From assembly GCA_001662655.1 (NCBI GenBank), contig KV460245.1: a stretch of DNA of 64,000 nucleotides; one strand, written 5' to 3'. Made by a program: the position numbers and the translations under genes. This document shows positions 1 through 64,000 of this stretch, piece after piece (positions within the stretch are counted from its first letter, which is position 1; the number at the start of each line of letters is the position of its first letter). This DNA is from Pseudogymnoascus verrucosus (taxonomy: Eukaryota). The notes under the pieces were generated by a model. The model was given only the letters and a program-made list of their open reading frames with translations, was not told the origin of the DNA and searched no databases.

Positions 1-1734
1 GGCGGATGCGGCGTTCGGGATGTTTGATAAGGATATGAATGGTGATATTAGTATGGAGGAGCTGGAGGCGGTGTGCGTGGAGATCGGGCGCGAGAGGAAG
101 GCGATTACGGCGTCGTTGAAGGATCTGGATTCGGTGGTGGGGAAGCTGGATGATTTGTTTCTGTTTATTGTGGCGGTGATTACGATTCTGGTGTTTATCT
201 CGCTGATCTCGACGAGCGCGGCGGGTGTGCTGACGAGTGCTGGGTCGGCGGTGTTGGCCTTGTCTTGGCTGTTCAGCGCGACGGCGCAGGAGGTGCTGCA
301 GAGTATCATTTTCGTCTTCATTAAGCACCCCTTCGATGTCGGGGATCGTGTTACCATCTACGGAAACACGGGCGCGGCGGGGTTGGGTGATGATTACTTC
401 GTCAAGGAGATAGCGCTCCTATTCACCGAGTTCAAGAAGATGGAAGGACACGTCGTGCAAGCTCCCAACAGCTACCTGAATACGCTATTCATCCTCAACC
501 AGCGCCGCAGTGGTGGGCTCGCCGAGGCGGTCCCGGTGACGATGAAGTTCGGGACGACGATTGAGCAGTTGGAGGGGCTGAGGGTGGCTCTGATGGAGTT
601 CGTGGCGACGGAGAATAGGGAGTATCAGAGCAATATTCTGACGGAGCTGAGGACGGTGTATGAGGCGTACAGCATTAGTATGAACGTTGTCTTCTTCTAT
701 AAGAGTAACTGGCAGAATGAGTTGTTGCGTCTGCAGAGACGGAATAAATTCATTTGTGCCTTGATGGTTGCTATGCAAGGTTCGTCATAACCCCCTTTTC
801 CTCACCTTTCCCCTTTATCACCCCACCCTTCCCCCCTTTCCCCTCCTCCTCCCATTTCTCTAAAATAAGAAGCACAACACTAACACCTCCCCAAGACCTC
901 GGCATAGAAGGACCCCGCCGCACATGGGCCGGCCAAAACCCCGAAGCCCCCGTCTACATGTCCTCCCACAACACCTACACCCCCCCAACCGTCGAACACC
1001 CCTTCTCCCCCAGCTCCGGCCCCAGCTCCGGCCCAGGTCCAAGCCCCCACCCCCTCCGCTCCCCCACCAGCGCCTCTCAATCCCCCTCTCACCCCTCTAC
1101 GATCCCCGAGGTTCCGCCATCGAAACTGGGCAGCTATCCTTCGATTCTGAGGCAGAGGGGGAGTATGAGAGCTGGGAGCGCGAGGGTGCCGGGGGGAAGG
1201 AAGGAGAGTATGGGACAGATGAGTAAACGTGTTGATTTCTCGCTCGGGATGAGTGGGATTAGTAGCGGGGCGGATATGGGGGATATTTATGATAAGCCGA
1301 AGGTGCGCGTCCCTGTCTCGTTCAGGGAAGCTGAGGTGGAGGATGAGGAGGAGAAAGAAAGGGAGGGGGAGGGGAGAAAAAGTGGTGGGGGGGAGGGAGC
1401 GAGTCTGGGGAGGACGGGGAGTAGAGGGAGTGGGAGTGTGAGGAGTAGGAGTAAGAAGGGTGGATTGTTTGGACGCAAGAGTAAGGAGGAGGGGGCGCCG
1501 GGGGATTTGGAGGCGCAGGTTGGGGGCGGGAGTGGGGGAGTGCAGATGAGTGAGCTTGAGGGGCGGGGGGAGGGGCAGCATCTTGCGGGGATTCCGGAGG
1601 TGCCTGGTCGTGGGGAGAAGGTTGGGGGGGGGGAGAAGAGGGAGAAGGGGGGGGAGAAGAGGGAGAGGGGGAGGGCGGGGAGTAGAGAGGAGTTGATTGG
1701 GGAGGAGAGGGGGGAGGGTGAGAAGAGGCAGTGA
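1..1734 (+). CDS. MscS-family mechanosensitive ion channel (Msy1/Msy2-like), 5'-partial; intron 780-895
   Basis: EF-hand-like [15 protein letters not shown] helices and MscS motifs [12 protein letters not shown] and [32 protein letters not shown] intron joins [10 protein letters not shown] in frame. Stop TGA at 1732-1734. Confidence 0.88.
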
Positions 1735-4283
1735 GTGAGTGAGGGAGGGAGGGTGAGATGGGGGATGTGAATTGGTGAGGGATATTCAAGGGGGGTTGAG
1801 GGATTTAAGGAGTTGGGTTCGTGTAGGTTGGTTATTGAACCTGAACCTTAACCTGAACTTGAGAAACCTGGAAGGGCGGCTGCTCTGCTCATCGATGGGG
1901 GTCCGAAGTTGGGCCTCTAAACTGGATGATGGGATGGGTAGAGATGGGTGGTTATATAGAATGACACAATATAGATGGATAGATGGATAGATTTTATGAT
2001 TATATGGCCTACACACATACACATACATACATACCTGAACACATAGCATCAGGCCCAAACGTCGCGCTGGCATGGCATAGCTAAGCTACAGATTAATGTG
2101 GTGACACCACGTCCTCTCCCAAGACGGGTGCATAACGGCCCGGCGACGACCACCACCTCGATCGATGAGGTGCAGTGTACGACCGGCGACCGGCTGAGAC
2201 TCCGGCCGGGACCATGGAGTGTGCGGTCTGTACTCCGTAAGCTGTCTATCGATCTGTTTTAGCAAGGAGGGGAGTCGGTGAGGTGAGTATGTATGTGAAT
2301 GTCATCGCGGCGTAAGTGGTAAGTGCTGGGGGAGGCGGGTAGGCGGGAGGGAGGGCCACGTTCTGGGTTGATTGGTGGGGCGGGGGTTAGACGCCGTTTT
2401 ACAGCTTTTGGATTGAGTGAGGTAGGGGGGTACTTGGCTGGAGTAATCTGTGGTTGAATGGTGGTACGGTGTGGTAATTGTTATGCTATGTATGCGCATA
2501 TGTATCTGTATGTCTGAGACAGGGGGGCGGTGATGATTGATGGGCGGTACGGTGATAGATGATACTGTACCCGGTGTATGTAGAGTACGGAGCTGTTTGC
2601 TAGTTGGTAGTTGGATATGTACCCCATATAATTTCTGGAGGCGTTAGGGTAGTAGGGCTGGAGATGGGGGAGGCTGGTGGAGGAGAGAGAACGCCGGGGA
2701 TTGGGGATGGGCAATTGGAGGCACGGATGGGGAGCACGGGTAGGACGGGTATGGTCAATGGGCAATCAATGGTTAATCGGCATGGGAAAGAAGACAGGGA
2801 AGGAGAAAAAAAGCTCTATAGCTAGCAAAGCAAGGCGGTGAACAGGGGGAGGTTGGGAGAAGGGAGGGGGATAGACAGGGAAGAGGGAAGGAGGGAATGG
2901 AGAAATGACGGGCCGGCGGGGGAGGAGGGGTTATCTGGTGAGGAGAGAGAGGGGAAATGGGATGGGAGGTTGGAGAGGGATGGGAGGTCAATTGAAGTGT
3001 GTTTATGGCCCAATTCGGTAATTGTGAAGCTGAAGTTAGTGGATTGTAGTGGTCTTCTTCTACTCTTTCTATACTCACTTCTAGACTCCCTATCTCGATG
3101 TTTATATCGTCCACGTCGCGTCTTCATTCGTCTGTAATTGTCTGGATTTGTATGTACTTATGTCTGTATTACACTGTACACACCGTACCTCTACCCGGGC
3201 CCACGGGAATAGCGAGCCAGCCCACGGGATCACTCGTCCCAGCTTCTTTTAGTAAGAACAACCCACTATCATTCACTGTCAACCACTAACATTCCCCCAA
3301 TCAACCCACCAAACCCACAAACCATCCACTAAACAATCCCCCGTCTAGCACCCCAAGCCACCACCACGAAACTAACACTAACAACAGTACAACCAAGACA
3401 ACCCTCAACCCACCGACAACCACCGAAAAAGCCTCATCTTACCGCATTCCATTCCCCTTCGTCGATCTGCAAAACAACCCACGCAGACACCCAGACACGC
3501 AGAGAGAGCTTACATCGACGAGGGTACCACGGTCTACTCACAACACAACTACCTAGAGGTATACACGCCTTACTCGAGCACAAGCACAAGCACAAGCACA
3601 ACCAACCCACAGACCGCTGCACATCGATCCTATTCACACAGACCAACCTGCAGTGGTGTCTATCCATACATATTTCCCCGTATAACGACTACTGTGAAGA
3701 AGAACAGGGAAGAGCTTTGCGCAGGTACAGTTCTCAGACACGGCAGGGAGACAAGACACAGACGACATAGAGGTACAGAAAACCTACAGACGCACACACA
3801 CACACACTGCAGCACTGCAAGCACTGCATCGGCCTTTCTTCACCTCACCTCACGGAACGATAAAAAGCGCGCATTTCGATTGAATGACGGATTGATTGCT
3901 GCTCGCTCCCACCGCCACTTCCACATCTCACCTCTACCTCAACCACGCTCGTTCGCTCCTTCCCTTTCCCGCCCATAATCGCCTCCTTCCATCGCTGGCC
4001 AGACCACGGGATCCCCAAGAGGACCCAAGAGCGAGAGAGCGTCCAGCACAGCGTGCACGTGTACGGTGTAACCCCAAGAACTGGGCACCCACCACCCACC
4101 CGACAAGCCAGCCAGCCCATACAGCCGATCCACGCCACGAACGTGACCGAGCAGCAGCCCCCCATCGCATCACCCAGTCCCCACGAAACACGCTCCCGGC
4201 CAGACACAGACACAGCACCAACAACAGCGCGCGCAAGCCCGCCGACGAACCAATCCGCCACACGGCCCTTAGATGCGCGCCCC

Positions 4284-7200
4284 ATGGCGAAGCCCCCCTC
4301 GGAGCCCGCCCACGCCCCGGGCGGCGTACAAAATGGCGCCCGGCCCCCCGCCGCCGTCGCGGGGATCTCGTCCCGTGGACTACTCCCTCAGCGCCGCGCC
4401 ACGTCTTCGAGTCTGCTAACGAAATTGCTCGCCCCGACGTACGAGGTTGACGAGTCGACGACGGCGGATGCTGCTGCTGTGAACGCAGACGCCGCGGTAG
4501 GAGACGACGAGCTGCTACGGCAGAGAACACAACGACGGGAGCAATTGCTTCCCCGAGAAACGAAAGATATGGCGGCACAGACTATGCGCCCGCTCTCGCC
4601 GCCGCAACAGACGGCGAGGTATAATTTACATGATATGAATATTAACCACGTCAACGCGCTGCTGCACGACCACCGCGCCTTCCTGCGCTCGACGCGCGTG
4701 CGCGGCAATTCGCTGGAGCGCACTTCGCGCGAGAAGATGGGCGCTACCACGGCGAGCTTTGCGCAGCGAGACGTCAGCGGTGGCACGATGACGAACCCTG
4801 GCGATACGGGGTATACGTATACGCGCCCCGCTACCGACGGCGAGGGGATTGCGCCGGGCGATATCTCGGAGCGCCCGCCGACGGAGGGGTTTAGAGCCGA
4901 ATACCGCAGCTGGAGGGATGGGCAGAGGATGCCTGGCGCGGGGATGGCGTGGAGTATTGGCGATGAGGCGCTCAGTCCGGGAGAGGATGGGCAGGTGGAG
5001 AAGTCGATTACGCAGGCGCTGGCGGGGGAGACGCATAATAGTCGCAGTCGGAAGTCGAGTCATAGTGTGAGATTGTTTAAGGAAGGGTTGCCGGAGGAGT
5101 CGGCGAGGAGGAGTCGGTTGAGGGATGAGAAGGGAGCGGGTGGTGAGGGTGCTGGAGAGGCGCAGATGAAGGGGGAAGATAGGTTGTCTCCTATTGCTGG
5201 GTCGACCGAGCAGACTCCTGCGGAGGATGTGTCGGGGAGCTATTTCGATTTACCGATTGTGGAACCGACGAGCACTGCGCCACCGACCTCGCGGCATCAC
5301 ACCGTCGCAGGGAGGATGAGCAGGGCGAACACAACCGGGAAATCCGACGAGTCACCGCGGCGCCCAGAGCGACAAAACACACTCCCCGCACAACTCCTCG
5401 ACGACCTCCGCAGCCGCCACAATCTCACCCCCGCCGCCACGAAAGGCTCCTCCTTCTCCAACAGCATCCCCATCACCGACTCCGAGCGCCAACCCACCGC
5501 CGACCTGAGCATCAGCGTCCCCTCGGACGACAGCACCGCGCCCGCTACCTCGGGCGACGAGAAGCCGCGCACCGAGTCGCCGAACTCGGACGAGGAGTCG
5601 AGCGAGGAGAAGATTTCGTCCGCGCTGTTCGTGCCGCATCAGAGCTCCCGCGAGCCGGGGGATGAGTCGCCGCAGAATACCCCGCCATGTCGCGAGCCGT
5701 TGAAGGATCGACGCGAGAGGGGAGAGGAGGAGCGCTGGCTGGTGGAACATGAGGTTGCGCCGCATGAGGTGGAGAAGGAGGTGTCGCCGGCGAAGTTGTC
5801 GCCGGAGCTGGTGAGTCCGAGGTCGAGAACGGCGTCGGGGTTCTTTTCGCAGACGTCGGGTAATACTCTTAGTTCTAGCGATGCTAGTTATCCGTCTGCG
5901 AAGGGCGAGGAGCAGGTCCCTGTTACGCAGGAGCAGGGAGAGGATGTCGATGTTACTCCGACCGAGCGAAGGCCGTCGCTGCAGGACTACACTATGAAGA
6001 CGCGCGAGCGCGCACCGACACAGGACTCGGCGCAGCAGCAGCCTAGCCCCAAGGCGGCGGGGCCGCTCGAGGCCATCGAGCTCATCCCATATAAGCACCA
6101 AGTCGGCGGGCACACGACGCTCTGGCGCTTCTCGAAGCGCGCGGTGTGTAAGCAGTTGAATAATCGCGAGAATCAGTTCTACGAGACGGTGGAGCATTAT
6201 CATCCGGCGCTGTTGAAGTTCATGCCGAGGTATGTTTTCTTTTTATTTACTCACCCGCCCGGTCTTCCCCGGTAACCCCCACGCGCTGCTGGCGGCGATG
6301 AAGATGAGCCTTGGAAGACTATATGATCTTGTCCACCGCTTTGTTGTTCGTGTTTGTGTCGTTGGAGAGAGTGTGTGCTGATGGGATTATTTGTATTTTA
6401 GGTACATCGGAGTCTTGAACGTCACCTTCGAAAAACAACTCAAACGCAAACCCACCCTCAAAAACACCGGCGCCGCCGAGCTCATCGCCGCAAAAGCCAC
6501 AGCCGCCCATAACGGCACCTTACCCTCCACCCTCGGCGACACAAACGGCATTCGCCCGCGCGTCATCAGCCAGTCCCTCGCCGCCGGCCCGATCCCGACG
6601 CCTACCGTCACCTTCGCGGATAACCGCCACATCATCCCCAAGAGCTTCATGCAGGGCGGCCCGATCCCGCTCACAGAGACGCCGTATAAATCCCTCTCCG
6701 ACTCCAACATCCACGTCTCGCCCGACCACAAGACCGGTCGCAGCACGTCAGAGCCGGTTAATGGCGAGGAGAGACCGACGCTCTCGGATCGTCATGCCGT
6801 CAGCTGGGGCGCGACGACGGTGAATCGCAAACTCCGCTATGAGGTCTTCGGGGAGGCGTTCCTGAGGCAGCCGGTGCAGGTGCAGCCGCATAAGAAGCCA
6901 GGACAGCATCATCTACGAAGGGATCTGGCGCATAGAGCTGTGCCGCCGGTGCTGAGGGCTACGACGTCGGATTCGAATCTGAATCTCGGCGGGAGAGAGG
7001 AGGAGGATGTGTCGCTGAGGATGCAGGCTATTAAGGCGGCGGCGCTGAGGAGGGGGGTGGATGGGGGGGGGAGTCCGACGAAGGTGGGGAGGGGTGTTTC
7101 TATTCCTGTTGCTACTGGGGGGGCACATGCTGAGGCTGCTACGGAGGCGAAGAAGGGGGAGAATGGCGTGTTGAGCGATGAGGAGGAGTTCGCGGAGCAG

Positions 7201-8442
7201 ATTGGGACTAGTGCGCCTGAGGCGGAGACGGTGGCGCCGGTGGAGACACCGAAGGGGAAGAAGAAGAGACGGTATAGTAGTGGTGGACTCCGGAGGAGAC
7301 CGGAGGAAGGGGAGAAGGACAGGGGGAGTCTGAAGTACTTCGCTGAGGCGGATGATCCGGGGTATACGGGCGATGCGGAGGAGGATGTGTTTGCCATGGA
7401 CCCCGATGTCGTACTACCCGCCACAGCGCTGCAGACTACGACTTCTCTTCCGCTACTTCCGGTTATCCAGGAACCGCCGCATGTGGTTGAGCAGCCGGTT
7501 GAGACGGATATCATACCCACCGCCACAGACGCCCCCACCCCACCACCCCTTCCTGTGCTGCCGCGCCCGGCAAACCCGAAGGAGGCGCAGACGCAGACGC
7601 AGCCTGATTCGAGAGTGGAGTATTTCCTGCTCCTGGAGGATCTGACGGCGGGGATGCGGAGACCGTGTATCATGGATCTTAAAATGGGCACGCGACAGTA
7701 TGGCGTTGACGCCGACTCTGCTAAGCAGGCCTCGCAGCGGCGGAAGTGCGCTGCTACCACCTCCCGCGCCCTGGGCGTGCGCGTCTGCGGACTGCAGGTG
7801 TGGGATCGCGAGAGTCAGGGGTATATTTTCCAGGACAAGTATTACGGCAGGGACTTGACGGAGGGAGAAGGGTTTCGGGGCGCGCTGAGGAGGTTTTTGT
7901 GGGATGGGAAGAGGGGAGGTGAGGAGGAATTGAGGAGGAGGGTGGGCAGGTTGTTGGAGCGGATTGGGAGGTTGGAGGTCCTCATAGGGGGTTTGGAGGG
8001 GTATAGGTTCTATGCGGCTAGCTTGCTTATGTTTTATGATGGCGCGAGCGAGGAGGAGGTTAAGGCTGCTGAGGCGGCTAAGGCTGCGGCGGCTGCTGCT
8101 GCTGCTGCCGCTGCCGCTGCCGCGAATGGCACTACTGCACCCCCATCACCAACTGTCGACCCCGACCAGCAACAGCAACCACGCAAGGGGCGCGAAATAG
8201 ATTTCAAGATAGCGGATTTCGCGAACTGCGTCACGGCTGAGAATGGAGGCGTGGGAGGGGGGGTGGGGAGGAGATGTCCGCCTAGGCATCCGGGGGAGCC
8301 TGATAGGGGGTTTTTGAGGGGGTTGAGGAGTTTGAGGAGGTATTTGGGGGAGATTATGGGGGAGGTGGGGGGGGTTGATGGGATGGGTGGGGGGATGGAG
8401 GGGGTGGGGGAGGAGATGGAGGAGGGGGAGGTGAGCTTTTAG
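4284..8442 (+). CDS. KCS1: Inositol hexakisphosphate/polyphosphate kinase; intron 6230-6401; start codon uncertain
   Basis: IPK motifs PYKHQVGGHT, LLLEDLT, PCIMDLKMGTRQYG, YRFYAASLLMFYD and IADFAN. Intron GTATGT..TAG joins MPR/YIGVLNVTF. First in-frame ATG is at 4284. Confidence 0.9.
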
Positions 8443-9196
8443 GTGCTGCTGCTGCTGCTGCCTTCTTAATACTCCGGAGAGGGGCGGTGCGCGCTGGCTC
8501 GGCATTGTTCTGTCTACCCCCCCCCCCCAACCACATCCTCCACGCGTACGAGGGGGAAACGTGGAAGGACTCGACTCGACTCGATTCTGCATTTTTTGCG
8601 GCGCCTCTGTTGGTATTTTTTTTACTGTCTGTTGTTTGTTACTTGTCTGTCTGGACTTTGCTTTAGCGCTGAATGTATGGAGATGAGAAATACGACGGAA
8701 AGGTGGGAGAGGAGGATGGAAAGGGGAAGGGGGGGAGGTATACCCTGCATGGGATGGCGCTTTTGTACTTGTGTTTTTAAAGGGGGTTGGTTTTTTGTGG
8801 GTTAGATTGGTAGATTGGTTGGGTGGGATCTGGCGGGGGGTAGGGTAGTAAAATGGATGGTTTATGTATTATTTTTTTGGTGTGTAGTGTGTGAAACTGT
8901 AAGAGTGTGAATCTCATTCAAGCAACTGAGAAGTCGGGAACGGATGATGAATTTAACAGGCCAAAAAAAACTCAAATGTGTGTATGAAATTCTATATACG
9001 CGCACCCCCTCCCCATCCCTTATCCAATGTCTTCTTTCTTTTTTTTATCTTCCTTCGACACTTCCTTCCTTGATTGGTTGGTCTATCTATTCGTTGCTTC
9101 ATGTTGAACATTCCCCTTCCCTCCCCTTCCCTTCACCCATCTATCGATCGCTAGGCGTAAACTAATGTCTGAAAACCGACGGGTGGCTGGCTGCCC

Positions 9197-10511
9197 TCAG
9201 ATAGAGGTCACGACGCCGGAGACTTCGGCTTTGGTGGCTTCTACTGCTGCTTCCATTGCTGCGGGGCGGGCGGCTTGGTTTTGTACGAGGCGCTGTTGGT
9301 TGTTAGTAAATTTCCATACACACAGATACGCCGCCCAGAAGACGACAAAACAAAACAAGGGGAAGAAGAAGCAGGAGGAAAGGAAGAAAAGAAAGGAAAG
9401 ACAACATACCAACTGATTCCTCAACAACACCGCAATAGTAACCTTCCCAATCGCCGGCACATAAATACTCGCCTTCTCCTTCACCGCCACGCCATCGAAA
9501 TTCCTCTCGCTCGAGAAATTCACACACACAGCCCCATCCCTAATCAACTCTGTCGGGACCTTGAATTTCTCCCCTGGTACTCCGCTGATCACCACGTCGC
9601 TGATCGGCAGGCAGTCTTTGAGTTCCCACCCTGGCTTCTCGTGAACGGTGTGGTGGTGGCGCTTGAGACCGGTGCCGCGCGTGAAGAGTTGTACGTCGGC
9701 TATGTCGACGCTGTAGACTGTTGCGCCGTCGTTGGCGAGGAGGGCGGCGAGGGGACGGCCGACTACTTCTGATCTGTTGATGACGGTGATGGTGCGGCCG
9801 TGCAACCTATTCCCATAAGGCAAGATAGTATTATAGACACCCAAATGCTCGAGCACCTTCACAGCCGCCAACGGGGTGCAAGGGAGGATGGACTTGAGCG
9901 TCTTCGCAGGGTCGAGGAAGCGGATGTTCTGGTACAAGTTGAAGACGTAGCGGTGAGCGAGGCCTTCGACGTCCTTGTCGAGGGCGACGAGTTGCTGGAT
10001 GTAGCGGTCTTGCGTGGGGCCGAAGACGGGGTAGTAGACGAGGATGCCGTTGATGGAGGGGTCGGCGTTGGCGGATTGGATGGCGTCTTCTAGGGTGTCT
10101 TTGGTGACGGTTTGGAGGTCGAAGGAGAAGCCGCTGGGGGGGCGGGTTAGTGTCTTGCTGGGGAAAAAATTTCTTTCCGTCGTGAGGGCTTTGGGGAGGC
10201 GGGGTGGTGAAGGAGACCTTATATCGTGAAATGGAGGGGTGAAAGGAGAACCACGTGATGGCGGGGCATATATTTAGAAATGGAGACAGACACGACGAGA
10301 CGGAAGAACAGCTAACTCACTTCTCAATACAGGTCTTGGACGACCAATCCGCATACATCTTCGCCGCCGGATCATCGTTGGCCAAAAGTCCTATCACACG
10401 TGGCTTGGTCTTCAGCGTCGACAGGCCCTCTGCCACCTCGGCCAAGAGGCCCTTTGCGATGCCCCCGGCGAGGACGACCTTGCATGTTGGCGGGAGCTCG
10501 GCGCTGGCCAT
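9197..10511 (-). CDS. MTD1: NAD-dependent methylenetetrahydrofolate dehydrogenase; exons about 10511-10321, 10133-9410, 9292-9197
   Basis: Motifs SILPCTPLAAVKVLEHLGVYN, GNRLHGRTITVINRSEVVGRPLAALLANDGA and YVPAIGKVTIAVLLRN. Canonical GT-AG introns with CTAAC branch points. Confidence 0.92.
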
Positions 10512-10794
10512 TGCAGAGATTTAGATCGAGAAAAGGCTCTAAGCAATGGGGGAGCAACTGCTGGTGGCCCTGTTATAAGGGTTGGAGATATTTATCTGGA
10601 TTTCACAATTTTAGCGCGGGGTTCGGCGGGGTATCGGAGAGATAAAAAATTTGGAGATGGGGAAATATTCACCAGAATCGAGGTTGCCGGATTTATGGAG
10701 CAGTGAATTTGAAAGGAGGAAGGTATAGATTTGAATAGTGGCGGGGTTCTTATAATTTATAGTTCTAGTAGCTCTTTTTGTGTCACAATTTATC

Positions 10795-10960
10795 TCGCGC
10801 TCATAATTTTTATATTGGGGATGCAGGGACGTCACACAAATTAAGAAATTCACTAATCGCGGTCATGTGATAGCGCGGATCGTTCGCGTCAGTACCTTGT
10901 CGACATCGCGCGTGATGGGAAACAACTAATTGCCAAATCAATCAGTCGCGCGGGATCGCG
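10795..10960. promoter_or_regulatory. Cluster of CGCG-core (MCB/SCB-like) motifs upstream of EME1
   Basis: About six CGCG cores (tcgcgc, tcgcgg, ttcgcgtc, tcgcgcgtg, tcgcgcgg, tcgcga) within about 170 bp of the divergent MTD1/EME1 promoter. MBF-type regulation of DNA-repair genes is known, but function here is inferred. Confidence 0.35.
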
Positions 10961-11071
10961 ATTACGACTTCAATTGCTCACGGAATTATCGGGGGTGGAA
11001 AAGAGAGTGTTTGTCCATATTTTGGCTACAGCGATTGAGACCAGCGTAAACAAGGGCAAACAAAGAACGCC

Positions 11072-13189
11072 ATGCCTATCGAAGTCATTAACCTCTTGTC
11101 GAGCTCGAGTCCGCCTCCTCGAGCTCCGATTGTGCGCCCGAGGAACACGTATAAGGCGCCCCTGGAGGCGGCTGCAAGGCTTGCTAAAGTTACAGCGTCG
11201 GAAGCTGTGTCTGTGGCTGCCAAGGCGAGCGCAAGCGGAAGCCGTGACAAGAGGAGTGATTCGCGGGATGGGTTTAAGAGTATTAAGAGCACAGTCCATG
11301 GAAAGGCGCAGGAGTGGATAGATCTGGATAATGAGGATATCACCGCGTTGCCGGCTGCTGTGCCAGAAGTAACGCGCAGCCCACTTGTGAGCACTGGTTG
11401 GGATTGGAGCAATGTACCAGTTGAGCCAGAATCCGAGACTTTCTACAGACCATCACCGCTCTCCAAAAGGCCATCGAATAATGATTTTATGTTCCTTTCC
11501 GACGACTCTCTTGATTCCGGCATCGCAGACACGTTTCGTCCGCCAGCAGACTTACACCCTCCCCCAAGCAAAAGGCAGAGGGTGACGCCCGAACCCGCGA
11601 CGCTGCCTCCGTTGAACAAAGGTTTTCGGAGAGTAGTCTCGGATATCTCAGCCGCGCCACCGTATTCCAAAACCACTACTGGACCACCGAAGGCGAGTGG
11701 GTTGAAGAGATCGGCGACGTGTGTTTTCGACGATGACCCGATCACGTTTACATCGTCGCCGGATTTCCTGCAGTTAGCTGAGGAAAGGAGGCGCCAGCGG
11801 AGGCGAGAAATAGAGCGGGATGCAGATCTATCTGATATTGAAGAAAGTAGGCCGGCAAATACTGTTAGTAGGGCGGCGGTGGACGTGTTCGACGATGACG
11901 ATTCTGATTTCGACCTGCCGGATATCGCTGTGATGGCCTCCCAGGTTGCATCCGGTCAAGTATCTGCGATTGCTCGTGCCCCTGCTGCGTATATCGCCTA
12001 CAAACCCGGTAGTGGCAAGAGTGCTCCAAAGGTTGATAAGCCTAAACGTGTCGTCAAAACCGCAGAACAGAAGCAGGCTGAGAAAGAGGCTGAAGCTGAG
12101 CGTAAGCGGCTTGTTAGGGAGGGGAAGGCGAGAGACAAACAGATTGCGGCGGATCTAGCGAAGGTCAACACCCTGCGCATCGACAAGAAAGTCGCAACCC
12201 CCGAGATGATTGCGGTGTTTCCATCTGGTCTCGATGAGAAACTCAGGCAGCAGGCCGAGGGATTCTTTGGGAAGATAGGATGTAACTACCAAGAGTGGGA
12301 TTGCAGTGGCACCGTGCAGAATGTGCTACGGTGGAAGAGAAAGGTGGATGCAAAGTACAACGAAACAGAGGGACACTGGGAGCCTGTACCTTCTGTGATC
12401 GAAGACGAGAAACACGTCCTTTGCTACATGCCCGCCGCCGAATTTGTAGCTCTCGGAACGAACGAGGATGGGAAGGATCTTGACTCTCACGTACTAAGGA
12501 TGAAGGCGCGGTTTGATGGGTTCGAGATAATCTATCTTATTGAGGGTCTAACTGCGTGGATGAGGAAGAATAGGAATGTGAGGAATCGCCAGTTTACGGA
12601 TGCGGTGAGGCGGCAGATGGGTGAAGTGGACGGGGGAACAAGCTCCCAGAGGTCGAGGAAGAAGGCTGCGGAGTATGTTGATGAGGATATGATTGAGGAT
12701 GCGCTGCTGCGGCTGCAGGTTATTCATGGCGTGTTGATTCATCACACAACTGCTCTGGTGGAGACGGCGGAGTGGTTCGCGGTGTTCACGCAGCACATCG
12801 CTACCATACCCTATCGGTAAGTCTTCCATCATCTCATATTAGGCGCTATAACTAACATCTAAAGCCGCCAACGTATGGCCCTCGACACTGCGTTTTGCAT
12901 GGAGACGGGGCAGATCAAGACCGGCGAGGACGCACCGGACACCTATGTCAGGATGCTGCAAGAGGTCAACCGCGTGACGGCTCCTATTGCGTATGGTATT
13001 GCAGCAGAGTATCCAAGTGTCAAGACGCTGGTCGAGGGCTTGAAGAAGGAGGGGAAGGATGCCTTGACGCATGTTCGAAAGAGCGCGAACAAGGACGGGG
13101 TGTTTACGGATAAGGAGGTTGGGAAAAGTGTTAGCAAGCGGGTGTGGAGTATTTTCACGGGGACGGATGAGGGGAGTACTGATGTTTAG
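11072..13189 (+). CDS. EME1: ERCC4-domain crossover-junction endonuclease subunit (Eme1/Mms4); intron 12817-12864
   Basis: Disordered N-terminus, then WKRKVDAKYN, IIYLIEGL, IEDALLRLQV, FTQHIATIPYR and FCMETGQIKTG..YVRMLQEVNRVT. GTAAGT..CTAAC..AAG intron keeps the frame. Confidence 0.85.
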
Positions 13190-13392
13190 TTTGGTTACGG
13201 CCAGCTCCTTGGGTCACTATTGCCGCCCAAACTTATGAAGAAGATTGAAACCGGCAGATAGAATATATCTCTTCAGCTTTATTTGATGTGTACAAGTATG
13301 TATTCCAAAACCATGCCAATTCTAGTCTATCCGATAGCATCATCCAATACATTATACACGCCCATTCCATTCATTACCCCTCCCTCCCACAC

Positions 13393-14346
13393 CTACGCCT
13401 TCACACTCTGCAACAACCGATCCTCAACCCCATCCAAAATATACTCATGCGCCATGACCTCGATATTCTCCGCCTCGCCCTGGAACATCTTATCCGGATC
13501 CGCACCAGGCCCCATCATATTCGCTCCCGGCGGCGGCCCACCCATCTGCTGCTGCGCCATCTGGCTCGCTGCGTTGTCGCTGCCGAGGAGGTAGATGAAG
13601 ACGGTCTGCAGGCCGAAGAGGCAGATGAAGTAGAGCGAGATGGAGGACACCCAGCGGGCGTCGAGGTCGCGTGTTGCTACGCCGGCTTGGAGCATTTGTT
13701 TGAACTTCGGAGTGATGGGGAAGGGGAGTTTCACTGGGGGAGGTTAGCCTGGCTGCTGCTACGGTTTATGGGGAGGGGGGAGACGAACAAACGACGAATC
13801 CGCTGAAGAAGGCGTTGATCCATCCCATGATGAGCGTCTGCGGGACAATCATAGTCATGTTCCCCTTCATCATCCCCATCATGCCCTCCATAGCAGCGGG
13901 GTCAGTCATTGGGTTCGCAGGCGGCTGGCCCTTAGCGTCGGGGTTCTTGAGGTAGGCGCCAGACTGGAAGGCAGAGACGAGGGTGTTCTTGCGAGCCTGG
14001 AAGGCGGCGTCGGAGATGACGGCTGCGTTCGTGCGGAAGGTGATGCCGCGCTGGAGGGAGCGCTGCTCGCGCAGCGAGAGGAGGTCGAGTTTCTTCGGCG
14101 TCGAGGCGATGAGGACTGTGACGTAGTGGCGGAGGACACCGGTTAAGATCTTGAAGGGGGAGGTGTTAGATTGTGTATGTATGTCTGAGGTGGGCAGTGG
14201 GGGGTATATGTACCATAACCGTGATGATGGGGAAGAGGATCCATATGCTACCTCAAGTCAGCTCATCAAATCTCGTCGCCGCACCCATTGCCAACTCACA
14301 ATAACTGGGGATCCCTTCGGATCGTCTGCACAACCGCTTGCGCCAT
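13393..14346 (-). CDS. EMC3: ER membrane protein complex subunit 3 (4 exons)
   Basis: N-terminus MAQAVVQTIRRDPQL..WILFPITV..ILTGVLRHY and C-terminal KLPFPITPKFKQMLQAGVATRDLDARWVSSISLYF. Confidence 0.92.
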
Positions 14347-14584
14347 ATTGATTGACTTGTTCTGCGGCAGCGACGAGGTGGTGCTGCTGAAGGTTTCTCG
14401 TAGTGGCACAGGGGTGACGTTGAGAGTAGCTTTCGTCTAGCTAAGCGGAGCCTTCCGCGTCACTGGCGTGTCCTAAAGCCAGATTGTCGGAAACGCCAAC
14501 GCGAGCTGTCAGCCTCGTCTCGTGGTAGGAAGTTGTTTCGCGCGCGCCCTGAGACCAAAGACGAACAACAACAATTTAGAAGAT

Positions 14585-15471
14585 ATGGCGGACGCAAATG
14601 CGAAGATCACGGTGCATTCACTGTCAGGTATGTTATTTACAATTCAACCCCCCTCAAAACTGCACCAATTACCCCCATCCATCTCTCACACCCCAAGCTC
14701 CCAAGCTCCACCTGTCAAACCACCAAACTAACTCATTCCCCCAGACCTCAAAAACACCTCCGACGACGCAATCCCCAACTACCTCAATTCCCTCTCCTTC
14801 AAGCAATCGCACACGCTCTGCGACGTGCGCCTCGCGCTTGGCTACTCGGCCTTCGCCATCTGCGCCGCCTGCTTCTGCTGGGACTACAAGCTCGGCTTCG
14901 ACGATACGAAGTACTACAGCGCGGCAGCCGTCGCGCTTTACACGCTCCTGAATGGCGCGCTGACGCTGTGGGTTTGGCTTGTCGAGGGAGGGACGGTGTA
15001 TGTAGGGACTAGTAAGGCGGGCGATAAGGTAAGCTGTCTATCCCATCCCCATCACCCTCTCACCCACCTTCTCACTCACACTCCCACTCTCACTCTCACC
15101 CCAAAACCGAGCGCAAGCTAACACCACACCAGATCGCAATCTCCACCTCCACAAAAAAGCACACCCCAACCTACACCCTAACCATAACCTCTCAATCCCC
15201 CACCTCCCCCGCCGCCACAACCACCACCCTCTCCCGCCCCTTCGCAGACTGGTTCGACAGCGCAGGCCACTTCGTCGCCCTCCCCTTCCAGCAGATGCTC
15301 GCCGGAGCCGCTCCCGTGATAGGGAAGGCTGATCCCGGTAGGGCCGCGCTGGGGGTTAAAGGGAAGGAGGCGGAGGTGGCGGCGTTGAGGGAGACGGTGG
15401 AGGAGGCTGTCAGAGCTAGTGGGAGTGCTGTTGGTGGGGAGGGGGCGAGGGGGAGGAGGCAGAAGGCGTAG
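14585..15471 (+). CDS. SPC2: Signal peptidase complex subunit 2 (SPC25 family), 3 exons
   Basis: Spliced product MADANAKITVHSLS/DLKNTSDDAIPNYLNSL..DVRLALGY, two TM helices, then PFADWFDSAGHFVALPFQQML. Stop TAG at 15469-15471. Confidence 0.87.
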
Positions 15472-15689
15472 AGGGAGAGAGCATGTAGGTTTTAGAGATT
15501 GCGGGCTGGCGTTGAGTCAAGGAGAAGGGAAAATGGGTTGGGTTTGGGATTGGGGGTAATGCTCGCGCGGTCGGGGTTGGCTGGCGTGAAAGGGGGAGAG
15601 TTGTGTTGGCAGTTTTACAATTTATATGAAAGAAATCTGGACTCTGATGGGCTGTTCTGAAAATGAAAGATATGAGGGCGACGAAAGAG

Positions 15690-15740
15690 ATGCAATTGAC
15701 ACAAGCAATGCAATCGACCCAAGCAATGCAATCGACACAA
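15690..15740. repeat. 18-bp tandem repeat, about 3 copies (ATGCAATCGACACAAGCA)
   Basis: atgcaattgacacaagca / atgcaatcgacccaagca / atgcaatcgacacaa. Confidence 0.7.
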
Positions 15741-16082
15741 CAGATGACAATACGGGGTGGCCTATCGCCGTGTACCAGCCTTGCAACATGCTACACACGC
15801 GCTTAGAGACTTATCATAGGAAGGCTAACTTACCTAACAAAAGAGAGGAGGCGCCAACGTGAAAACGATGGATACTATTGCTCTATAGCATGCTATCTAA
15901 ACCTACCCAATACAGTGTTGGATGACGGGTGCATACAGGCGGGAGTGATCAGTGCAGTGATACGGGAGGTACTATCTGAATCCATGCAGACGCATTAAAG
16001 GCAGATATCTTTCACTGATACTAGGCAAGCAACAGGTCGACGCCATGGATGCTCGTGTGGCTATTCACGCAACAAAAAAATT

Positions 16083-16145
16083 ACATGCAACAGTAGGTAT
16101 TCGCTGGTGGTCACCCACCCAACTACTAATCTACCGATTTCAAGC
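16083..16145 (-). rRNA. 5S rRNA: 5S rRNA gene 1, 3' part (nt 57-119), interrupted by element 1
   Basis: Reverse complement reads GCTTGAAATCGGTAGATTAGTAGTTGGGTGGGTGACCACCAGCGAATACCTACTGTTGCATGT, the typical ascomycete 5S 3' half. It is followed by AA and a T7 Pol III terminator (16074-16080). Confidence 0.92.
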
Positions 16146-16286
16146 AAACACCTGGATATTACTTAAATCGGTGCCATCTGGCCTAGCGGGTGAGCCTCGC
16201 CGCCCTTACCCTTGTTTCGACCACCTCGACCATCCAAAAGTGGGTCCATTTTTGACGACGTGTTGCACTGCGACATTAGATGCACA

Positions 16287-16398
16287 CAGGTGAGCTGGGT
16301 GGGTAGGTGAGCATGGTGAGCAAGGTAAGCAGGGTGAGCAGGGTGAGCAAGGTGAGTAGGGTGAGCTAGATGGGTGAGGAAGGTGAGTATGGCTGAGC
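16287..16398 (+). repeat. Left subterminal array of degenerate 9-bp CAGGGTGAG repeats (element 1)
   Basis: caggtgagctgggtgggtaggtgagcatggtgagcaaggtaagcagggtgagcagggtgagcaaggtgagtagggtgagc... Confidence 0.85.
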
Positions 16399-16835
16399 TA
16401 GGGACATGGTATAAAGGGCTAGTCTCCCGCCTTCACATTTCAAGGTCCTCTTTCTACAACTTTGTATTTTTTTCAATATCTACTACAATAGGACGGAAAG
16501 CCCTTCCTCCTAAAGATCGGCTTGCTCTGGCACAGAAGCGAGGCTATTCTGCGTAGTTTTGTGGAGGCGTTTGGTATGGACCGTGCACATTGCGTCTCGT
16601 ATATGAGGCTGAGTTGACTCCTCTCGTTCAAAATCCTAGCATTAAGCTAGGCGTCCAATCGTCATTCAAATTTTCGATCCCAAATGGTATCTGGCACTTC
16701 CTCAAGATCGGTATAGCCGGTTACAGTGTCTCCCCCCTTGAAGTCTACAGCTAAACCACACGCTACGCTTCTGACGCACACCATCCTTCGTAACAGGCAT
16801 CATCTTTAACGTTTATATCACGCTCCCCGTGATAA

Positions 16836-18759
16836 TTAAATGCTAACCTTAATAACATCGGCAATCTTCTCTGCAATCGCATAAATCGTACTCGTCAAAT
16901 GCCCACTGACCTGGGTCGGGATAACACTTGCGTCAACAACCCTTACGTTCTGCGTCCCGTAAACCCTCAGCTCACTATCCACAACTCCGCCAAGCTCTCT
17001 TGACATCATAGCTGCCGTTCCTAGTGGGTGTGAATTCCCAGCAACTTGGTGAATGTCAGTAAGAAAAACGTCCCAAGAGAGGTAGGACACTAACAAGTGG
17101 TCTTCACCCAATTCGCCCATTGCTCATAAGAAGCATCTTTAGGCAATGCATCAAATCCAGGAGACGTCTCAGTTGCGAGACCTTGGATAGGAGGCGTTTC
17201 CCAGAATTTCCTTGTCCATTTCGCAATCGCTACTTGGACGTCGACGTCAAAGTCAACGAGGAAATAGTTTGGGTTTATGACCGGATATGCCAAAGGATCC
17301 GAGGAGCTAATATGCACGTTGCCTCTGGAAAAGGGCAGTAAAAGCCAAAATGCTGAAGCTACCAAACCGCTTGGACCTAAGCCAATACTGAAGGTTGTCT
17401 CGAGGATTGATTCTGCATCCACAACGCCGTTGTTAATTAATTCATATTGTATGCGGAAAAGTTGTTCCAACGATGATACGCTAATAGCATGATCGATTGC
17501 GACTGCAACTTTCTCAGCCCAAGCCGTTAAGTTGACATTTTTAGGCAGCGAGTCCAAAAAATCAGAAGCTGAACCGAAAGCTACGTATGGAATAGATCCA
17601 CTAAACGTTGTATTAGAAGACATGATAATCTGGCTGTTCGGTTGGTCTTGTAAATTTTCGCCGACGGCGGGGAGGTTGACCTTGACAGGAATTCCGGATT
17701 TATTTAGGATGCTTCTCACGTCAGTAAACTTGGTGTGTTTTTGAGGAGGCTTAACTACCTGGGATTTCCTATTCCTGAGAGCTCGAGAATGGCAGGAGAT
17801 CTTAATGAGCCGGCTGAGAGAATGACTTCACGTTTGGCATCAAGGGTAGTAACTGTGCCATCCGCAGCTGTTATTTCCACACCACCTGCAACAGCGCATT
17901 CGCTCGTGGACTCTCGCCAGGTAATCCTATTTGCAACTGTGTTTAGGAACACGTGAAGATTGGGCCTGCTTTGAACTGGGTAGTAATACGCTCTACCAGC
18001 ATCTTCTCGCAGGTTAGCATCCCGATTCATGGTACTCTGCCAAACAGTAAAGCCTCGAACATTGCCACCATTAACATCAAGACTCGTAGGAATGCCCAAA
18101 TTGTTCCATGCCTGTTCTACCACTTCGTGGTATGTGCCATTCAGCAGTCCAAAGCCATATCCTACATTTAGTGGACCTTTTTTGCCATGTTGTTGTGAAA
18201 CGTATGTTGCACCTGCTTCGACTTGAGCAGATGTGGGAGAATCGAACTGCTCGCTTTTTAGGTAATACGGGAACAGGTCGTCCCAACTCCATCCACTATT
18301 TCCAAGTTTTTCCCAAGCATCTATCTGAGCTTTCTCTGCGCGCACATATGTCATGCCTAGATTTGTTAGCGATCAACATTAGGGATGCTAAGATCATACC
18401 ATACCATTGATTGTGCTCGTTCCACCAAGAGCTTTGCCAGAGTGATATGCGATTTTTTGGTCTCCTGCATGAGTTTGATTGACAGATTCATATTGCCAGT
18501 CGATCGCGGTACCAAGGGCGAGCGTGAAGGAGTTTGGGTCCGTCACATTCGGATTGTTAATGACTTCACCGCCTGCTTCAATTACTGCGACAGTAACATG
18601 CGGAAACTCAGTAAGTCTATTGGCCAGAGTCAGGCCTGCTGTTCCACCGCCAACAATAATAAAATCAAACTCGGGTTCCAATGCGGCACAATGGGAAACT
18701 AGCAAAGCTGGTGCGACAAGGACAAATGCCCAAGTTCGAAAGTGAGTTGGAGCAATCAT
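16836..18759 (-). CDS. Secreted GMC oxidoreductase (glucose oxidase/dehydrogenase-like, AA3), 4 exons; cargo of element 1
   Basis: Signal-peptide-like N-terminus, [15 protein letters not shown] motif, [47 protein letters not shown] and catalytic HPLGTAAM and [13 protein letters not shown]. Three GT-AG introns all splice in frame. Confidence 0.92.
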
Positions 18760-18866
18760 AATAGAAAGGTTTAAAGTTGACAGTAGCGAGGTGGGCTACG
18801 GGAATTTCTTAAGATTATTATGGGGCAGTGCATGGGTTTTATAGTTCTTGACGATGACGAAACTAT

Positions 18867-18963
18867 TAATTCGGCCCTATCCTTTCTTTCAGGGAGTTGA
18901 AAGATAATTCGGCCCTATCCCTATCCCTGAAAGAAGGGATAGGGCCGAATTATCTTTCAACTC
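18867..18963. repeat. Nested inverted repeat: perfect 29-bp hairpin plus an overlapping 28/29 inverted copy
   Basis: 18894-18922 is the exact reverse complement of 18935-18963 (12-nt loop). 18867-18895 pairs 28/29 with 18924-18952. Confidence 0.9.
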
Positions 18964-19016
18964 AGTAATAAATGGGGTAACTTTTGAGACTAGTGTGCAT
19001 TTCGTAGGATTTTAGT

Positions 19017-19051
19017 GCCCTGCTCACCCTGCTCACCCCTCGCCTCACCCT
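19017..19051 (-). repeat. Right subterminal CTCACCCTG array (element 1), inverted relative to the left array
   Basis: gccctgctcaccctgctcacccctcgcctcaccct. Confidence 0.8.
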
Positions 19052-19122
19052 TCAGGCGGCAAGGGGCCGTGATTCCGCGCCATGCCTATTGGCACGATTG
19101 AGACCATTAGTCTGATGTTACG

Positions 19123-19183
19123 CAAGCTTGTGTATGGCAGAGCGGACGGGATGCCCAATTCTCTTGAGTCTATGGTCGTATGT
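19123..19183 (-). rRNA. 5S rRNA: 5S rRNA gene 1, 5' part (nt 1-61)
   Basis: Reverse complement reads ACATACGACCATAGACTCAAGAGAATTGGGCATCCCGTCCGCTCTGCCATACACAAGCTTG, with the canonical fungal 5S start and the CATCCCGTCCGCTC loop. Confidence 0.92.
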
Positions 19184-19752
19184 GGAAGATGAGGACGTAT
19201 CCATGCTTTTGAGGCGAGTGGACTTGCGTAGGATAGAGATGCAGGCTAGACTTCCCACACCCTTACCACCACTATTACTTGATCTTCGTTAGGACCAACT
19301 GGCCGTGAGTAGACGGCGGTGTAGTAGGGTATCATGTATGTATTCGTTATCCAGTTATTACTTTCTCTCTCGTTTTGCTCTTGTATGAACGAATAATGAG
19401 AATAGCAGCCTATATATACTAAAATCATTCCCAGGTTTAGACGACTGCACCAAGATACCATCACTTTAGCAGATAGAAAATAAACCCCCCCGTTAACACA
19501 GATGCTTTCGTCTGGCTATGAGGAAGTGCGATGCGGGGGGAGGGTGATTAATGAGTGAAGTGCGTTTGTATTCATATCTATCTATCTCCATTTATCATCC
19601 GGATATGCACCAGCTGTCTATCAAAACCGGCAAACGCCTCTCAATGCAACTTCCGAAAAATACCATCTATACCACTCCCGAAATAACCAATTTCTCTCCC
19701 ATATCTCTCTCAATCTCCATCCCAACCCCCCACCCCTCAATTCCCTTCCCAC

Positions 19753-22700
19753 TCAATTCCCCTCCCCCTCCCCAACCCTCCACCAAGCACTCAAACAATC
19801 CACCCCCCCCCTCCTAACCTCTCTCCCCCCATCCCCCACCACGGACCCCAACCCCCTCACCACCCCCCCTCTCAACCTCGCCACCACACTCACCTCCCAC
19901 ACCTTCGGCAAGATCTCCAGACATTCCAGCGCGCGCACCTTAACCTCCCTACTTTCCCTCCCCGTCGCACAAGCCAACAACCTCTTCACGAGCGCTGCGT
20001 CGTGTTCTTGTAATGCCTTCGGGCTGCTGGTAGCGGCGGAGCGGAGGACGGCGATGGAGGCTTTCTTTGTGGCTGCGGGGGAGGAATCCAGGGATTGCAG
20101 GAGGGGAGGGAGGAGGGAGGGGATGAAGGGTGTTATGTACTCCTCCGGCGCATGCCCCAACAATCCCGATAGCGCAACGAGGACATTTGTTTTTGTCGCG
20201 GCAGAAGTGGTAGGGGAGGAGAAGGTGGAGAGAAGGGCGGGGACAGCGGTGTGGAAGAGGCGCTGTTGTGCGAGGGGGCGGATGAGAGCGTGTTGGCGAC
20301 GCGTGAGAAGTGGTGAGGGCGCGAGGAGATGCGTGAATGCCTGTGCGGCCAACTGTCCCGTCGGCGCTGGTAGTTCGAGCGCGGATAAGAGGGCGGTGGT
20401 TAATTGCGTCGCAGCAGGCAACCCAGCGAGGAGAGAGGCGTGCGTGCACGTCGTCAAGGTTTGAATCGTCAACTTCGCCTCCTGCGCCGACAGCGAGGGA
20501 AAGGTAGTGAAAAGACCCAGGAGCTGTGCTGTGACAGCAGGAGTTAGAGCGGCGAATTTGTTGATCAGGAGGGAGAGGATGTCAAGCAGCGTGGAGCGCA
20601 AAGCCGGGGTGGAAGAGGTGGTGGCGAGGTAGGTGATGAGGTTTGTGACGGCGGCGGTGGTGTTGATGGTTAGGATGCGCTTTTTGACGGGAAGTGCTGC
20701 TGGTGGTGGGCTGGCGGCGACGACAGAGGCGGGCTTGGTGACGCGGTTGTCACGGCGTAGGGTGGCGAGGATGTATTTCGTCAGGGTTAGAGCGTGGAGT
20801 TTGTCGGCGGGGCCGGACAGGAGGTCGAACTGCGCATCAATGATGTCGATGCGCTTGGAGATATCAGTGTTGGCGGAGAGGTCATCGTCGACGGGGAGGT
20901 CGTCTGGTGAAGTGACGGCGACGCAGGCAGCGGTGAAATCATCGTATGCGACGCTCAACGCAAATGCCCTCTCAAAGATCCAGTACTGCTCCTCAAAGCC
21001 CATCCCGCAGGTGGCAGCCATGATGATCCTCCCCACGACGTCCAGGAAGGTATCGTCAGGCTGCACCTTGCCGCCTGCGGTTTCCAACTCACGGGTCCCG
21101 ACATACCACTTCTTTGAATGCACCTTGAGCGCCGCGGTGCGACGAAGCAGTTCATCAACAAGACTGCGATAGTCCTCCTCATCTCTCATTGCGACCTCAC
21201 CATTCTCACTCTGCGCCTGCCTCTGCTCGACAGCGTATAAGATCCCCGCAAGCACCAGGTGTGCGTACTTCTGCGACTCGTTCGCACGGAGGACAATATC
21301 CAATTTGCTCAGCAATCTCCGTAAGAGTGTGTCCATAATTCGTCCCCTGGAGCCAATATCACCCAACGCTTGCAGCACGGCGAGTTTGTCCGCAACAGTC
21401 TCCTCACCTTCCAAAACATCCGGCAACGAAGCCAGGAGCACAGGGAATGCCTGCTCAGTAACCAAACGGGTATATAGCACCGCACACTCCTGCAGTGCTT
21501 TGATGGCCTCTTTCCTCACAGGCTCTTTCAGATCCGCCGTCTCGAGCACAACGCCGGCCAAAAACTGGACATACGAGTCCAAACTCCCCTTCTCCAGGAA
21601 CTGCGGCAGCCTCAGCAGCTTCGCCAGGCCCTGCATGGCCGCAACGCGGAACTGCTTGTCATCGCACTGGGTATCCCTCGCGACGCCCATATACATCGCC
21701 GTCAGCTCGTCACGGTAGTACTCAAGTCCCTTGTTCGCGACGCCTACATCCGTTCCAGACTCAGACGCGCGATCGGCATCAGAGCTGATCCCGTCAATAA
21801 TCCCCACAGCGCTGAAGTCCCACTTATCCTGTCGTCTCAACGCCTCAAACTTGCCATCGAGAAGTAAATTGGTCGTCTCGACCACCGCGCGCTTATCGGC
21901 TACACTTGCATCTCGGCCGCTAAATTCTTTCAACAGCTCGGGGATCGCGGCGCGCATGACGAGGTGATACGCGAATGGCGATGCGGCGATGATGGAGGCC
22001 ATTATGGCACCAGCACTGGCGGAGTTTTTGGGCCCGTTCTCGCGCAAACGTGTCATGCACTCATCGACGATAGCGGCGACGTAGGTCTGCAGCACGGTGC
22101 CGACGAGGTTTTGGATGACGAGGTCGCCTGAGAGGCGGGCAGCGATGGCGCCGAGGACGTCCAGGGCTTTAGGGGCTTGAGAGTCGTCACTCGAATTAAA
22201 GATCTCGTATTTCAAGGCATCCCATAGAGGGCTGCTCCATTTGGAGACAGTGGTCGGGTGGTAGCGCTCGATGCACGCTTTCATAGTGAGTAGCACGTCG
22301 GCTTTGGCGTTGAGGCGATTCGGGTCGTCGAGGCGCTGGATGAGGTTTGGAAAGATGGAGGGCGCGAAGCCGCTATAGGCTGCGAAACATTTCCTCAATC
22401 TCAGTACCAGCTCGGGTGGATCGATGCTGGCGGGATCATTCTTCTTCGCCGAAAAGGTAATCGGAAAGTATCGCGAGAGCAATTCATAAAGATCTTCTTT
22501 GAGACTATCGATATCATCGATATCCCACTCCGCGAGTATCACCTCCACCATCGAGAAGATGAGCATCAGATTCCTCGGATCCCTCTCGCTCGCCGACAAC
22601 TCAATAAGCATATTAATGAAATCCACACCCGTGGCCTTCATCACATCGCGGTGTGCGCTCAGAAGCTCATCCAGCAGATTATAGACTTCGAACCTCGTCA

Positions 22701-23374
22701 TCACCGACATCTTGGTGAAGCCTCCCGGGGCGGCCTGGGCGGCATTGAAAACCTGAGAGACCAGCGTCGCTGCACGAGCGGCCTCAAAGCGCAACATTGC
22801 CACAAGATAGCGCAGGGATTGAACGGTCTCCTTGAAGCCGCTCGGGTCGAGGCCGAGGCGTGCCTCGACGAAATTGAAGAGGAGTCGCACTAGATGGTTG
22901 TGTTAGGTGAATTCCCCTCAGAGATAAGGAAGGATAAGGAGGAAAGGAAACTCACCATTCGATCGCGTCAGGGCGTCGGGTTTGAGACCGCGCAGGATGG
23001 CTGCGACGTACTCCATGGCTATTTGTTGTCAGCTCCGTGTTTCCCAATTCGAGATCGGGGTTCGGGGGGGTAGACGACGTACTTTGTGTCTTCTGCTCGT
23101 CGTCGTTCCCGAATAACGGATCACGCAGCGAGAGCACGACATCTCCTAGTTTGGTACTCCCATCTTCGAGTCCTGTGGTAATCAGATGTCAGCTTTGCTC
23201 CTTCTATCCATGTCACCCTCATCACCCCGGAGCCGGAGACACCCATGTCCTGCCTACCTCTCTAGAATCACAAAATCAAGCACACATACCTTTAACAACA
23301 CTCTCCACGATCTCTGTCCTCCTCTCCCCTTCAGGCGCCAACAGATACGCAGTTGCCGTCAGCGAGTCCTCCAT
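19753..23374 (-). CDS. MMS19: MMS19/MET18 cytosolic Fe-S assembly HEAT-repeat protein; short 5' exons approximate
   Basis: 1045-aa exon with ERDPRNLMLIFS, YFPITF, LRLRKCFAA, LWDALKYEI and C-terminal IRPLAQQRLF, LLPPLLQSLD, REVRRGGVDCLSAW. Upstream exons inferred from ATG 23374. Confidence 0.85.
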
Positions 23375-23737
23375 CTTGAATGTTGGTGGAGGTGACAGGC
23401 AAAAAGGCAGTTCAATGCTGTTGGACGAGGAAGTTTGGGTAATCGGAGTTATAGCGGAAGATGGTGGATTGGTGGGGCGGGGTTACTGCCGGCGTGGCGC
23501 TATGCCTGATGGGGTGGGCGGTGAGGAGAGGGGTCGTCGGCGAGGCGATGTCAGAATTGGGTGGGACAGACAGGCAGGGACCCATTTTCTCACATGTCGA
23601 GTAACCTCCCGCCGCCGTCTTCCGCGGCCTTCCGCCATAGCTATGATTTAAATTTACGAGGCGGCAGTTTACTATTAATGCTCATCGTAGCCATTCGGAG
23701 GGATTTTAATAGAGTTTTTATACAATGAAAAGGTATA

Positions 23738-23870
23738 TAATAAAGGTGATAGAAGGTGTGATAATAAATGTAATAATAAAGGTAGGAATAAATTAATAAG
23801 TAAAGTCAAATAATAAAGCTGATAATAAAGTCAATAATAAAGCCATTAATAAAGACAGTAATAAAGCCAA
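23738..23870. repeat. AT-rich degenerate repeat with about 12-bp period (TAATAAAG core)
   Basis: taataaagct gataataaagtcaataataaagccattaataaagacagtaataaagcc. Confidence 0.65.
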
Positions 23871-24171
23871 TTATATTAATCTCTTAATTAACTACTCAAT
23901 AAACTCATCTCTGCCCTTCCATCTCCCTCGTCCCCTTCCTTCATTATAACCACAAAACAAAAAGAAACATTTGCCGCAATAATGAGGCTCATGGCGTCCC
24001 TGCGGCCAGGCAATAGACAAAACCGTCTATTCCTCCAAAACGCCATTCCTCCCGCTAAACAGCGCCATTTATGCCGATTTCAAGTCTGATCACGTCCTAA
24101 AACGCGATCAGAATCTTACTTCCCTTCTCTTCTCCCTCAGGATCTCAAGATACAAAGAATGCTCAGAGCGT

Positions 24172-24438
24172 TTAATGCGGCCCCATAATATTCCCCCTCC
24201 CCGCCCCATACTTCTCCATCATCGCCTGAGTCGGCGTACGCGCCTCCTTTCTAATCGCCTCCTTCTCTGGTGATGGGCCAGAGAGGATTTTCTTTGTTTT
24301 TTGGAGGAAGGAGTCTTTTTTTGGTGAGGGTGTCTTAGAGGACGAGGATTGTTTGGCGTCGCGGATGGTGTCGGCGCTGGAGGCAGTGGTGGAGTAGGAG
24401 TAGGTGGATGAGGCGTAGGAGGTGCGTGGGGAAGGCAT
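24172..24438 (-). CDS. Small Ser/Lys-rich hypothetical protein (88 aa)
   Basis: ATG in a good context (accaaaATG), product MPSPRTSYASSTYSYSTTASSADTIRDAK..., codon usage like neighbouring genes. No family recognised. Confidence 0.5.
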   Translation of the reverse strand: MPSPRTSYASSTYSYSTTASSADTIRDAKQSSSSKTPSPKKDSFLQKTKKILSGPSPEKEAIRKEARTPTQAMMEKYGAGRGNIMGPH

Positions 24439-26540
24439 TTTGGTGGTGGTGGTGGTGGTGTGGTTGGTGTGAGTGTGGTTTGGGAACATATAAATTTGTT
24501 GATTGGATTGAGGAAGTTGTTGAGTTGAGATATTCAGTATGCTGATTGTCTTCTGTCTGTGATTCTGATTCTTTGTCTGTTTCTGCTCCTCCTTTCCGCG
24601 CCCATCGAGGGTATACTTATACTTTAATCCACAAGCCTCAATCAAGCCCATCACAACCTACCTCTCATTTCCAATCCACGCACACGCATCCGCCTACGTA
24701 CCGTCCCTCGTCAGCATCCAGAAACTACTGTACCTTCTTTCCTCACCGAGTCCAGATCCAGACCCATCAGTCGCCTCTCCATATCCAACTTTTTCCCCCA
24801 ACCCCAGCCACATACACCCACTACTCCCGATTCCGATCGTCTCACCTCTGCCGCTGACTCACCACGGGCTCAGGCAACTACATTACCTAGCACTCCACAC
24901 GCACACACACGGCATCCTTGTTCCTGAGGCGTCAGCACGGTGCCGTAAGCCGGTGTATATCGGACGCGACCAGGAAGGTTCTGGTGTGCGCATGGACTGG
25001 AGTCTAAATTATTAGTGCGTCTTGTAGTTTCTCCGACCATACTTGTGTCTTGTGTTTTGCTGAGCAATCATCTTCTCGAATGGAACTAGGAATGGCGTTG
25101 GACTATCAGCGCTGGTGGCAGTGGGGCGGGCGTGCGTAAGACGCTTTTCCGTTGGTGGATGTGCCAAGGCCTGTCATGGCTGTCATGGCTGTCATGGCTG
25201 TCAGATTTGTTCTGGGTGTCCGATTTTTCAATGGGTGACGCGCCAACCGAGGGTGATAAGGCGAGAATTGAGTTTGCTGTAGTGGAAACGATCGTATTGC
25301 AGTTTAGTGAGTTTGGATGCTCTAGTCTGGATGTTTGTTAGTTAGTTCGTATGACGACGAGATGGAGGAGTCAGAGAGAGCCAGAGAGGTACGTGCTGGG
25401 CTGTGTTGAAATGAGTGGAGGATGAGAAGGGGATGGGGAAGGTACGGATAGAGTTGGATCGCTGTTGCTCTACACAACCAACGACAACCAAACAACAACC
25501 AAAGTTAGTGTCCCAGTATAACCTCATTCTTGCCTAATCCTACTACTCACTCTCTCACCTAGACTATATCAAGAGGGAAGCACCAGCAATCCATACCCAC
25601 GTGACACCTCTATATACCACCCCAAGTATGAAAAAATACAGTGTTCAGTCTTCTCCTCGCTAACACAACCCCCTCCAACCCCTCCAACCCCCGCATGACT
25701 CAACCCCCAAAAACCCTCACCACATCATCCCTCCGAATAAGGAATAGAACAGAATAAGCACACAAAAACCTTAAATCCCTCGCCAAGCCGTTGACGAATC
25801 CATTGCGTCGCCTTGCGGCCATCGCCCATCGCAATTTCCCATGCCTTGTTTGTGAGGATACTACTGCGGCGACGACGTGTCAGAGGTAGAGTCACAGACC
25901 GGATGGCAGGTGGGTCTCGGTACGATAAGATGGGATGATGGATGGTCTAGATGGGGGAAGCTGGACTGGATACTACTATGGCAGTACGTGATGGTTTTGT
26001 TGATGTTACAGAGGCAGGCGTTGATGATGATGGCGTGGCTGTGCATCGGGGAGGGAAGGCTCTATGCCGGGGTGAGGGGGAGTACCGGTGCCGTGATGCC
26101 GAAGGGGATATTAATTACCAACTGTATACCTCGGCGAGTAAAGAAGCAGGCGATGCGAGACGACGCGTACGAAGTGCTTCAATGACGCCATAGGTGTTGT
26201 GGGTGGGGTATAGTATATTACAGGGCGTTAATCACGTGCTTGACTTTTAAAAAGTTGTATCTGAAGGTATACCTCACGACCCTCTCTCTTGATGGATATG
26301 GTCCGTCATATACGCGGAATCAATCGCACTCAAGGAGGTAAGTTACGCCGATATGACGGTTTTACGGGGCGTTATCGACGATAGCCAAGATATCCACGCC
26401 CTTCTCAAGACATAGGTATGGAGCTCGTATTAGGTAATCAGACATCGGCGACGTATATACTTCCACATCACAATATTCTCATATCCTCCATATCACCAAC
26501 TCCATTTTTTACATTCTCCAACTCAGACGCTATCCTCACA

Positions 26541-27812
26541 ATGACCGTTCCCAAACCCCCAACCCGCATCCTCATCCTCGGCTCCGGCGTCGTCGGCTCC
26601 TCCCTCGCCCATGTTCTCTCCACGTCCTCCCTCCCCCCCTCCACCACAATTCAAGTCCTCTCTCCCCCTCTCACCACACTCACGACCTCCACCTCCCTCG
26701 CACCCGGTCTAGTCGGACAACTCAACGCCCTCCCAGCTCTCACCACTCTCGCCAAGGCAAGCGTGAAGGCGTATCTCACTCTCCCACCAGGAGCTTTTTC
26801 TCAAGCCGGGGGGTTGGAGATTGCGAGTTCGGCTGAGGGGATTAAGATATTGGAGGAGAGATTGGAGAAGGCGCGGGAGGCGGGGTTGGAGGCGCGGCTC
26901 GTTGATTCGGAGGAGATTGCCAAATTATCCCCGCAATTCCACGTCAAGGATGGGGTGTCGAGGGGTCTTTATTTCCCGACTGATGGCGTAGCGGAGCCTT
27001 CAAGGATCGTGGAAGCCTACCAGGCCTCCGCGCGCGCGAATGGGGTGGAGTTCATCGAAGCCATCGCGCTGGGTATCAAACACCTCAATGGCGTGGTGAA
27101 GGGCATCAACACCTCCGCCGGCTTCATCAGCGCCGACAAAATCATCGTCGCAAGCGGGATATGGAGCGCAGAGTTACTGAAGGATATCCTCCACATCCCT
27201 GTTATTCCTGTTGGGCACCCCTACCTCCACGGTGCGCCGCGGCCGGAGAGGGGGGAGAAAAGCCCGTTTGTCCGCTGGCCGGAGAAGGGGGTTTATGGCC
27301 GCGACCACGGCGCCTGCGAAGGATTCGGAACCTACGACCACGCACCCCTCCCCGTTGCCGCCGCGGAGGGCGCAGAGAAGGGGTGGGCTCCCGAGTTTGA
27401 CTCCGCTGTTGAACGGGCGCTGGGGTTATTCCCCTCAGAAACCAGGCAAGCAATGACAGCAGACGGGTCTCGGAAATTTAACGGTGTCTTCGCGGTAACC
27501 CCCGACGGACTCCCCGTGGTGGGGCCAGTGGGGGATATAAATGGCCTCTGGGTCGCGGCGGGAGTGTGGGTTACGCATGCGATGGGCGTTGCGGGGTTAG
27601 TTGCTAAGATGGTTTTGAAGGAGGAGAGGGAGGTTGAGGTTTCGTCTGGGGGCGAGGGGAGTGAAGTGGTGGAAGAGGTGGTGGTGGTGGATGAGGAGTT
27701 TGAGGAGTTGAAGAGGGTGTTGAATCCGGGGAGGTTTGGGGGGAGGGGGGTGGAGGAGTTGAGGAGGGAGGCGGGGGGGAGGTATAATGATATATATAAT
27801 CTTGAGGAGTAG
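26541..27812 (+). CDS. FAD-dependent oxidoreductase, DAO/sarcosine-dimethylglycine oxidase-like
   Basis: RILILGSGVVGSSLA dinucleotide-binding motif, TSLAPGLVGQL, GLYFPTDG, FNGVFAVTPDGLPVVG and GLWVAAGVWVTHAMG. No introns. Confidence 0.85.
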   Translation: MTVPKPPTRILILGSGVVGSSLAHVLSTSSLPPSTTIQVLSPPLTTLTTSTSLAPGLVGQLNALPALTTLAKASVKAYLTLPPGAFSQAGGLEIASSAEGIKILEERLEKAREAGLEARLVDSEEIAKLSPQFHVKDGVSRGLYFPTDGVAEPSRIVEAYQASARANGVEFIEAIALGIKHLNGVVKGINTSAGFISADKIIVASGIWSAELLKDILHIPVIPVGHPYLHGAPRPERGEKSPFVRWPEKGVYGRDHGACEGFGTYDHAPLPVAAAEGAEKGWAPEFDSAVERALGLFPSETRQAMTADGSRKFNGVFAVTPDGLPVVGPVGDINGLWVAAGVWVTHAMGVAGLVAKMVLKEEREVEVSSGGEGSEVVEEVVVVDEEFEELKRVLNPGRFGGRGVEELRREAGGRYNDIYNLEE

Positions 27813-29535
27813 GAGGGAAGGGAATTGATGGGATGGATAATAGCTGTGGATGGACTGGTTGAAGGTATGTGTGAGTTGATAGTGTTTAAAAAGGCGTTCT
27901 GTGGAATATGACGTGGATGATATAAAGGTCGGTTTACACCTCCTATACAACAAAATAAATCGAAAGGACATTGTCCACCTTGAAAAAAGCATCCATATGT
28001 GAAGTATGATGCATTCCCAAGATGTTGCGCTTTCAAGTCCAACATAGTTGCACCGGGGATTACGGTGTGGTATAGCTGATATCGTTGCTGTCGCTGCGGT
28101 ATTCTCGTCATCGTCGGTCTCTTGTCACTGCTGTATTCTCATCTTTCATTACTCCATCTCCTATCCCCGCTCACGGGAAATGTCTAAGCACATCAATCTC
28201 AAATCCGCAACCCCCATCTAAAAACACACACGGACGATGTTGAGAATTGGTGTAGCGGTTACTAGCTGGGTTGTAGTTCACATCAGGATCGGTCGTTGAG
28301 GGCTTTTAATCCCCGTCGGTCATTCCGGAAGGATAGATTCTTGCCTGTTGCAATGGTAGTTATTTTACACATCATACATTTCGAGATGTAAGAGGTTCCG
28401 TTGCCCGTAAACCCCACGCATACCGATTGAGGCCGAGTCATACAAGAAAAGTGCGAAAAGAAGGGGAAAAGGAGAGGGTTCTCCCCGAGGCGCGGGGTAG
28501 CAATGAGAAAAATAGCGTAAAACTATCACCTGAGAACCACTGCCGACAGACATGAGGAGGAGACCACAGAAGTTGGACATTGCCGTGGTGGATCTGATAT
28601 CGTTGTTCCGCTATAGCCCTTGCTGTCGCCTCTGTTTTCTCGTTGCTGTGGTATTCGAACCACCGCCGCCGCTTCCTGTCACCACTGGATTCTCACATTC
28701 ATGCCCGCCAGTCTACCATCTATCTAGCGCCATATTGAAGCCTTTGCTTCTCCTTCAGCTCGGGCCAACGCTGATAAATTCTGTTTCAATTCCAATCTCT
28801 CGGCACTCATTTAGAGTGACAGTGCGAGGATTATCCTTGCTGTGGTTGCTCTGTCTCTTGCGTGTATTGCTTTATTTCCTGTCTCTTCAGGTGTAGGATT
28901 TAGAGGCACATTAATCTCGAATATGTTGGCGATGAATTTGTTCTCGGAATTATACTCATCATCTCCATCTTCACTCTCATAAACCTCCTTCTGCTGCTCT
29001 CCTCCAGCTTCATCCAGCTCTACCATATCACCGCATAACTTTGTATCTATTTTATACACATTCTGTATCGGATCGTTGCATCCCATGAAATAAATACTGA
29101 ACGAAGACTAGCGATGAGCCCTCACATCTGGAAACTACTATATGCCTGTTCTTGTAGCCTAGGTTGAATATCAAGCAAGGAGGAAAACCGCCGTCGTTGC
29201 GTTGTCGCTGCAGTTCCATTCTCGTCGCCGTTGCACTCTCGTCACAACCGCCCCTATCTGTCACCGCGCTGCATTCTGACGATCGTATCCGCCACTCCAC
29301 CATCGACCTACTGCCTTAATAAAGGAAAGTTGTAAGTATGCCAACCTTAGGACGGGACTTGCTCATCTCTTGTATGGGTTGTGGTAATAGAAGACGGGAA
29401 TTCTGGCTTCTGGCCCGGTGATATAGGTATCGACCCTATATGGGCTTCTCGGTTTGAGGCTGGAATTGCTCTCCCCTTTCCCACCCCCGACCCTAACCCC
29501 CCAAAAATAGGAATGAAGCAAAAGAATAAACAAAA

Positions 29536-29598
29536 ACATACAACAGTGGGTATTCGCTGGTGGTCACCCACCCAACTACTAATCCACCGATCTCAAGC
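29536..29598 (-). rRNA. 5S rRNA: 5S rRNA gene 2, 3' part (nt 57-119), interrupted by element 2
   Basis: Reverse complement reads GCTTGAGATCGGTGGATTAGTAGTTGGGTGGGTGACCACCAGCGAATACCCACTGTTGTATGT, followed by a T-run terminator. Confidence 0.92.
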
Positions 29599-29757
29599 AA
29601 TCCTCTAGATAATAGTTAAACCGGTGCCATCCAGCCTAGTAGTTGAGCCTCGCTGCCCTTACCCTTTTTTTGTGATCGCGACTACCTCAACCACCTCGAC
29701 CACCCAGAAGTGGGTCTAGTTTTGACAACGCGTTGCACTGCGACAGTGGACGCCTTT

Positions 29758-29838
29758 AGGTGAGCAGGGTGAGTGGGCGAGCGTGCTGGGTATGGTGAAC
29801 AGGGTGAGCAGGGTGAGCAGGGTGAGCAGGGTGAGCAG
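29758..29838 (+). repeat. Left subterminal CAGGGTGAG array (element 2)
   Basis: Four perfect tandem CAGGGTGAG copies (29800-29835) plus degenerate copies upstream. Confidence 0.88.
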
Positions 29839-31417
29839 AGGGTCACATGTGAGACGGGAAACTCGTTCTTCATCCGCTGCAGCACCACTATATTGCAGAT
29901 TTGATTTGGGCTTCGTTCACAAGAGGATACAATTAAGAGGCCTGTGCGCTAGTAAGGTAGCCACAGCTTATACGGAGCTTATGTTCATAGGTTTTGTGAG
30001 TGGGGGGAGATATTAAAGCCTCGCGCACGGCTCCGCGGAAATCGATGATGTATCTCGCCTTATATTTTGTACGTGATCGATACATGAGTATATGCTGCTG
30101 TGCACAAATCCTGGGTCCCTTGTTCGATCCACTCGCAAAACTTTTGAACATTACCCCTGTACTGACTCGTGTGAAGGGTCAATACTTGTGAACTACTGGC
30201 CCTGCTCAGCCACCACTCCTTTAAGAAAATATCAAATTCTGGTGCTGTGTGTTGTGTGCCGCGATGTTCGGCCGGCACCTGTTTCATTGGTCGGATACTT
30301 ATAGGGAGGTTATGTACATAAGTTTTGTAAGTGGAGCCTGTGTGTTGATGCCACTAAGACGGAATCTGCGGGGTATGCTTAAAATGGAAATTGTAACACC
30401 CTCAATCGCAGGGAACCCCAGCTTTAGTTGGTTGGTTGGGGTTGGTTAGGGGTTGTTGGATCTGGCTCCGAAAGACTGGTGGTTGGTAACCTCTCGATTT
30501 TGGAGTATGAGCTCACGCCTACCCCATAAAGAGCCTTAAGGAGAATTGGGGCATTATTACGAGTGGGTCTTTACGTTCGTAATTAGCTTAATTGATCTAC
30601 GTGGCTTACGCTATTGAGTGTTACGCTACCATTCTAAGCGTACCCCGCAGATTCCATCTGTGTGGTATCAACACACAGACTCCACACTTTGTCCTAGGCC
30701 ACCTGTGGATAGAGATGCTGTAAAGAATCACACGCCAAAGGCTCAATCAATGTTGGCTTTTGCAAGGGTAGAGTGGCTGATTTTAGGAAGTGAATGTCTA
30801 TACGGAGATATATACACGCCATACCATGGTGGACTTGATAGAAGACTAGTTGGTTGGAAGTATGAAGAGATCAAATGAGACGGGATGAGATTTGGAGAGG
30901 GGATAGATAGTTGGTTGAGGGCGCTATTTTTGTGGGCGCGGATGGTGGAAGGGGATCCACTCCATGTGCATGTATGGGATGGAAGTTGCGCGGTATAGCC
31001 CTCAGCTACTATCCCCTGAGTGATTATCGCGACACGCTCTGTTAACAAAAGGCAACTGCGAGTTAGATCTTCGTATTTACGCCTTTGTACCAGGTTACTT
31101 TCTGGCAAGTTCCGGCATTGACAAGGCGCTATCAGGGGAGCTGTTAGGGTGCCATCATTTTGACATTCGCCAAAAGCCCGTATGTGACATCGATCCGCCT
31201 CGGAAGTGGTTTATATAGTCTGGGGTTCCATTATTGCTCCAGAACTGGTGCGAATTACCTTCTCCATCTCAGACTACATACAGCCACATCACCGCATCAA
31301 AACAATTGTTTTGAGGTGGCGATGTCTGTGCTGTTGAGTAATATATATGTATTCTTCGGTTGCAGTGCCTAAGGTCTATATATCCATGATATTGAAACCA
31401 ATTGCATGAGATGAGCA

Positions 31418-32903
31418 ATGCAGGTCCTTACAGAGGAGCAAACGAGAGCGCTAGCGGCCGAAACTAGAGGTCCCATTCTCCTCGGTCTTTCGATATCCTT
31501 TACCGTTTTATCTTCCATCTTTGTGGTATTACGAGTCATCGCAAGGTTCTGGATTATTAAGGGTGCAGGATGGGAGGATTATACTATAGTGGTGGCTGTG
31601 GTACGTAAGAGGACGCGAATTGTTATCGAAAGACACAGTCTAATATACTACGTCTTTAGGCCTTCAACGTAGGAATGGCAGCGTGTCAGATTCAAGGTGA
31701 GCCTTTCCTTTAGCTTCCTGATCTCCACGACACCCAATTGCTAATTCCTCCTCAGAGGTGAGATATGGCACTGGCCGGCACGTACAGTTTCTTGAAACGT
31801 CACAAGTCGTTGGCATTCTCAAGGTCAGTTCCATTGCTCTCTCCAGAAAATCCATTGATCTCACGCTTATAGTATCTCTTCTGGAGCATTATCTCTTACT
31901 GTGTCACCCTTAGCCTCGTTAAAACGAGTATTCTCCTCCAATACTACCGCATCTTCGGGGGGAACGATGCAACGAGATATGCAATCTACGTGGCCCTCAT
32001 CATTGTCATCGCATTCGGAACGGAGTGCGTAATCAGTGATATCTGGACCTGTGTACCAGTTCAAGCCTTCTGGGAACTCAGTCTCCGGCCGACCTCTAAA
32101 TGTGTGGATCAGAACAAGTATGTATTCATGCACGCGGCTAGGGCGACGATTCGAACTTCATACTAACTTTGAGCAAGGCTCTTTCTGGCCAATGCCTGCA
32201 TAAACATCGCTACCGACCTGATAATTGCCACGATTCCTCTGCCCATCGTCCATAAACTCCGCATCCCCTTCCGACAAAAAATTGCATTGATGGTCATCCT
32301 CGGCATCGGTTGGTTGTACGGAGCCCCTTCTCCCCCTTCCCGCAATACCACAAAGCTCACATCACCCCACATAGCATATGCGCCGTTTCCATGCTCCGGC
32401 TCAACTCCATCATCGGCCTCGCTAAGCAAGCCGACACTACCTTCTACAGCGGTGAAACAGCTTACTGGTCCACTATCGAAGTCAACGTCGCGATCATCTG
32501 TGCCTGTCTCCCGACGTTAAATCCTATCTGTAGGCTGATCTTCCCACGCTACTTCAGATCGACCCAAAGCGCGAAGTATGACTCGAACAGTGAGCGCATG
32601 TTAGGCAACAACGCGTTCGTTCAGCTCGCTGGGGGCGCCTCTGCGTCGAAATCGAGGCAGGTGGGCAAGAGGAGCTGCAATGGGGACGAGGACGGGCTGC
32701 GAGCGGCCGAGAGGTACCAAGCGGGGGTGGCGGCGAATCTAAATGGAGACGACGGGAGGGCAGAGGATGGGAACGAGCAGGCGATTCGGGTGGAGAGTAG
32801 CGTGCAGCAGACCGTCTACATCGAAGACGATGAGAGCGGGCAGAGTTATACGAGTGCGAGCGTGAGCCAGAGGGACTTGATCCCTATGGTTCCTGGGCGC
32901 TAG
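31418..32903 (+). CDS. PTH11-like (fungal rhodopsin-domain) 7-TM integral membrane protein, 6 exons; cargo of element 2
   Basis: Spliced motifs VVLRVIARF..GWEDYTI, YGTGRH, KTSILLQYYRIF, CVPVQAFW..C, NIATDLIIATIPLP..KL..PFRQK, ICAVSMLRL and WSTIEVNVAIICACLPTL. Five GT-AG introns splice in frame. Confidence 0.9.
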
Positions 32904-33090
32904 TGGAAATGGAGCTTCTCCTTTGACGATTTAGACTTCATTCGTGAGTATGGCTCACAAATGACAAATAAGCTATAAAATAAGAGCAAGGCACCCTTAA
33001 TATGGTATGTAAGTTAAGATAGCCAAACTTCAGTGCTGATACGAGAATGATGCGGAAGTGACGCCAAACTAACACAAAGATGTTGCTTTG

Positions 33091-33158
33091 CCTCACTCAC
33101 CCCACTCACCCCGCTCACCCTGCTCACCCCTACCCTCACTCAACCCTCGTCTCACCCT
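33091..33158 (-). repeat. Right subterminal CTCACCC array (element 2)
   Basis: cctcactcaccccactcaccccgctcaccctgctcacccctaccctcactcaaccctcgtctcaccct. Confidence 0.82.
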
Positions 33159-33229
33159 TCAGGTGGCAAGTGGCCCCGATTCGGCGCTATGCCTATTGGC
33201 ACAATTGAGACTATTAGCCAGAGGATACG

Positions 33230-33290
33230 CAAGCTTGTGTATGGCAGAGCGGACGGGATGCCCAATTCTCTCGAGTCTGTGGTCGTATAT
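33230..33290 (-). rRNA. 5S rRNA: 5S rRNA gene 2, 5' part (nt 1-61)
   Basis: Reverse complement reads ATATACGACCACAGACTCGAGAGAATTGGGCATCCCGTCCGCTCTGCCATACACAAGCTTG. Confidence 0.92.
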
Positions 33291-34355
33291 GATTGTTCTT
33301 TGAGTATGGCACAATGTAGGGGTGACGAGACTCTCGGATCGAGACCACAGTACGCCACCCTTTTTATTTAGCCTCCGCCCCCTCCCGTTTGTTGCCGACT
33401 ACGGCCATTTTATATTGCCCCTGCTTGTCGCAGTATATCTGCCGGCTGAGGGGATCTCAAGGTAGCTAACTCCGTCTCTTCTGAGTGTCCCCTTCTCATG
33501 TTTCCTCTAGCATGGGATATTATAGAAGCTGGGTATCGAGCTAATATATCTGATATAATTGCTCTCGCTGCCCTGCTGCTGAGGTGCAGGGATATGGAAA
33601 CCTCGCAAGCATAAAAAGGGAACCTTGGGTCTGAAACGACAGCCAGAAGAAGAAGAGAAAGTCGAGCAGGAGAAGGCCGCGAAAGAGAGGGCTGAGCAAG
33701 AGAAGGAGACTGAGAGAATAAAGAAAAGACGCCTCTACGAAGAGGCCTTGAGCCGTGAGCCAACTATGAAGTGAGGCGTAAAGCGCTGTTGCTGTATTCT
33801 CATCGCCATTACATTCTCGTGATGGCAGCCTCTTGTCACCGCTACATTCGCTGGCATAGTTCGTGCCTGCCCCCCTACATCCATAAACACTCCTCCGGTG
33901 TTGACTCTCTCCATCAGTCGTAGCTCAGCTCAATATCCTCCCATTTCATGAACTCTTCCGTGTACCCCCCTCTCGCTAGGGGCGACCCCTCTTGCCTTGT
34001 AATATAGTGCGACAGCAAGCCCGATTGTGAGAAGTTCAGAAATCTAACTACTGGTAGTGGTCTGGTACTAGATAGACACCTGCGTGGCTGGAGTAGTTCC
34101 CGTCTCCTGTTCGTGCGTAAATAGGGGCTGGTATCCACACTGGCAAAACTGGGCCGCGTTTCTCTTGACCGATCGCAGTTCATGAACGTCGATCATATCG
34201 ACTACCCATGAAAGGTATCTACGAGCATTTCACAACACGAACGACGAAGGTAAGATGTATAATATTATAAAAGAATGTGGTTCAATTTGAAGAACTACAA
34301 CCGAACAGAAGTACAACGTGGCAATATTCCAGCCAACATTTCAAAGCCTCTCCCG

Positions 34356-36260
34356 TCAGGCAATCTCCTTGCGCGTAGCCTCCTCAACATGCGCCATGCT
34401 ATCGCGGTTAACATCGTCCTTCTCGCCACCGAAATGGATCTGCTTCTCCACAGCCTCAACAGCCTTGTCGGCGAGAGCTTTGTCCTCGAACACTGCGTAC
34501 AAGAGTCAGCAAGCAGTTCAAATTTGCGCAGTGAGAGGGTAAACTTACAGAAAGCGAGTTCCTCGAGCGTACGCCCTTGGGTCTCGGGGTACATCCAGTA
34601 GACGAAGGAGAACTCGAAGAAGATCCAGCCGCAGTAGATGGCGAAGAACTTCCAGTCGAGAGCATCGAGGGCGAGCGGGTTGACGTAGGTGGAGAAGAAG
34701 CCACCGAGCTTGCCGAAGATCTGCTCGATTCCGATACCACGGCTGCGCTCGGCGTAGGGGAAGAGTTCGACGAGGTAGGCTGGTGGAGTGTTAGTGGGAG
34801 TTTAGCTTTTGGGGGGTGGGGAAAAGGAGCGTACTGTATGTGAGGGCGTTGTTACCCATGTTGTAACATGGGGAGTAGGCGAAGTAGAAGAACAGGGCGG
34901 CGATGGAGGCAGCTTGGTTCTTGGTTTTTGCGTTCTTGGCCTCACGTAGCTTCTCGAAGGAAATAGTCATCGAGATGAAGACCATCAACATACTCGCCGC
35001 AGAGATCATGAACATGTGGCGACGCTTGAATCGCGTGATGATCAAGGCGAGGGCTGTGGCGTTCATGAAACTCCAGCAGTTGTTGGCGATGTTGATCCTG
35101 GTCTTGGCAAATTTGGTGGTGTATCCCATGAGTTCGAAGAGGAGATTGGAGTAGTACGAAAGAAGCGTGTTTCCAGACATCTGTGTGAACAGGCCGAGCA
35201 TCATGGCGATGACCACACGACGACGCATACCGGATGTTCTGATCATATCCGTCCAGGACTGTTTCGAATGTTCCAGCTCCATCTTGATGGTTGACTTGAT
35301 CTGTGCCATTTCTGCCTTTGCAAGTATAGAGTCTGAGTCACCCTCGGCGTGGTACTTGACTAGAACGGCGTAGGCTTCCTCGTCGCGGTCCTTGCTGATC
35401 AGCCAACGGGGGCTTTCTGGTAGGCAACTATATACTAGTTAGATCATGCGCAGTACTTTTGGGATCCAAAGCAGCGTATACGTACAAGACGAAGCAGATC
35501 TGCAACAATGACGGGCAGATTTGGAGGATAGAAGGCAGACGCCAACTCCAGTTACCCTTGATTTCGACAGTTCCGATCGTGATCGCGGAAGCCGTGATGG
35601 CGCCGATAAAGTAAGAAGAGTTGAATAGGGACGTCATAATGGCTCGCTCTTTGGGGTATGAAAGCTCTCCAATCATGGCAGATGCAGCAATAATACACAT
35701 AACAATGCCAAATCCGAGGATCATACGGGCGATGATGTACATTGCAACTGAAAATCTGTTAGAACTCTGCAAAGGCACACTGTGCCGATTCACTTACTGT
35801 GTTGAGAGAAGCACTGCAGGATTGCTCCCACGACCATGATAACAGACCCTATCATGATCGCCCATCTTCGACCAAATCGCTGGTTGATGTACGGCGCAAC
35901 TGGAACACCGAAGATTGAACCGAGTTGGTAGCAAGCTGACATGAAGCCCAACAAATTTGGCTTAATCGCCGGCTTCCCCTCCTTCAGGTAGCCATCGCCA
36001 AAGTCTAGAATATGTTAATACTTTTTTACACCGAATTCGCTGCAGGATCACATACAGATGAGATACTCTGGCGTGAGCTGGAGGGTGTTGATCAACTGAG
36101 AATCAAATCCAGACGTCATCTCCACACCCATGCAGCAGACGAACAGGTAAAAGTACAGAAGCCTCAAATTCTTTTTCTTGTACCACGGGACCTTGTCCTC
36201 CGCGACCATGCGCGTGAGGATGGGATCGGACGTGCCATCGGCAGCAGAAATGACACCCAT
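34356..36260 (-). CDS. MFS sugar porter (lactose permease/hexose transporter-like), multi-exon
   Basis: GFDSQLINTLQ, ARMILGFG, GELSYPKERA, WSWRLPSILQ, PESPRWL, FTQMSGNTLLSYY and PETQGRTLEELAF. Stop TGA at 34358-34356. Confidence 0.9.
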
Positions 36261-37200
36261 CGCAGCAATTCGTTAAACAGGCAGCTTGGAGAGGGCGTTG
36301 CTTTGTGGGACGAGACGGTTGGAAGCCGGGCCTTAATGGGAGAGACCAAAGACTTCGGGTCGCCGTCGACTATATAGCATAATGGAGCCATGACAGCAAT
36401 TCCATATGGGTCCGTGTAGAGAGGTGGATTCGGATAAAGACACGGAAATATAGAATTGAGTCTCATGCTGACTACCCCGCGTTTTTTGTACGGGGGTAGT
36501 CATACCGGGATGATCTCCCGATTTTCAACTGGCTGTGTCGTGTGGATAAATCACTGCACGCTGCCAAGCGTAGCGGCCAAAATTGATGTTTCTTGGCCCC
36601 ATAACTGAGTCTCGTTTCACTCCTTTTGGACCTATAGGGAATGTTGTGGCTGCGAAGCTAAGCCAACTCCACGAGGGTAGCGGCTGAACTCTCCGGGGCA
36701 ATAATCGCCCCCAGACTCCCCGACGAATCAGTTTGTGGAGACATACGGATGTACACATGGCAGTTTATATTTCCGAATGGCACATTGGGACGGGGTGGAC
36801 TATCCGAGAGTGAGATGGCCGGAGGCGGCTAGAAGGCACCGAAGGACGACCGAAGCATTGACACCGACTGGATAGAACATAACGGCCAAGGAATGGCACG
36901 AGTAAGGAAATCCTATACCTGGATAAAGTTCTCTGACCGAGGTGAGAGGAGGTTCCTTTCCATCGTGCCCGGGCGGGTGGAACGCTACTGTTATGTCGTC
37001 CTTCCTATTCGGGCCGCCAAGTTAAGCCGTGCCCCGGATTTCGTGGTAAGCCAACAGGGGAGTCAGGCGAGCTAGTACGGAGAAATGTCAGGATAGTTGA
37101 AAATGAAGGCAAGAAGGTAGGCTTTCAAGCAGGATATGTCATGGCAAAGGCATAGCTGACCCGCCAAGAATCCGTGGAGAAAGGGCGACAGTCGACCTAT

Positions 37201-37283
37201 TTCTCTGGGGAAGACAGCTTTCTCCGGGGAAGACAGCGTCTCTGGGGAAGATAGTTTCTCTGGGGCGATCGGCTTCTCCGGGG
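37201..37283. repeat. 18-19-bp tandem repeat, about 4.5 copies (TTCTCYGGGGAAGACAGC)
   Basis: ttctctggggaagacagc t ttctccggggaagacagc gtctctggggaagatagt ttctctggggcgatcggc ttctccgggg. Confidence 0.8.
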
Positions 37284-38113
37284 TACTGACACTGGCGCTG
37301 CCGCTGGCCGCAAAACTAAACCCACCACAGTAAGTATTTTTTCCTTTGCCAAGGACAGACAGAAGACAGAACCTCATCTCGCAGTTAATCGCACGTGTGT
37401 GTTATGGAGTAACTATAAGCTGTCATGCATGCACTATGTAAGTGCCCAGTAAGCTGACGGTGTGTACGAAGAAGGCTGCGATCGACACCTCAGTAATTCC
37501 TGTCAGCTTCTATAGAATAACCTTACTGTACTTCATACAGACGATTTGTAGACTAAGGCTAGTTTTGCTCTCTAATGCATGCAAGTGAGAGTAGTTAAGG
37601 GGTGAGGTCCCTCGATGAAAGGTGATGAGATAAATGAACTCCCAGACATCGTGAAAAGTCAATCATATAAGGTTTGGACACGCATATTAATTAATGTAGA
37701 GCAGAGCTTTCTCTTCTAACTGCCGAGTAACAGGGGCTGGAAGACCACGTGATGTTTGCTTCTTGGATATTGGAACCATGCAGCAGTGGTGGTCTGTGGT
37801 GTACTCCTTGCAGGATGTACTCTGACAGAAACGGAACCTTGCATCGGGAGGTCACCTGACTTGGCGTAAAGTGACACGCGCTCGGAAGCACGTTGTCGCG
37901 ACGACATGATTTCTCCACTTCCACGCACCAAGTTTGCTTCCAGGCACAAACGGCAACACCAACCGCGTCGTTTCGTTTCGACTGGATCAAATATGCCATG
38001 GACAGCAAATAAACAATAACTCTCGCCAGCCATCAAATTCAAGTCGGCTGGGCTCCAAGCACGATTTCTCGGGCGTTTCCATTCCCCGAGACAAAGGCCC
38101 GAAGGCTCATGAA

Positions 38114-41100
38114 ATGGCAGCCCTGGAGAGAGCCCGTCTGCGGATGGCAAAACTCGGCGACGAAATAGCGCTCTGCTTTGACGATGAGGTCATCTGCGAA
38201 GGATCAGATGCAGAGGACAGTCTCCTGTCAAAGGCGGAGCGACAGAGACGGCGCGAGGCTATCGAAAAACGATACATTGCTGGACATGCTCCCCTGATAA
38301 TGTCAGCACAGCTTAGAGGACCATTCGACAAGAATAGCGGATGGGTAAACCCGTGGCAATCGAAACGGCCGACCCAAAAGCAGCCAACGAACAGAACGAC
38401 AGTTACGGAACACCCGAATCTCGCTCATAAAACCACTTCAGTCGTCGGTTTGGGAAAGCGCCGCAGGGATGACAGCAACTCATCCAGCTCCGTTGGTACG
38501 CGAACCAAAGCATTGGCCGAATGTTCCAGTACATCAATGGATATAGTCAATAATCGCCAGCCAGAGCGGCCCCAACTACATTCTGGATTCAAGCGGTTTG
38601 TCGCGAATCAGCTTGAGAGGCCCTCGGATTTTGCGAGCCTGGACGAGCGGGAAAATATATTACAAAAGCCAGGCGTTGGCATAAAGAGGAGGGCTGATAC
38701 AAACTGGTTAAAAGGGGCAGATGTTGGGAAACGCTCTCGCAACAACTGGTCAGATCCCACGTCGCCAACGCCGAAGGAGAGGACCCGAGATATCGTCGGC
38801 AATGACAAAGCTATAATAGATGCGTCTAGTATGTCTATGTCTAATGTGAGCATTGCGAAATTTAATCGACAACTACCTGCTGAAACGGCGAGCCTGTCTG
38901 AATTTGAAGATATCCCGGTTTCGACAGCAGACTCTGTACGCTCCACACGCACCACGGTCCAGAGGCGCGGCGATGGCAATATCCAGCCTACTCCCAATGT
39001 CACTGCCAAAAAAGCCGAAGATACGCGGCGTGAAATATCGGTGCGACCAGAGTCTGCGTCTAGAGTGTATGAGGAGTCGGCATCTAGTGCGGGAAGTGTG
39101 GATGGAGATGGGTTAGATTCGGCTATGGAAATTGGCCGCACAGCCCCTGAGTATTCTTTGAATGGAAGTTCATTCGTGGAGCCCGAGTCATCCTTTGGAC
39201 ACAAATCAGTACATCGATGTGATTCGGTGCTATCATTTGAGCCGTCGCCCGTTCATACTATTGCGCGAAGCCAACTAAGCCAGGAAATACTCCACGGCCT
39301 CTCACAGGCTTCTCAGCTAGCTTGTTCAGCTGAGCAACTGACACCCCGAAAGCCGGATGTCTCTGCATTGAATATTGCCGAAAGTCATCGCTCAGACCTA
39401 GCAAAGCGGAATGGTCTATCACCATCAAGTAAGAAGACGCCTTCGCAACTTGTCTCAGCGTCGTTAAACCATACATCACAAGCAAGAAGTCAATCGCATC
39501 CCCTCCAAAAAAGCCCAGTGGGGGTTAATCTGCTCAAACCTAAAAGAAATGACCGATCACGAAGCTTCGATTCTCCGTTGCCACCAGGCAGTTTGAAGTA
39601 TCGCAGAGTCAGGCGCAATGCACCAACCACGGCCGAGGGCAGTCAGAATGGTGATTCACGTAAGGCTATTGAGAAGCAGAAGACACCTGAGGCGGCTCCT
39701 CTTCAGTCAACAGAGGTTCAAGATGATGCACACAAAAAAGATGTGGTGTCTCCCGCTAGCCAAGCCCTGAATTATGTCGATCTAGCCAGGGATCGGTTTT
39801 CAACCTTTAATTCCGGGCGGCTGCTGCAGCCGCCTGGCTCCGTGCCAATTATTGAGATAACCGACAACGACGCAGATGAGGATTCAGAAACGAAACCATT
39901 GGATAGAGATATTGACGATCGGGCGCCCACACATGCCTCTGTTCCTCCAATATCGCCAGTTACGAAGGATGGGCGCAATGAATTGGAAGCCGCGCACGAG
40001 AGCTGTCCTACGCCAATAATTGATGGTCGTGGAAGCGAAAGCAGTCTTGATACAACTGTTATGCCTTGTCAAGAAAACGGAGAAAGTGAGGGCCTCTTAG
40101 CCAGCGAACAGGCTCTTGGGACACAACCGCCTCCCATCGAAATTGCAGCGGAGACAAACAGCGGAAATGTCGAACACAAAGAAGAACTCCCTTCTTCTAA
40201 GGCCACAACTAGCGTCACGAAAGAAGCGACCATTGGAGATGTTACATTATCACAGGACACAGGCTCTCTACTAGCATCTCCTGACCTGACAGACAATGAG
40301 TCCACGCTCGTAGAAATATTACAACATGTTTCTCAAGGGCCCATTCCGAAATCCTCGCCATTGCCTCCATTGCCTGACATTGTCGACGACGAGCAATTTT
40401 CAGACACAAGCTTTATATCTGCCACTGAAGAGTCTATTCCGAAATCCCAACCCGCGCCTGCTGATGTTGGAGACGACCAAGTTTTAGAGGCAAGCTTCAC
40501 GTCTGCTCCAGAGGAGGTCCACTCCCTTCCTGTACTGCAAAGTCCCTGGGCAGTTGAGGATGTGCCTGTACCACAATCCCTTTGGATCGAGCCTACCGTA
40601 CGTACCGGGAATTTCTCAATGAGCCAAAGTAAAGATGCCGCTCTGCTGCTCGCGGGAACTGAGCCACATTGCTCTGGCGCCGGTTCACCCGTGCACAATG
40701 GCGAATCATCAGTCCGCAATTCCGAACCGCCCCAGACCAACGAACTCGTTTTCAGCGGCGTTGTATCTTCGTGGTTGATACCCACAGGTTCCCCTCCGCC
40801 ATCCCCAAAATATCTCTCACCGCGCAAGTCTCACACTCCGCAATCGCCCACGGTCGGAAACGACGACCTCCTCCCCCTATCCAACCCCTGGGCGAACAAC
40901 ACACAGAGTCCAATAATACATCCACGCCCTATCAAACGAAAGAAGCGTGTTTCTTTCAATCCTCCGCCACTCGACAGTGACAGCGAAGACAAACAGCCCG
41001 ACCAGCCAAACAACAAAACACCCCAGTCAAGGGACCTCTCCAGTCCGCCTCCACCACCCGAAGCTGAGTCTCTTACAAAGGGGAATAATTCATGTCACCG

Positions 41101-41614
41101 GAAGCTCAAGTGGACGAGTGGGATATTATCTAGGCGCGCATCGAATGACCAGCTTAGCGTGCCCAGAGAGGATACTGTCCCGGGCAGCCCAGGCGTCGGT
41201 GCAATGGCCGAAGCATTTTTGGCTGCTGATGCGAGGGCTCAATCTGCGGATAGCAATTCCGGAGAAGTGCGTGACAAGGATGCATTTACCGGGCCAGAGA
41301 ATTTTGACATAGTCGAGGATGGAGAACAGCAGGGTAAAGTCAGCGCAGCTTCCGCTGTGCGAGCTGTACCACTTATGACGGAGAGCCAGCTGGTCAACCC
41401 CTGGGGCGATGAGGGTGAGGCTCCCTTGTTTTGTATGGCGGACTGTAAGCCTGAGGAGGACGACGGGTTGGTAGAGGATGTACTAAGTGATATGGATGCG
41501 ATGCTGGGTGACTGGAATGTAGACGCTGAGTTGGATCGTGCAAAGAGGGAAGGAAAGGGGCAGTTGGAGAGAGATGAGACTGCCAGGGAGAGGCTGGTAG
41601 AGGCGGGCTATTAA
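38114..41614 (+). CDS. Large, mostly disordered hypothetical protein
   Basis: Open frame of more than 1100 codons. N-terminal block RRRREAIEKRYIAGHAPLIMSAQLRGPFDKNSGWVNPW and C-terminal LGDWNVDAEL resemble a Pezizomycotina hypothetical family often labelled protamine P1-like. Start set at the first in-frame ATG. Confidence 0.75.
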   Translation: MAALERARLRMAKLGDEIALCFDDEVICEGSDAEDSLLSKAERQRRREAIEKRYIAGHAPLIMSAQLRGPFDKNSGWVNPWQSKRPTQKQPTNRTTVTEHPNLAHKTTSVVGLGKRRRDDSNSSSSVGTRTKALAECSSTSMDIVNNRQPERPQLHSGFKRFVANQLERPSDFASLDERENILQKPGVGIKRRADTNWLKGADVGKRSRNNWSDPTSPTPKERTRDIVGNDKAIIDASSMSMSNVSIAKFNRQLPAETASLSEFEDIPVSTADSVRSTRTTVQRRGDGNIQPTPNVTAKKAEDTRREISVRPESASRVYEESASSAGSVDGDGLDSAMEIGRTAPEYSLNGSSFVEPESSFGHKSVHRCDSVLSFEPSPVHTIARSQLSQEILHGLSQASQLACSAEQLTPRKPDVSALNIAESHRSDLAKRNGLSPSSKKTPSQLVSASLNHTSQARSQSHPLQKSPVGVNLLKPKRNDRSRSFDSPLPPGSLKYRRVRRNAPTTAEGSQNGDSRKAIEKQKTPEAAPLQSTEVQDDAHKKDVVSPASQALNYVDLARDRFSTFNSGRLLQPPGSVPIIEITDNDADEDSETKPLDRDIDDRAPTHASVPPISPVTKDGRNELEAAHESCPTPIIDGRGSESSLDTTVMPCQENGESEGLLASEQALGTQPPPIEIAAETNSGNVEHKEELPSSKATTSVTKEATIGDVTLSQDTGSLLASPDLTDNESTLVEILQHVSQGPIPKSSPLPPLPDIVDDEQFSDTSFISATEESIPKSQPAPADVGDDQVLEASFTSAPEEVHSLPVLQSPWAVEDVPVPQSLWIEPTVRTGNFSMSQSKDAALLLAGTEPHCSGAGSPVHNGESSVRNSEPPQTNELVFSGVVSSWLIPTGSPPPSPKYLSPRKSHTPQSPTVGNDDLLPLSNPWANNTQSPIIHPRPIKRKKRVSFNPPPLDSDSEDKQPDQPNNKTPQSRDLSSPPPPPEAESLTKGNNSCHRKLKWTSGILSRRASNDQLSVPREDTVPGSPGVGAMAEAFLAADARAQSADSNSGEVRDKDAFTGPENFDIVEDGEQQGKVSAASAVRAVPLMTESQLVNPWGDEGEAPLFCMADCKPEEDDGLVEDVLSDMDAMLGDWNVDAELDRAKREGKGQLERDETARERLVEAGY

Positions 41615-41979
41615 TGTATAATTGGAAGGCTGGGGTCTTGATGCTGAGCTATTGGAAAGCTCAGGTGTCATGGTACAAATAGAGATGAGTGGTTTTAATT
41701 GCTGGGGCTGGTTTCTTTACTGTCGCTGGCTAGCTGCCTTGTATAGAATATCAAACGCTTGAACCACCTCCCATTTATTTTATGACCATGAATACGAATC
41801 ACTGTATAATCCACAAGGAGTTCAGCGTCATGCTTCAGAAACGAATACAGCTTAGTTTCTCAAGCCCTATAGACAACCTCTTCGCCCGGAGCATACATGA
41901 GTACCACGACTATCGCATTCCCTCCACCAAACACCAAACGCCCATTGTTAAACCCTAATAACAGCCTTTTATCTCCGAC

Positions 41980-43015
41980 TTATTCAGCAACAACCTTTCT
42001 TTTTGACTTCTTAGCCTCAACCTCATCCTTCATCTCGATATCCTCAGCATCAACGATCAACGAGTCCCTAGTCCTCTTCAATCCCTTCATCTTCCTCGTC
42101 TGCAACTCCCCGAGATCCTGCTTGCCGAGATGTATCCTTCCGACCTTGTCACCCACAATATCAGTCGAGATGTTCTTCTTCGGCCTCTCCAGCGTCGTCC
42201 TCGCCTTCCTCATCGCCTCCTTGAGCATCGCCTCCTCAGCATCCTTCATTCTCCCAATACGGAAGTCCATGCGAGGTCCCATCTCCTCAACCTCCACGCG
42301 AGGCAGCTTTTGTCCGCTCTTCTTGGTCTTGATCAGGTACACCCTAAGATGGATTTTAGGCTTCGCCTCCTCCCCATCGACAGTGTCGCGTGCCGCGATA
42401 GACACCAGGTACTGCAACCCCTCCACATCAACCTTCTCAGCCGGCTCGCCCTTGAAGAAATCCGTGAAGAAGCTCTTCGCCATCGTGTACTCGTTCGGGA
42501 TTGGGCTCTCAAACGGCGTACCGCTGAACAAAAGCATGGGCTTAAGTCCCACAGCGCACTTCTTGTTCTTGAACTGGCTGAGCAGGCGCAAGCTATCCGG
42601 ATCGAGGTTGAGCTCTAGCATATCCAGGACCTTGTATCCGAAGGTACGCACGAGCGTCAGCGCATGCGGGCGCTTCTTGCTGGAAGAGCCGAAGACGAGC
42701 AGCGAGGCGTCGTTCTTCTCGCTGAAGAACTCGAGGGAGGCGGCATCCTCGAAGGGGTGGATCTCGTTCTTCTTGGTGAACTTCTGGGCTAGGGGTCGGC
42801 GCAGCGAGTACAGGTCTGTGAGCGCATCTTGGGTCTTCTGCGAGCACGAGGTGCCGCGGAGGAAGAGCGCCTTCTTGGGGTTCTCGACGGGCTTGGGGGC
42901 CTTCTTGTCGAGGGCGCGCTTGGAGCGGGCGTTACGGGGTTTTCTGGCAGTGGGTTAGTTTTTAATTGTCTTGTGGGGGAAATTTGCGATTGGAAACGTA
43001 CATTTGGCGGAGCAT
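41980..43015 (-). CDS. RPF2: Brix-domain ribosome biogenesis protein; one 5' intron
   Basis: MLRQI/KPRNARSKRAL, KKNEIHPFED, RTFGYKVLDMLEL, LPRVEVEEMGPRMDF and GRIHLGKQDLGELQTRKMKGLK. Confidence 0.93.
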
Positions 43016-43502
43016 TGTGATGTTGTGTTGTCTCCAGGATTCTGCTCGTCGCAAGCTGCCCTCATTGAAATCTGGGAAAAAGTTCTCGAAATGTTCAAAT
43101 CGATAGTGGTCACGTGGAGATAATGCTCAACGTTGGCCGCTAGTAAATGTACGCCTTAAAATATAGGTTGTCTCTGTCACAAGGGAATCATCATGTCCAC
43201 CGTATTCAGCATAGCATCCCTGTAGTTTGTGGGGTAAGTATTTGGACCATCCCACCCGAGTTATCAAGTCCCAAAGCCGACTCGGCCTACGATTATCTCC
43301 AACACCGAGAGCATCATCGTTCTCCAACTCCAACCGGCGCTCACTATATTACTACGCCTGTAACGACCTCAGCATTGTTTACTTCTTATCTCCTTTAATA
43401 CCCCATGCAGATTTGCCAATAGCTCAACTGGCTCTCTGCTTTTGAAGGGTCTTTGCACTGAGCGACGTTATCTGAGATCTCAGCCGAGGCACATCAGCCA
43501 AA

Positions 43503-44359
43503 ATGGCGACGGCTAACGCAGTATACGTGAGTAAACAACGCTGAAAACCACAACACTGCGTGATAGAATCGAGCTGACGAGAGGGAATATAGAAAGCGCT
43601 CAATGAGATAGTGCTCAATCCTAAATATGCCGACTTATTCGCCCTCGTGAAAGCCGCGCGCAATGGTGCTGTTTACGGTGCCAAAATCCGCTTTCCCCAT
43701 GCCTTGGTGTACGCATCCTCTCCTGCGCTCGCTGTTACCCCCCTGGCAAGCAAGCATACTGACAGTGATTCCATAGCATGATCTTTCTCTTCCGCTCCGG
43801 AACGTAAGTCGCAATCCCTCGTCTCCCCGTCGGCTCAAAGCTAACCGCCCCTCCCTACAGATTCAGAGAAAAGGCCCGGCTAGTCTACAAAGCCACGCGC
43901 ACACACGCCCAAAACCTCGCCCGCTTTGCGGTAATCTACAAAACGGTCATGATCGCGCTCCGGCGCCTCGGCCCGACCGGCAAGGAAGGCCCCTACGACA
44001 CTTTCTTCGCTGGGCTGTTGGGCGGTTACGTCGTGTTCGGGCAGCGCAACCCGCGCACCGGCAAGGTGTCGAGTGTGAGCCAGCAGATCGTGATATACAT
44101 CTTCGCGCGTGTGGTACTGGGGCTGGCGAAGCTGAGCGTGGAGCCGGGCACGGGGATTGTGACGAATGTGCAGCTGTCGAATAAGATTAAGGATAATGCG
44201 TGGCCGGTGTTTGCGGCGATGAGCTGGGGGGCGGTGATGTATGTGTTTAGGTGGCACCCGGAGAGCTTGCAGTCGAGTTTGAGGAGCAGTATGAGCTATA
44301 TTTATGTGCAGAGCGATCATTGGGATAGCTTGAAGACGCTGGTGTGGCATAATAAATAG
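43503..44359 (+). CDS. PXMP4: Peroxisomal membrane protein 4 (PXMP4/Tim17 superfamily), 4 exons
   Basis: ARNGAVYGAKIRFPHALV, HAQNLARFAVIYK, AGLLGGYVVFG, QQIVIYIFARV and LQSSLRSSMSYIY. Confidence 0.88.
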
Positions 44360-45015
44360 GTATCTGGAGAGTGGCAGTTGGGGCTTGAGGATATTGAGGG
44401 TGGCAGGATGGATTCATGGCGGGTTCATGAATGATGTTACGAGTAGGTTGCCGTCTGAGGATCGAGGGACCGTGTTATAGAGACGTATCTCTCGCAATGT
44501 TGGTTGATACAGCCATGGCGCATATGATCATATTAAGAATTGTAGATAGGCGCGCATATCAATAAATAGATTCTGTTCAAGAGACTGATCTGTACTTGTG
44601 CCTCCCAAAGTTCCGAAGAACTGTAGATAATAGCTGGTTTTATGGGAACTATGATTAAAATTGATGTGCTCAGTCAATCAGGGTTATAATCAACAAATCG
44701 ATCTCTCATAAATGGAGGTAAACAGATATATTCTATTAGCTTTAAGGCTAATCTGATAAAATATAAAAACTTTCGATTCTGGTATTTCCATTCCTCGACA
44801 TCCCCGCATCTCAATCATTTTATTCATAAAATCAGAACTGGCATATATGCATCCAATCTGGACAACGAGGATATACTACCACGATACTGTCATACTCATC
44901 AAATCAATCCACAGAACATAAAAACCCTTCAAAACGGCACGCTAGATACTCAAATCCACGAAACCAGTCCGCTCTCAACAGATCGGGCGCACTAGATTTC
45001 TCCGCGACTCAAAGC

Positions 45016-46676
45016 TTAATACTCGACATCGTCAGGGGCAAAAGCCTCGCCATCGGCGCCAACCTCCTCGTAATCTCTCTCGAGAGCGGCCAAATCCTCT
45101 CTCGCCTCGTTGAACTCGCCCTCCTCCATGCCCTCACCAACGTACCAGTGCACGAAGGCACGCTTGTTGTACATGAGATCGAACTTGTGGTCGAGGCGGC
45201 CCCAGGCCTCGGCGATGGCGGTGGTGTTGCTCAACATGCTAACGGCGCGGTCAACTTCTGCGAGCGCACCATCTGGGTTGGAAGCAGATGCAGGGACAAC
45301 GACGGGCTTCTGGTAGTTGATACCGATCTTGAATCCGGTGGGGCACCACTCGACAAGGTTGAATGACTGCTTGGCCTTGAGACTTGCGACGGCGGCGTTG
45401 CATTCGCGGGGGACGACATCGCCACGGTACAGGAGCGCAACGGCCATGTACTTTCCAGCACGGGGGTCGCAGACGACCATCTGGTTGTTGGGCTCGAAGC
45501 ACTGCAGGGTCAGCTCCTGGACCTTGAAGCTCTCGTGGCTGGACTTCTTGGCGGAGATAACAGGGGCGTAGGAGACGAGCGGGTAGTGGATACGTGGGAA
45601 GGGAACAAGGTTGGTCTGGAACTCGTTCAGATCGACGTTGAGCGCGCCGTCGAAGCGGAGGGAGGAGGTAATCGAAGAGACGACCTGGGCGATCAGGCGG
45701 TTCAGGTGCTCGAAGTTGGGGCGGGGAATGTCGAGCGAACGGCGGCAGATGTCGTAGATGGCCTCATTGTCGACGAGGAAAGTGCAGTCCGAGTTCTCGA
45801 TGGTAGAGTGGGTGGAGAGCACGGCGTTGTATGGCTCAACAACGGCGGTGGAGACGCGAGGAGATGGGTAGATGGCGAACTCAAGCTTGCACTTCTTGCT
45901 GTAGTCGGTGCTTAGGCGCTCCAGAAGGAGGGAGCCAAAACCAGATCCAGTTCCTCCACCGAACGAGTGGAAGATCAGAAATCCCTGGAGAGATGAGCAG
46001 TTATCTATTTGCATGTTAGTAAAGGAATGCCTTCATGTTCACGATGCAATTGGCGGATATAAATGCGACGAAGGTCGCATAAAAGATGTCCAATCTATAG
46101 ATATGGTCAGGATAAAGGCATAGTCTTACCGGCGACACGTCGGACTTTGTCAACCACAGTGTCAACCAATTCCTTGCCAATTGTGTAGTGCCCTCTTGCG
46201 TAGTTGTTTGCTGCATCTTCCTTGCCGCTCACGAGAAGCTCTGGGTGGAATAGCTCTCGGTAGGTACCAGTGCGAACCTCGTCGATTGGGCTGGGGTCGA
46301 GATCGACAAAGATAGATCGGGGAACGTATTTTCCGCCTGAAGTCTCGTTGAAGAAGGTCTCGTTAGACCCGGTTTCGGCGATAGCTGTGGCCTCGGGATT
46401 CGGGCGACCATCGGGCAAAAGGCCATGCTCAAGCAGATAGCTAGGAACAAGTCAGAAAATCAGTTATAATTATAAAAAAATATTAAAATTAACAAGTACT
46501 TACAGCTCCCAAGCAGCATTTCCAAGCTGAACACCAGCTTGGCCAATGTGGATGTGACAGATCTAAGCTCCATGTCAGAACAGCGACTTCGCGCTAACGA
46601 AATGCTCACCGACTCTCACATTGGAGAGTCTAATGAGCAGATAGTACGGGTTAATAGGTCTTACTTCGCCCCTCAT
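45016..46676 (-). CDS. tubB: Alpha-tubulin, tubB/alpha-2 type (MRGE start), 4 exons
   Basis: [84 protein letters not shown] and C-terminal EY. Confidence 0.95.
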
Positions 46677-47387
46677 TGTGTCCAAAGAATATATTCAAAT
46701 GATCAATATGGTGGGTAGTATCGGGTATCAATTAAGCACAACTCGACAAGAGAGCGGCGTCTTGCTGTGCAATAATATGTGGTTGTTAAAAGGAAAGGGG
46801 GTAAATGGGGTCAATGGTGGGGTTGTGGCGTTGGTTAGAGGCTTAGTCATCAGTCACATGATGTGTACACTGCGTATTAAACAACGATACGGCGGCTGTT
46901 TATGAGGTATAGAAATGCCATCTATAACATTTAGATGAGTTAATAGTCAACTTTGCTTTACTTCAACTCAAATCATATAAATATTGGAAGGCTTATTCAT
47001 AATTAGAATAAACTAGAGGATTATGAAGCTCTGGCAAACCTTAAGACCCTTATATTAAGGTTTTCTGGAACGCGTTGCTCTGCCAACACGCGGCAGCGAT
47101 AAGCCAGAAGCAGGCGCGTGTTTGGTGATCAGGGTCAGACACGGGTTGCTTTTTGTGCCACGAAAAGCACGAAAAGCCGGCGACCTTGGACGACAGATAC
47201 TAACAACAGATACACATTACGACAAAAACATCAATAAGGTTATAATACGAATTAGCAAAAGTTATCACGAGGCTGTCTGTCAGCAACTCGAAACACTTCA
47301 CGACGCGCCAATATCTTCCCAACACAACAACGACCTCCATGTCGCATAACTTATAACAACATCGGACTCAACCAACAGCAACCCGCG

Positions 47388-50300
47388 ATGGAGAGTGCCT
47401 GGCTGGATTCTCTGTCGGAAGATTGGATTTCACAGCCAAACTCCGAACATTCTCCCGCAGGTTCCCTCCCATCACTTCCAGGAAGCACGCCGCCATCATC
47501 AAATTCCGTTCAAGAACGCCCCTTCGCAAGTCGCATACCAGTCCTGAAGTCATTGGGCCAATCCAGCCATGATTCAAGCGCCCTGCCTTTGAGTGAGCGA
47601 AGTCCGAATTCTTATAACGTCCCCATACCACATACCTCGAAACAGAGTTCGAAATTGCGAAACGAAATTTCAGGCGCTGGGCAAGAAAGACGGGTTTCGA
47701 GGACCCTGTCGGTATCATCTTCCCAATCTGTTCAGCATCATACGGTGAAGCATAGATCACTAAGCTCATCACCACAAAAATCGCGAAATACCCCGGAATG
47801 GAAGAAGAGACTCCTGCATGGGGACGTTGCCTACGGAGACCAGCGTGATTTGTTTAGTCCAGTCGGCCTGGAGAACATATTCAAGCCACCGCCACCAACA
47901 AGACAATCTTCAGCCAAATCATTATTGGAGCTGCAATCTAAGTCGGAGGATGTGACAATGCGATCAAGCCCTCCTCCATACAAACCTAAAGTGGTGCCAC
48001 AACCTTCAGAACGGCAAGGTCCCAAGCCCATAAGTTACAAATTAGCAGATACCGGCAGCGACCAATTCTCAGAATGCGACCTGAGCCAAAGCAGCAGCTT
48101 TCGACCGCGGAATACTGTCAGCCGGAAAGCGTCGAGTCGAAATCCCTTGGTCCACGACGTTGCGCTGGAGGAAGCTGTCGTTGAGGAAGAATCAGAGGCA
48201 GAGAATGACGAAATTGAGGATTTGGAGCTTTCGAAGGGAATGGACAGCGATTCCCACCTCCAAGTTACCCCTCAGAAACAGGATATCGATATTTTGAGCA
48301 AACGGCAACCGAAATCTCCGCTCAAGGATCCCACGCCTAAACGAAGGCGAACATTACACGACTCTGATATTGACAATCTGTCTATTGACAATGTCGTCTA
48401 CAATTCGGTCCTCGAAAGCCATCAGAATATCCAGTCAATCATTGGCAAGAAGAGGAAGGATGCCAGGCATGGCAACGATAACGAATCCGCAAACCCTGAA
48501 GTCATGGCTACGCGCCAGGTCCTCCAGCCTCGTACGCTATCTGTGAGCCAGCGGCGCAATTCCAGTTCCGAGATTGATCTCAACACTGTTTCAAGACCAC
48601 CGCCATGGAGCCAAAAGGAATTAACGGAACAACAGCAAAAGATTGCAAGAGTTCAGGCAGAACTAGACATGACGCGCCCAACAGGCCCTTTTGTTGGGAT
48701 TAACCATCACATGTCGAATGACAACCGCAAGCCATCCGTGACTACCCAGGACTTCTTAGATGAAGCCAAGAAGATCATGGCAGGAATTCGAGGAAAATCT
48801 CGGCCTCAAAGCGGATTGAATAGCCTCGAGGAGTCGGAATCGGAAATATCCAGTTTGAACGAGGCATCCGAAAACCCCGATCACGAGGACTCTTACCAGG
48901 AGTCTACAACAGAGCCATTTTCAAGGCCGCCGAGTCGCGAAGGTGGTGCGCCTGTACCTCGGCAAGCAAAGGAACAAAGTGATCCAGAACTTCTGAGCCA
49001 CTTGAAGAAGTATGAAGAGTGGAGCGATTTTGATGCATTGGTTGCCTCGTCCATCCCATCAACCGTCCCCGTCAAAACCAACGAAGACGGGGCAGTTAAA
49101 CAGGATAACAATGGAGACGGAGTCGCTGCAAAGGCTACCGGTTGGACTTTGAACCATGACATGCCTTACGAAAGCGACCCACCCAATATCCAAATCACAG
49201 AATATCCCGAACTTCAGCGAAAGCGAAAGCATTCTACATCGTCTTTACCAGTTGGAGGTGATGACGGAGCTGTCCACTCACATGGATCGAATCCATCCTC
49301 AGGGCACTCAACCAACCGGTCTATTCATACCGGATCCTCCAGAAACTCGGATTCTCGGCGGATAATAGCACCCCATACCGTTTCCCACCTCATCCCAGAG
49401 CAGCTTGCTGGAATGGTATTCGACCGTGAAAAGGGCATATGGGTAAAGCGCAAAGCTACTGACCCAAAGATCCTGGGGAATGCGTTACCCTCAGATGACG
49501 ATGATCCCTTTGGAGATATCCCGGATCTTACTGTGGATGAGATACAGGAGATGCAGAGGATACGGGCTGTAACCGCAAAGCAACGCGAGGAATCCCGCCT
49601 TTCGATTGTCCAGGAGTACCAGGGCCAGTTTAATTTCTCTAAAGGCGAAGGGCTTGGCGCACATCACGTATTTGGGAGCGCTCCTACAACGAGTGCGACC
49701 AAAAACAGTGGATCCGAACCGTCACTTTCTGCGCCGCCTACATCAAGCGGTGGCATTCCTGACACGCAAGTAACGACTTGGGACGAGCAGCCAGAAGCTT
49801 CTACTAAATCTGATATCGAGGCCATTGCCGACACAGACCCGATAGGTGCTACTCGCGAAAAGACCCTGAAAGAAGTCATTGAAGAAGATGCTGAGGAGGA
49901 AATTTCAATCAATGAGAGCAGGTCACAAGTATGGAATGATGTCAAGCCTCGACGCAGTGTAACCATTTCATTCTCATCGCCATTTCCGTCTATGTTGCAA
50001 GATAACTCAATTGAGCACCCAGCGTCTCGTATCTTCGATCACTATCATGAAGAGGAGCAAGATGTGAGTATCAATGGGCGAGCCGAAGCTTCGAAGTTTC
50101 AGCAACGGGAATCCACAACTCAACTTCGGTCGTCCCAGCGCAGTGCGCCTCGTTGCTCTTCCTTTGGCGCGCAGAATTTCACCAGGCGTCCCGTGTCCCG
50201 CATAGACGAACGCGACGAAGATTCGTTTGCGGAATATATGGAAAATGGAGGTGCCCGGAGGAATCTCAGCATTGCTGTCACGACCCCGATGCCACTGAGA

Positions 50301-52091
50301 AACACTTCTCGTCAAATTTCGACCGTTCAGCAGACTCCCGATATTGGAATTGGCCATGGCTCTCTTTATCAGCTAAGCCCGCTATCTGATTTCACTATGA
50401 ACCATGCCGAAGAGTCTTTTGCGTTCGAAGTCAGCTATGTAGCGCCAGTGACCCGTCATCAGCCCGGCTCAAAGAGATCGCTATCGATGACCGTTAAAGA
50501 GCTCGTTCAGCGTATAACTGATGTGGAGCCTTACGAGCCTTACTGGCCGCATATCAGGCAAATCGATCTGAAGAAGAAGAAAATACACAGCTTGCACATG
50601 TTGAGCAAATTCTGTGGTCAACTCGAAGAGCTCGACGTGTCTGATAACGAGATTTCGCAGCTCGATGGGACCCCGGAAACCATCAGGAACTTGCGCATTA
50701 CACACAACTCCCTGTCTGACCTGACCTCATGGCAACACTTGAAGAATCTCCAGTATTTGGATATCTCGAACAATGACCTTGCTACGTTGGAAGGACTAAA
50801 AGATCTAGTTCATCTGCGCGCTATCCGAGCTGACAACAACAAAATTGAGTCGGTAAACGGTATTTTCGGTCTTGATGGTCTCATTAGCCTCCGCCTGAGG
50901 AACAATGTAGTTCACGCCGCAGACTTCACTGGTTGCAACCTCCCTCGATTAATGGACCTTGACCTCAAAGGAAATAAGCTAAAGGCCATTGCTGGCCTCG
51001 AGGACTTGCGATCACTCGCGACTCTCCACCTGGAAGACAACTGCCTGGAGACTTTCAATGAGGGCTCCAACCATACTTATCATGGATTGAAGTATCTCAA
51101 GCTCAGCGGAAACAATCTCCAGCAGATTGACGTTAGTCACTATCCGAATATCCGCCTACTGTACCTCGACCGCAACCGCCTTGGGAAAGTCACTGGTCTT
51201 CTGAAGGCAAAACACATCGATAGCCTCTCGATGCGCGAGCAGCGCGAATCGGTAATTGACATGTCCTTCCTGGACCAATGTTTCGAAGTCAGGAAACTCT
51301 TCTTGTCGGGCAATCTCCTGCCCAACTTCGCGCCTCGTGTCGATTTCCTCAACCTGCAGTACCTAGAGCTCGCAAACTGCGGCCTAGAATCACTTCCCGC
51401 CGAGTTCGGGCAGATGATGTGCAATGTACGAGTGCTCAACTTGAACTTCAACGCGCTGCACGACCTCAAACCCCTTCTGGGCATAGTGCGTCTCAAGCGT
51501 CTTCATATCTCTGGGAACCGCCTCACTCGACTACGGAAGACTACTGGTGTCCTCAGCCAGTTCTCGAGCTTGTCAAATGTGGACATCAGGAATAACCCTG
51601 TGACGCTGGGCTTCTATCCTCCTGTCACGGAGACGAGAGTTGCTCTTCTTCAGCGCGCAGAGGAAGACGCCGAGGTGGCCGTCGAGGACCCATTTACTTT
51701 GCTTGATGCGGATGAGACAAAGGACAAGGCTTATGCTGGGCGGTTGGATATGGAGACTAGGATGAGGAGGAGGGTCTATGAGATGTTGATGGTGGGTGGG
51801 TGTCAGAGACTGAAGATGCTGGATGGGTTGCCAGCCAATACGGAGATCGCGAACGTTAAGGATGTTGTTTGGGATGAGCTAGTCAAGATTGGGCTTGTTC
51901 AAAATACTGTGGGGCAAATCGAAGCTCCGGCAGCTGAGATGGCGCCGCAAACTCAGGATGAGGAGCTGAAAGGTGGGGATGTGGATCCCGTGCAGGATGA
52001 AGTGGTGGAGAAGAAAGAGGAGCAGGTGCTGGAAGCGAAGAAGGAGGAGGAGCGGGAGAGCCAGTGGCCGGCTGAGGATAGTTTTGCTTGA
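47388..52091 (+). CDS. cdc11: SIN/MEN spindle-pole-body scaffold with C-terminal leucine-rich repeats (Cdc11/Nud1/SepK-like)
   Basis: 1567-aa ORF with WLDSLSEDW, TPEWKKRLLHG..DLFSPVGLENIF, DPFGDIPDL and many LRRs (LEELDVSDNEI, LQYLDISNNDL, VLNLNFNAL). Confidence 0.85.
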   Translation: MESAWLDSLSEDWISQPNSEHSPAGSLPSLPGSTPPSSNSVQERPFASRIPVLKSLGQSSHDSSALPLSERSPNSYNVPIPHTSKQSSKLRNEISGAGQERRVSRTLSVSSSQSVQHHTVKHRSLSSSPQKSRNTPEWKKRLLHGDVAYGDQRDLFSPVGLENIFKPPPPTRQSSAKSLLELQSKSEDVTMRSSPPPYKPKVVPQPSERQGPKPISYKLADTGSDQFSECDLSQSSSFRPRNTVSRKASSRNPLVHDVALEEAVVEEESEAENDEIEDLELSKGMDSDSHLQVTPQKQDIDILSKRQPKSPLKDPTPKRRRTLHDSDIDNLSIDNVVYNSVLESHQNIQSIIGKKRKDARHGNDNESANPEVMATRQVLQPRTLSVSQRRNSSSEIDLNTVSRPPPWSQKELTEQQQKIARVQAELDMTRPTGPFVGINHHMSNDNRKPSVTTQDFLDEAKKIMAGIRGKSRPQSGLNSLEESESEISSLNEASENPDHEDSYQESTTEPFSRPPSREGGAPVPRQAKEQSDPELLSHLKKYEEWSDFDALVASSIPSTVPVKTNEDGAVKQDNNGDGVAAKATGWTLNHDMPYESDPPNIQITEYPELQRKRKHSTSSLPVGGDDGAVHSHGSNPSSGHSTNRSIHTGSSRNSDSRRIIAPHTVSHLIPEQLAGMVFDREKGIWVKRKATDPKILGNALPSDDDDPFGDIPDLTVDEIQEMQRIRAVTAKQREESRLSIVQEYQGQFNFSKGEGLGAHHVFGSAPTTSATKNSGSEPSLSAPPTSSGGIPDTQVTTWDEQPEASTKSDIEAIADTDPIGATREKTLKEVIEEDAEEEISINESRSQVWNDVKPRRSVTISFSSPFPSMLQDNSIEHPASRIFDHYHEEEQDVSINGRAEASKFQQRESTTQLRSSQRSAPRCSSFGAQNFTRRPVSRIDERDEDSFAEYMENGGARRNLSIAVTTPMPLRNTSRQISTVQQTPDIGIGHGSLYQLSPLSDFTMNHAEESFAFEVSYVAPVTRHQPGSKRSLSMTVKELVQRITDVEPYEPYWPHIRQIDLKKKKIHSLHMLSKFCGQLEELDVSDNEISQLDGTPETIRNLRITHNSLSDLTSWQHLKNLQYLDISNNDLATLEGLKDLVHLRAIRADNNKIESVNGIFGLDGLISLRLRNNVVHAADFTGCNLPRLMDLDLKGNKLKAIAGLEDLRSLATLHLEDNCLETFNEGSNHTYHGLKYLKLSGNNLQQIDVSHYPNIRLLYLDRNRLGKVTGLLKAKHIDSLSMREQRESVIDMSFLDQCFEVRKLFLSGNLLPNFAPRVDFLNLQYLELANCGLESLPAEFGQMMCNVRVLNLNFNALHDLKPLLGIVRLKRLHISGNRLTRLRKTTGVLSQFSSLSNVDIRNNPVTLGFYPPVTETRVALLQRAEEDAEVAVEDPFTLLDADETKDKAYAGRLDMETRMRRRVYEMLMVGGCQRLKMLDGLPANTEIANVKDVVWDELVKIGLVQNTVGQIEAPAAEMAPQTQDEELKGGDVDPVQDEVVEKKEEQVLEAKKEEERESQWPAEDSFA

Positions 52092-52946
52092 GCGCTTTTA
52101 CGAGACGATGTTTAATGACTTGGTTGTACAATACCATGAGGGCGGCATTGGGAGGAGTTTTGTTGGAACTTGGCTGTTTTACTTTTGTATAAACAGGGGC
52201 GTCTTCTTGATTGTCGTTTTTTAGGTAGAGAAGCTGGCTATGGAGGTTTATTGATGTTGATTGCCAAATCGGATGCTCATGAAATTGCAGAGTTCCATCC
52301 AGTGTCCGTTATTACGTTTCTCAGCCCTATATTGAGAGGGTCGAGAGGTGGCCAGTGACAGCCATGCGGTGCCGCCGCGTGGTTTCATTTCCACGATGTC
52401 GCATCCTTCCCGTGTCTGGATATTGCGGTGCTAGCTAGCGTGTGGTCAAGGATGCTTGTTCTCGTAGTGCCGCGTTTTAGTTCCCTGCGGCGATCTCCTC
52501 GTCGTCCGCGGTTCAAAATATCACAATCAACAAAACTATAAAGTCGTATAAATTCAAAATTTATTCATGGACCCTCACAAACTGTATCTGCCGTTGTTTA
52601 TGTATTACCCAAAACAAGCCCCCGCATGCGTATCTGATACATCCGCTGCCGCCAAGCAAACGCCGCACGCGGATACGATCGTTGTACCTGCAAGTACCTT
52701 CCAATAATAAGTCGGTTGGCATGCACCTTCCCGCTACACCACGTCGTCGGCCCAACATTGCTCGCATTGACCGCGGTGGCTTATTATTGAATTTATTTCC
52801 ATCCCCTCCCCTTCCCCCGCGCCGAATGCAAATTGCCAAGACGTAATTAACCTCCAACAAACACCCACAGCCTCACAGGATCCCGGGCCCATTGCCGCCT
52901 GTTCCCTCTCTCGCCCCCCTCCCTCTCCCCTCTCTCTTCTATCACC

Positions 52947-53948
52947 ATGAACTCCGCCTCCTCTTCCTCCTCCATAACAGAGGCGTCGCGCGCCAGGATG
53001 CGCCCTATTCCTGTTCACCCGTCGCGGCTGCTGCCACATCAACAGATGCATCGCGAGGGCCCTGTGCCAAGGGCGCCGGGGGAGCGAGAGCCGGACTTCT
53101 ATGAGCGCATGACGCCGCGGAATCAGCGACTGACGCAGCTTTATGTGTTTTCAGCCGTCGCGTCGGGTCTGGGGTTGTATTTGTTGGTGTGGAGTTTGGG
53201 GTTGATCAAGTCGGAGAAGCTGTTTAGTGAGGCGGCGAAGACACACTTGTTGGCGCCGTATGGGTGGGCGGGTTATGGGTTGGTTGTTGCTGCTGTAAGG
53301 ATTTCACTGGGGGAACGGGATTGATTATTGAGGTACTGACTGACGGATCTAGTTTGTGGCTGCGGTATTATTGAGCTTCGCCAACATTATCCGCATCGTC
53401 TCTGTCGAATCGCCACTGCCGGAAATCTTTGCTGCAGCTGCCACTGGCGCCATCTCTACACTCCTCGTCGTCTTCGGCATCATTAGCTACTCCACCACCG
53501 TCAACGCAGGCGCCGAAGACGGCATCCCGTACGACGTCTGCACCGCCCCCGGCGCCGACCCCTGGAAGCGCCTCCCATGCAACGACGCAAGCAGGAAACG
53601 CTTCCTAGTCCAGTTGGGCGGGCTCATCTGTGCAGGAGCAGCTGCGTGAGTACCATTCCCATCCCAAATCCTCCTGCTTTCATCCACCTTGGTTGCACCT
53701 TTGGGGGTATCTGTCACTTCAAGCTTTTCTTACGTAAACTTTGACCGATTGCTAACGTGTAACCCTCCCACAGCTTCTTGTGTTTCTTGTTATTCGTGCT
53801 GCACGTGAGCGAGTTCCGGAATCAGAGGAGTCAGGGGGGACTCTATGCACGGACGAGGGGATATACGAGGCTTAGTCTCAACCCGTATGAGGTTCAAGAT
53901 GAGGATGAAGACGTGGGTGCTGCTGGACCGAGTGTCCATCTCAAGTGA
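52947..53948 (+). CDS. Hypothetical 4-TM membrane protein, 3 exons (52947-53294, 53353-53645, 53774-53948)
   Basis: Two GT-AG introns with CTGAC/CTAAC branch points join hydrophobic segments in frame up to TGA at 53946-53948. Confidence 0.65.
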
Positions 53949-54472
53949 AGGATTGCAAGGGGGATATAGAGATAGGAACTGATAACAGGGGGGGGGGGCA
54001 TGGTGACGGGTTACTGAGAAGGCCTGGTGAATAGTTGGGCCAGTAAGAAGGAGGCACGGCGATTGGGACAATCTTTGGACTGGAATATGACTTGCGTGGG
54101 ACATTTGGTTGGGAGGGTATTCATGTTTTGATCTGCATGGTTTTGGAGGCGTACGATGCACCCGAGGGGGGTGGTGTATATAGGAGTCTCGGCAGCGGTT
54201 GATGCCGGGAATAATGATACTTCACAATGGCATCTCACCCGGGTTTGTGATACTGGGTTCGATTTATCCCTTCCGATTTTACGCGTGGCTATGCGGTGTT
54301 GAGGTGCATGGAATGGGGTATAAATGGAGGGCAGTTGCTTTTATTTTCAAGACTAGGAGTAAACCAATGATCAATGGAATGTGGAGGGGCGGTGTGAAAT
54401 CACTTGGGGCGAAACTGCGATATATATCAGTGACTAGGCAACCGTTGATAGTGAAGGCCCAGAGAGGAGGAG

Positions 54473-54590
54473 GATGTTGCTGTCACGGAGCTGTTGCTGT
54501 CACGGAGCTGTTGCTGTCACGACGCTGCTGCTGTCAGGAAGCTGCTGCTGTCACGAAGCTGCTGCTGCCGCGAAGCTGCTGCTGTCGAAT
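54473..54590. repeat. 17-bp minisatellite, about 7 copies (GCTGTTGCTGTCACGGA)
   Basis: gctgttgctgtcacgga x2, then progressively diverged copies. Confidence 0.85.
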
Positions 54591-54649
54591 AGCTCTTTCG
54601 GGAAGGCATTACTTCCGAATGGCTCCTGCACATACTCCTGAACACATGA

Positions 54650-54830
54650 GCGTAGGATAAACGCAACGATCATCACGCTGCACGCAGTATGGAGATTTAG
54701 CCCCACAGCTCCAACATCGAACATCATCATAAGTATCTTCGATGAGCTGTTTAGACCATTAAATAAATTGGATATGGCAGATTTCCTCTCCCGTTGAGAG
54801 ACCTGCGTGAAGCAGATGAGAGATTGAGGA
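54650..54830 (-). pseudogene. Possible fragment of an SF2 (SNF2-like) helicase C-terminal domain
   Basis: Translation ERKSAISNLFNGLNSSSKILMMMFDVGAVGLNLHTACSVMIV resembles the HELICc motif V region (GxGLNLxxA..V). No full gene around it. Confidence 0.5.
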
Positions 54831-55349
54831 GATGATCCGAACCATTCCCAAGCATCTGGTTTAACCCCGCTACCCCCGGGACAACTTGCATAGTTACAAA
54901 GCAAAACAAAGGATTCAAGAGTTCAAAAAAGCGAAAGACTCATCAGATCGAAAGAGATCTGATGAGGAGAAAATCACTTGATTTTTCTTTTTGATGTTTG
55001 ATGTTTGTGATAAGTAATATTATTTATTTTTTGTCGTCGTCGTTGTCGGGAGTCGAATTGGTGACCTTTTCTATTCATTTCCAACGCTGGCCAGATTGTC
55101 CAGACAGTGGTACTTCCACTACGCCACTGTGCCGCTTGAAAGGAGAGGAGTTAAGTTGAGTTATAAGGGGGTGGTTCGCTTGGTGTTGGGTGATATTGGG
55201 TGGTTGGCCTGAGGAATGGGGATGATAAAGGGGATGGAGATTGTAAGCGGGAATGGACGTAGGCGGGAATGGGCGTTGGCGTGAATGGGAAGTGGATTGT
55301 TCATACGGTTATATTGCTACATAGATACGTCTTATAGTACCTTCTTTGT

Positions 55350-56171
55350 TCACAACTTCGACTTTCCCTTCGTCTCAGCCTCCCAAGCCCGGACTCTATC
55401 CTCCTTCCCTTGCGCAACCTTCTCCAACTTCTCCGCATCCGCCGCATCCTTCTTCACTCTCTCCTCATGCCCCTCCAAGTGCGCAATAACCTCCCGATAC
55501 ATCTCCTGCTTCAAAACACCATAAACCCCGCTCTTCGACCGCTGCGTCAGCTTCCTCTCCTCCACCAACGCAACAACCTCCTCCCATCCACCCAACTTAT
55601 CCACCATCTGCTGCTCCAGCGCCTCCTTCGCCGTGAACCTATGAGCCTCAAGAATCAAACTCCTGTACGACACAGGCGACAACTTGGCCTCGAAAATACC
55701 CAACATAGCCGGCTTAAGCGGCGCGCCGAAGTCCAGCTCGTTCAAGCAGAGGTATCCCCTCGAGGGGTTGAAAACGCGGTAATCGTGGTGCATAGCCAAC
55801 ATGAAGCCGCCAGCGAAGGCGTGGCCATTGAGCCAAGCCACGGTGGGCATAGGGTAGGCTGCCAGGCGGGCGAAGAGCTTGTACAACGTGACATAGTAGC
55901 CGGGGGTGCTCATGGCATGGTCGAGGTCCAAGCCATTGCTGTAGAATTTGGTGATGCCGGAGGTGGTGATGACGACGCCGTGGGGGTAGCGGGCTTCGAT
56001 GATGTCGAGGGCGAGGAGGAAGGCTTCGCAGAAGCTGGTGACGAGGCGGTTGTCGGGGGGGGAGGTGAAGGTGAGAAGGTAGGTTTTGGGGGCGGGCTCG
56101 GTGACGGTTACGGAGCCGTTGGAGGACTTGATGGGGATGCTGAAGAGCGTCTTTCCTGCTGGGGATGCCAT
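55350..56171 (-). CDS. Crotonase-fold enoyl-CoA delta-isomerase/hydratase, peroxisomal
   Basis: PPDNRL, KFYSNGLDL, PMPTVAWLNGHAFAGGFMLAMHHDYR and LCLNELDFG. Ends in the PTS1 signal SKL. Confidence 0.9.
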   Translation of the reverse strand: MASPAGKTLFSIPIKSSNGSVTVTEPAPKTYLLTFTSPPDNRLVTSFCEAFLLALDIIEARYPHGVVITTSGITKFYSNGLDLDHAMSTPGYYVTLYKLFARLAAYPMPTVAWLNGHAFAGGFMLAMHHDYRVFNPSRGYLCLNELDFGAPLKPAMLGIFEAKLSPVSYRSLILEAHRFTAKEALEQQMVDKLGGWEEVVALVEERKLTQRSKSGVYGVLKQEMYREVIAHLEGHEERVKKDAADAEKLEKVAQGKEDRVRAWEAETKGKSKL

Positions 56172-56686
56172 TGTGAATGCGGTGTAATGGAAGTAGAGGC
56201 TGGCTGTAGTGTATGGGGGATATTATAGGGATCTATGTTCTTGGATGTGTTTATATTTTAAAAAGGCGGCATGAAAGCCATCTATGGTCCCGGGGACGTG
56301 CCGAGGTCGACGTTAGAATGATTACTTATCGCCAGCTCCGAGCCAGTCAGCCTTGCAAGGTGCGGGATAACTTCAGTCTTTATTTCAATGTGACATCGCC
56401 CATTAAAGTTAAAAGCATATAGCATGTTAATATATATCCTCGTCTATCTTAACAATCGATAATAAACAAAAATTAAATATTAGCCTCCAAATCATGTCGC
56501 AGTGTGTTGCTCTTTATAGTTTTTCACATGCAAAGCCAAGTCCACTCAATGCTCAGCCTTCCCAAATGCCTAAGGCTGCTAGCGCAAGGCTACCAAACTG
56601 CCCCACAACGCTGACGACGTCAGGGATACAATCTGTCATCCCGCCTACCACAAGACGGAGCTCAAGAAAGCTTCAAAGCCGCAACA

Positions 56687-58125
56687 ATGACGGAAAAAGC
56701 GAAGACGGAACATATCGTCTTCTTCCACCCCGACCTGGGCATTGGCGGCGCCGAACGCCTCATCGTCGATGCGGCCGTCGGCCTCCAGAAACGCGGGCAT
56801 AAGGTGACCATTTTTACGAGCCACTGCGATCCCCAGCACTGCTTCGACGAAGCGCGCGATGGTAAATCTTCCCACGCCTATCCTCATAAATCCAGAAACT
56901 AACAATCACAGGCACTCTCGACGTCCGCGTCAGGGGAAATACCATAATACCCTCCACCATCCTCTCGCGCTTCGCCATCCTCTGCGCCATCCTGCGCCAA
57001 ATCCACCTCATCCTCCAAATCAGCCTCACCTCCGAACTCTCCGCCCTCAAGCCCACAGTCTTCTTCGCCGACCAGCTCTCCGCTGGACTTCCCCTCCTCC
57101 AGGCCCTCTACCCGAATGTCGGAACCTTATTCTACTGCCACTTCCCCGACCTGCTCCTCGCAAAGGGGAGGCAGAAGTGGTATAAAGCGCTCTACCGCCT
57201 CCCCTTCGACGCTTGGGAGGAATGGAGTATGTCCTTCGCCGCCTCTATCGCCGTAAACTCCGCGTTCACTAAATCGATCGTCACTGCGCAATGGCCCGCC
57301 CTCGCCGCCGCCCGCACGCTATCTATCATCTACCCCTGCGTCGACGTCTCGGACAAGCCTGTGGAGAATACAGACGACAACACCCTCACCTGGCAAGACA
57401 CAAACATCATCCTCTCCATCAACCGCTTCGAAGCAAAGAAGAACATCGATCTCGCCATCCGCGCCTTCGCCGGGCTCCCCAAACACGCTCGCTCGTCCGT
57501 CCGCCTCGTCCTGGCGGGCGGCTACGATCCGCGTGTCACTGAGAATGTCGTTTACCATCAGGACCTGCTCCTGCTGGCTGAGGGCCTCGGTCTCAAGACC
57601 GCTACGACGAAGAACCTCGTCACGGCGCTGCGGGTACCGGATGATGTCGAGGTGCTGTTTCTGCTTTCGGTGCCGGGGGGGCTGAAGGATGCGCTGCTCC
57701 GTAGTGCAAGGCTATTGGTGTATACGCCTGCCAATGAGCATTTCGGGATTGTACCCCTGGAGGCGATGTTAGTAGGGACTCCTGTGCTGGCGGCGAATAC
57801 GGGGGGGCCGCTGGAGACGGTGGTGGATGGAGTGACGGGGTGGTTGAGGGACCCGGAGGTGGTAGAGGACTGGACGAAGGTGATGGATTCGGTGTTGCAT
57901 AAGATGACTTCTAAGGAGCTGGAGAAGATGGGCCAGAAGGGGAGGGAGAGGGTTAGAGCCGAGTTTTCGGAGGAGAGTATGGCGGAGAGGTTAGAGGTGT
58001 TGATGGGCAAGATGGGGCCGCCGCCGAGGAGCGTGAGGGGTGCGGCTGTGGCTGTTGTTATTGTGTATTTTTCTGTGGTTCTCGGGCCTGTTGTTTCGGT
58101 GTTGAGTTTGTATAGTAGGAGGTAA
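56687..58125 (+). CDS. ALG2: Alpha-1,3/1,6-mannosyltransferase (GT4); one intron near 56862-56911
   Basis: [61 protein letters not shown] and [12 protein letters not shown]. Confidence 0.93.
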
Positions 58126-58297
58126 ATGTAGTACCATCTTTATTCACACTATCTTTGCGCGAGGTTAAAAATAATGCTCGCGTACCTAATATGCACCCTC
58201 CATGTGTCCCAGAAACTCCCGAAATAAGAACAAGAACCCAAGTCTCCACACCCACGCGCCCCAATTCCGTATATACACCGTAACCAAAGACCTCGCC

Positions 58298-60103
58298 TCA
58301 AACAGCAATACCCCTCTGAGACCACCCTCCCGGCCCCTTCCACGCCCACGCCCACAGCAAGCACGCAAGCCACACGCTCCCCGCCATCGCCCAGAACGTA
58401 GTCTCATAGCACCCCCGCCCATAACAAAGCACATCCGTATCCCTATCCTCCACACCCCCCTTCCCCGCCGCCCACTGATACACACTACTATACACCACCC
58501 CCCACACCGTCGCCCCCAGCGCCGGCACGACCGCGACGATTCCCCAATTTGTTCCGAAGTTCTCCACACCCCAGATGACGCTGATGATAATAGGAGTGAT
58601 GCTGAAAACCGCTCCGTAACCAGCTCCGATGGCTGATGAGACGATCCAGAAGCGCTCCCCGTTACCCTGGATGAATCCGCTTGCTAATGCAACTTGTCCG
58701 CCTGCCATGAGGATGGAGAAGAAGAGGAGGAAGACGATGCGGGAGATTGTAAGACGGGAGGGGCGAAATGATGGTGGACGAAGGGAGGAGATGGATGCAG
58801 CCATGTTTTCGTGGGGGCGGGAGGCGGGAGCGAGGAGGTCGGTGAGTGTACCGGTGAGGATGCGCGCGATGGTGCTAGTCACGGCGACGATACTCACATG
58901 CGTAGCTGCTGTAGTTTTAGTCTCGCCCTTGACGCCTGGTTCGAGGGGAGGGTAGAGCGTCCCAATGATGGTGCCGAGATTATTAACGAATGCCTCTCCG
59001 GGGCCGGTGACGAGGAAGAAACCCAGGGCAAGGAGCCACATCGTCGGATCAGTCAAAAAGATGCGCGTCTCCTCATTAAGCAAGAACGTCTTCTTCCTTG
59101 CCTCCAGCGCCTCCCTCGCAGCCTCCCTCGCCTTCGCCGCCGCCGCCAACCGCCTAGTCGAAGCCGTATCATCCGTCGAATCATGACCATTAATAGATCC
59201 ATAATCCCTCGCCGCCTCGCCCCCCCTAAAAAACGCACTATCCTGCAACAACCCACTCGCCTCCAAATTCTCCAACGCATCATCAATCAGCTCATCCTCA
59301 CCCACAACCTTCAACCCCACCGACCCCAGCAGTCCCGCCGCAAGTAACGTCACAGCCAGGAACAGGAAATACATAAACGGCTCCACATCCCCCTTGCCCC
59401 CGCCCGGCAACCGCTCATAAAGCACACGACTCCCAATCTGACTCTGCCACATCCCACTCAGCCCAAACGCCGCTATCGGCGCCGCGAGCGCAAGTCCCTT
59501 ATGTTTTCCGCGCCCGAAATTCTTCGCACAAGTCGTCACAGCAGACAAATACATACTCGCCGTCCCCATCCCAATCCCCACAAACGCCACAACCATACAC
59601 GCAAACGGCCAACCCCCCTGCTCCTCCGGAACCACCACCTCCGCCGCACCGCTCCGATATGTGAATGCCGCGAGGGTATACCCGAGGCCGAACACCACCC
59701 CCGCGAAGAGCGACAGCGGCGCGGGGCCAACACGGTCGCAGAGGTATCCGAAGATGGGGACGGGGAGGTACATCGCCAGTTCGGCGGTGATGGAAATGAT
59801 ATTCACCTGCAACTGTGTGTAGCGCAGGCGCTCCTGGAATAGGTGTCCGTAGAGGGAGTAGGCGGTTATAGAGCCGGCGCAGAGGCAGGATACGATGGCG
59901 CTCGCGAAGGCGAAGTAGCGCCGCATGTCGCGCTGGTGCGGGGTTTGGTAGCGGTCGGGGAAGTGCATGGAGCTGCTGCTGCTGCTGGCGGGGTGGAGGG
60001 TCGAGGTGGTGTCTTCGGGGGAGGAGTCGGATTCGGGTTCGGCGGGGAGCTGGAGGAGGGGTTGGGTGGGGGAGGAGGGGCGGCGGAGGATTTGGCGGGG
60101 CAT
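58298..60103 (-). CDS. MCH1: MFS transporter, MCH1/nodulin-like
   Basis: CAGSITAYSLYG, YLPVPIFGYLCDR, YLSAVTTCAKNF, PIAAFGLSG, GPGEAFVNNLG and WGVENFGTNWG. Start chosen at ATG 60103. Confidence 0.85.
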   Translation of the reverse strand: MPRQILRRPSSPTQPLLQLPAEPESDSSPEDTTSTLHPASSSSSSMHFPDRYQTPHQRDMRRYFAFASAIVSCLCAGSITAYSLYGHLFQERLRYTQLQVNIISITAELAMYLPVPIFGYLCDRVGPAPLSLFAGVVFGLGYTLAAFTYRSGAAEVVVPEEQGGWPFACMVVAFVGIGMGTASMYLSAVTTCAKNFGRGKHKGLALAAPIAAFGLSGMWQSQIGSRVLYERLPGGGKGDVEPFMYFLFLAVTLLAAGLLGSVGLKVVGEDELIDDALENLEASGLLQDSAFFRGGEAARDYGSINGHDSTDDTASTRRLAAAAKAREAAREALEARKKTFLLNEETRIFLTDPTMWLLALGFFLVTGPGEAFVNNLGTIIGTLYPPLEPGVKGETKTTAATHVSIVAVTSTIARILTGTLTDLLAPASRPHENMAASISSLRPPSFRPSRLTISRIVFLLFFSILMAGGQVALASGFIQGNGERFWIVSSAIGAGYGAVFSITPIIISVIWGVENFGTNWGIVAVVPALGATVWGVVYSSVYQWAAGKGGVEDRDTDVLCYGRGCYETTFWAMAGSVWLACLLWAWAWKGPGGWSQRGIAV

Positions 60104-60537
60104 TGGGAGGTGGTAGTGGTCTGGGAGACCGATGTGAGGTGTATGAGGTTTTGGAGGTAGGACAGTGTCCTGGGTTAATGCGTCGAAGTTTATATCGCAG
60201 AGCTTCGATGCGGATGTCGTTGTTGGGCGTTTGATATGTTGGTGGTTGGTGGTTGCGTCGTTTCCCACGGTGACTGTGTGCGTGATCTGCTCTGACGAGT
60301 GCGGCCGCCGGCCCGATCCACCAAGGCTACGGTAGCCTACGCCACTACATACAAGGGTGCTTTATCATGATAAGAGCTCAGAGATACGAATCCAATTAAG
60401 CAAAACAGTAGATTAGCTCAAAGGGTATATGTGCACTATTATCGGGTTTCATTATGGATGAGCAAGCCAAATATTATTATGCCACAGCTACTCTTCAGTC
60501 GCCTTTCTTCGCGGCGCTCTTCTCAGTCAAACAGCGA

Positions 60538-60703
60538 GCGGAACCCAGACTCCAGGCGCTCATCCTCGAAATGCCCCTTCTAATCATCTAGTGAGCGGCA
60601 CCCAGACTTCAGGCCCTCATTCTCCCAATGCCCCTCCCAGCCTCCAGCCAGCGGCGCCTAGACTCCAGACGCTCATCCTCCCAACGCCCCTCTCAATCAC
60701 CTA
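60538..60703. repeat. About 57-bp tandem repeat, 3 diverged copies, immediately downstream of the VPS11 stop
   Basis: gcggaacccagactccaggcgctcatcctc / gcggcacccagacttcaggccctcattctc / gcggcgcctagactccagacgctcatcctc. Confidence 0.75.
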
Positions 60704-63700
60704 CTCCGCCCCAGGCACCCCCAAAACCCCCCTCCCAAAAAACTCACTCACCGTGCCAAACCTATCCCCACTCCTCTCCAACGCATCCCTAAACACCTCA
60801 TGCTTCCCCGCCATCTCCCCCTGCGCCCTCACAATCGCCCTAATCGTCTCATTCCCCGGCCGACACGTCGGACACTCCCACTTCTCCCCTTCCGCCTCAT
60901 TCGGCACATTCAGACACAGCTGGTGAAAGCTATGTTTGCACAGGAAATGCACCATGGGCGGGTCCAGTGGGCTCCCGCAGCGCGAGCAGCGCGTGGCTTG
61001 GAAGACGACGGGTTGGGTGTTGAGTTCTTCGATCTCCCGACGCTTGGTTGCCGTTTCGGCCTTGTAGGAGGTGATGATGCGGTTGTTGGAGTCGATGTCG
61101 CGGCGCTCGCGCTCGATTGTTTTTTGGAGGTAGGGTTTTATCAGGCCCATTGTCGCGACGGAGTTAGCGGACAGAGTCTGGATGACCTGCAGAGGTGCCA
61201 TGAGGCCGTCGTCGTCGATTTTCTTTAACACCGCGTCTAGTTCGCTGCCTGCTTCCTTGAGGATCCGCGAGTCGGATGTGAAGTACGCGAGAGCTGCGGG
61301 GTAGAGTGCGGGCTCATCCGGGCCGTATTTGCGGAGGGCTTTGATGGCGCCGCGTGTGTCCTTAGCAGCGGTGTAGGAGCGGAAGATGTCGAAGCGCAAC
61401 CCGGCTTGTTCGCGGACGAGGATGGAGCCAGCTTGGAAGTCGGCAAGGTGGGAGAGGAGGAGGACGTTAGAGGTATCGATTGGGATGTCTTTTCCCTCGA
61501 TTAGAGTCTTGGCTTTGGCCTCCCATTCTTCCCGATCATGTCCGTCATCTTCGTTGGCTTTGTGAAGATACATCTCGAAGAGGGTGGTGTAGAGGTCGAC
61601 TTTGTCGCTTTCGGGGACGTCGGGCTGGGCGAGGCAGGCTTCGAGGAAGGTGATGAAGTCGTTGGAGTGGTCGACGAAGGAGGAGAATGCGGTGCGGGGA
61701 CGGGGTGGGATGTACGTGGGGATTGTTGGTGTTGAGCTGCCGTCGCCCAGGTTTATCACATCGTTTATTGCGGGGTTGATGTCCACCTGCGTTGCTGGTG
61801 TTGGCGCAGGAGCATTCCTGAATGGCACTGGAATACGGTTGGCGAGACCTTGCACCGCTTGAGCTGCATTTTGTGCGTAGCCTGCTTCTGGGGGAGGAGT
61901 TTCGGTGGGAACAACCTCGAGAACGGGTTGGTATTTGCCCGTGTAGTAGTCGATGAAGACTTTCGTAGTGTCCTTTGGACAGTTCTCTAATAACACTCTG
62001 GCATATTTCATGAGATTCGGGTAAGCCTTCGGAATGTTAGCCTCCGTCTGATGATGTGTAAATGTGAGTACTTACGGATTCTGGATCGAGCCTGCAGATA
62101 TACTTCAAGGCCTCGCTATACTTCTTCGAATCCTCAATCAATATATCCACGACAATCTCATGCTCCCCATGCTTCGTAGCCAGGTATGCGGCTTGGTCAT
62201 AATACCCGCCTTGGCGGCACATCGAGATCGCCGTGTCGAGATCAAACTTGAGATCCCCCGGCGACTTGATGAATTTCTCCAGCTTATCAATATCCTTCAG
62301 CTTAGCGTAGCAATTCAACAACAACGTCGTATGATCCGCTGTAGCTTTATGATGCTCATGCAGCTCCTCCAGGTACTCAATCAGATTATGTATCCGCTGC
62401 GAATCCAAGTACTTCCTAATGACCTGCGACGGCTCCGTGCTGTCAATAGCCTTAAGATACTGTTGCATCGCGCCATCATAATCCCCCTTCTGGTACAAAT
62501 GCTCTCCATACTTCCTGAAGATAACATTCTGCTGCTGCGCATCCATCCCCGATTTCTGCGCCAGATTGATAGCGTAAATAAACAAATTCCGCTGATAAAA
62601 GATCTCCAGCCTCTGCTCAAGCGTCTTCTCATGATACCTCAAAATCTTCCCCTCCAGCGTGAGCGCATACAGGTCGCCCCACAGATTCAACAGCGTCTGG
62701 ATCTGACTAACCATACTCTCCGAATGCGCCACAATCTGCAGCTCCGTATCCAGCACCGTGAACGTACTCGTATTAAACAGCTCCTCCGCCTGACTCCCCC
62801 CAAACCTTCTCAGCGTGCTCGATTTCGCATTCGATGTCGTGACTGGGGGGGTTATGATAGCCAAGTACTCCTCGTGGCACTGCACCAGGCTCTTGGGGCC
62901 GTCATACGCAAAGCACGGCCCGCGCCCGTCAATGCCGTAGTAGTAAATCGCATCATCCCTCACCACAACCACGTCCCCATTTCTCTCATCCACCGTCATA
63001 CATCCCACCCCACACCCCGCATCCTCAATGGTCCTCGCCGGTTGCCCTTGTCCCTGCCCAGATATCACAAGTTTCAGCAACCGCGCAGTCGTACTAACAT
63101 ACAACGTCGTCAACCTCGCCACATCCCTGAATTCCACCCCCGTAACCGGCTCCTCGCTCTCAAAAACAGTCTTCTGCCTCGTCCCGCGATCATGTATCAA
63201 ATCCCCCCTCACCACCGTCACCGCCCCATTCGCAAACCCGACCGCGAGCTGACTTAAATCCCCCAGCGCCGCAAACGCACTGATCGGGAACGGCTTCCTT
63301 CCATTCTGGATACTGAGCGAGCTCGTGCACGTCGGGAACCCCGTCTTCTTCACCAGCTTGTCCAGTGCCCAGACTTTGAGAATTGGTTCTCGGGGCAGGT
63401 CCTCGGCGATCGTGACGAGCAGTGACGTCCCCTCAATCTGCCGCATATGCGTAATCACCCCGACATCATGCGCGCGCCAGGTCTTCTGGACGCGGAACCC
63501 GCGCGATAGGATCCGAACATCTCCATCGGGGGAGGCGAGGAAGAGGGAGTCGGAACCGGAGGTTATGGCGCTTATGGCGGATGCGGCGAAGATGGGGGTT
63601 TCGGGGTCGGGGGGGGTGAGCTGGGTGGCTTCGAAGAAGTCGAAGGTTTTCCACTGCCATGGGGGGTTAGATGGGGGGTGGGTGATTGGGGGGGGGAGGG

Positions 63701-63724
63701 AGGGCGTACGGAGGTTAAGGCCAT
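60701..63724 (-). CDS. VPS11: HOPS/CORVET subunit Vps11 (Pep5), 3 exons
   Basis: MALTS/WKTFDFFE, AVGFANGAVTVVRGDLIHDRG, clathrin-repeat region (YLDSQRIHNLIEYLEELH) and C-terminal RING (CSRC..HFLCKHSFHQLCL..CPTC). Confidence 0.93.
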
Positions 63725-64000
63725 GGTGTTGGCATGTTGGGGGGGGGAGGTTGGAGTGGTGGTGGTGAGGTCGGAGCTATCAAGGTGGTGATAAGGGTGG
63801 CTGTGAGGCGAGGTTGAGCTATGGGGCGCTAGGCTGGATGGGGGAATATGCTAGGGACCAACCCCGCCGGGTTATCAAGTTGGAAACTGACGGTAAGACA
63901 AAGTAAACGTGATGACTATGCAGCTCAAAAGTTACGAGAGTGACTGTAAATACTAGTAATCTTCATAGTGACTATAATTAAAATACGGGCTTTCAATCAC

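Follow-up and report, generated by a model that had tools for sequence, protein, structure and literature searches.

Starships are cargo-carrying transposons of fungi, described as giant elements, and are moved by a tyrosine recombinase of the DUF3435 family, the "captain". The sizes given for them in the starfish survey run from 15 to 511 kb, the smallest being 15,020 bp (PMC11162782), and at least five distinct 5S sites are reported for them (PMC9156397, PMC11162782). In the Osiris Starships of Aspergillus fumigatus, assigned to the Enterprise family, the direct repeats aagcc, ttaagccac and aagccacacg fall within the sequence ccgtacttaagccacacg, as listed in Tables S3 and S4 of PMC12153272. 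Starship movement is described as passing through a circular intermediate (bioRxiv 10.64898/2026.09.21.753150), and an engineered, captain-defective mini-Hephaestus is reported to move when a captain is provided in trans (PMC10104507). Natural Starships that are miniature or non-autonomous were not described in any paper found by full-text search of the literature covered here.

The 64-kb stretch of Pseudogymnoascus verrucosus DNA analysed here (the window) contains two inserts, elements A and B, whose derivation from Starships we regard as well supported. Their features are as follows:

16083..16145, minus strand: 3' part (nt 57-119) of the 5S rRNA gene at the A locus, from sequence and a partial Rfam match
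16141-16145: left direct repeat CAAGC of A, the final five bases of this 5S part
16146..19122, plus strand: element A, 2977 bp, candidate captain-less mini-Starship, from sequence and BLAST within the window
16146..16553, plus strand: left (captain-proximal) arm of A, with a terminal inverted repeat (TIR), conserved blocks, nonamer array, TATAAAG and captain remnant
about 16147-16188: imperfect left TIR of A
16289..16366, plus strand: nonamer array of the A left arm, 8.8 copies of GGTGAGCAG
16410-16416: TATAAAG in the A left arm, a putative promoter element
16488..16553, plus strand: DUF3435 captain remnant, codons 1-22, from tblastn
18759..16836, minus strand: cargo of A, a secreted-type GMC oxidoreductase (PF00732 and PF05199), predicted as an open four-exon model of 593 aa
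19018..19122, plus strand: right arm of A, with 2.3 inverted nonamers (19018-19038), a conserved block and a TIR (about 19078-19119)
19123-19127: right direct repeat CAAGC of A
19123..19183, minus strand: 5' part (nt 1-61) of the 5S gene at the A locus, from sequence
29536..29598, minus strand: 3' part of the 5S gene at the B locus, from sequence and a partial Rfam match
29594-29598: left direct repeat CAAGC of B
29599..33229, plus strand: element B, 3631 bp, candidate captain-less mini-Starship, from sequence and BLAST within the window
29599..29843, plus strand: left arm of B, with a TIR (29600-29629) and 9.0 nonamers (29759-29838)
about 31418-32903, plus strand: cargo of B, a PTH11-like membrane protein (PF20684, Fung_rhodopsin), from a domain match
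33042..33229, plus strand: right arm of B, with 4.1 inverted nonamers (33094-33130) and a TIR (33197-33226)
33230-33234: right direct repeat CAAGC of B
33230..33290, minus strand: 5' part of the 5S gene at the B locus, from sequence

Reading the sequence directly, we find two 5S genes on the minus strand of the window, each interrupted at nt 57-61. Each insert has CAAGC (in the sense of the gene GCTTG, 5S nt 57-61) at its left and its right junction, such that direct repeats matching the target site border A and B as they do Starships; each 5S gene measures 119 nt once one copy is removed, and the two elements lie in identical orientation relative to it. No Rfam family reached its gathering score anywhere in the window, which therefore contains no intact 5S gene, and a search in E-value mode returned two partial, minus-strand 5S matches, one at 16082-16179 scoring 25 bits and the other at 29535-29616 scoring 24.8 bits. 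A preliminary description of this DNA had placed the interruption, the duplicated pentamer and the shared orientation exactly so, and these were reproduced to the base, as were its counts of 55/68 identical positions at the left ends of A and B and 67/79 at the right ends, and its statement that the interiors are unrelated.

The arms common to both elements, about 245 bp on the left and 105 bp on the right, flank unrelated single genes, and the arms kept in the two span about 245-405 bp and 105-190 bp respectively. BLAST within the window aligned the left arms at 76.3% identity over 232 bp (E 3e-48) and the right arms at 84-87% over 79-90 bp (E 4e-24), and recovered no further copies of the arms within the 64 kb. 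The subterminal repeat is the 9-mer GGTGAGCAG, inverted between left and right arms, which corrects the earlier reading; the array in A is consistent with a G3N6 pattern. TIRs, a feature of Starships in which they are often short or imperfect, were evaluated by aligning each left terminus locally to its reverse-complemented right counterpart, with 2000 shuffles, and were recovered in B (score 15, reached by 0/2000 shuffles), in the related locus L003 described below (26, 0/2000) and, weakly, in A (11, a score reached by 12/2000). The report of one gene per insert, a GMC oxidoreductase in A and a PTH11-like gene in B, also holds: both genes are open, that of B having about five exons in an uncertain exon model. 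Both inserts depart from described Starships in that neither encodes its own captain and neither is a large multi-gene element.

The preliminary description had further stated that no recombinase ORF is present. This stands for the window as a whole, where the 219 stop-to-stop ORFs of at least 90 aa (150 + 69) include no DUF3435 or transposase domain and no intact captain, and for A 16400-16842 and B 29840-31422, where translation through the stops revealed no DUF3435. It has to be amended for A, which retains the first 22 codons of a captain, the sole match of a tblastn search with 15 DUF3435 proteins against A and B. These codons (16488-16553) encode IGRKALPPKDRLALAQKRGYSA, identical at 17/22 positions to the N-terminus of the captain homologue P0011 (E 5e-5) and at 14/22 to the 1047-aa P0015, also by tblastn; the remnant has ATA where homologues have ATG, and a stop follows codon 22. 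The left deletion breakpoint of A hence lies at 16553, inside the captain ORF, and that of B at 29843, just past the repeat array, where homology to L003 stops without a captain remnant.

A metagenome scan with a 23-nt right-arm motif yielded 14 loci, 12 of them unique (L001 equals L005, and L009 lies within L011). At 11 of the 12 unique loci (13 of all 14) the 5' half of a 5S gene directly adjoins the right arm, and position and orientation match those in A and B; counting these two, 13/13 independent insertions point one way. The direct repeat tracks the host 5S, being (T)GGAGC in the metagenome organism, whose 5S carries GGAGC, and CAAGC here. Apart from A and B, the only two miniature members documented, family members with a visible interior exceed 7.5-10 kb or are cut by the contig end. 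Four of them (L001, L007, L011 and L013) carry multi-gene cargo, comprising a Zn-cluster transcription factor, an arginase, MatE and MFS transporters, NmrA and a CitMHS/ArsB transporter, and neither the left arm nor a captain was seen in their 7.5-10 kb interiors; the 83 ORFs of the element interiors contain no transposase domain.

The twelfth unique locus, L003, links the arms to a captain. It shows the order right arm, a single repeat-like copy AGAGC, left arm, the last being 71% identical to A 16220-16550 over 339 bp; the left arm of A aligns to L003 7649-8096 as it does to B 29605-29836. A DUF3435 captain gene, degraded by RIP, begins 390 bp into this arm and occupies 8043-10050 on the same strand as a stop-ridden reading frame; the RIP indices are 1.61 and 0.62 for the captain stretch vs 0.74 and 1.28 elsewhere in the contig. 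Read through with X at the stops, it matches PF11917 (E 2e-7, 30.7 bits against a cut-off of 25.8), and a phmmer search of 1.84 billion representatives gave 14 matches, 12 of them with DUF3435. An intact 1047-aa homologue is collinear with it over aa 4-591, and the named homologues belong to three Leotiomycetes and a lichen-fungus MAG. This pseudogene, which comes from a different organism, is the sole captain copy seen physically linked to a left arm. As in Starships, the captain is the first, inward-reading gene of the arm-owning family, both in L003 and, as codons 1-22, in A. These observations support the view that the left arm of A and B is the captain-proximal end of a DUF3435 element. 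They likewise support placing A and B, which share both termini with an enzyme-encoding element and lack both the enzyme and the interior, as captain-less members in a Starship-like family that targets 5S genes. A simpler account of their "interchangeable" single genes is that two different parents each underwent one internal deletion that left only the last cargo gene; the left breakpoints of A and B differ.

The preliminary description had considered that a lack of other copies of the ends would weaken the case for mobility, and this objection falls away, as such copies were found in four related organisms. The interior of A, from array to array and including the 16553 breakpoint, is covered by contigs in 4/4 relatives, with 13-21 substitutions in about 2.6 kb (0.5-0.8%). 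The flanks adjoining A diverge by 3.2-7.1% in three relatives, in which all other segments differ by at least 1.6%; in X2, the closest relative, the divergence of A does not fall below that of its flanks (0.5% vs 0.16-1.8%). One element, A, seems to have spread between species after shrinking. B differs from its counterparts by 2.2-3.4%, similar to its right flank (2.0-2.9%), and in three relatives has lost 141 bp including the array (29784->29926); on both counts B looks old, vertically inherited and possibly dead. Arm-bearing contigs at position 29621 number 4, 14, 9 and 7 in the four runs. Joints of an intact 5S (29593->33230, five shared letters) occur in all four, from ambiguous source loci, as the flank contigs stop inside the 5S, and a head-to-tail joint with a single repeat copy (33229->16141) in two. 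At the orthologous place the relatives' flank contigs run into a 5S, ending at 16110-16117 and starting at 19159-19161. As the relatives' contigs are interrupted wherever the repeated 5S or an array occurs, A is unplaced in them, and neither empty-site alleles nor second insertion sites of A or B could be made out.

We place a probability of roughly 55% on the following reading: A and B are internal-deletion derivatives of a 5S-specific, Starship-like lineage, mobilised in trans as miniature elements, and A spread as such after its hosts had diverged. The reading nearest to this one, which we judge unlikely without dismissing it lightly, makes both elements immobile relics of large Starships that inserted long ago, lost the captain and most cargo in place, and have not moved since. 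Captain-less degraded Starships are already known (PMC9156397), the window is devoid of a captain, A has ATA for a start codon and a weak TIR, and B behaves like its right flank and has lost its array in three relatives; moreover, the different breakpoints imply that A and B were generated separately. A vertically inherited relic should, however, diverge like its flanks, and A, with an identical left breakpoint in all four relatives, differs by 0.5-0.8% against 3.2-7.1% for the flanks in three of them; both arms are complete in both elements. Instead of transposition of the mini-element, the low divergence of A might stem from gene conversion or introgression acting on a fixed locus, or from locally strong constraint. 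Divergence is indeed heterogeneous along the window, from 0.1% to 8%, and the flank contigs of the relatives enter a 5S at the orthologous place, with the locus of A there unplaced; but the drop matches the element borders within a few hundred bases, extends over non-coding parts of A, and leaves differences well under what even the best-conserved stretch of more than 1 kb (2.0-2.9%) would yield, which makes this account improbable.

The family might also be a cut-and-paste DDE transposon with a 5-bp target-site duplication, in which case the DUF3435 gene of L003 would be an unrelated neighbour; elements of that kind classically have TIRs of 30-40 bp, subterminal repeats in inverted arrays and a short repeat on either side. 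We give this very little credence: two independent elements (A and L003) have the captain ORF at a fixed distance, about 340-390 bp, from their left end, none of the 219 window or 83 interior ORFs has a transposase domain, all 13 insertions share a single orientation, the site is identical to that of Osiris, and head-to-tail junctions carry a single repeat copy both in L003 and in the two runs. Dada DNA transposons target small RNA genes with a DDE transposase and a 6-7-bp target-site duplication. We rejected them as a candidate, as the arm-linked gene is a DUF3435 recombinase and a transposase domain was not found in window or interior ORFs.

Under the favoured deletion-derivative reading, a full member would comprise a left arm with a TIR of about 30-40 bp, conserved blocks, about nine GGTGAGCAG nonamers and a TATA-type promoter; an inward-reading captain gene starting about 340-390 bp from the left terminus; cargo; and a right arm with 2-6 inverted nonamers, a conserved block and a TIR. 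Integration would be orientation-specific at one 5S position (sense nt 57-61), and the direct repeat would be a 5-6-nt stretch common to element and target, as expected, together with the fixed orientation and site, for conservative site-specific recombination via a circular intermediate. A single deletion from captain codon 22 to just beyond the last cargo gene would have produced A, and one beginning directly after the nonamer array B, both arms being retained in each. We infer that the cognate captain of a full-length relative may excise and re-integrate them in trans, and A would have spread in this form among at least five related organisms after their divergence. More tentatively still, and with doubts outweighing confidence, Starships might spawn a class of trans-mobilised cassettes, 3-kb units with arms of about 350 bp and a single expressed gene that cross species and for which dispersed 5S genes play the part that attI plays for integron cassettes, as sites of attachment. 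A, with one deletion and then spread into at least five organisms, would be its first example, and the inverted GGTGAGCAG arrays putative arm-type captain binding sites delimiting the minimal mobilisable unit.

Captain-less miniature elements are invisible to current Starship finders, as these begin at the captain gene. If the 3-kb derivatives are mobilisable, the minimal cis-requirements of Starships (TIR, conserved blocks and nonamer arrays) could be read from natural sequence, no giant vehicle would be needed for single accessory genes to travel within a fungal genome or from one to another, and split 5S genes would be a cheap marker for such cassettes.

Among described systems, Osiris shares the 5S position (ACACAAGCTTG here), its repeats overlapping the equivalent of GCTTG, and CCATACACAAGCTTGAAA here can be aligned base for base with its empty site ccgtacttaagccacacg, both inserting in the AAGCC region; it further resembles the arm-owning family in its DUF3435 captain, short direct repeats and TIRs, of which gaacgcggtcaataccc, compared by eye, loosely resembles CAATCGTGCCAATAGG (PMC12153272). 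Osiris elements are, however, about 28-155 kb by the coordinates in Tables S3 and S4 (11.7 kb in one row of Table S3) and have a captain, whereas A (3.0 kb) and B (3.6 kb) have none, and nonamer arrays are not mentioned for Osiris in the accessible part of that paper (PMC12153272). The host class also differs, A. fumigatus vs Leotiomycetes and a lichen-fungus MAG for the captain homologues, and the likeness is one of insertion site and ends, which makes A and B at most candidate members of the Enterprise family. MITEs, and Ds of Ac, are non-autonomous elements that keep their termini, have the enzyme gene deleted and owe their mobility to an autonomous relative. A and B follow the same logic, with ends retained, the enzyme gone and an autonomous relative needed, but differ from MITEs in depending on a tyrosine recombinase rather than a DDE transposase, in carrying an intact host-type gene, and in targeting one position of an RNA gene that is present in many copies. 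Dispersed 5S genes likewise serve as specific insertion sites for Voyager and for other Starships, the Voyager site being given as 20 bp from the 5S 5' end rather than nt 57-61 (PMC9156397, PMC11162782). Derelict or degraded Starships, as described, have similarly lost a working captain while cargo persists, but are large regions recognised by Starship-type cargo or degenerate recombinases (PMC9156397; bioRxiv 10.64898/2026.05.11.723792), unlike A and B, which are about 3 kb with termini and direct repeats intact and of which A has a signature of post-deletion spread. Mini-Hephaestus is artificial, retains flanks of 3.8 kb and 1.9 kb, and belongs to another family with the target TTAC(N7)A, whereas A and B are natural and 5S-specific with much shorter arms; it is likewise a small construct with both Starship flanks and one cargo gene, and its captain-frameshift version was mobilised in trans (PMC10104507), the mechanism proposed here for A and B.

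Two 5S genes in the window are each split by a small insert, termed here elements A and B. An Rfam scan of the 64 kb returned no family at gathering score, and at relaxed thresholds two partial 5S matches appeared on the minus strand, 16082-16179 (25 bits) and 29535-29616 (24.8 bits; threshold 38). The elements and the 5S halves, the latter located by sequence reading and a script, are as follows:

16083-16145, minus strand: 5S nt 57-119, element A locus
16146-19122: element A, 2977 bp
19123-19183, minus strand: 5S nt 1-61, element A locus
29536-29598, minus strand: 5S half, element B locus
29599-33229: element B, 3631 bp
33230-33290, minus strand: 5S half, element B locus

CAAGC (sense GCTTG, 5S nt 57-61) is present at all four junctions, and a 119-nt 5S gene is restored in silico once the insert and one repeat copy are taken out, confirming at both loci the interruption at nt 57-61 with CAAGC at both junctions reported in the preliminary description. 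Its end identities, 55/68 on the left and 67/79 on the right, were reproduced exactly by a scripted recount. Within-window BLAST aligned the left arms of A and B, i.e. the ends proximal to the captain (the DUF3435 tyrosine recombinase that moves the fungal cargo transposons called Starships), at 76.3% identity over 232 bp (E 3e-48), and the opposite, right arms at 84-87% over 79-90 bp. The same search found no third copy of the arms in the window and no similarity between the two interiors, which had been described as unrelated.

Each left arm contains about nine copies of the nonamer GGTGAGCAG (A 16289-16366, B 29759-29838), with inverted copies in the right arms (2.3 in A, 19018-19038; 4.1 in B, 33094-33130). 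The repeat period given by TRF is 9, and an octamer reading was dropped. Left-arm homology in A continues beyond TATAAAG (16410-16416). The extreme ends of both elements form imperfect TIRs of 30-40 bp, whose score was reached by 0 of 2000 shuffles for B and 12 of 2000 for A; the idea of an element-specific covariation of left and right TIRs was abandoned, as cross-comparison gave no preference for an element's own partner end. Judged by pattern, the arrays read GGG-N6-GGG-N6... and would fit the usual G-quadruplex form, on the top strand in the left arm and the bottom strand in the right. We conjecture that these arrays are binding sites of the captain.

The genes flanking the elements are housekeeping ones: SPC25, MMS19, a DAO-family oxidase and a sugar transporter. 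The cargo of A is a GMC oxidoreductase, open in a predicted 4-exon model of 593 aa, and that of B a PTH11-like gene (PF20684); the earlier statement that each insert holds one intact gene stands for A, and for B in so far as its gene is open, with an uncertain exon model. The reported absence of a transposase or recombinase ORF also held, no such domain being found in 219 window ORFs of at least 90 aa, and B 29840-31422 and A 16400-16842, when translated through their stops, matched no Pfam family. At E 0.001, two long open frames of the window (37910-41611, 1234 aa; 3888-6272, 795 aa) have no Pfam family. A contains nested perfect palindromes between its right arm and the start codon of the GMC gene (18867-18963; 29-nt arms, 100%; second pair 97%), whose match to a plastid 3'UTR family lies below threshold (32 vs 53 bits) and is surely spurious. 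The gene-free 1.5 kb of B contains repeated units arranged inverted (29970-30690), including a pair with 57-nt arms at 88% (30331-30387 / 30629-30685) and three copies of a unit of about 33 nt, which may be a small foldback or MITE-like insertion nested within B.

A scan of a metagenome contig collection with a 23-nt right-arm motif recovered 14 loci, 12 of them unique (L001 equals L005, and L009 lies inside L011). In 11 of the unique loci a 5S 5' half comes after the right arm, in the same position and orientation as in the window, so that, with A and B, 13 of 13 insertions share one orientation. The intact 5S genes of the metagenome organism (L011 9711-9830, L013 10176-10295) have GGAGC in place of the window's CAAGC, and its junctions read (T)GGAGC; hence the direct repeat takes on the sequence that the host 5S has at one fixed position, and a reading of GGAGC as element-encoded, which would oppose target-site duplication, was dropped. 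The 7.5-10 kb interiors of L001, L007, L011 and L013 lack the left arm and captain, and carry multi-gene cargo: Zn-cluster transcription factor and arginase, MatE, MFS transporters; NmrA; CitMHS/ArsB transporter. None of the loci showed orthology to the window flanks. A degenerate left-arm pattern had 0 matches in a contig collection of bacteria and archaea, a result of no bearing on this family. Occupied and intact 5S genes occur in this organism as neighbours about 80-90 bp apart (L011 9711-9830/9916-10073; L013 9959-10295). A 570-1400-bp region, conserved at 80-90% identity in the right-hand 0.4-1.4 kb of L001, L003, L004, L007 and L011, has no Pfam match and is missing from A and B.

The link to a captain comes from locus L003, where a single repeat-like copy, AGAGC, joins the right arm directly to a left arm; the 15-bp terminal repeats that flank AGAGC are perfectly complementary. 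This left arm is 71% identical to A 16220-16550 over 339 bp, with homology to B up to 29843, and the cargo over the 7.6 kb to the contig start comprises OTT_1508 deaminase and TPR genes. Downstream of the left arm lies an AT-rich stretch (GC about 0.30) with RIP indices of 1.61 and 0.62, against 0.74 and 1.28 in the remaining contig. When its reading frames were translated through stops as X, two neighbouring frames matched DUF3435 collinearly (E 2e-7, 30.7 bits, cut-off 25.8; and E 0.0014). Queried with 600 bases of this read-through, phmmer returned 14 matches among 1.84 billion representatives (best E 1e-19), 12 of them with DUF3435. An intact homologue of 1047 aa, P0015, can be aligned collinearly, through its aa 4-591, with L003 8043-10050. 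The captain start thus lies about 390 bp inside the left terminus and the gene points inward, the arrangement known from Starships. Thus the DUF3435 gene that the preliminary description had proposed to seek inside one end was found, interrupted by stops, behind the L003 left arm. The single window match of the captain-homologue searches is A 16488-16553, which encodes IGRKALPPKDRLALAQKRGYSA and then a stop, and is identical at 17 of 22 residues to the N-terminus of another homologue, P0011 (E 5e-5), and at 14 of 22 to P0015. A is therefore a deletion derivative with its left breakpoint after captain codon 22; in B the left breakpoint lies just past the nonamer array. One deletion per element would suffice if, of the cargo genes, the one kept had been the closest to the right arm. 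The descent of A and B from a 5S-specific Starship-like lineage is well supported.

Contigs of four public runs of related organisms (X2, X3, X4, X6) were aligned to 14500-34400 at 85% identity or more. In all four the A interior lies on one contig of 2622-2683 nt that crosses the breakpoint at 16553 and terminates within the array at either end (from 16422 or 16361 to 19038-19051), implying that the same miniature element A is present in all four relatives. In these organisms the flank contigs stop inside the 5S.

Divergence of the A interior and of adjacent flank pieces from the window
X2: A interior 13/2626 (0.5%); flanks 1.8%, 0.16%, 1.2%
X3: A interior 13/2626 (0.5%); flanks 59/981 (6.0%), 158/3920 (4.0%)
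X4: A interior 18/2617 (0.7%); flank 126/3920 (3.2%)
X6: A interior 21/2691 (0.8%); flanks 98/1377 (7.1%), 40/604 (6.6%), 266/3959 (6.7%)

In X3, X4 and X6 the divergence of A is 5-10 times below that of its flanks and well below all long segments (at least 2.0% in those longer than 1 kb; a single piece of 129 bp has 1.6%), while X2 offers no contrast. This divergence contrast, together with the published finding that a captain provided in trans mobilises an engineered mini-Hephaestus whose own captain is frameshifted (PMC10104507), makes small captain-less elements mobilised in trans the best reading; for the whole of it, including movement of both elements, or at least of A, we estimate a probability of about 0.55. 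The main rival, that A and B are immobile relics, suits B well: B diverges from the relatives by 2.2-3.4%, similar to its right flank (2.0-2.9%), and in three of the four 141 bp are missing, including most of the left nonamer array (joint 29784->29926). It suits A poorly, and as an account of both elements we consider it rather improbable.

Consistent with the expectation of further copies of the ends in related genomes, the arms occur on several contigs in every run: 4, 14, 9 and 7 contigs cross 29621, depth not being a copy number. In two runs a B-like right end is joined head-to-tail to an A-like left end via one CAAGC (33229->16141). Such junctions without 5S sequence, seen also in the metagenome contig (L003 7560-7720), have single-copy-like depth there and in the two relatives; either tandem integration at a site already occupied or the structure to be expected from an excised circle could account for them. 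Array-to-array joints (16383->19037 in X2 and X4; 16360->33104 in X3 and X6), which could be cargo-less copies, were set aside, since the matched sides are just 25-26 nt within repeats and the content between is undefined. In all four runs differing termini, reading TTAAAGTGGATTAATACTCAGG... on the left and ...GAGTAATAAGCAAATGGATTA on the right, abut exactly one 5S position (19123, 5-10 contigs per run; 29597/29598, 1-6); they are a second, related end family with the same site and orientation.

No account of natural miniature or non-autonomous Starships turned up in a full-text literature search; the smallest Starship of the starfish survey has 15,020 bp (PMC11162782), and captain-less "derelict" Starships appear as large regions (PMC9156397; bioRxiv 10.64898/2026.05.11.723792). 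Starship insertions in 5S rDNA are reported at no fewer than five distinct sites (PMC11162782), and the site used by Voyager is 20 bp away from the 5' end of the 5S gene (PMC9156397). In Tables S3 and S4 of PMC12153272, the direct repeats of the Osiris Starships (Enterprise family, A. fumigatus) are given as aagcc, ttaagccac and aagccacacg, and ccgtacttaagccacacg is among the empty sites. When the sequences are lined up by the conserved GTCCGCTC...GCC context, the Osiris empty site falls at the same 5S position as ACACAAGCTTG here, with the GCTTG repeat of A and B corresponding to GCCAC of Osiris.

Follow-up and report, generated by a model that had tools for sequence, protein, structure and literature searches.

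A GMC oxidoreductase gene within a split 5S rRNA gene of Pseudogymnoascus verrucosus, probably carried by a non-autonomous mini-Starship

Results

The DNA analysed here, the window, is a stretch of 64,000 nucleotides from contig KV460245.1 of Pseudogymnoascus verrucosus. Between two core genes, SPC2 on the left (14585-15471, plus strand; a signal peptidase subunit with a Pfam SPC25 match, E 5.6e-40, and limits read from the sequence) and MMS19 on the right (19753-23374, minus strand), a 5S rRNA gene is found in two pieces. Joining the minus-strand segments 19183-19123 (5′ half, nt 1-61) and 16140-16083 (3′ half, nt 62-119) gives an exact 119-nt 5S gene, and the interruption, at nt 57-61, coincides with a 5-bp direct repeat, GCTTG, whose copies (19127-19123 and, downstream, 16145-16141) flank 2,977 bp of inserted DNA, hereafter element 1. 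An earlier reading made without database searches (the sequence-only reading) had described a 119-nt 5S gene split by a 2,977-bp insert between SPC2 and MMS19; the exact join with the repeat at both ends, and the identification of the two neighbours, which lie outside the element, bear it out. The insertion point falls inside a palindrome, CAAGCTTG, that belongs to a dispersed 5S gene.

Adjoining the downstream repeat copy is an end region (16146-16366) with an inverted arm at 16147-16160 and most of a nine-unit GGTGAG array (16289-16400); the upstream end (19018-19122) contains three CTCACC units and the other arm (19106-19119), the arrays at the two ends being mutually inverted. The 14-nt arms, which match at 9 of 14 positions, adjoin the repeat but stop short of the termini, with offsets of 1 and 3 nt. 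RIP indices of element 1 are about those of the whole window, with no sign of RIP.

Inside these ends lies a minus-strand GMC oxidoreductase gene, the ATG of which is only 363 bp inside the upstream end in the 5S sense; overlapping perfect and near-perfect 29-nt inverted repeats were found by repeat search upstream of its start (18867-18963). Its reading frame is open across four exons separated, in the predicted model, by three GT-AG introns: exon 1 (18405-18759) encodes a hydrophobic N-terminus and the FAD-binding GxGxxG motif, followed by exon 2 (17759-18356), exon 3 (17095-17711) and exon 4 (16836-17044), which holds the catalytic His529 and His572 (numbering of the 592-aa model) placed by structure alignment. 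The annotated protein has 592 aa and the model built here 593 aa, the annotated exon 3 acceptor (17711) being 3 nt further on than ours (17714). Gene model and alignment therefore agree with the earlier description of an intact four-exon gene retaining its FAD motif and both catalytic histidines.

A second 5S gene in the window (29536-33290, minus strand) is cut at the same position, with halves at 29536-29593 and 33230-33290, a repeat copy at 29594-29598, GCTTG at both ends as in element 1, and 3,631 bp between the repeats. This element 2 has the same ends, the downstream end being shared at 76% over 243 columns and the upstream end at 85% over 91 nt, and its arms match at 12 of 14 positions. 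The inner 6 nt of the arms agree at 5/6 and 6/6 within an element versus 3/6 and 4/6 across elements, a weak signal at n = 2. The cargo of element 2 (31418-32903, plus strand) is, by Pfam and annotation, a fungal rhodopsin-domain (PF20684) membrane protein of 399 aa in the annotated model. The two 5S joins are identical at 112 of 119 nt; that of element 2 takes the three-helix 5S fold (-33.7 kcal/mol), and that of element 1 carries changes at nt 63 and 115 that disrupt pairing, pointing to some decay of its 5S halves. At the Rfam gathering threshold the window yielded no complete 5S match; both 3′ halves are partial, sub-threshold matches to RF00001 (25.0 and 24.8 bits versus 38). We rejected the idea that elements 1 and 2 bound a single large element: each possesses two ends and two 5S halves of its own, and core genes lie between them.

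Of four loci from a metagenome scan, one (L001) has the same ends and 5S site, including the downstream end region found at 16146-16366 in element 1, with one end in exact register and a flank unrelated to the window. Its cargo is a broken P450, a name whose sole source is a P450 N-terminus with an ESM Atlas score of 0.95; Pfam and PDB gave no match. The other three (L002-L004) were discarded as chance matches in a bacterial-looking open reading frame with no likeness to the window, and pattern scans for the element in viral contigs and prokaryote genomes found none. Three different cargos (GMC, rhodopsin-domain protein and P450) are accordingly seen with the same ends and 5S position, the shared ends occupying three or more sites and element 1 itself one proven site.

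Four sequencing runs (X2, X3, X4 and X6) of 23, coming from three studies, were examined. In all four the interior of element 1 is bounded by end arrays, and since the interior contigs measure 2.6-2.7 kb, the runs contain the small form of the element. Contigs from all four also contain the uninterrupted 5S join at high depth and with exactly the 5-letter overlap, and thus an intact 5S gene of the element-1 sequence type exists. That the GMC gene is simply a resident flanked by chance 5S fragments, or the whole arrangement an assembly artefact, might be proposed from its wide occurrence in the genus and its Leotiomycete origin, but this is very improbable given an exact 119-nt join with a shared 5-bp word found twice in the window and once, at one end, in L001, together with bounded interiors in runs from independent studies; on the exact join and the independent copies we excluded it.

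Relative to single copy, depth in the runs was 4-16x for the element ends and 22-35x for intact 5S, rough figures since read depth does not translate into copy number. A variant letter at a single downstream-end position occurs in 4, 10, 13 and 8 contigs (X2, X3, X4 and X6, respectively), and loose contig ends lead from element ends into other interiors. An end-to-end junction from 33229 to 16141, with a 5-letter overlap and about single-copy depth, is present in two of the four runs and retains one copy of the repeat. The four runs, in which contigs break inside the 5S halves, showed no DNA for an empty allele of the SPC2-MMS19 5S site or for element 1 in any other 5S gene. The interior of element 1 differs at 13/2626, 18/2617, 13/2626 and 21/2691 positions (0.5-0.8%) in the four runs versus 77/6512, 126/3920, 158/3920 and 266/3959 (1.2-6.7%) for the MMS19 flank (Fisher p 2e-3 to 3e-38). 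For element 2, divergence was 2.6-3.0% in three runs.

Among named Pseudogymnoascus proteins the GMC frame is intact in nine, at 90-99.7% identity, so that retention by selection is plausible. In a tree of 29 rows the protein nests among Leotiomycete homologues, which rules out acquisition from another fungal class; of the origin by acquisition that the sequence-only reading had inferred, mobile cargo is supported and an origin foreign to the class is not. A comparison of this phylogeny with the species tree, proposed in the same reading, came out mostly concordant: apart from strain 23342-1-I1, the tree, with identities of 90-95%, follows the strain clades described by Leushkin et al. and matches vertical descent, for which dN of about 0.04 in the genus serves as comparison (PMC4438637). 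The GMC protein of 23342-1-I1 is discordant, being 97.5% identical, sister to that of F-4519 and like the verrucosus clade at 13 of 14 diagnostic sites, while its MMS19 is 69.9% identical and falls in another clade; the species position of this strain comes from one gene and a coverage table. Its GMC and MMS19 genes (locus tags 06099 and 05543) are on separate contigs of unequal length, and these tags suggest that the GMC gene occupies another place there. In clade tests on 12 rows, a tree holding the other three verrucosus-clade GMCs together without 23342-1-I1 was rejected (p-AU 0.016), and one placing 23342-1-I1 outside all other eight was compatible (p-AU 0.18). As for presence or absence among strains, another proposed check, nine of the 12 named strains for which MMS19 is on record lack any named GMC-cluster protein, including five whose MMS19 is 89-97% identical; these absences are read from annotations and may reflect dropped 2.6-kb contigs, and the cluster also contains one accession without a strain name. 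The GMC contig of F-103 (11,309 bp) fits the window layout if it ended at the MMS19 break, and element 2 is apparently syntenic in F-103, F-4519 and 24MN13. In close relatives both elements can be long-fixed insertions. No case of the GMC gene at this locus without element ends or 5S halves, named by the sequence-only reading as refuting its view, was seen in these indirect comparisons.

The ends were compared with those of Starships. A DUF3435 tyrosine recombinase (captain) was found neither among the 42 longer open reading frames of the window nor among 39 short ones located in or near those parts of the two elements that are not cargo. Target-matching direct repeats, short imperfect inverted repeats and intact cargo are present in elements 1 and 2; a captain gene leading the element from its 5′ end and a size of at least 15 kb are both absent (2,977 and 3,631 bp), element 1 being about one fifth of the smallest of 348 catalogued Starships, 15,020 bp (PMC11162782). 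In six family-6 (Enterprise) elements of Aspergillus, from starfish catalogue rows chosen by motif search, direct repeats on the 5S word TTAAGCC occur in five and GGTGAG/CTCACC inverted repeats in five. The 5S target here lies at this TTAAGCC register, which is typical of Aspergillus family-6 members but not defining for all: the published Enterprise repeat maps to 5S nt 46-59 here (10/14 letters), GCTTG being nt 57-61. Captains of the catalogued Aspergillus elements start 256-349 bp inside the upstream repeat (PMC11162782), and the GMC start occupies that position here. Family-6 captains of one 50% cluster are catalogued for P. verrucosus and for 23342-1-I1, not tied to these ends; the Pseudogymnoascus ones measure 1.8-2.1 kb versus about 2.6 kb in Aspergillus and may be broken.

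Discussion

Element 1 shares with Enterprise-family Starships (Osiris h1, PMC12153272 Table S3; aspjen1_s01490, aspacu4_s00331 and aspnig13_s01999, PMC11162782 Table S7) the same 5S stretch (about nt 53-64) with a short direct repeat, GGTGAG/CTCACC imperfect inverted repeats, a fixed orientation to the 5S gene and intact cargo. Unlike them, elements 1 and 2 have no captain, a length of 3.0 and 3.6 kb (one Osiris h1 row is 11.7 kb; PMC12153272), a single cargo gene, several end copies per genome and a Leotiomycete host. We are confident that the ends of element 1 are derived from a Starship. An origin from some other class of element that targets 5S genes, such as a DDE transposon or a Crypton-like element, would account for the 5-bp repeat as a target-site duplication and for the lack of a captain linked to these ends, and would make the likeness convergent, the GGTGAG motif being short and found also in a family-7 Fusarium element with a non-5S repeat. 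Such an origin is improbable, however, since the 5S register and the motif polarity (GGTGAG upstream and CTCACC downstream in the 5S sense) are those of Enterprise-family elements, the terminal inverted repeats stop short of the very ends, and the end-to-end junction keeps one repeat copy, as a recombinase crossover would give.

That its ends are common to two other copies with other cargo at the same 5S position and match Starship ends supports the earlier view of the GMC gene as mobile cargo; element 1 is probably a non-autonomous mini-Starship. Our main reading, with a probability of roughly 0.55, is that it is a complete captain-less miniature of a 5S-targeting Enterprise-lineage Starship, and on balance we favor its having moved in captain-less form. 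A captain encoded elsewhere in the genome would bind the element ends and excise the cassette, which would then enter a different 5S gene at the matching position, in some cases directly behind an element already there and joined to it end-to-end. The family would serve as a store of cassettes with one gene apiece (GMC dehydrogenase, rhodopsin-domain protein, P450), and element 1 would have passed at least once between Pseudogymnoascus lineages in its small form. Recent movement is suggested by the low divergence of the interior relative to the MMS19 flank and by the near-identical GMC on another contig of the distant strain 23342-1-I1; against it stand the lack of any observed empty site, the apparent synteny of both elements in close relatives and a GMC tree that mostly follows strain clades. 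Action of a captain in trans on ends plus one cargo gene is known from the engineered mini-HEPHAESTUS (PMC10104507), a laboratory construct with ends of 3.8 and 1.9 kb and a TTAC target, in contrast to the natural elements here with shared ends of about 0.1 and 0.2 kb and a 5S target.

The competing possibility is that element 1 is an immobile derelict, a large Enterprise-type Starship that entered this 5S gene and from which deletions removed the captain and almost all cargo except the GMC gene. Its low divergence would stem from homologous recombination among lineages, the 5S halves and repeated ends acting as homology arms and no recombinase being involved. We regard this as possible though rather less probable. 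Captain-less 'Derelicts', likewise Starship-derived with cargo kept, are known from Macrophomina phaseolina (bioRxiv 10.1101/2021.12.13.472469), exchanged fragments in Pseudogymnoascus are short (0.1-10 kb; PMC4438637), and the likely synteny in F-103, that of element 2 in three strains and the mostly vertical GMC tree all fit. Those Derelicts, however, are defined by Starship-type cargo and read as degraded, whereas here ends and repeat are whole, the cargo is not among the Starship auxiliary genes, and some observations point to later movement. Also against a derelict, neither of the two neighbouring elements has lost any of its ends, repeat or arms, arm matching is better within than across elements (weakly, with two elements), GMC and MMS19 are on different contigs in 23342-1-I1, and there are many end copies with different small cargos.

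Returning to a mobile mini-Starship, element 1 seems to belong to a multi-copy family of single-gene cassettes, which may move genes between largely asexual cold-soil fungi. More tentatively, and with the odds somewhat against it, we suggest a natural mini-Starship family of roughly 5-15 per genome, in which dispersed 5S genes would be the common attachment site, elements would stack end-to-end with one gene each, and captains would move them in trans within and between clonal species. If so, mini-Starships would be to eukaryotes what gene cassettes are to bacteria and would escape searches based on captains, and the shared ends of 0.1 and 0.2 kb would define minimal Starship cis-sequences. 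Since Starship catalogues begin from the captain gene, captain-less elements are missed by design. In the open-access literature searched, we found no description of natural single-gene mini-Starships. As a lead only, Borsuk et al. (1988, J Mol Evol) reportedly described Aspergillus nidulans 5S pseudogenes in which 5S halves adjoin a conserved, roughly 0.2-kb insert, 'block C', with repeated GGGTGAG and in several copies, and are said to have described no cargo, second end or mechanism for it. If the cassettes move, fungal cargo mobility would extend to single genes of 3 kb, apparent residents between core genes could be mobile, and there would be a candidate vehicle for the short exchanged fragments of a mostly clonal genus. 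Element 1 is also a small natural system in which to test what end sequences a captain requires, a matter of use for site-specific integration.

The cargo has the features of AA3_2 enzymes (GMC N and C domains, GxGxxG and the His/His catalytic pair), and its N-terminal hydrophobic stretch and six N-glycosylation sequons indicate that it is most likely secreted. Of the glucose oxidase/dehydrogenase-type activity first proposed, the dehydrogenase part fared better than the oxidase. The best solved match is the FAD-glucose dehydrogenase of Aspergillus flavus (PDB 4YNT; AA3_2, GDH I), at 610 bits versus 311-315 for glucose oxidases, and none nearer was found among solved structures. Three of six glucose-contacting residues are absent, the gluconolactone contacts Tyr53, Glu413 and Arg501 of 4YNT being replaced by Phe78, Ala438 and Ala525, with Asn503, Trp415 and the His/His pair kept; the glucose-specific GDH I/GOx I set (Tyr53, Glu413, which is Asp in GOx, Arg501 and Asn503) thus reads Phe, Ala, Ala, Asn. 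With its best score to a glucose dehydrogenase and these three residues replaced, the protein more probably acts as a dehydrogenase than as an oxidase, and its use of glucose is not assured. Absence of these residues has been tied to use of other sugars (PMC8537048). The Pycnoporus oligosaccharide dehydrogenase 6XUT, which prefers laminaribiose (PMC8296622), has the same fold family and His/His pair as 4YNT and the present protein and, like the latter, is without the Arg and Glu in the alignment. Judged from its residues, the cargo would most likely be a secreted sugar dehydrogenase of the FAD type, passing electrons to quinone-type acceptors and having a pocket widened away from glucose. The Phe/Ala/Ala pattern is broadly common to the Leotiomycete subclade of FAD sugar dehydrogenases in which the cargo falls, a branch whose sugar pocket is altered.

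Results and discussion

Element 1 (16083-19183) lies between SPC2 and MMS19, and joining the minus-strand segments 19183-19123 and 16140-16083 across its 2,977-bp insert gives a 119-nt 5S sequence; the sequence-only reading had described it in these terms, with a four-exon GMC gene inside the insert, and that description holds. GCTTG (5S nt 57-61) is present at either end of the insert, and in the intact gene it sits inside an 8-bp palindrome, CAAGCTTG. At a distance of ten kb, 3,631 bp interrupt another 5S gene at the identical position (element 2, 29536-33290); the ends of this insert match those of element 1, with identities of 76% across 243 columns and 85% across 91. Inverted GGTGAG arrays occur in both (9+3 units in element 1, 6+5 in element 2), and agreement between the short arms beside the repeat is weakly higher within an element than between the two. 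The cargo of element 2 is a rhodopsin-domain protein, unlike the GMC of element 1, and its nearest matches beyond Pseudogymnoascus are only about 30% identical; the gene, presumably PTH11-like, runs in opposite orientation within 29599-33229. Element 2 also holds an inverted repeat (30331-30685; 57-nt arms, 88%, 241 nt between), possibly a MITE, at which no clear target duplication was seen. In the window (1-64000), both 5S genes are split; Rfam detects no complete copy, and both 3′ halves give partial, sub-threshold matches. Since the uninterrupted 5S join with a five-letter overlap occurs in contigs of all four sequencing runs compared (X2, X3, X4, X6), the intact 5S allele type exists in many copies.

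Element 1 probably works like a non-autonomous single-gene Starship with 5S genes as its integration sites. By the definition of the starfish catalogue (PMC11162782) it does not count as a Starship, because it lacks a captain and has one fifth of the minimum size; DUF3435, the captain's recombinase domain, gave no hit in 42 longer open frames of the window or in 39 short ones in and around elements 1 and 2. Further copies were found outside the window. Metagenome contig L001 carries a 5S 3′ half together with the repeat and a downstream end, in unrelated flanking sequence. This third copy (L001 1220-2410) is without a GGTGAG array and continues into a broken, frameshifted cytochrome P450 gene, and the contig ends in adapter-like sequence. 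A variant letter at a single site in the downstream end is carried by 4 to 13 contigs per run, and loose contig ends in the four runs extend from element ends into other interiors. In two of the four, the upstream end is fused directly to the downstream end via one repeat copy at roughly single-copy depth, the junction expected of end-to-end stacking by a recombinase. A second, distinct insert family uses the same 5S crossover (loose ends at 19123 and 29598 in X2, X3, X4 and X6): in each run 5 to 10 contigs pass from the 5′ half of the 5S gene to a different conserved sequence, 5 to 6 likewise leave the 3′ half in two runs, and both its ends carry a word matching 5S nt 67-74 in reverse complement.

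A motif search of the catalogue supplement returned captain-bearing elements that share these features, and six Aspergillus elements of family 6 (Enterprise) were followed up. In five of the six the direct repeats fall on TTAAGCC, a word of the 5S gene, and GGTGAG or CTCACC lies in the inverted repeats of five, with polarity as in elements 1 and 2. The published repeat aligns to nt 46-59 of the window's 5S sequence, and the repeat of Osiris h1 is the same (PMC12153272). The catalogue rows were picked by motif, and the motif also occurs in one family-7 element that has a different target, so the resemblance is strong but does not amount to a membership test. The captains of the six elements begin 256-349 bp in from the upstream repeat. 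In element 1 the GMC gene, read in the same sense, begins 363 bp in from that end, a similarity that may be due to chance. Short family-6 captains belonging to one cluster are catalogued for P. verrucosus and strain 23342-1-I1, with no element rows among the catalogue rows searched. In an engineered mini-element, a captain was able to act in trans (PMC10104507). Elements that target 5S genes, elements that have lost their captain and captains that act in trans were each known already; a natural multi-copy family of complete cassettes of 3-4 kb that shows signs of transfer was not found in the open-access literature searched. A 1988 report is said to describe A. nidulans 5S pseudogenes carrying a GGGTGAG-rich insert.

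Movement is favored by the low divergence of the element 1 interior from the window. The 2.6-kb interior of element 1, introns and non-coding sequence included, differs by 0.50, 0.69, 0.50 and 0.78% in X2, X3, X4 and X6, and the MMS19 side by 1.2, 3.2, 4.0 and 6.7%; for the left flank the listed values are 1.7, 6.0 and 7.1%. Selection on the protein alone would not be expected to keep silent and non-coding divergence so low. The low divergence could also stem from recombinational exchange of short fragments without a recombinase, as short-fragment recombination is reported for Pseudogymnoascus (PMC4438637). Movement is also favored by strain 23342-1-I1. Its GMC protein is 97.5% identical, is sister to that of F-4519 and agrees with the verrucosus clade at 13 of 14 diagnostic sites. 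Its MMS19, at 69.9% identity, clusters with those of F-4517 and P. australis, the two genes are on separate contigs with tag numbers that differ by 556, and coverage of the P. destructans reference is 61% for its genome and 77% for verrucosus (PMC5727414). Of the 12 named strains for which MMS19 is on record, nine lack a named protein in the GMC cluster, which may reflect missing contigs, and the best 120 of 897 GMC matches include no other Pseudogymnoascus protein. Against movement, apart from 23342-1-I1 the GMC tree recovers published strain clades (PMC4438637) at 90-95% identity, the pattern that would result from vertical descent, and the AU test does not reject a root on the branch of 23342-1-I1 (p-AU 0.18). 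The length of the F-103 GMC contig is consistent with the window layout, and element 2 apparently has the same location in F-103, F-4519 and 24MN13, with a divergence of 2.6-3.0% in three runs that is similar to that of its own right flank. No empty allele of the element 1 locus was seen in the four runs, because their contigs end within the 5S halves.

The GMC gene has a GC3 of 0.41, against 0.49-0.73 in seven long neighboring frames, and its first exon matches a Pseudogymnoascus protein at 100% identity. Its 90% cluster has 12 members (nine named Pseudogymnoascus proteins and three fragments), and the nine form a single clade amid Leotiomycete homologues. The P. verrucosus record, with an identical GMC protein and the same gene order (tags 07807 GMC, 07808 MMS19, 07811 rhodopsin-domain gene), may be the same DNA as the window and was therefore left out as independent evidence. 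The nearest solved structure is the A. flavus FAD-glucose dehydrogenase 4YNT (610 bits), with glucose oxidases far behind (311-315). Of the six residues contacting gluconolactone in that enzyme (PMC4642536), Asn503, His505 and His548 are retained, and Tyr53, Glu413 and Arg501 are replaced by Phe, Ala and Ala. Decay was rejected as the cause, since the pattern is much alike in Leotiomycete relatives and the pocket is thus a subfamily trait. Enzymes without Tyr53/Glu413/Arg501-type residues favor maltose, gentiobiose or laminaribiose (PMC8537048, PMC8296622); judged by sequence, the product is a putative secreted sugar dehydrogenase. Upstream of the gene (18867-18963), a 16-nt word occurs three times, two direct and one inverted, giving 29-nt hairpin arms; an Rfam match to Plastid-psbJ-5 there is below threshold and was dismissed as chance.

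Elsewhere in the window, MMS19 (19753-23374) has only about 70% identity between deep Pseudogymnoascus clades, far under expectation from the published genus-wide dN of 0.04, which suggests a fast-evolving core gene. Two long open frames, 37910-41614 (1,234 aa) and 3888-6275 (795 aa), have no Pfam match. Tandem repeats lie at 54453-54605 (17-nt units, seven registers listed) and 60532-60703 (three copies of a unit of about 57 nt).

Follow-up and report, generated by a model that had tools for sequence, protein, structure and literature searches.

Inward-reading 9-bp subterminal arrays at both ends of two cargo-carrying insertions in 5S rRNA genes of Pseudogymnoascus verrucosus

Introduction

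Starships insert repeatedly into 5S rDNA: 23% of 222 curated sites lie there, at no fewer than five distinct positions and in a strand-specific manner (PMC11162782). The Starships that target 5S genes are flanked by direct repeats of 6-16 bp, occasionally possess terminal inverted repeats (TIRs), carry a captain tyrosine recombinase at their 5' end and transport cargo (PMC11162782). Voyager inserts 20 bp from the 5' start of the 5S gene (PMC9156397), and the Osiris elements of Aspergillus fumigatus split 5S genes (PMC12153272). A captain can also act in trans on a captain-defective derivative. This derivative, mini-Hephaestus (Urquhart et al. 2023), is the sole mini element to have been tested, and at its ends it retained 3.8 kb and 1.9 kb of sequence (PMC10104507). 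In the excerpts of this literature used here, the roles of Starship direct and inverted repeats are stated as 'presumed'.

The subterminal repeats of classical cut-and-paste transposons and the arm-type sites of phage integrases are short binding motifs, several of them within about 100-250 bp of each end and in opposite orientation at the two ends. Their number varies, and they do not coincide with the site of cleavage or crossover. Dada elements, DDE transposons that insert into small RNA genes including the 5S genes of fish, produce duplications of 6-7 bp, have no TIRs and possess short subterminal inverted repeats, according to excerpts of their descriptions (PMC3706591, PMC8869645).

Here we analyse a 64-kb stretch of fungal chromosome, hereafter the window (Pseudogymnoascus verrucosus contig KV460245.1, assembly GCA_001662655.1), in which two insertions, E1 and E2, interrupt 5S rRNA genes and carry arrays of a 9-bp motif near both of their ends. 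Motif counts are limited to this window.

Results

Two insertions split 5S rRNA genes at the same nucleotide

The large ORFs of the window include housekeeping Pfam families (inositol polyphosphate kinase, ERCC4, MMS19, tubulin, VPS11 and an LRR protein), and none of the 20 large ORFs scanned with Pfam matched a recombinase or transposase family. The gene content, with a fungal-rhodopsin domain and intron-rich genes, would point to a filamentous ascomycete. Three long open frames on the plus strand have no Pfam match at E values up to 0.001 (3888-6275, 795 aa; 37910-41614, 1234 aa; 41873-42958, 361 aa). Two tandem repeats, at 54478-54586 (17-bp unit, 6.4 copies, 90% matches) and 60533-60703 (56-bp unit, 3 copies), are unconnected with the arrays described below.

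Both insertions split minus-strand 5S rRNA genes at the same nucleotide, at 5S positions 57-61, inside the palindrome CAAGCTTG, and a 5-bp direct repeat, CAAGC, flanks both element bodies. The bodies and their flanks are as follows, where L103, L109 and L003 are metagenome loci introduced below.

16083-16145, minus strand: E1, 3' part of the 5S gene, 5S positions ~57-119 (Rfam, 25 bits; aligns with the same part in E2, L103 and L109)
16141-16145 and 19123-19127: E1, left and right copies of CAAGC, read from the sequence
16146-19122: E1 body, 2977 bp
19123-19183, minus strand: E1, 5' part of the 5S gene (5S positions 1-61), in which the right CAAGC lies (aligned to the intact 5S gene of L003)
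29536-29598, minus strand: E2, 3' part of the 5S gene, with CAAGC at 29594-29598 (alignment)
29599-33229: E2 body, 3631 bp
33230-33290, minus strand: E2, 5' part of the 5S gene, with CAAGC at 33230-33234 (alignment)

Removal of one CAAGC copy leaves a 5S gene of normal length (119 nt), and the insertion is therefore placed at positions 57-61. The 5S parts needed short-region scans, the whole-window Rfam scan having returned no match at E values up to 0.1. Scanned in this way, the left flank of E1 matched 5S_rRNA (25 bits, E 0.0032, 16082-16179, minus strand). The right-hand 5S half of E1 alone gave no Rfam match even as a short region; this flank lines up, column by column, with the opening 60 nt of the intact 5S gene of L003, a gene that scores 85.3 bits. 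The paired 5S parts of E1 and E2 differ at 7/124 positions, and outside them the two loci are unrelated in sequence.

Sub-threshold 5S alignments that include the element tip were seen in the window (16082-16179, minus strand) and in L109 (33-118, minus strand); in both the tip replaces the missing 5' strand, probably through an artefact of the model. We considered the left TIR of the element as a substitute 5S 5' strand and rejected it as an artefact of the global model, since these alignments score 25 and 23 bits against a cut-off of 38 and contain several non-pairs in the closing helix.

Four arrays of a 9-bp unit lie inside the element ends

Both ends of E1 and E2 carry an array of the unit GGGTGAGCA, with the core GGTGAG and a period of 9 bp. 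Tandem Repeats Finder (TRF) returned the consensus GGTGAGCAG with period 9 at all four array sites; its right-hand matches are on the complement.

16288-16398, plus strand: E1 left subterminal array, ~12 units of GGGTGAGCA, inward-reading (TRF 16289-16366, 8.8 copies)
19017-19051, minus strand: E1 right subterminal array, 3 units, inward-reading (TRF 19018-19038, 2.3 copies)
29758-29838, plus strand: E2 left subterminal array of 8-9 units, perfect in the inner four (TRF 29759-29838, 9.0 copies)
33091-33158, minus strand: E2 right subterminal array, ~6 units (TRF 33094-33130, 4.1 copies)
16188-16196, plus strand: solitary GGTGAG unit in the E1 left arm, kept in 3/4 left arms and reading GTTGAG in E2

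When up to one mismatch is allowed in the core, the arrays contain 12 (E1) and 8 (E2) units on the left, and 3 (E1) and 6 (E2) on the right. They lie 142-252 bp (E1) and 159-239 bp (E2) from the left ends, and 71-105 bp (E1) and 71-138 bp (E2) from the right ends. The first-pass annotation, made from the sequence alone, had described arrays at these distances and in inverted orientation at both ends, and TRF, the motif counts and the element boundaries bear this out for all four.

The window contains 80 copies of GGTGAG where 36.7 (sd 5.9) would be expected, and 0/100 shuffles reached a count of 80. Of these occurrences 23 fall inside the four arrays: 9 (E1) and 6 (E2) on the plus strand in the left arrays, and 3 (E1) and 5 (E2) on the minus strand in the right arrays. 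The exact 9-mer CAGGGTGAG is found nine times in the 64 kb, strand-specifically and always inside an array; with one mismatch allowed, 15 of its 37 window matches are inside arrays. The annotation had named arrays that are common away from element ends as an observation contrary to its reading, and in the window the nine exact 9-mers give no sign of this. Each arm sequence of the element ends has only two occurrences in the window.

Related ends in metagenome contigs carry arrays in the same position

We scanned metagenome contigs with a degenerate three-unit array pattern, which matched at least 119 stretches, and took flanking DNA for 80 of those listed. The parts of the ends that exclude the array (5S part and arm) were then compared by blastn with the 119 loci listed. 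Five of these matched. Four are ends of the same family, two of them left ends (L103 and L109) and two right ends (L118 and L059); for the fifth, L003, the match is confined to an intact 5S gene. L103, L109 and L118 have a common contig-name prefix and L059 a different one; the 3.8-kb flank of L059 shows no similarity to the window, and it is therefore a different locus. The interior of the L059 element contains no ORF longer than 93 aa.

Across window and metagenome, all four left ends adjoin the 3' part and all four right ends the 5' part of a 5S gene, at the same nucleotide and with inward arrays, so that the insertion position (5S 57-61) is fixed in six copies. The metagenome arrays, which border the arm on its inner side and read inward, comprise 3, 5, 8 or 7 units. 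Arrays are thus present at 8/8 ends examined, four in the window and four in metagenome contigs that were found with the array as bait. Since array-less members could not appear in such a search, the universality of the array is that of a biased sample. Within this sample, the lack of arrays in other family members, the second contrary observation named by the annotation, is not seen, and the variation in copy number that it described extends over all eight ends (3-12 units).

The arms of the family ends diverge by 11-30%. With all eight arrays aligned to the tandem consensus without anchoring on the core, GGTGAG is conserved at 95-100% and the other three positions at 82-87%. The arrays might, instead of serving the mobilising enzyme, work by way of DNA structure, with a G-quadruplex on the inward strand, or of transcription, with the array as an upstream activating or insulating sequence for the adjoining gene. 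GGG runs are spaced 6 nt apart; 4/8 arrays contain a canonical quadruplex motif (loops up to 7), 6/8 contain one if loops are relaxed to 12, and the left arrays of E1 and L103 lie ~10-25 nt upstream of a TATA box. However, neither the largest array (E1 left) nor that of L103 contains a quadruplex motif even with relaxed loops, and the first G of the triplet is among the least conserved positions (84%, against 95-100% for GGTGAG). Moreover, no TATA box follows the array in E2 or L109, and the right array of E2 lies downstream of its cargo gene. We therefore consider an action through structure or transcription very improbable. A quadruplex as a universal array property was rejected, as two of the eight arrays lack the motif even with relaxed loops.

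Loci with exact 24-mer matches to the array were mostly outside the family (15/19) and in unrelated contexts, which counts against the explanation that we favour below. A separate repeat family, here group B, was observed at L035 (3860-4400), L074 (3700-4210), L094, L104, L023 (2640-2900) and L003 (3600-3774). Its members carry the same 9-mer in arrays of 4-11 units, ~100 nt inside a conserved terminus; after the array come ~250 nt of common sequence and then differing interiors. The contigs look fungal, and HET, fungal AAA lid, histidine phosphatase and MFS genes lie close to the repeats. Group B does not lie in 5S genes; in L003 it is found ~175 bp downstream of the intact 5S gene. Its arms show no blastn similarity to the window family at E values up to 1e-3, and a MAFFT alignment brings out no more than the array and one short motif resembling CCGCTTTGA as common to the two.

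Element ends combine imperfect TIRs with a conserved TGCCA box

Both elements possess imperfect TIRs of 30-40 bp.

16147-16188, plus strand: E1 left TIR, in which the conserved TGCCA box lies (aligned locally to 19078-19119 in reverse complement)
19078-19119, minus strand: E1 right TIR (local alignment)
29600-29629, plus strand: E2 left TIR, 30 nt, 73% complementary to 33197-33226
33197-33226, minus strand: E2 right TIR, 30 nt

The TIR score of E1 was reached by 27/2000 shuffles and that of E2 by 2/2000. Between L109 and L118 the TIR is better preserved than in E1 and E2, with a perfect 16-nt core and ~38 nt overall (0/2000 shuffles). Given the weak TIR of E1 and the 7/124 differences between the 5S parts, E1 and E2 are probably old and may be immobile. 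A TGCCA box is present ~25-35 nt from the tip in 8/8 ends, whilst the outermost 4-8 nt are poorly conserved and the two ends are offset by ~4 nt. Mimicry of the adjoining 5S sequence by the TIR, in the manner of attP and attB, was also examined and rejected, its score being reached by 633, 1409 and 1932 of 2000 shuffles.

TIRs, subterminal repeats in inverted orientation and a short duplication make up the classic anatomy of class II transposons. All three are present here, which would fit mobilisation by a DDE transposase, either a fungal relative of Dada or a member of an unclassified superfamily, with the arrays as transposase-binding subterminal repeats. Dada is specific for tRNA, snRNA and 5S genes, and excerpts of its descriptions report related sequences in fungi (PMC3706591, PMC8869645). 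Nevertheless, Dada makes 6-7 bp duplications and lacks TIRs, whereas the present family has a 5-bp repeat and TIRs; poorly conserved outermost nucleotides and an end offset of ~4 nt are unusual for DDE termini; and the carriage of whole genes is typical of Starships. On balance we judge a DDE enzyme to be somewhat unlikely.

The array is the inner limit of the common end sequence and a possible recombination junction

The first-pass annotation had stated that homology between the elements stops right after the arrays. This holds for the pair E1 and E2, which are homologous over the 5S part, the arm and the array and no further, but not for their relatives, in which it continues past the array on both sides. 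E1 and L103 have ~150-190 bp in common beyond the left array; E2, L118 and L059 have ~40-75 nt in common beyond the right array, and L118 and L059 align for more than 300 nt further. The E2 segment concerned is the following.

33053-33090, minus strand: E2 stretch just inside the right array, homologous to L118 and L059 (alignment)

What comes after the left array is of three kinds, one in E1 and L103, another in E2 and a third in L109, which makes the array the inner limit of the part common to all ends. As far as these alignments go, it is such a limit and yet not a universal edge of homology.

In L109 (300-624) the last array unit is joined directly to a 5'-truncated gene, and GTGGGG is common to unit and gene. 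The ORF after the array is 52-71% identical over 97 aa to four fungal proteins of 350-439 aa, one of which its source lists as hypothetical and as belonging to a Pseudogymnoascus species. The match starts at residue 176-266 of the homologues (~201 in one), exactly at the last array unit, and the fragment corresponds to the C-terminal 40-50% of a conserved fungal coiled-coil protein; Pfam returned nothing above cut-off for the four homologues. A public gene call, P0005 (299 aa), spans the 5S part, the arm and the array and runs into this gene fragment, and we treat the call as an artefact for that reason. The fusion is either a captured fragment or a deletion breakpoint, and is a single case. 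It points to the array as a recombination junction, which it may be besides, or instead of, a binding platform.

We therefore weighed the possibility that the arrays are unstable minisatellites, grown from one ancestral GGTGAG site in a long degenerate inverted end and devoid of any multi-copy function, which form a recombination-prone junction for the loss, swap or capture of interiors and would thereby account for the end of homology at this point. A copy number ranging from 3 to 12, perfect inner units beside decayed outer ones (as expected from slippage) and the L109 fusion through GTGGGG microhomology all favour such a slippage-driven origin, and the three unrelated sequences after the left array and the solitary conserved unit in the left arm are consistent with it. 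Against it, arm divergence of 11-30% has left the arrays in place at 8/8 ends, conservation is higher in the core than in the spacer, one orientation rule applies at both ends, and fusion is seen at one junction only (L109). The conservation of core over spacer, the fixed inward orientation and the persistence despite arm divergence favour sequence-specific recognition instead. We regard minisatellites without function as unlikely. A role as binding sites and a role as minisatellite or seam are nonetheless compatible and not exclusive.

Each element carries a single host-type gene

E1 and E2 each contain one host-type gene, the two cargoes differ, and there is no further sizeable coding content.

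16836-18759, minus strand: E1 cargo, GMC oxidoreductase gene, secreted-type, apparently intact, in four exon-like ORF pieces
31418-32903, plus strand: E2 cargo, gene for a fungal-rhodopsin-domain membrane protein, multi-intron, apparently intact (Pfam Fung_rhodopsin 9.3e-14, exon-like ORFs)
16410-16556, plus strand: TATA box (16410-16416) and decayed inward gene start (16488-16556), common to E1 and L103

The ORF pieces of the E1 cargo run from a signal-like N-terminal start to a C-terminal stop (Pfam GMC_oxred_N 2.4e-22, GMC_oxred_C 5.5e-10). No DUF3435-type captain and no other recombinase or transposase gene was found among the ORFs of E1 and E2; with a single cargo gene and no such enzyme, both are therefore non-autonomous cargo-carrying insertions.

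The decayed gene start of E1 has ATA in place of ATG and 22 codons followed by a stop. L103 (331-624) is 71% identical to E1 16406-16556, and its gene start is stop-interrupted as well. A word-index search of longer proteins gave no homologue of the E1/L103 gene start; an exhaustive HMMER search with its 30-aa translation gave three matches, all translated tandem-repeat artefacts, and the 56-aa translation of L103 had no protein homologue.

Further inverted repeats were noted in the interiors. Within E2, 5' of the cargo, lies a 355-bp unit with 57-nt inverted arms (30331-30387/30629-30685, 88% complementary), and related inverted repeats at 29971-30003/30129-30161 and 30128-30155/30308-30335; these look like small nested insertions of MITE type. 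Within E1, at 18867-18963, the stretch that separates the right array from the start of the cargo contains a 29-nt inverted repeat with perfect arms and a 12-nt loop, which overlaps a second 29-nt pair (97%), forming a compact palindromic element.

E1 and E2 themselves could be in-situ deletion remnants of large autonomous elements, for example giant Starships, that never moved as 3-kb units and would be uninformative about the minimal cis unit. In line with this, E1 retains the promoter and first 22 codons of the inward gene it has in common with L103 and then breaks off, neither element is repeated in the window, and the 5S parts and the TIR of E1 are decayed. Degraded Starships have also been reported in 5S rDNA hotspots, according to an excerpt of that study (PMC12153272). 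Yet there would be two independent remnants here, much alike in size, and in either of them a single gene is intact and the end modules are complete on both sides; breakpoints lie near arrays on 3/4 sides; and no remnant of a typical Starship gene was seen in the ORFs of E1 or E2. Deletion in situ appears to us rather less than likely, though to be taken seriously.

Discussion

A compact end module with an array at its inner edge

Taken together, the ends of this family form a module made up of an imperfect 30-40 bp TIR with its TGCCA box, an arm (~140-200 bp in left ends, ~70-90 bp in right ends) and, innermost, 3-12 units of GGGTGAGCA in an array with the G-rich strand reading inward. The arrays are conserved subterminal modules and most likely multi-copy protein-binding sites. 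We tentatively favour, at a little short of an even chance, the explanation that E1 and E2 are non-autonomous members of a site- and orientation-specific, cargo-carrying family of DNA elements of filamentous fungi that inserts at 5S positions 57-61 and is mobilised in trans, with the arrays as accessory binding sites.

Under this proposal, a recombinase or transposase supplied in trans would recognise the TIR and the TGCCA box, the leading candidate being a Starship-type tyrosine recombinase, and strand exchange would take place at the CAAGC core. The arrays would be accessory sites of arm type, tolerant of copy number, that could load several protomers or a DNA-binding partner and help to pair the ends. 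They may at the same time be the meeting place of conserved end and variable cargo, apparently prone to illegitimate joining and so a possible seam for cargo turnover. With arrays of anywhere from 3 to 12 units, and just three of them at the E1 right end, many copies are not required; this counts against the proposal, and so does the 9-bp period, which is not a helical repeat.

The first-pass annotation had read the arrays as iterated binding sites, arm-type or iteron-like, that define the minimal cis unit. Iterated binding sites are consistent with arrays that are conserved, fixed in orientation, present at 8/8 ends, absent elsewhere in the window and better conserved in core than in spacer, whereas the fusion of the L109 array to a truncated gene speaks against this role alone. 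The iteron-like reading finds no support, with nothing suggestive of replication. As for the minimal cis unit, the arrays do qualify as conserved components of the ends; they are not its strict bounds, as relatives share sequence beyond them.

What appears to be new is a family of compact 5S-specific elements that lack a captain, carry a single gene and have 9-bp arrays in subterminal position, the described Starship 5S boundary repeats having been compared in part. An array 15-mer, in either orientation, had no occurrence in the literature searched. A more far-reaching interpretation, which we consider doubtful, is that E1 and E2 are natural miniature cargo cassettes of a 5S-rDNA-specific recombinase system, perhaps the first captain-less mini-Starships or a new superfamily. 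In that case the cis requirement would be satisfied by ~250 bp of left end and 140 bp of right end, the inward GGTGAGCA arrays would serve both as a loading platform from which a trans-acting enzyme could pair the ends and as a seam for splicing in host genes, and the system would be a eukaryotic analogue of gene cassettes with a safe-harbour target.

End modules that are compact and can be aligned (TIR and box, arm, array) offer a concrete and testable definition of what the enzyme might need, and the gene start kept in E1 and L103 provides a handle for finding it. In E1 and E2, each copy places a single intact gene in a multicopy safe-harbour gene. If the arrays mediate cargo capture, they bear on how eukaryotic mobile elements acquire host genes; if the elements are dead deletion remnants, this is an ordinary decayed transposon with a minisatellite.

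Comparison with known systems

The likeness to 5S-targeting Starships (Voyager, and Osiris and other members of the families Enterprise, Arwing and Voyager), as described in excerpts of the literature, is close in several respects. E1 and E2 are fungal, lie inside the 5S coding sequence, fragment the gene and are strand-specific. Their family likewise has a short direct repeat matching the target core, TIRs and variable host-type cargo, and an inward gene at the 5' end, which in E1 and L103 is a decayed remnant at the position of the Starship captain. In contrast, E1 and E2 measure 3.0-3.6 kb rather than 15-700 kb, carry one cargo gene rather than many and have no captain. The direct repeat is 5 bp rather than 6-16 bp long, and the 5S position is 57-61 rather than 20 bp from the start as reported for Voyager in the excerpt used. 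CAAGC, sought among Starship boundary repeats in one sheet of the PMC11162782 supplement, appeared there only in nine unrelated TIR rows, and the literature searched, as far as its excerpts extend, held nothing relevant on subterminal 9-bp arrays in Starships. Target, orientation, direct repeat, cargo and remnant-gene position thus fit, whereas size, captain and repeat length do not, which makes the family Starship-like in behaviour and not a demonstrated member.

Natural non-autonomous or miniature Starships were represented in the literature searched only by the engineered mini-Hephaestus and by unrelated uses of these terms. Mini-Hephaestus, as described in part of its report, is a small Starship derivative with a defective recombinase gene that is complemented in trans, so that mobilisation of a captain-less form is possible in principle. 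E1 and E2 differ in being natural and in having a 5S target, whereas mini-Hephaestus is artificial, with 3.8-kb and 1.9-kb ends and the target TTAC(N7)A.

With Dada, including Dada-5S of fish, the family has in common insertion at a fixed position in a multicopy small RNA gene. Compared by description only, and from excerpts, it is unlike Dada in its 5-bp rather than 6-7 bp repeat, in its TIRs of 30-40 bp where Dada has none and in its carriage of whole host genes, which is not described for Dada. The subterminal and arm-type sites of classical transposons and phage integrases are dispersed, are not 5S-specific and have had their binding shown experimentally, whereas the motifs of the present family stand in head-to-tail 9-bp arrays for which we infer binding. 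The overall layout is nonetheless a familiar one, with a short repeated motif near both ends, inverted between them and conserved across members at 8/8 ends of this array-baited sample, as in non-autonomous TIR elements with subterminal repeats.

Follow-up and report, generated by a model that had tools for sequence, protein, structure and literature searches.

Single-gene insertions in 5S rRNA genes of Pseudogymnoascus verrucosus as candidate captain-less derivatives of Starship-type elements

A 5S rRNA gene split by a 3631-bp insert

The window analyzed here is a stretch of 64,000 nucleotides (64 kb) of the Pseudogymnoascus verrucosus contig KV460245.1, in which an insertion designated element 2 (E2) interrupts a minus-strand 5S rRNA gene. 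As had been recognized in a sequence-only reading of this DNA, the insert measures 3631 bp; it occupies positions 29599-33229, with breaks at 29598/29599 and 33229/33230. The 3' part of the gene (nt 57-119; 29536-29598) gives a partial Rfam match of 24.8 bits and keeps a register identical to that of the intact 5S genes of loci L002 and L004. The 5' part (nt 1-61) lies at 33230-33290, and the short sequence GCTTG (5S nt 57-61; CAAGC on the plus strand) is found at both junctions, at 29594-29598 and, as the second copy of a direct repeat, at 33230-33234. A T-run terminator is located directly past 29536, beyond the 3' half.

When rejoined, the halves yield a 5S sequence of 119 nt, and the pairing of GACTCGAG with CTTGAG-A-TC in helix II, also pointed out in that reading, is present and includes one G-U pair. 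The rejoined gene differs from the intact 5S of metagenome locus L004 at five positions, two of which form a compensated pair (86/93), and the two sequences have one three-way junction in common as their minimum-energy fold (-33.7 vs -35.3 kcal/mol). An intact gene that reads ...AAGCTTG/AGATCGG... occurs in five of the six metagenome loci retrieved with 5S nt 35-61; these five score 50-75 bits with Rfam (gathering score, 38), and those sharing the fold of the rejoined gene 71-75 bits. Four related genomes (organisms B to E; five genomes with the source) were also compared, and in all four position 29593 is joined to 33230 by a high-depth contig in which 3636 letters are absent and 5 letters can be assigned to either side; the depth of these contigs is 510-1202 vs about 17-56 for single-copy contigs. 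Since the contigs of all four relatives and the intact metagenome genes read like the rejoined halves, the join is real. The Rfam model RF00001 detects no 5S gene in the 64-kb window at its gathering score, below which only the two 3' halves appear (about 25 bits each), one from E2 and one from a second split gene described below; the two 5' halves alone give no 5S match, a half gene in mid-stretch being undetectable in this way. Private substitutions are present in the halves of both split genes, and the 5S gene at E2 has been disrupted and is no longer a working gene.

The cargo of E2 is a gene of six exons on the plus strand (31418-32903; exons 31418-31600, 31660-31696, 31756-31823, 31873-32117, 32178-32315 and 32375-32903) with GT-AG introns and a product of 399 aa. 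It is intact and encodes seven hydrophobic segments, as the earlier reading had it, and the product is identical over 399 of 399 residues to VE01_07811 (P0005) of P. verrucosus. The assignment as a PTH11-like receptor stands in a broad sense only: the protein matches PF20684 (Fung_rhodopsin) with 239.8 bits over model positions 1-235 of 237 and has seven transmembrane segments, whereas no CFEM domain was found in a protein domain search, in which the exons matched PF20684 alone. Classical PTH11 carries an N-terminal CFEM domain besides the seven-transmembrane domain.

Upstream of the gene and within the insert lies non-coding DNA of about 1.58 kb (29841-31417, plus strand; repeat and ORF scans), in keeping with the 1.5 kb or so noted before. 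It contains a MITE-like inverted repeat (30331-30387 and 30629-30685; 57 nt, 88% complementary) and a single ORF of at least 150 aa (30743-31210, minus strand) with no Pfam match, and position 30090 within it is covered by 2-5 contigs per relative. The proposal that the cargo was captured together with its own promoter is supported in so far as the cargo genes of both split loci are intact and each has upstream DNA, with a putative promoter, inside the element, but not as to a native donor locus: no second copy was seen at 80% identity or more, and both cargo stretches are at single-copy depth in 4/4 relatives.

The DNA on either side of the cargo forms two distinct ends. The end beside the 5S 3' half (29599-29840, minus strand) includes the terminal inverted repeat at 29599-29630, with an inner half (GGCACCG...) about 22 nt from the junction that is followed by conserved blocks and an array of 9.0 copies of the 9-mer GGTGAGCAG (29759-29838, plus strand). 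At the other side, an inverse array of 4.1 copies, CACTCACCC on the plus strand, occupies 33094-33130 (minus strand), with minus-strand GGTGAGC matches at 33113 and 33122; both arrays were delimited by TRF and a GGTGAGC scan. The end beside the 5S 5' half (33131-33229, minus strand) shows a variable terminal stretch of about 20 nt and then strongly conserved blocks (TCTCAATYGTGCCAATAGGCAT and others). The inverted-repeat score of the E2 termini is 11 vs 2.7 +/- 1.4 in shuffled sequences, a value reached by 0 of 2000 shuffles. GGTGAGC occurs at 21 sites in the window vs 9.19 +/- 3.0 expected (21 reached by 0 of 100 shuffles), and 15 of these sit in four arrays, plus at left ends and minus at right ends. 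The GGTGAGCAG arrays are treated here as candidate recombinase-binding sites. A resemblance of the element ends to core-adjacent 5S sequence, of the kind seen in att arms, was considered and dropped (p = 0.5-0.9), and a 23-mer from the long end had no matches in a metagenome scan.

A multi-copy family with common ends and different cargo

A second insertion, element 1 (E1), lies 10 kb away in the same orientation. With its split 5S gene it occupies 16083-19183 (minus strand): the insert of 2977 bp (16146-19122) separates 5S nt 57-119 (16145-16083) from nt 1-61 (19183-19123), GCTTG again bounds both junctions, and 9-mer arrays are found at 16289-16366 and 19018-19038. Its cargo is an intact gene for a 592-aa glucose-oxidase-like GMC oxidoreductase (18759-16839, minus strand; matches to GMC families only), so that the two cargo genes have opposite orientations relative to the shared ends. 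The rejoined 5S gene of E1 no longer folds correctly, and the inverted repeat of its termini is below significance against shuffles (p = 0.175). E1 and E2 both conserve the inner inverted repeat, which is located about 22-24 nt away from each junction, while their inverted arrays lie 84-160 nt inside the junctions. The ends of the two elements are 80-88% alike (87% mean column identity at the end beside the 3' half, where blastn gives 80% over 310 nt), similarity running from 5S nt 1 to the 5S 3' end. E1 and E2 thus have common ends, the same 5S site and unrelated single-gene cargo, which agrees with the sequence-only reading on this point as on the orientation of the genes.

A third copy was found on an independent contig (L003). 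It exceeds 10 kb, carries the same end, is joined at GCTTG (one junction covered) and contains LysM and GH18 genes, with a Tc1-like transposon nested in it; since it has several genes, large cargo-bearing members of the family exist. In the three-way alignment of E1, E2 and L003 the mean column identity of the right ends is 80%, and long stretches are invariant. A DDE ORF of L003 (1937-3307) was considered as the transposase of the family and rejected, as it belongs to a Tc1-like element of its own, of 1.47 kb with perfect 37-bp TIRs.

All four relatives are multi-copy for the element ends, to which 5-17 contigs per genome align (7-17 at 29621 and 29667 in the left end, 5-10 at 33079 in the right end), with 5-9 loose contig ends at each junction. 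The proximity and common orientation of E1 and E2 could be explained with no mobile element, by an ancient rearranged 5S locus that was duplicated locally and whose inner part was replaced later. This is very hard to reconcile with the other observations and is considered highly improbable: the units have unrelated sequences beyond their 5S halves, housekeeping genes (MMS19 and a DAO-family oxidoreductase) lie between the units, many more copies per genome occur in other contexts, and L003 combines the same junction and end with a different cargo on an independent contig.

In contrast to the ends, the cargo genes of E1 and E2 are present as single copies in all five genomes. No relative was seen to carry the E2 cargo free of element ends; in organism B one contig spans the left array, the cargo and the right repeat (29807-33233). 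This contig extends 275 letters past 33233. In organisms C to E the contigs with the E2 cargo end within the element (at 29926 and at 33005 or 32930), the contigs of the flanks begin at 33286-33298 on one side and stop at 28996 on the other, and the orthologous site falls in the gap between contigs; contigs of the relatives break at repeats, and the empty forms seen are paralogous intact 5S genes. In three of the four relatives a single CAAGC connects a right end directly with a left end on one contig (33229 joined to 16141, with 5 letters assignable to either side; shorter side 38-46 letters, single-copy depth), a head-to-tail junction of the kind that repeated site-specific integration gives.

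Origin of the insertions

Starships are defined by a captain, cargo, direct repeats and sometimes TIRs, and the captain is a DUF3435 tyrosine recombinase encoded at the 5' end (PMC11162782). Most Aspergillus Starships of the Enterprise family target 5S rDNA (PMC11162782), as does Osiris of A. fumigatus (PMC12153272); the direct repeats of 5S-targeting families measure 6-16 bp (PMC11162782), and that of E1 and E2 5 nt. In the portion of the supplement to PMC11162782 covered here, Aspergillus elements with DUF3435 captains have the direct repeats aagccacacg, tttaagccacac and tgtggcttaagtacggctga, which correspond to 5S nt about 43-64, AAGCCACACG aligning with AAGCTTGAGA of the E1/E2 site. The same portion lists TIR strings of 5S-targeting Aspergillus elements (tgggtgagctacg / cgctagctcacccga, and aaagcggcctcaccc) and, for a third element assigned to fam06, gggtgagtgcgggtgag. 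The three captains of these Aspergillus 5S elements that were looked up there all belong to fam06. In that portion of the supplement no Starship of Pseudogymnoascus has a direct repeat from 5S, no DR or TIR string equals or contains aagcttg and none is equal to gcttg, caagc, tcaagc, ctcaagc, tctcaagc or caagct; the one Pseudogymnoascus element listed there with boundaries, psesp.9_s08975, has "insert" rows and no DR or TIR rows in the passage covered. E1 and E2 share with fam06-type elements a target at 5S nt ~55-64 and the GGGTGAG / CTCACCC inverted-repeat motif, a match made with short strings called automatically by starfish, whose minus-strand reporting orientation is our assumption.

An affinity with Starship-type (tyrosine-recombinase) elements, a kind that the sequence-only reading did not name, is indicated by the target site as well as by the ends. 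The family fam06, which we take to be the Enterprise family, is defined by captain phylogeny, and the likeness of E1 and E2 to it is one of site and motif. No DUF3435, recombinase or transposase was detected among the 54 ORFs scanned (of 79 of at least 150 aa in the window), no DUF3435 match lies inside E1 or E2 and no captain was found in the 10 kb of L003 examined, at the end where one would be expected by analogy with aspjen1_s01490. Among the seven (of eight) P. verrucosus captains whose family assignment was examined, none is fam06; captains of fam06 occur in another Pseudogymnoascus genome, psesp.2.

The explanation that we favor, with moderate confidence, is that E1 and E2 derive from a Starship-type cargo element with site-specific integration into 5S genes and are miniature forms of it that lack the captain. 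The DUF3435 captain of a full-length relative would have recombined the element with a 5S gene at a short shared core, GCTTG (5S nt 57-61), which belongs to the 3' strand of helix II and falls within the internal promoter region, an integration that would leave one copy of the core at each junction; the recombinase would most likely bind at the inner inverted repeats and the inverted GGTGAGCAG arrays. Internal deletion or cargo turnover may later have removed the captain and most of the cargo, so that two ends and one gene with its own upstream DNA would remain. As cargo turnover is normal in Starships, the difference in cargo can be accounted for without invoking a small transposon that captures genes. 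Most likely, E1 and E2 are old, fixed and now immobile relics with cargo genes that work as ordinary host genes, because the cargo is single copy in 5/5 genomes, the 5S halves have decayed and no fam06 captain is found among seven.

Alternatively, E1 and E2 could be non-autonomous mini-Starships that are still mobilizable, captains elsewhere moving single-gene units of 3-4 kb in trans into 5S genes. Such movement would explain why the ends are retained; each unit would bring a gene along with its promoter, and units would accumulate in head-to-tail order. The end blocks that are invariant across E1, E2 and L003 amid divergence suggest constraint, each of two separate units has exactly one intact gene, an engineered mini-Hephaestus is reported to transpose, and both the right-end/core/left-end junction in three of four relatives and the fam06 captains of psesp.2 are consistent with such movement. 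The E1 cargo, moreover, differs by 0.5-0.7% from organisms D and E, as against 3.2-4.0% for the neighboring MMS19 region; however, mosaic divergence in Pseudogymnoascus has been explained by the exchange of short fragments between lineages (PMC4438637). With the cargo in single copy in all five genomes, that is, with neither amplification nor presence/absence, ends that are only 80-88% alike, decayed 5S halves and no fam06 among the seven P. verrucosus captains examined, this alternative is considered rather unlikely.

In a wider form of the same idea, which is equally doubtful, Pseudogymnoascus would harbor a family of natural single-gene cassettes that captains move in trans and that are stacked head to tail via the 5-nt core. 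The cassettes would then define minimal cis-acting ends of about 100-250 bp that comprise the inner inverted repeat and the GGTGAGCAG arrays, and elements still moving in trans would give Starship biology an additional, non-autonomous level. Such a layer might, with a similarly low probability, be likened to bacterial CIMEs or to integron cassettes. CIMEs derive from ICEs, are bounded by recombination sites, have lost the integrase and may be arranged in tandem next to a complete element, at a conserved RNA-gene target. They belong to another domain of life and to another recombinase family, and the analogy is functional only.

Another class of element would also fit part of the structure. A TIR, a short flanking repeat and subterminal arrays are the classic build of hAT, Mutator and CACTA transposons, 5S-targeting Dada families are described (PMC8869645), and a captain was not found, so that E1 and E2 could be non-autonomous, 5S-specific cut-and-paste TIR transposons with a DDE transposase and a 5-bp target site duplication, Dada-5S- or "Pack"-like and unrelated to Starships. 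However, no DDE transposase is tied to the ends (that of L003 lies in the nested Tc1-like insertion), Dada duplications are of 6-7 bp and not 5 nt, and the site and the GGGTGAG motif coincide with those of captain-bearing Starships; a staggered-cut transposase would not give a head-to-tail junction through one copy of the core, and L003 exceeds 10 kb with several cargo genes. This origin is accordingly regarded as improbable.

The origin from a Starship-type element, which remains the preferred explanation, bears on several questions. Starships are known as giant elements with poorly defined cis-acting sequences and were reported to lack conserved structural features (PMC11162782). A natural 3-kb derivative that keeps both boundaries, compared with a second copy and with a distant third one, leaves few candidates for the recombination sites: the core of 5 nt, the inner inverted repeat some 22 nt from it and the arrays of a single 9-mer. 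The occurrence of the same motif and 5S position in captain-bearing Aspergillus elements hints that target choice and binding sites are of old origin and common to different fungal classes. Some "truncated 5S pseudogenes" may gain a concrete reading as sides of insertions, and a single ordinary gene, such as one for a receptor-like membrane protein or an oxidase, could become a stable host gene after the decay of its carrier.

Comparison with known systems

The closest counterparts are the 5S-targeting fam06 elements of Aspergillus, among them aspacu4_s00331, aspjen1_s01490 and Osiris, which use the same 5S stretch, AAGCCACA(CG) aligning with AAGCTTGA(GA) that contains GCTTG. As in E1 and E2, direct repeats are found at both boundaries, copies differ in their cargo, the 5S gene is broken into fragments and GGGTGAG / CTCACCC occurs in inverted repeats with the same polarity relative to the 5S gene. 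In contrast, fam06 elements carry a DUF3435 captain and measure tens to hundreds of kb, whereas E1 and E2 have no captain and hold one gene in 3.0-3.6 kb; the exact repeat is 8-20 nt in fam06 and 5 nt in E1 and E2; and the motif forms tandem arrays of 2-9 copies 84-160 nt inside the junctions of E1 and E2, whereas the catalogued TIR strings lie 31-49 nt from the junction. The hosts also differ, Pseudogymnoascus being a Leotiomycete and Aspergillus a Eurotiomycete. In the sections of the literature covered, Starship sizes are given as 27-393 kb (PMC9156397) and up to ~700 kb (PMC12134995).

Voyager of Macrophomina phaseolina, as described in the sections of PMC9156397 covered, is a Starship that likewise always inserts into and disables a 5S gene; it enters 20 bp from the 5S 5' end, whereas E1 and E2 follow nt 61, and it is giant and has its own captain, which E1 and E2 are not and do not have. 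The same sections describe degraded Starships, such as "Derelict", that have lost the captain while their cargo is still found in the genome (PMC9156397). These are large regions known by several conserved Starship accessory genes, with boundaries usually lost, whereas E1 and E2 keep both boundaries and the split target and are left with one ordinary gene. For natural captain-less or miniature Starships, the portion of the literature covered holds only the engineered mini-Hephaestus, degraded Starships and ToxTA, which is non-autonomous and not a Starship.

As to the target, a 2024 review states, in the part available, that its authors were aware of no TE insertion inside a 5S gene (PMC10946416), which is contradicted by the Starship papers. 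Dada-5S of fish also inserts sequence-specifically within the 5S gene and has short flanking repeats, but these are duplications of 6-7 bp and the element encodes its own transposase, in contrast to the 5 nt of E1 and E2, for which no transposase was found; in the part of that source covered, Dada is reported from fish and a protist and not from fungi (PMC8869645). Half 5S genes dispersed over the genome have likewise been described in filamentous fungi, as truncated 5S pseudogenes (Rooney and Ward, 2005, cited in PMC5555474); in the citing passage they are pseudogenes of a birth-and-death gene family (PMC5555474), whereas here each half is one side of an insertion.

Two 5S genes split at the same position

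The minus-strand 5S gene broken by element 2 (E2) is divided into a 5' part (nt 1-61, 33290-33230) and a 3' part (nt 57-119, 29598-29536), with the five bases GCTTG found at both junctions and an insert of 3631 bp (29599-33229) between the parts. Element 1 (E1, insert 16146-19122) is built in the same way and interrupts a second minus-strand 5S gene at the equal position, between nt 1-61 (19183-19123) and nt 57-119 (16145-16083). Logan contigs of four related genomes (organisms B-E, runs X2-X5) were aligned to window positions 15001-35000, and in all four a contig joins 29593 to 33230, with five letters that fit either side. The sequence-only reading of a 5S gene split by a 3631-bp insert, giving 119 nt when rejoined, is thus confirmed, and its coordinates are exact. 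The depth of the joining contig is 510-1202 vs about 17-56 for single-copy contigs; depth of Logan contigs is not equivalent to copy number, and the ratio of about 20-30 fits a multi-copy intact 5S in the relatives. The intact copies are paralogous genes, and an empty orthologous site was not seen in the contigs of organisms B-E.

Scanning of metagenome contigs with 5S nt 35-61 yielded six loci, five of which hold an intact 5S (Rfam 50-75 bits) that reads AAGCTTG followed directly by AGATCGGTGG. Loci L004, L005 and L006 are one intact 5S locus with identical flanks and therefore a single organism sampled three times. The rejoined E2 halves (119 nt) show five differences from the L004 5S, two of which compensate each other, and fold alike at minimum energy (-33.7 vs -35.3 kcal/mol), while the rejoined E1 halves show 7-8 differences and have lost the fold (-27.4 kcal/mol); these substitutions indicate that both genes drifted after the split, E1 more than E2. 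No 5S reaches the Rfam gathering score in the 64-kb window, where 5S matches are limited to the two 3' halves (about 25 bits each). Reading of the sequence shows that both broken genes have a T-run, the usual polymerase III terminator, just past their 3' ends; both split units were once genuine 5S genes.

When E1 and E2 are compared by blastn, similarity runs from 5S nt 1 to the 5S 3' end, and flanks and interiors are unrelated. About 100 nt are common to both elements on the 5S-5' side (88% identity) and about 250 nt on the 5S-3' side (80% by blastn, 87% mean column identity by MAFFT). The same 5S half, GCTTG and end are found in the metagenome locus L003 (the 19.7-kb contig RCNJ01000357.1, 10.1 kb of it examined), at 84% identity across 170-190 nt. 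Alignment of E1, E2 and L003 shows about 20 variable nt at the terminus, then near-invariant positions 25-80 (TCTCAATYGTGCCAATAGGCAT..., GCCNCTTGCCNCCTNAAGGG) and GGTGAGC repeats; AATCGTGCCA at one end and TGGCACCGATT at the opposite end can be read as a conserved inverted repeat, some 22-24 nt away from either junction. The E2 termini score 11 as inverted repeats vs 2.7 +/- 1.4 for shuffles (0 of 2000 reach 11), and in the same test the E1 termini give no significant inverted repeat (p = 0.175). Tandem Repeats Finder detects a 9-nt array of GGTGAGCAG at the left end, beside the 5S 3' half, of both E1 (16289-16366, 8.8 copies) and E2 (29759-29838, 9.0 copies), and the inverse array at the right end, beside the 5' half (19018-19038, 2.3 copies, and 33094-33130, 4.1 copies, respectively). 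These four arrays hold 15 of the 21 GGTGAGC sites of the window, in plus orientation at the left ends and minus at the right ends; 9.19 +/- 3.0 sites are expected by shuffling and none of 100 shuffles reaches 21. The long invariant blocks across E1, E2 and L003 are evidence that the element ends may retain function.

Cargo genes and their divergence among relatives

The window is gene-dense and belongs to the core of a Pezizomycotina genome; among its genes are those of an inositol polyphosphate kinase, ERCC4 nuclease, MMS19, a DAO-family oxidoreductase, tubulin and VPS11. E2 lies between the DAO-family gene (26385-27812) and a sugar-transporter gene (34295-35438). The cargo of E2 had been described as an intact six-exon, seven-transmembrane gene, and this description holds: six exons (31418-31600, 31660-31696, 31756-31823, 31873-32117, 32178-32315 and 32375-32903) encode a 399-aa protein with seven hydrophobic segments, identical at 399/399 residues to VE01_07811 of Pseudogymnoascus verrucosus and matching positions 1-235 of 237 of PF20684 (Fung_rhodopsin, 239.8 bits). 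By this identity the window derives from P. verrucosus or a strain almost identical to it. The domain search returned no domain besides PF20684 and no CFEM, so that the protein can be called PTH11-like in a broad sense. A homologue search limited to longer proteins and using the last exon (175 aa) as query retrieved close relatives only in Pseudogymnoascus: a 90% cluster of four members and a second cluster 76% identical. The next hit is a protein of Aspergillus (34%). As most of this exon is a variable tail, the search says little on the origin of the cargo. The NCBI model of this gene in strain VKM F-103 (P0001) has 440 aa vs 399 in P. verrucosus; it splices from about 32861 to 33607, thereby crossing the element's right end and the 5' half of the 5S, so that its last 55 residues are encoded at 33607-33771, outside E2. 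The P. verrucosus model terminates at 32903, within E2. The additional residues are probably an artefact of gene prediction, with a read-through or spliced transcript as a conceivable alternative. Upstream of the gene lies a 57-nt inverted repeat (30331-30387 and 30629-30685, 88% complementary, 241 nt between arms), near which direct repeats occur (29960-30005 and 30290-30335); position 30090 is multi-copy in the relatives (2-5 contigs), and the inverted repeat looks like a small MITE nested in E2.

E1 carries an intact gene for a 592-aa glucose-oxidase-like GMC oxidoreductase (18759-16839), which looks lineage-typical, its nearest relatives outside Pseudogymnoascus being Leotiomycete proteins of 63-69% identity. 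The E1 and E2 cargo genes run in opposite directions relative to the common ends, and the earlier statement that cargo sits with its own upstream DNA regardless of orientation stands as a description, its capture and the use of its own promoter being putative. The proposed search for a donor locus found none: both cargoes are at single-copy depth in 4/4 relatives, and a second copy of either at 80% identity or more is absent from the contigs of organisms B-E, hence from those genomes.

Cargo 2 shows 4 differences per 3427 letters in organism B. Over 31088-33005 (up to 32930 for D) the other three relatives differ by about 2.2-2.3%, a level close to the 2.0-2.7% of the right flank of E2, and this cargo looks vertically inherited. 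The E1 cargo (16422-19047) shows 13, 13 and 18 differences per about 2620 letters in organisms B, D and E, against 1.2%, 4.0% and 3.2% in the MMS19 region next to it; in organism C this cargo differs by 5.5%. The low divergence from D and E (0.5-0.7%, with 3.2-4.0% in the MMS19 region) would count towards retained function of the ends, an argument to which we give little weight because short fragments are known to be exchanged in mosaic fashion in Pseudogymnoascus (PMC4438637) and the left flank of E1 also looks little diverged in D and E. In line with such fragments (PMC4438637), the DAO-family gene segment 26537-27772 is sharply mosaic, with 7.8% difference in organism B (run X2) and 0.06-1.2% on either side.

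Further copies and a larger member of the family

In each of the runs of organisms B-E, positions 29621 and 29667 are covered by 7-17 aligned contigs and position 33079 by 5-10; loose contig ends number 5-9 per run at the junction with the 5S 5' half and 5-7 at that with the 3' half. Run X3 seems to have two contigs per single-copy place, which may double its counts. Another copy, in which E2-like pieces of the ends are combined with E1-like ones, is present in X2, X4 and X5, and by the row for the joint also in X3. In organisms C, D and E one single-copy-depth contig per run joins 33229 to 16141, with five letters that fit either side and a shorter side of 38-46 letters, so as to read right end, one CAAGC, left end; this joint is absent from the contigs of organism B and from the window. 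Taken at face value it would be two elements arranged head to tail, or else a chromosomally fixed attP-like site, and its occurrence in three relatives is evidence for retained function of the ends.

The family has larger members: the L003 element exceeds 10 kb and carries methyltransferase, LysM and GH18 genes. A methyltransferase-like ORF (1096-1731) lies just before a 1.47-kb Tc1/mariner-like transposon (1937-3404). This transposon, whose 37-bp terminal inverted repeats are perfect and whose ORF of 456 aa (HTH + DDE) is open, looks young. This DDE ORF was considered and rejected as the element's own, since it belongs to the nested transposon with its own inverted repeats. Two LysM-domain ORFs and a GH18 chitinase with chitin-binding domains follow at 4860-10091; 'GH18' and 'lysM' are among the Starship cargo of A. 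fumigatus (PMC12153272).

Relation to 5S-targeting Starships

Starships, giant elements that carry cargo and are mobilized by a tyrosine recombinase of the DUF3435 type, the captain, have 23% of their curated sites in 5S rDNA, where at least five positions of the gene are used (PMC11162782). Most Aspergillus members of the Enterprise family target 5S rDNA (PMC11162782), as does Osiris of A. fumigatus (PMC12153272), and Voyager inserts 20 bp from the 5S 5' end (PMC9156397). No recombinase or transposase gene was found in E1 or E2, in the 54 ORFs scanned of the 79 ORFs of at least 150 aa in the window, or tied to the ends in the examined 10.1 kb of L003. E1 and E2 could also represent a 5S-specific DDE transposon making 5-bp duplications, a conceivable reading with which the lack of a captain beside the E1, E2 and L003 ends agrees; however, no DDE enzyme is linked to these ends either, and Dada makes duplications of 6-7 bp vs 5 nt here (PMC8869645). 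The best-supported explanation is that E1 and E2 are Starship-type elements that would have integrated into 5S by site-specific recombination at the GCTTG core and later lost the captain and most cargo. Several observations are evidence that they are now immobile: all five genomes have a single copy of the cargo, decay is seen in the 5S halves, the E1 and E2 ends are merely 80-88% alike, and fam06 does not occur among the 7 of 8 P. verrucosus Starship recombinases seen.

In the starfish supplement (PMC11162782) the string aagccaca occurs at least 32 times, and captain-bearing Aspergillus elements have the direct repeats aagccacacg, tttaagccacac and tgtggcttaagtacggctga. The TIR strings listed there (PMC11162782) are tgggtgagctacg / cgctagctcacccga for aspacu4_s00331, aaagcggcctcaccc for aspjen1_s01490 and gggtgagtgcgggtgag, with direct repeat gctaag, for aspnig13_s01999, and the captains of these elements are all three 'fam06'. 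According to the same source, a fam06 captain occurs in another Pseudogymnoascus genome, and P. verrucosus has eight Starship recombinase genes, the seven with family seen being fam01 (two), fam04, fam08 (three) and one unassigned, none of them fam06. AAGCCACACG aligns with AAGCTTGAGA (nt 55-64) of the P. verrucosus 5S, which includes GCTTG. Like E1 and E2, the catalogued Aspergillus elements of fam06, which we take to be the Enterprise family, have GGGTGAG towards the 5' half of the 5S and CTCACCC towards its 3' half, a comparison of short, automatically annotated strings whose polarity for minus-strand elements rests on the inferred print orientation of starfish.

There are also differences, as the direct repeat of E1 and E2 is 5 nt vs 6-16 bp in 5S-targeting Starship families (PMC11162782), and their 9-mer arrays lie farther from the junction than the catalogued TIR strings. 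In 'degraded Starships' the captain is lost and cargo persists, and these are recognized by several accessory genes, their boundaries not being preserved (PMC9156397); E1 and E2, unlike them, are units of about 3 kb with both boundaries, a split target and a single ordinary gene. A natural Starship unit of this size with both boundaries and one gene was not found in the literature searched, only the engineered mini-Hephaestus. Lack of a captain and small size set E1 and E2 apart from full Starship members; they probably work like 5S-targeting Starships and descend from them, and their site and motif appear to coincide with those of a known captain-bearing group from a different host class.
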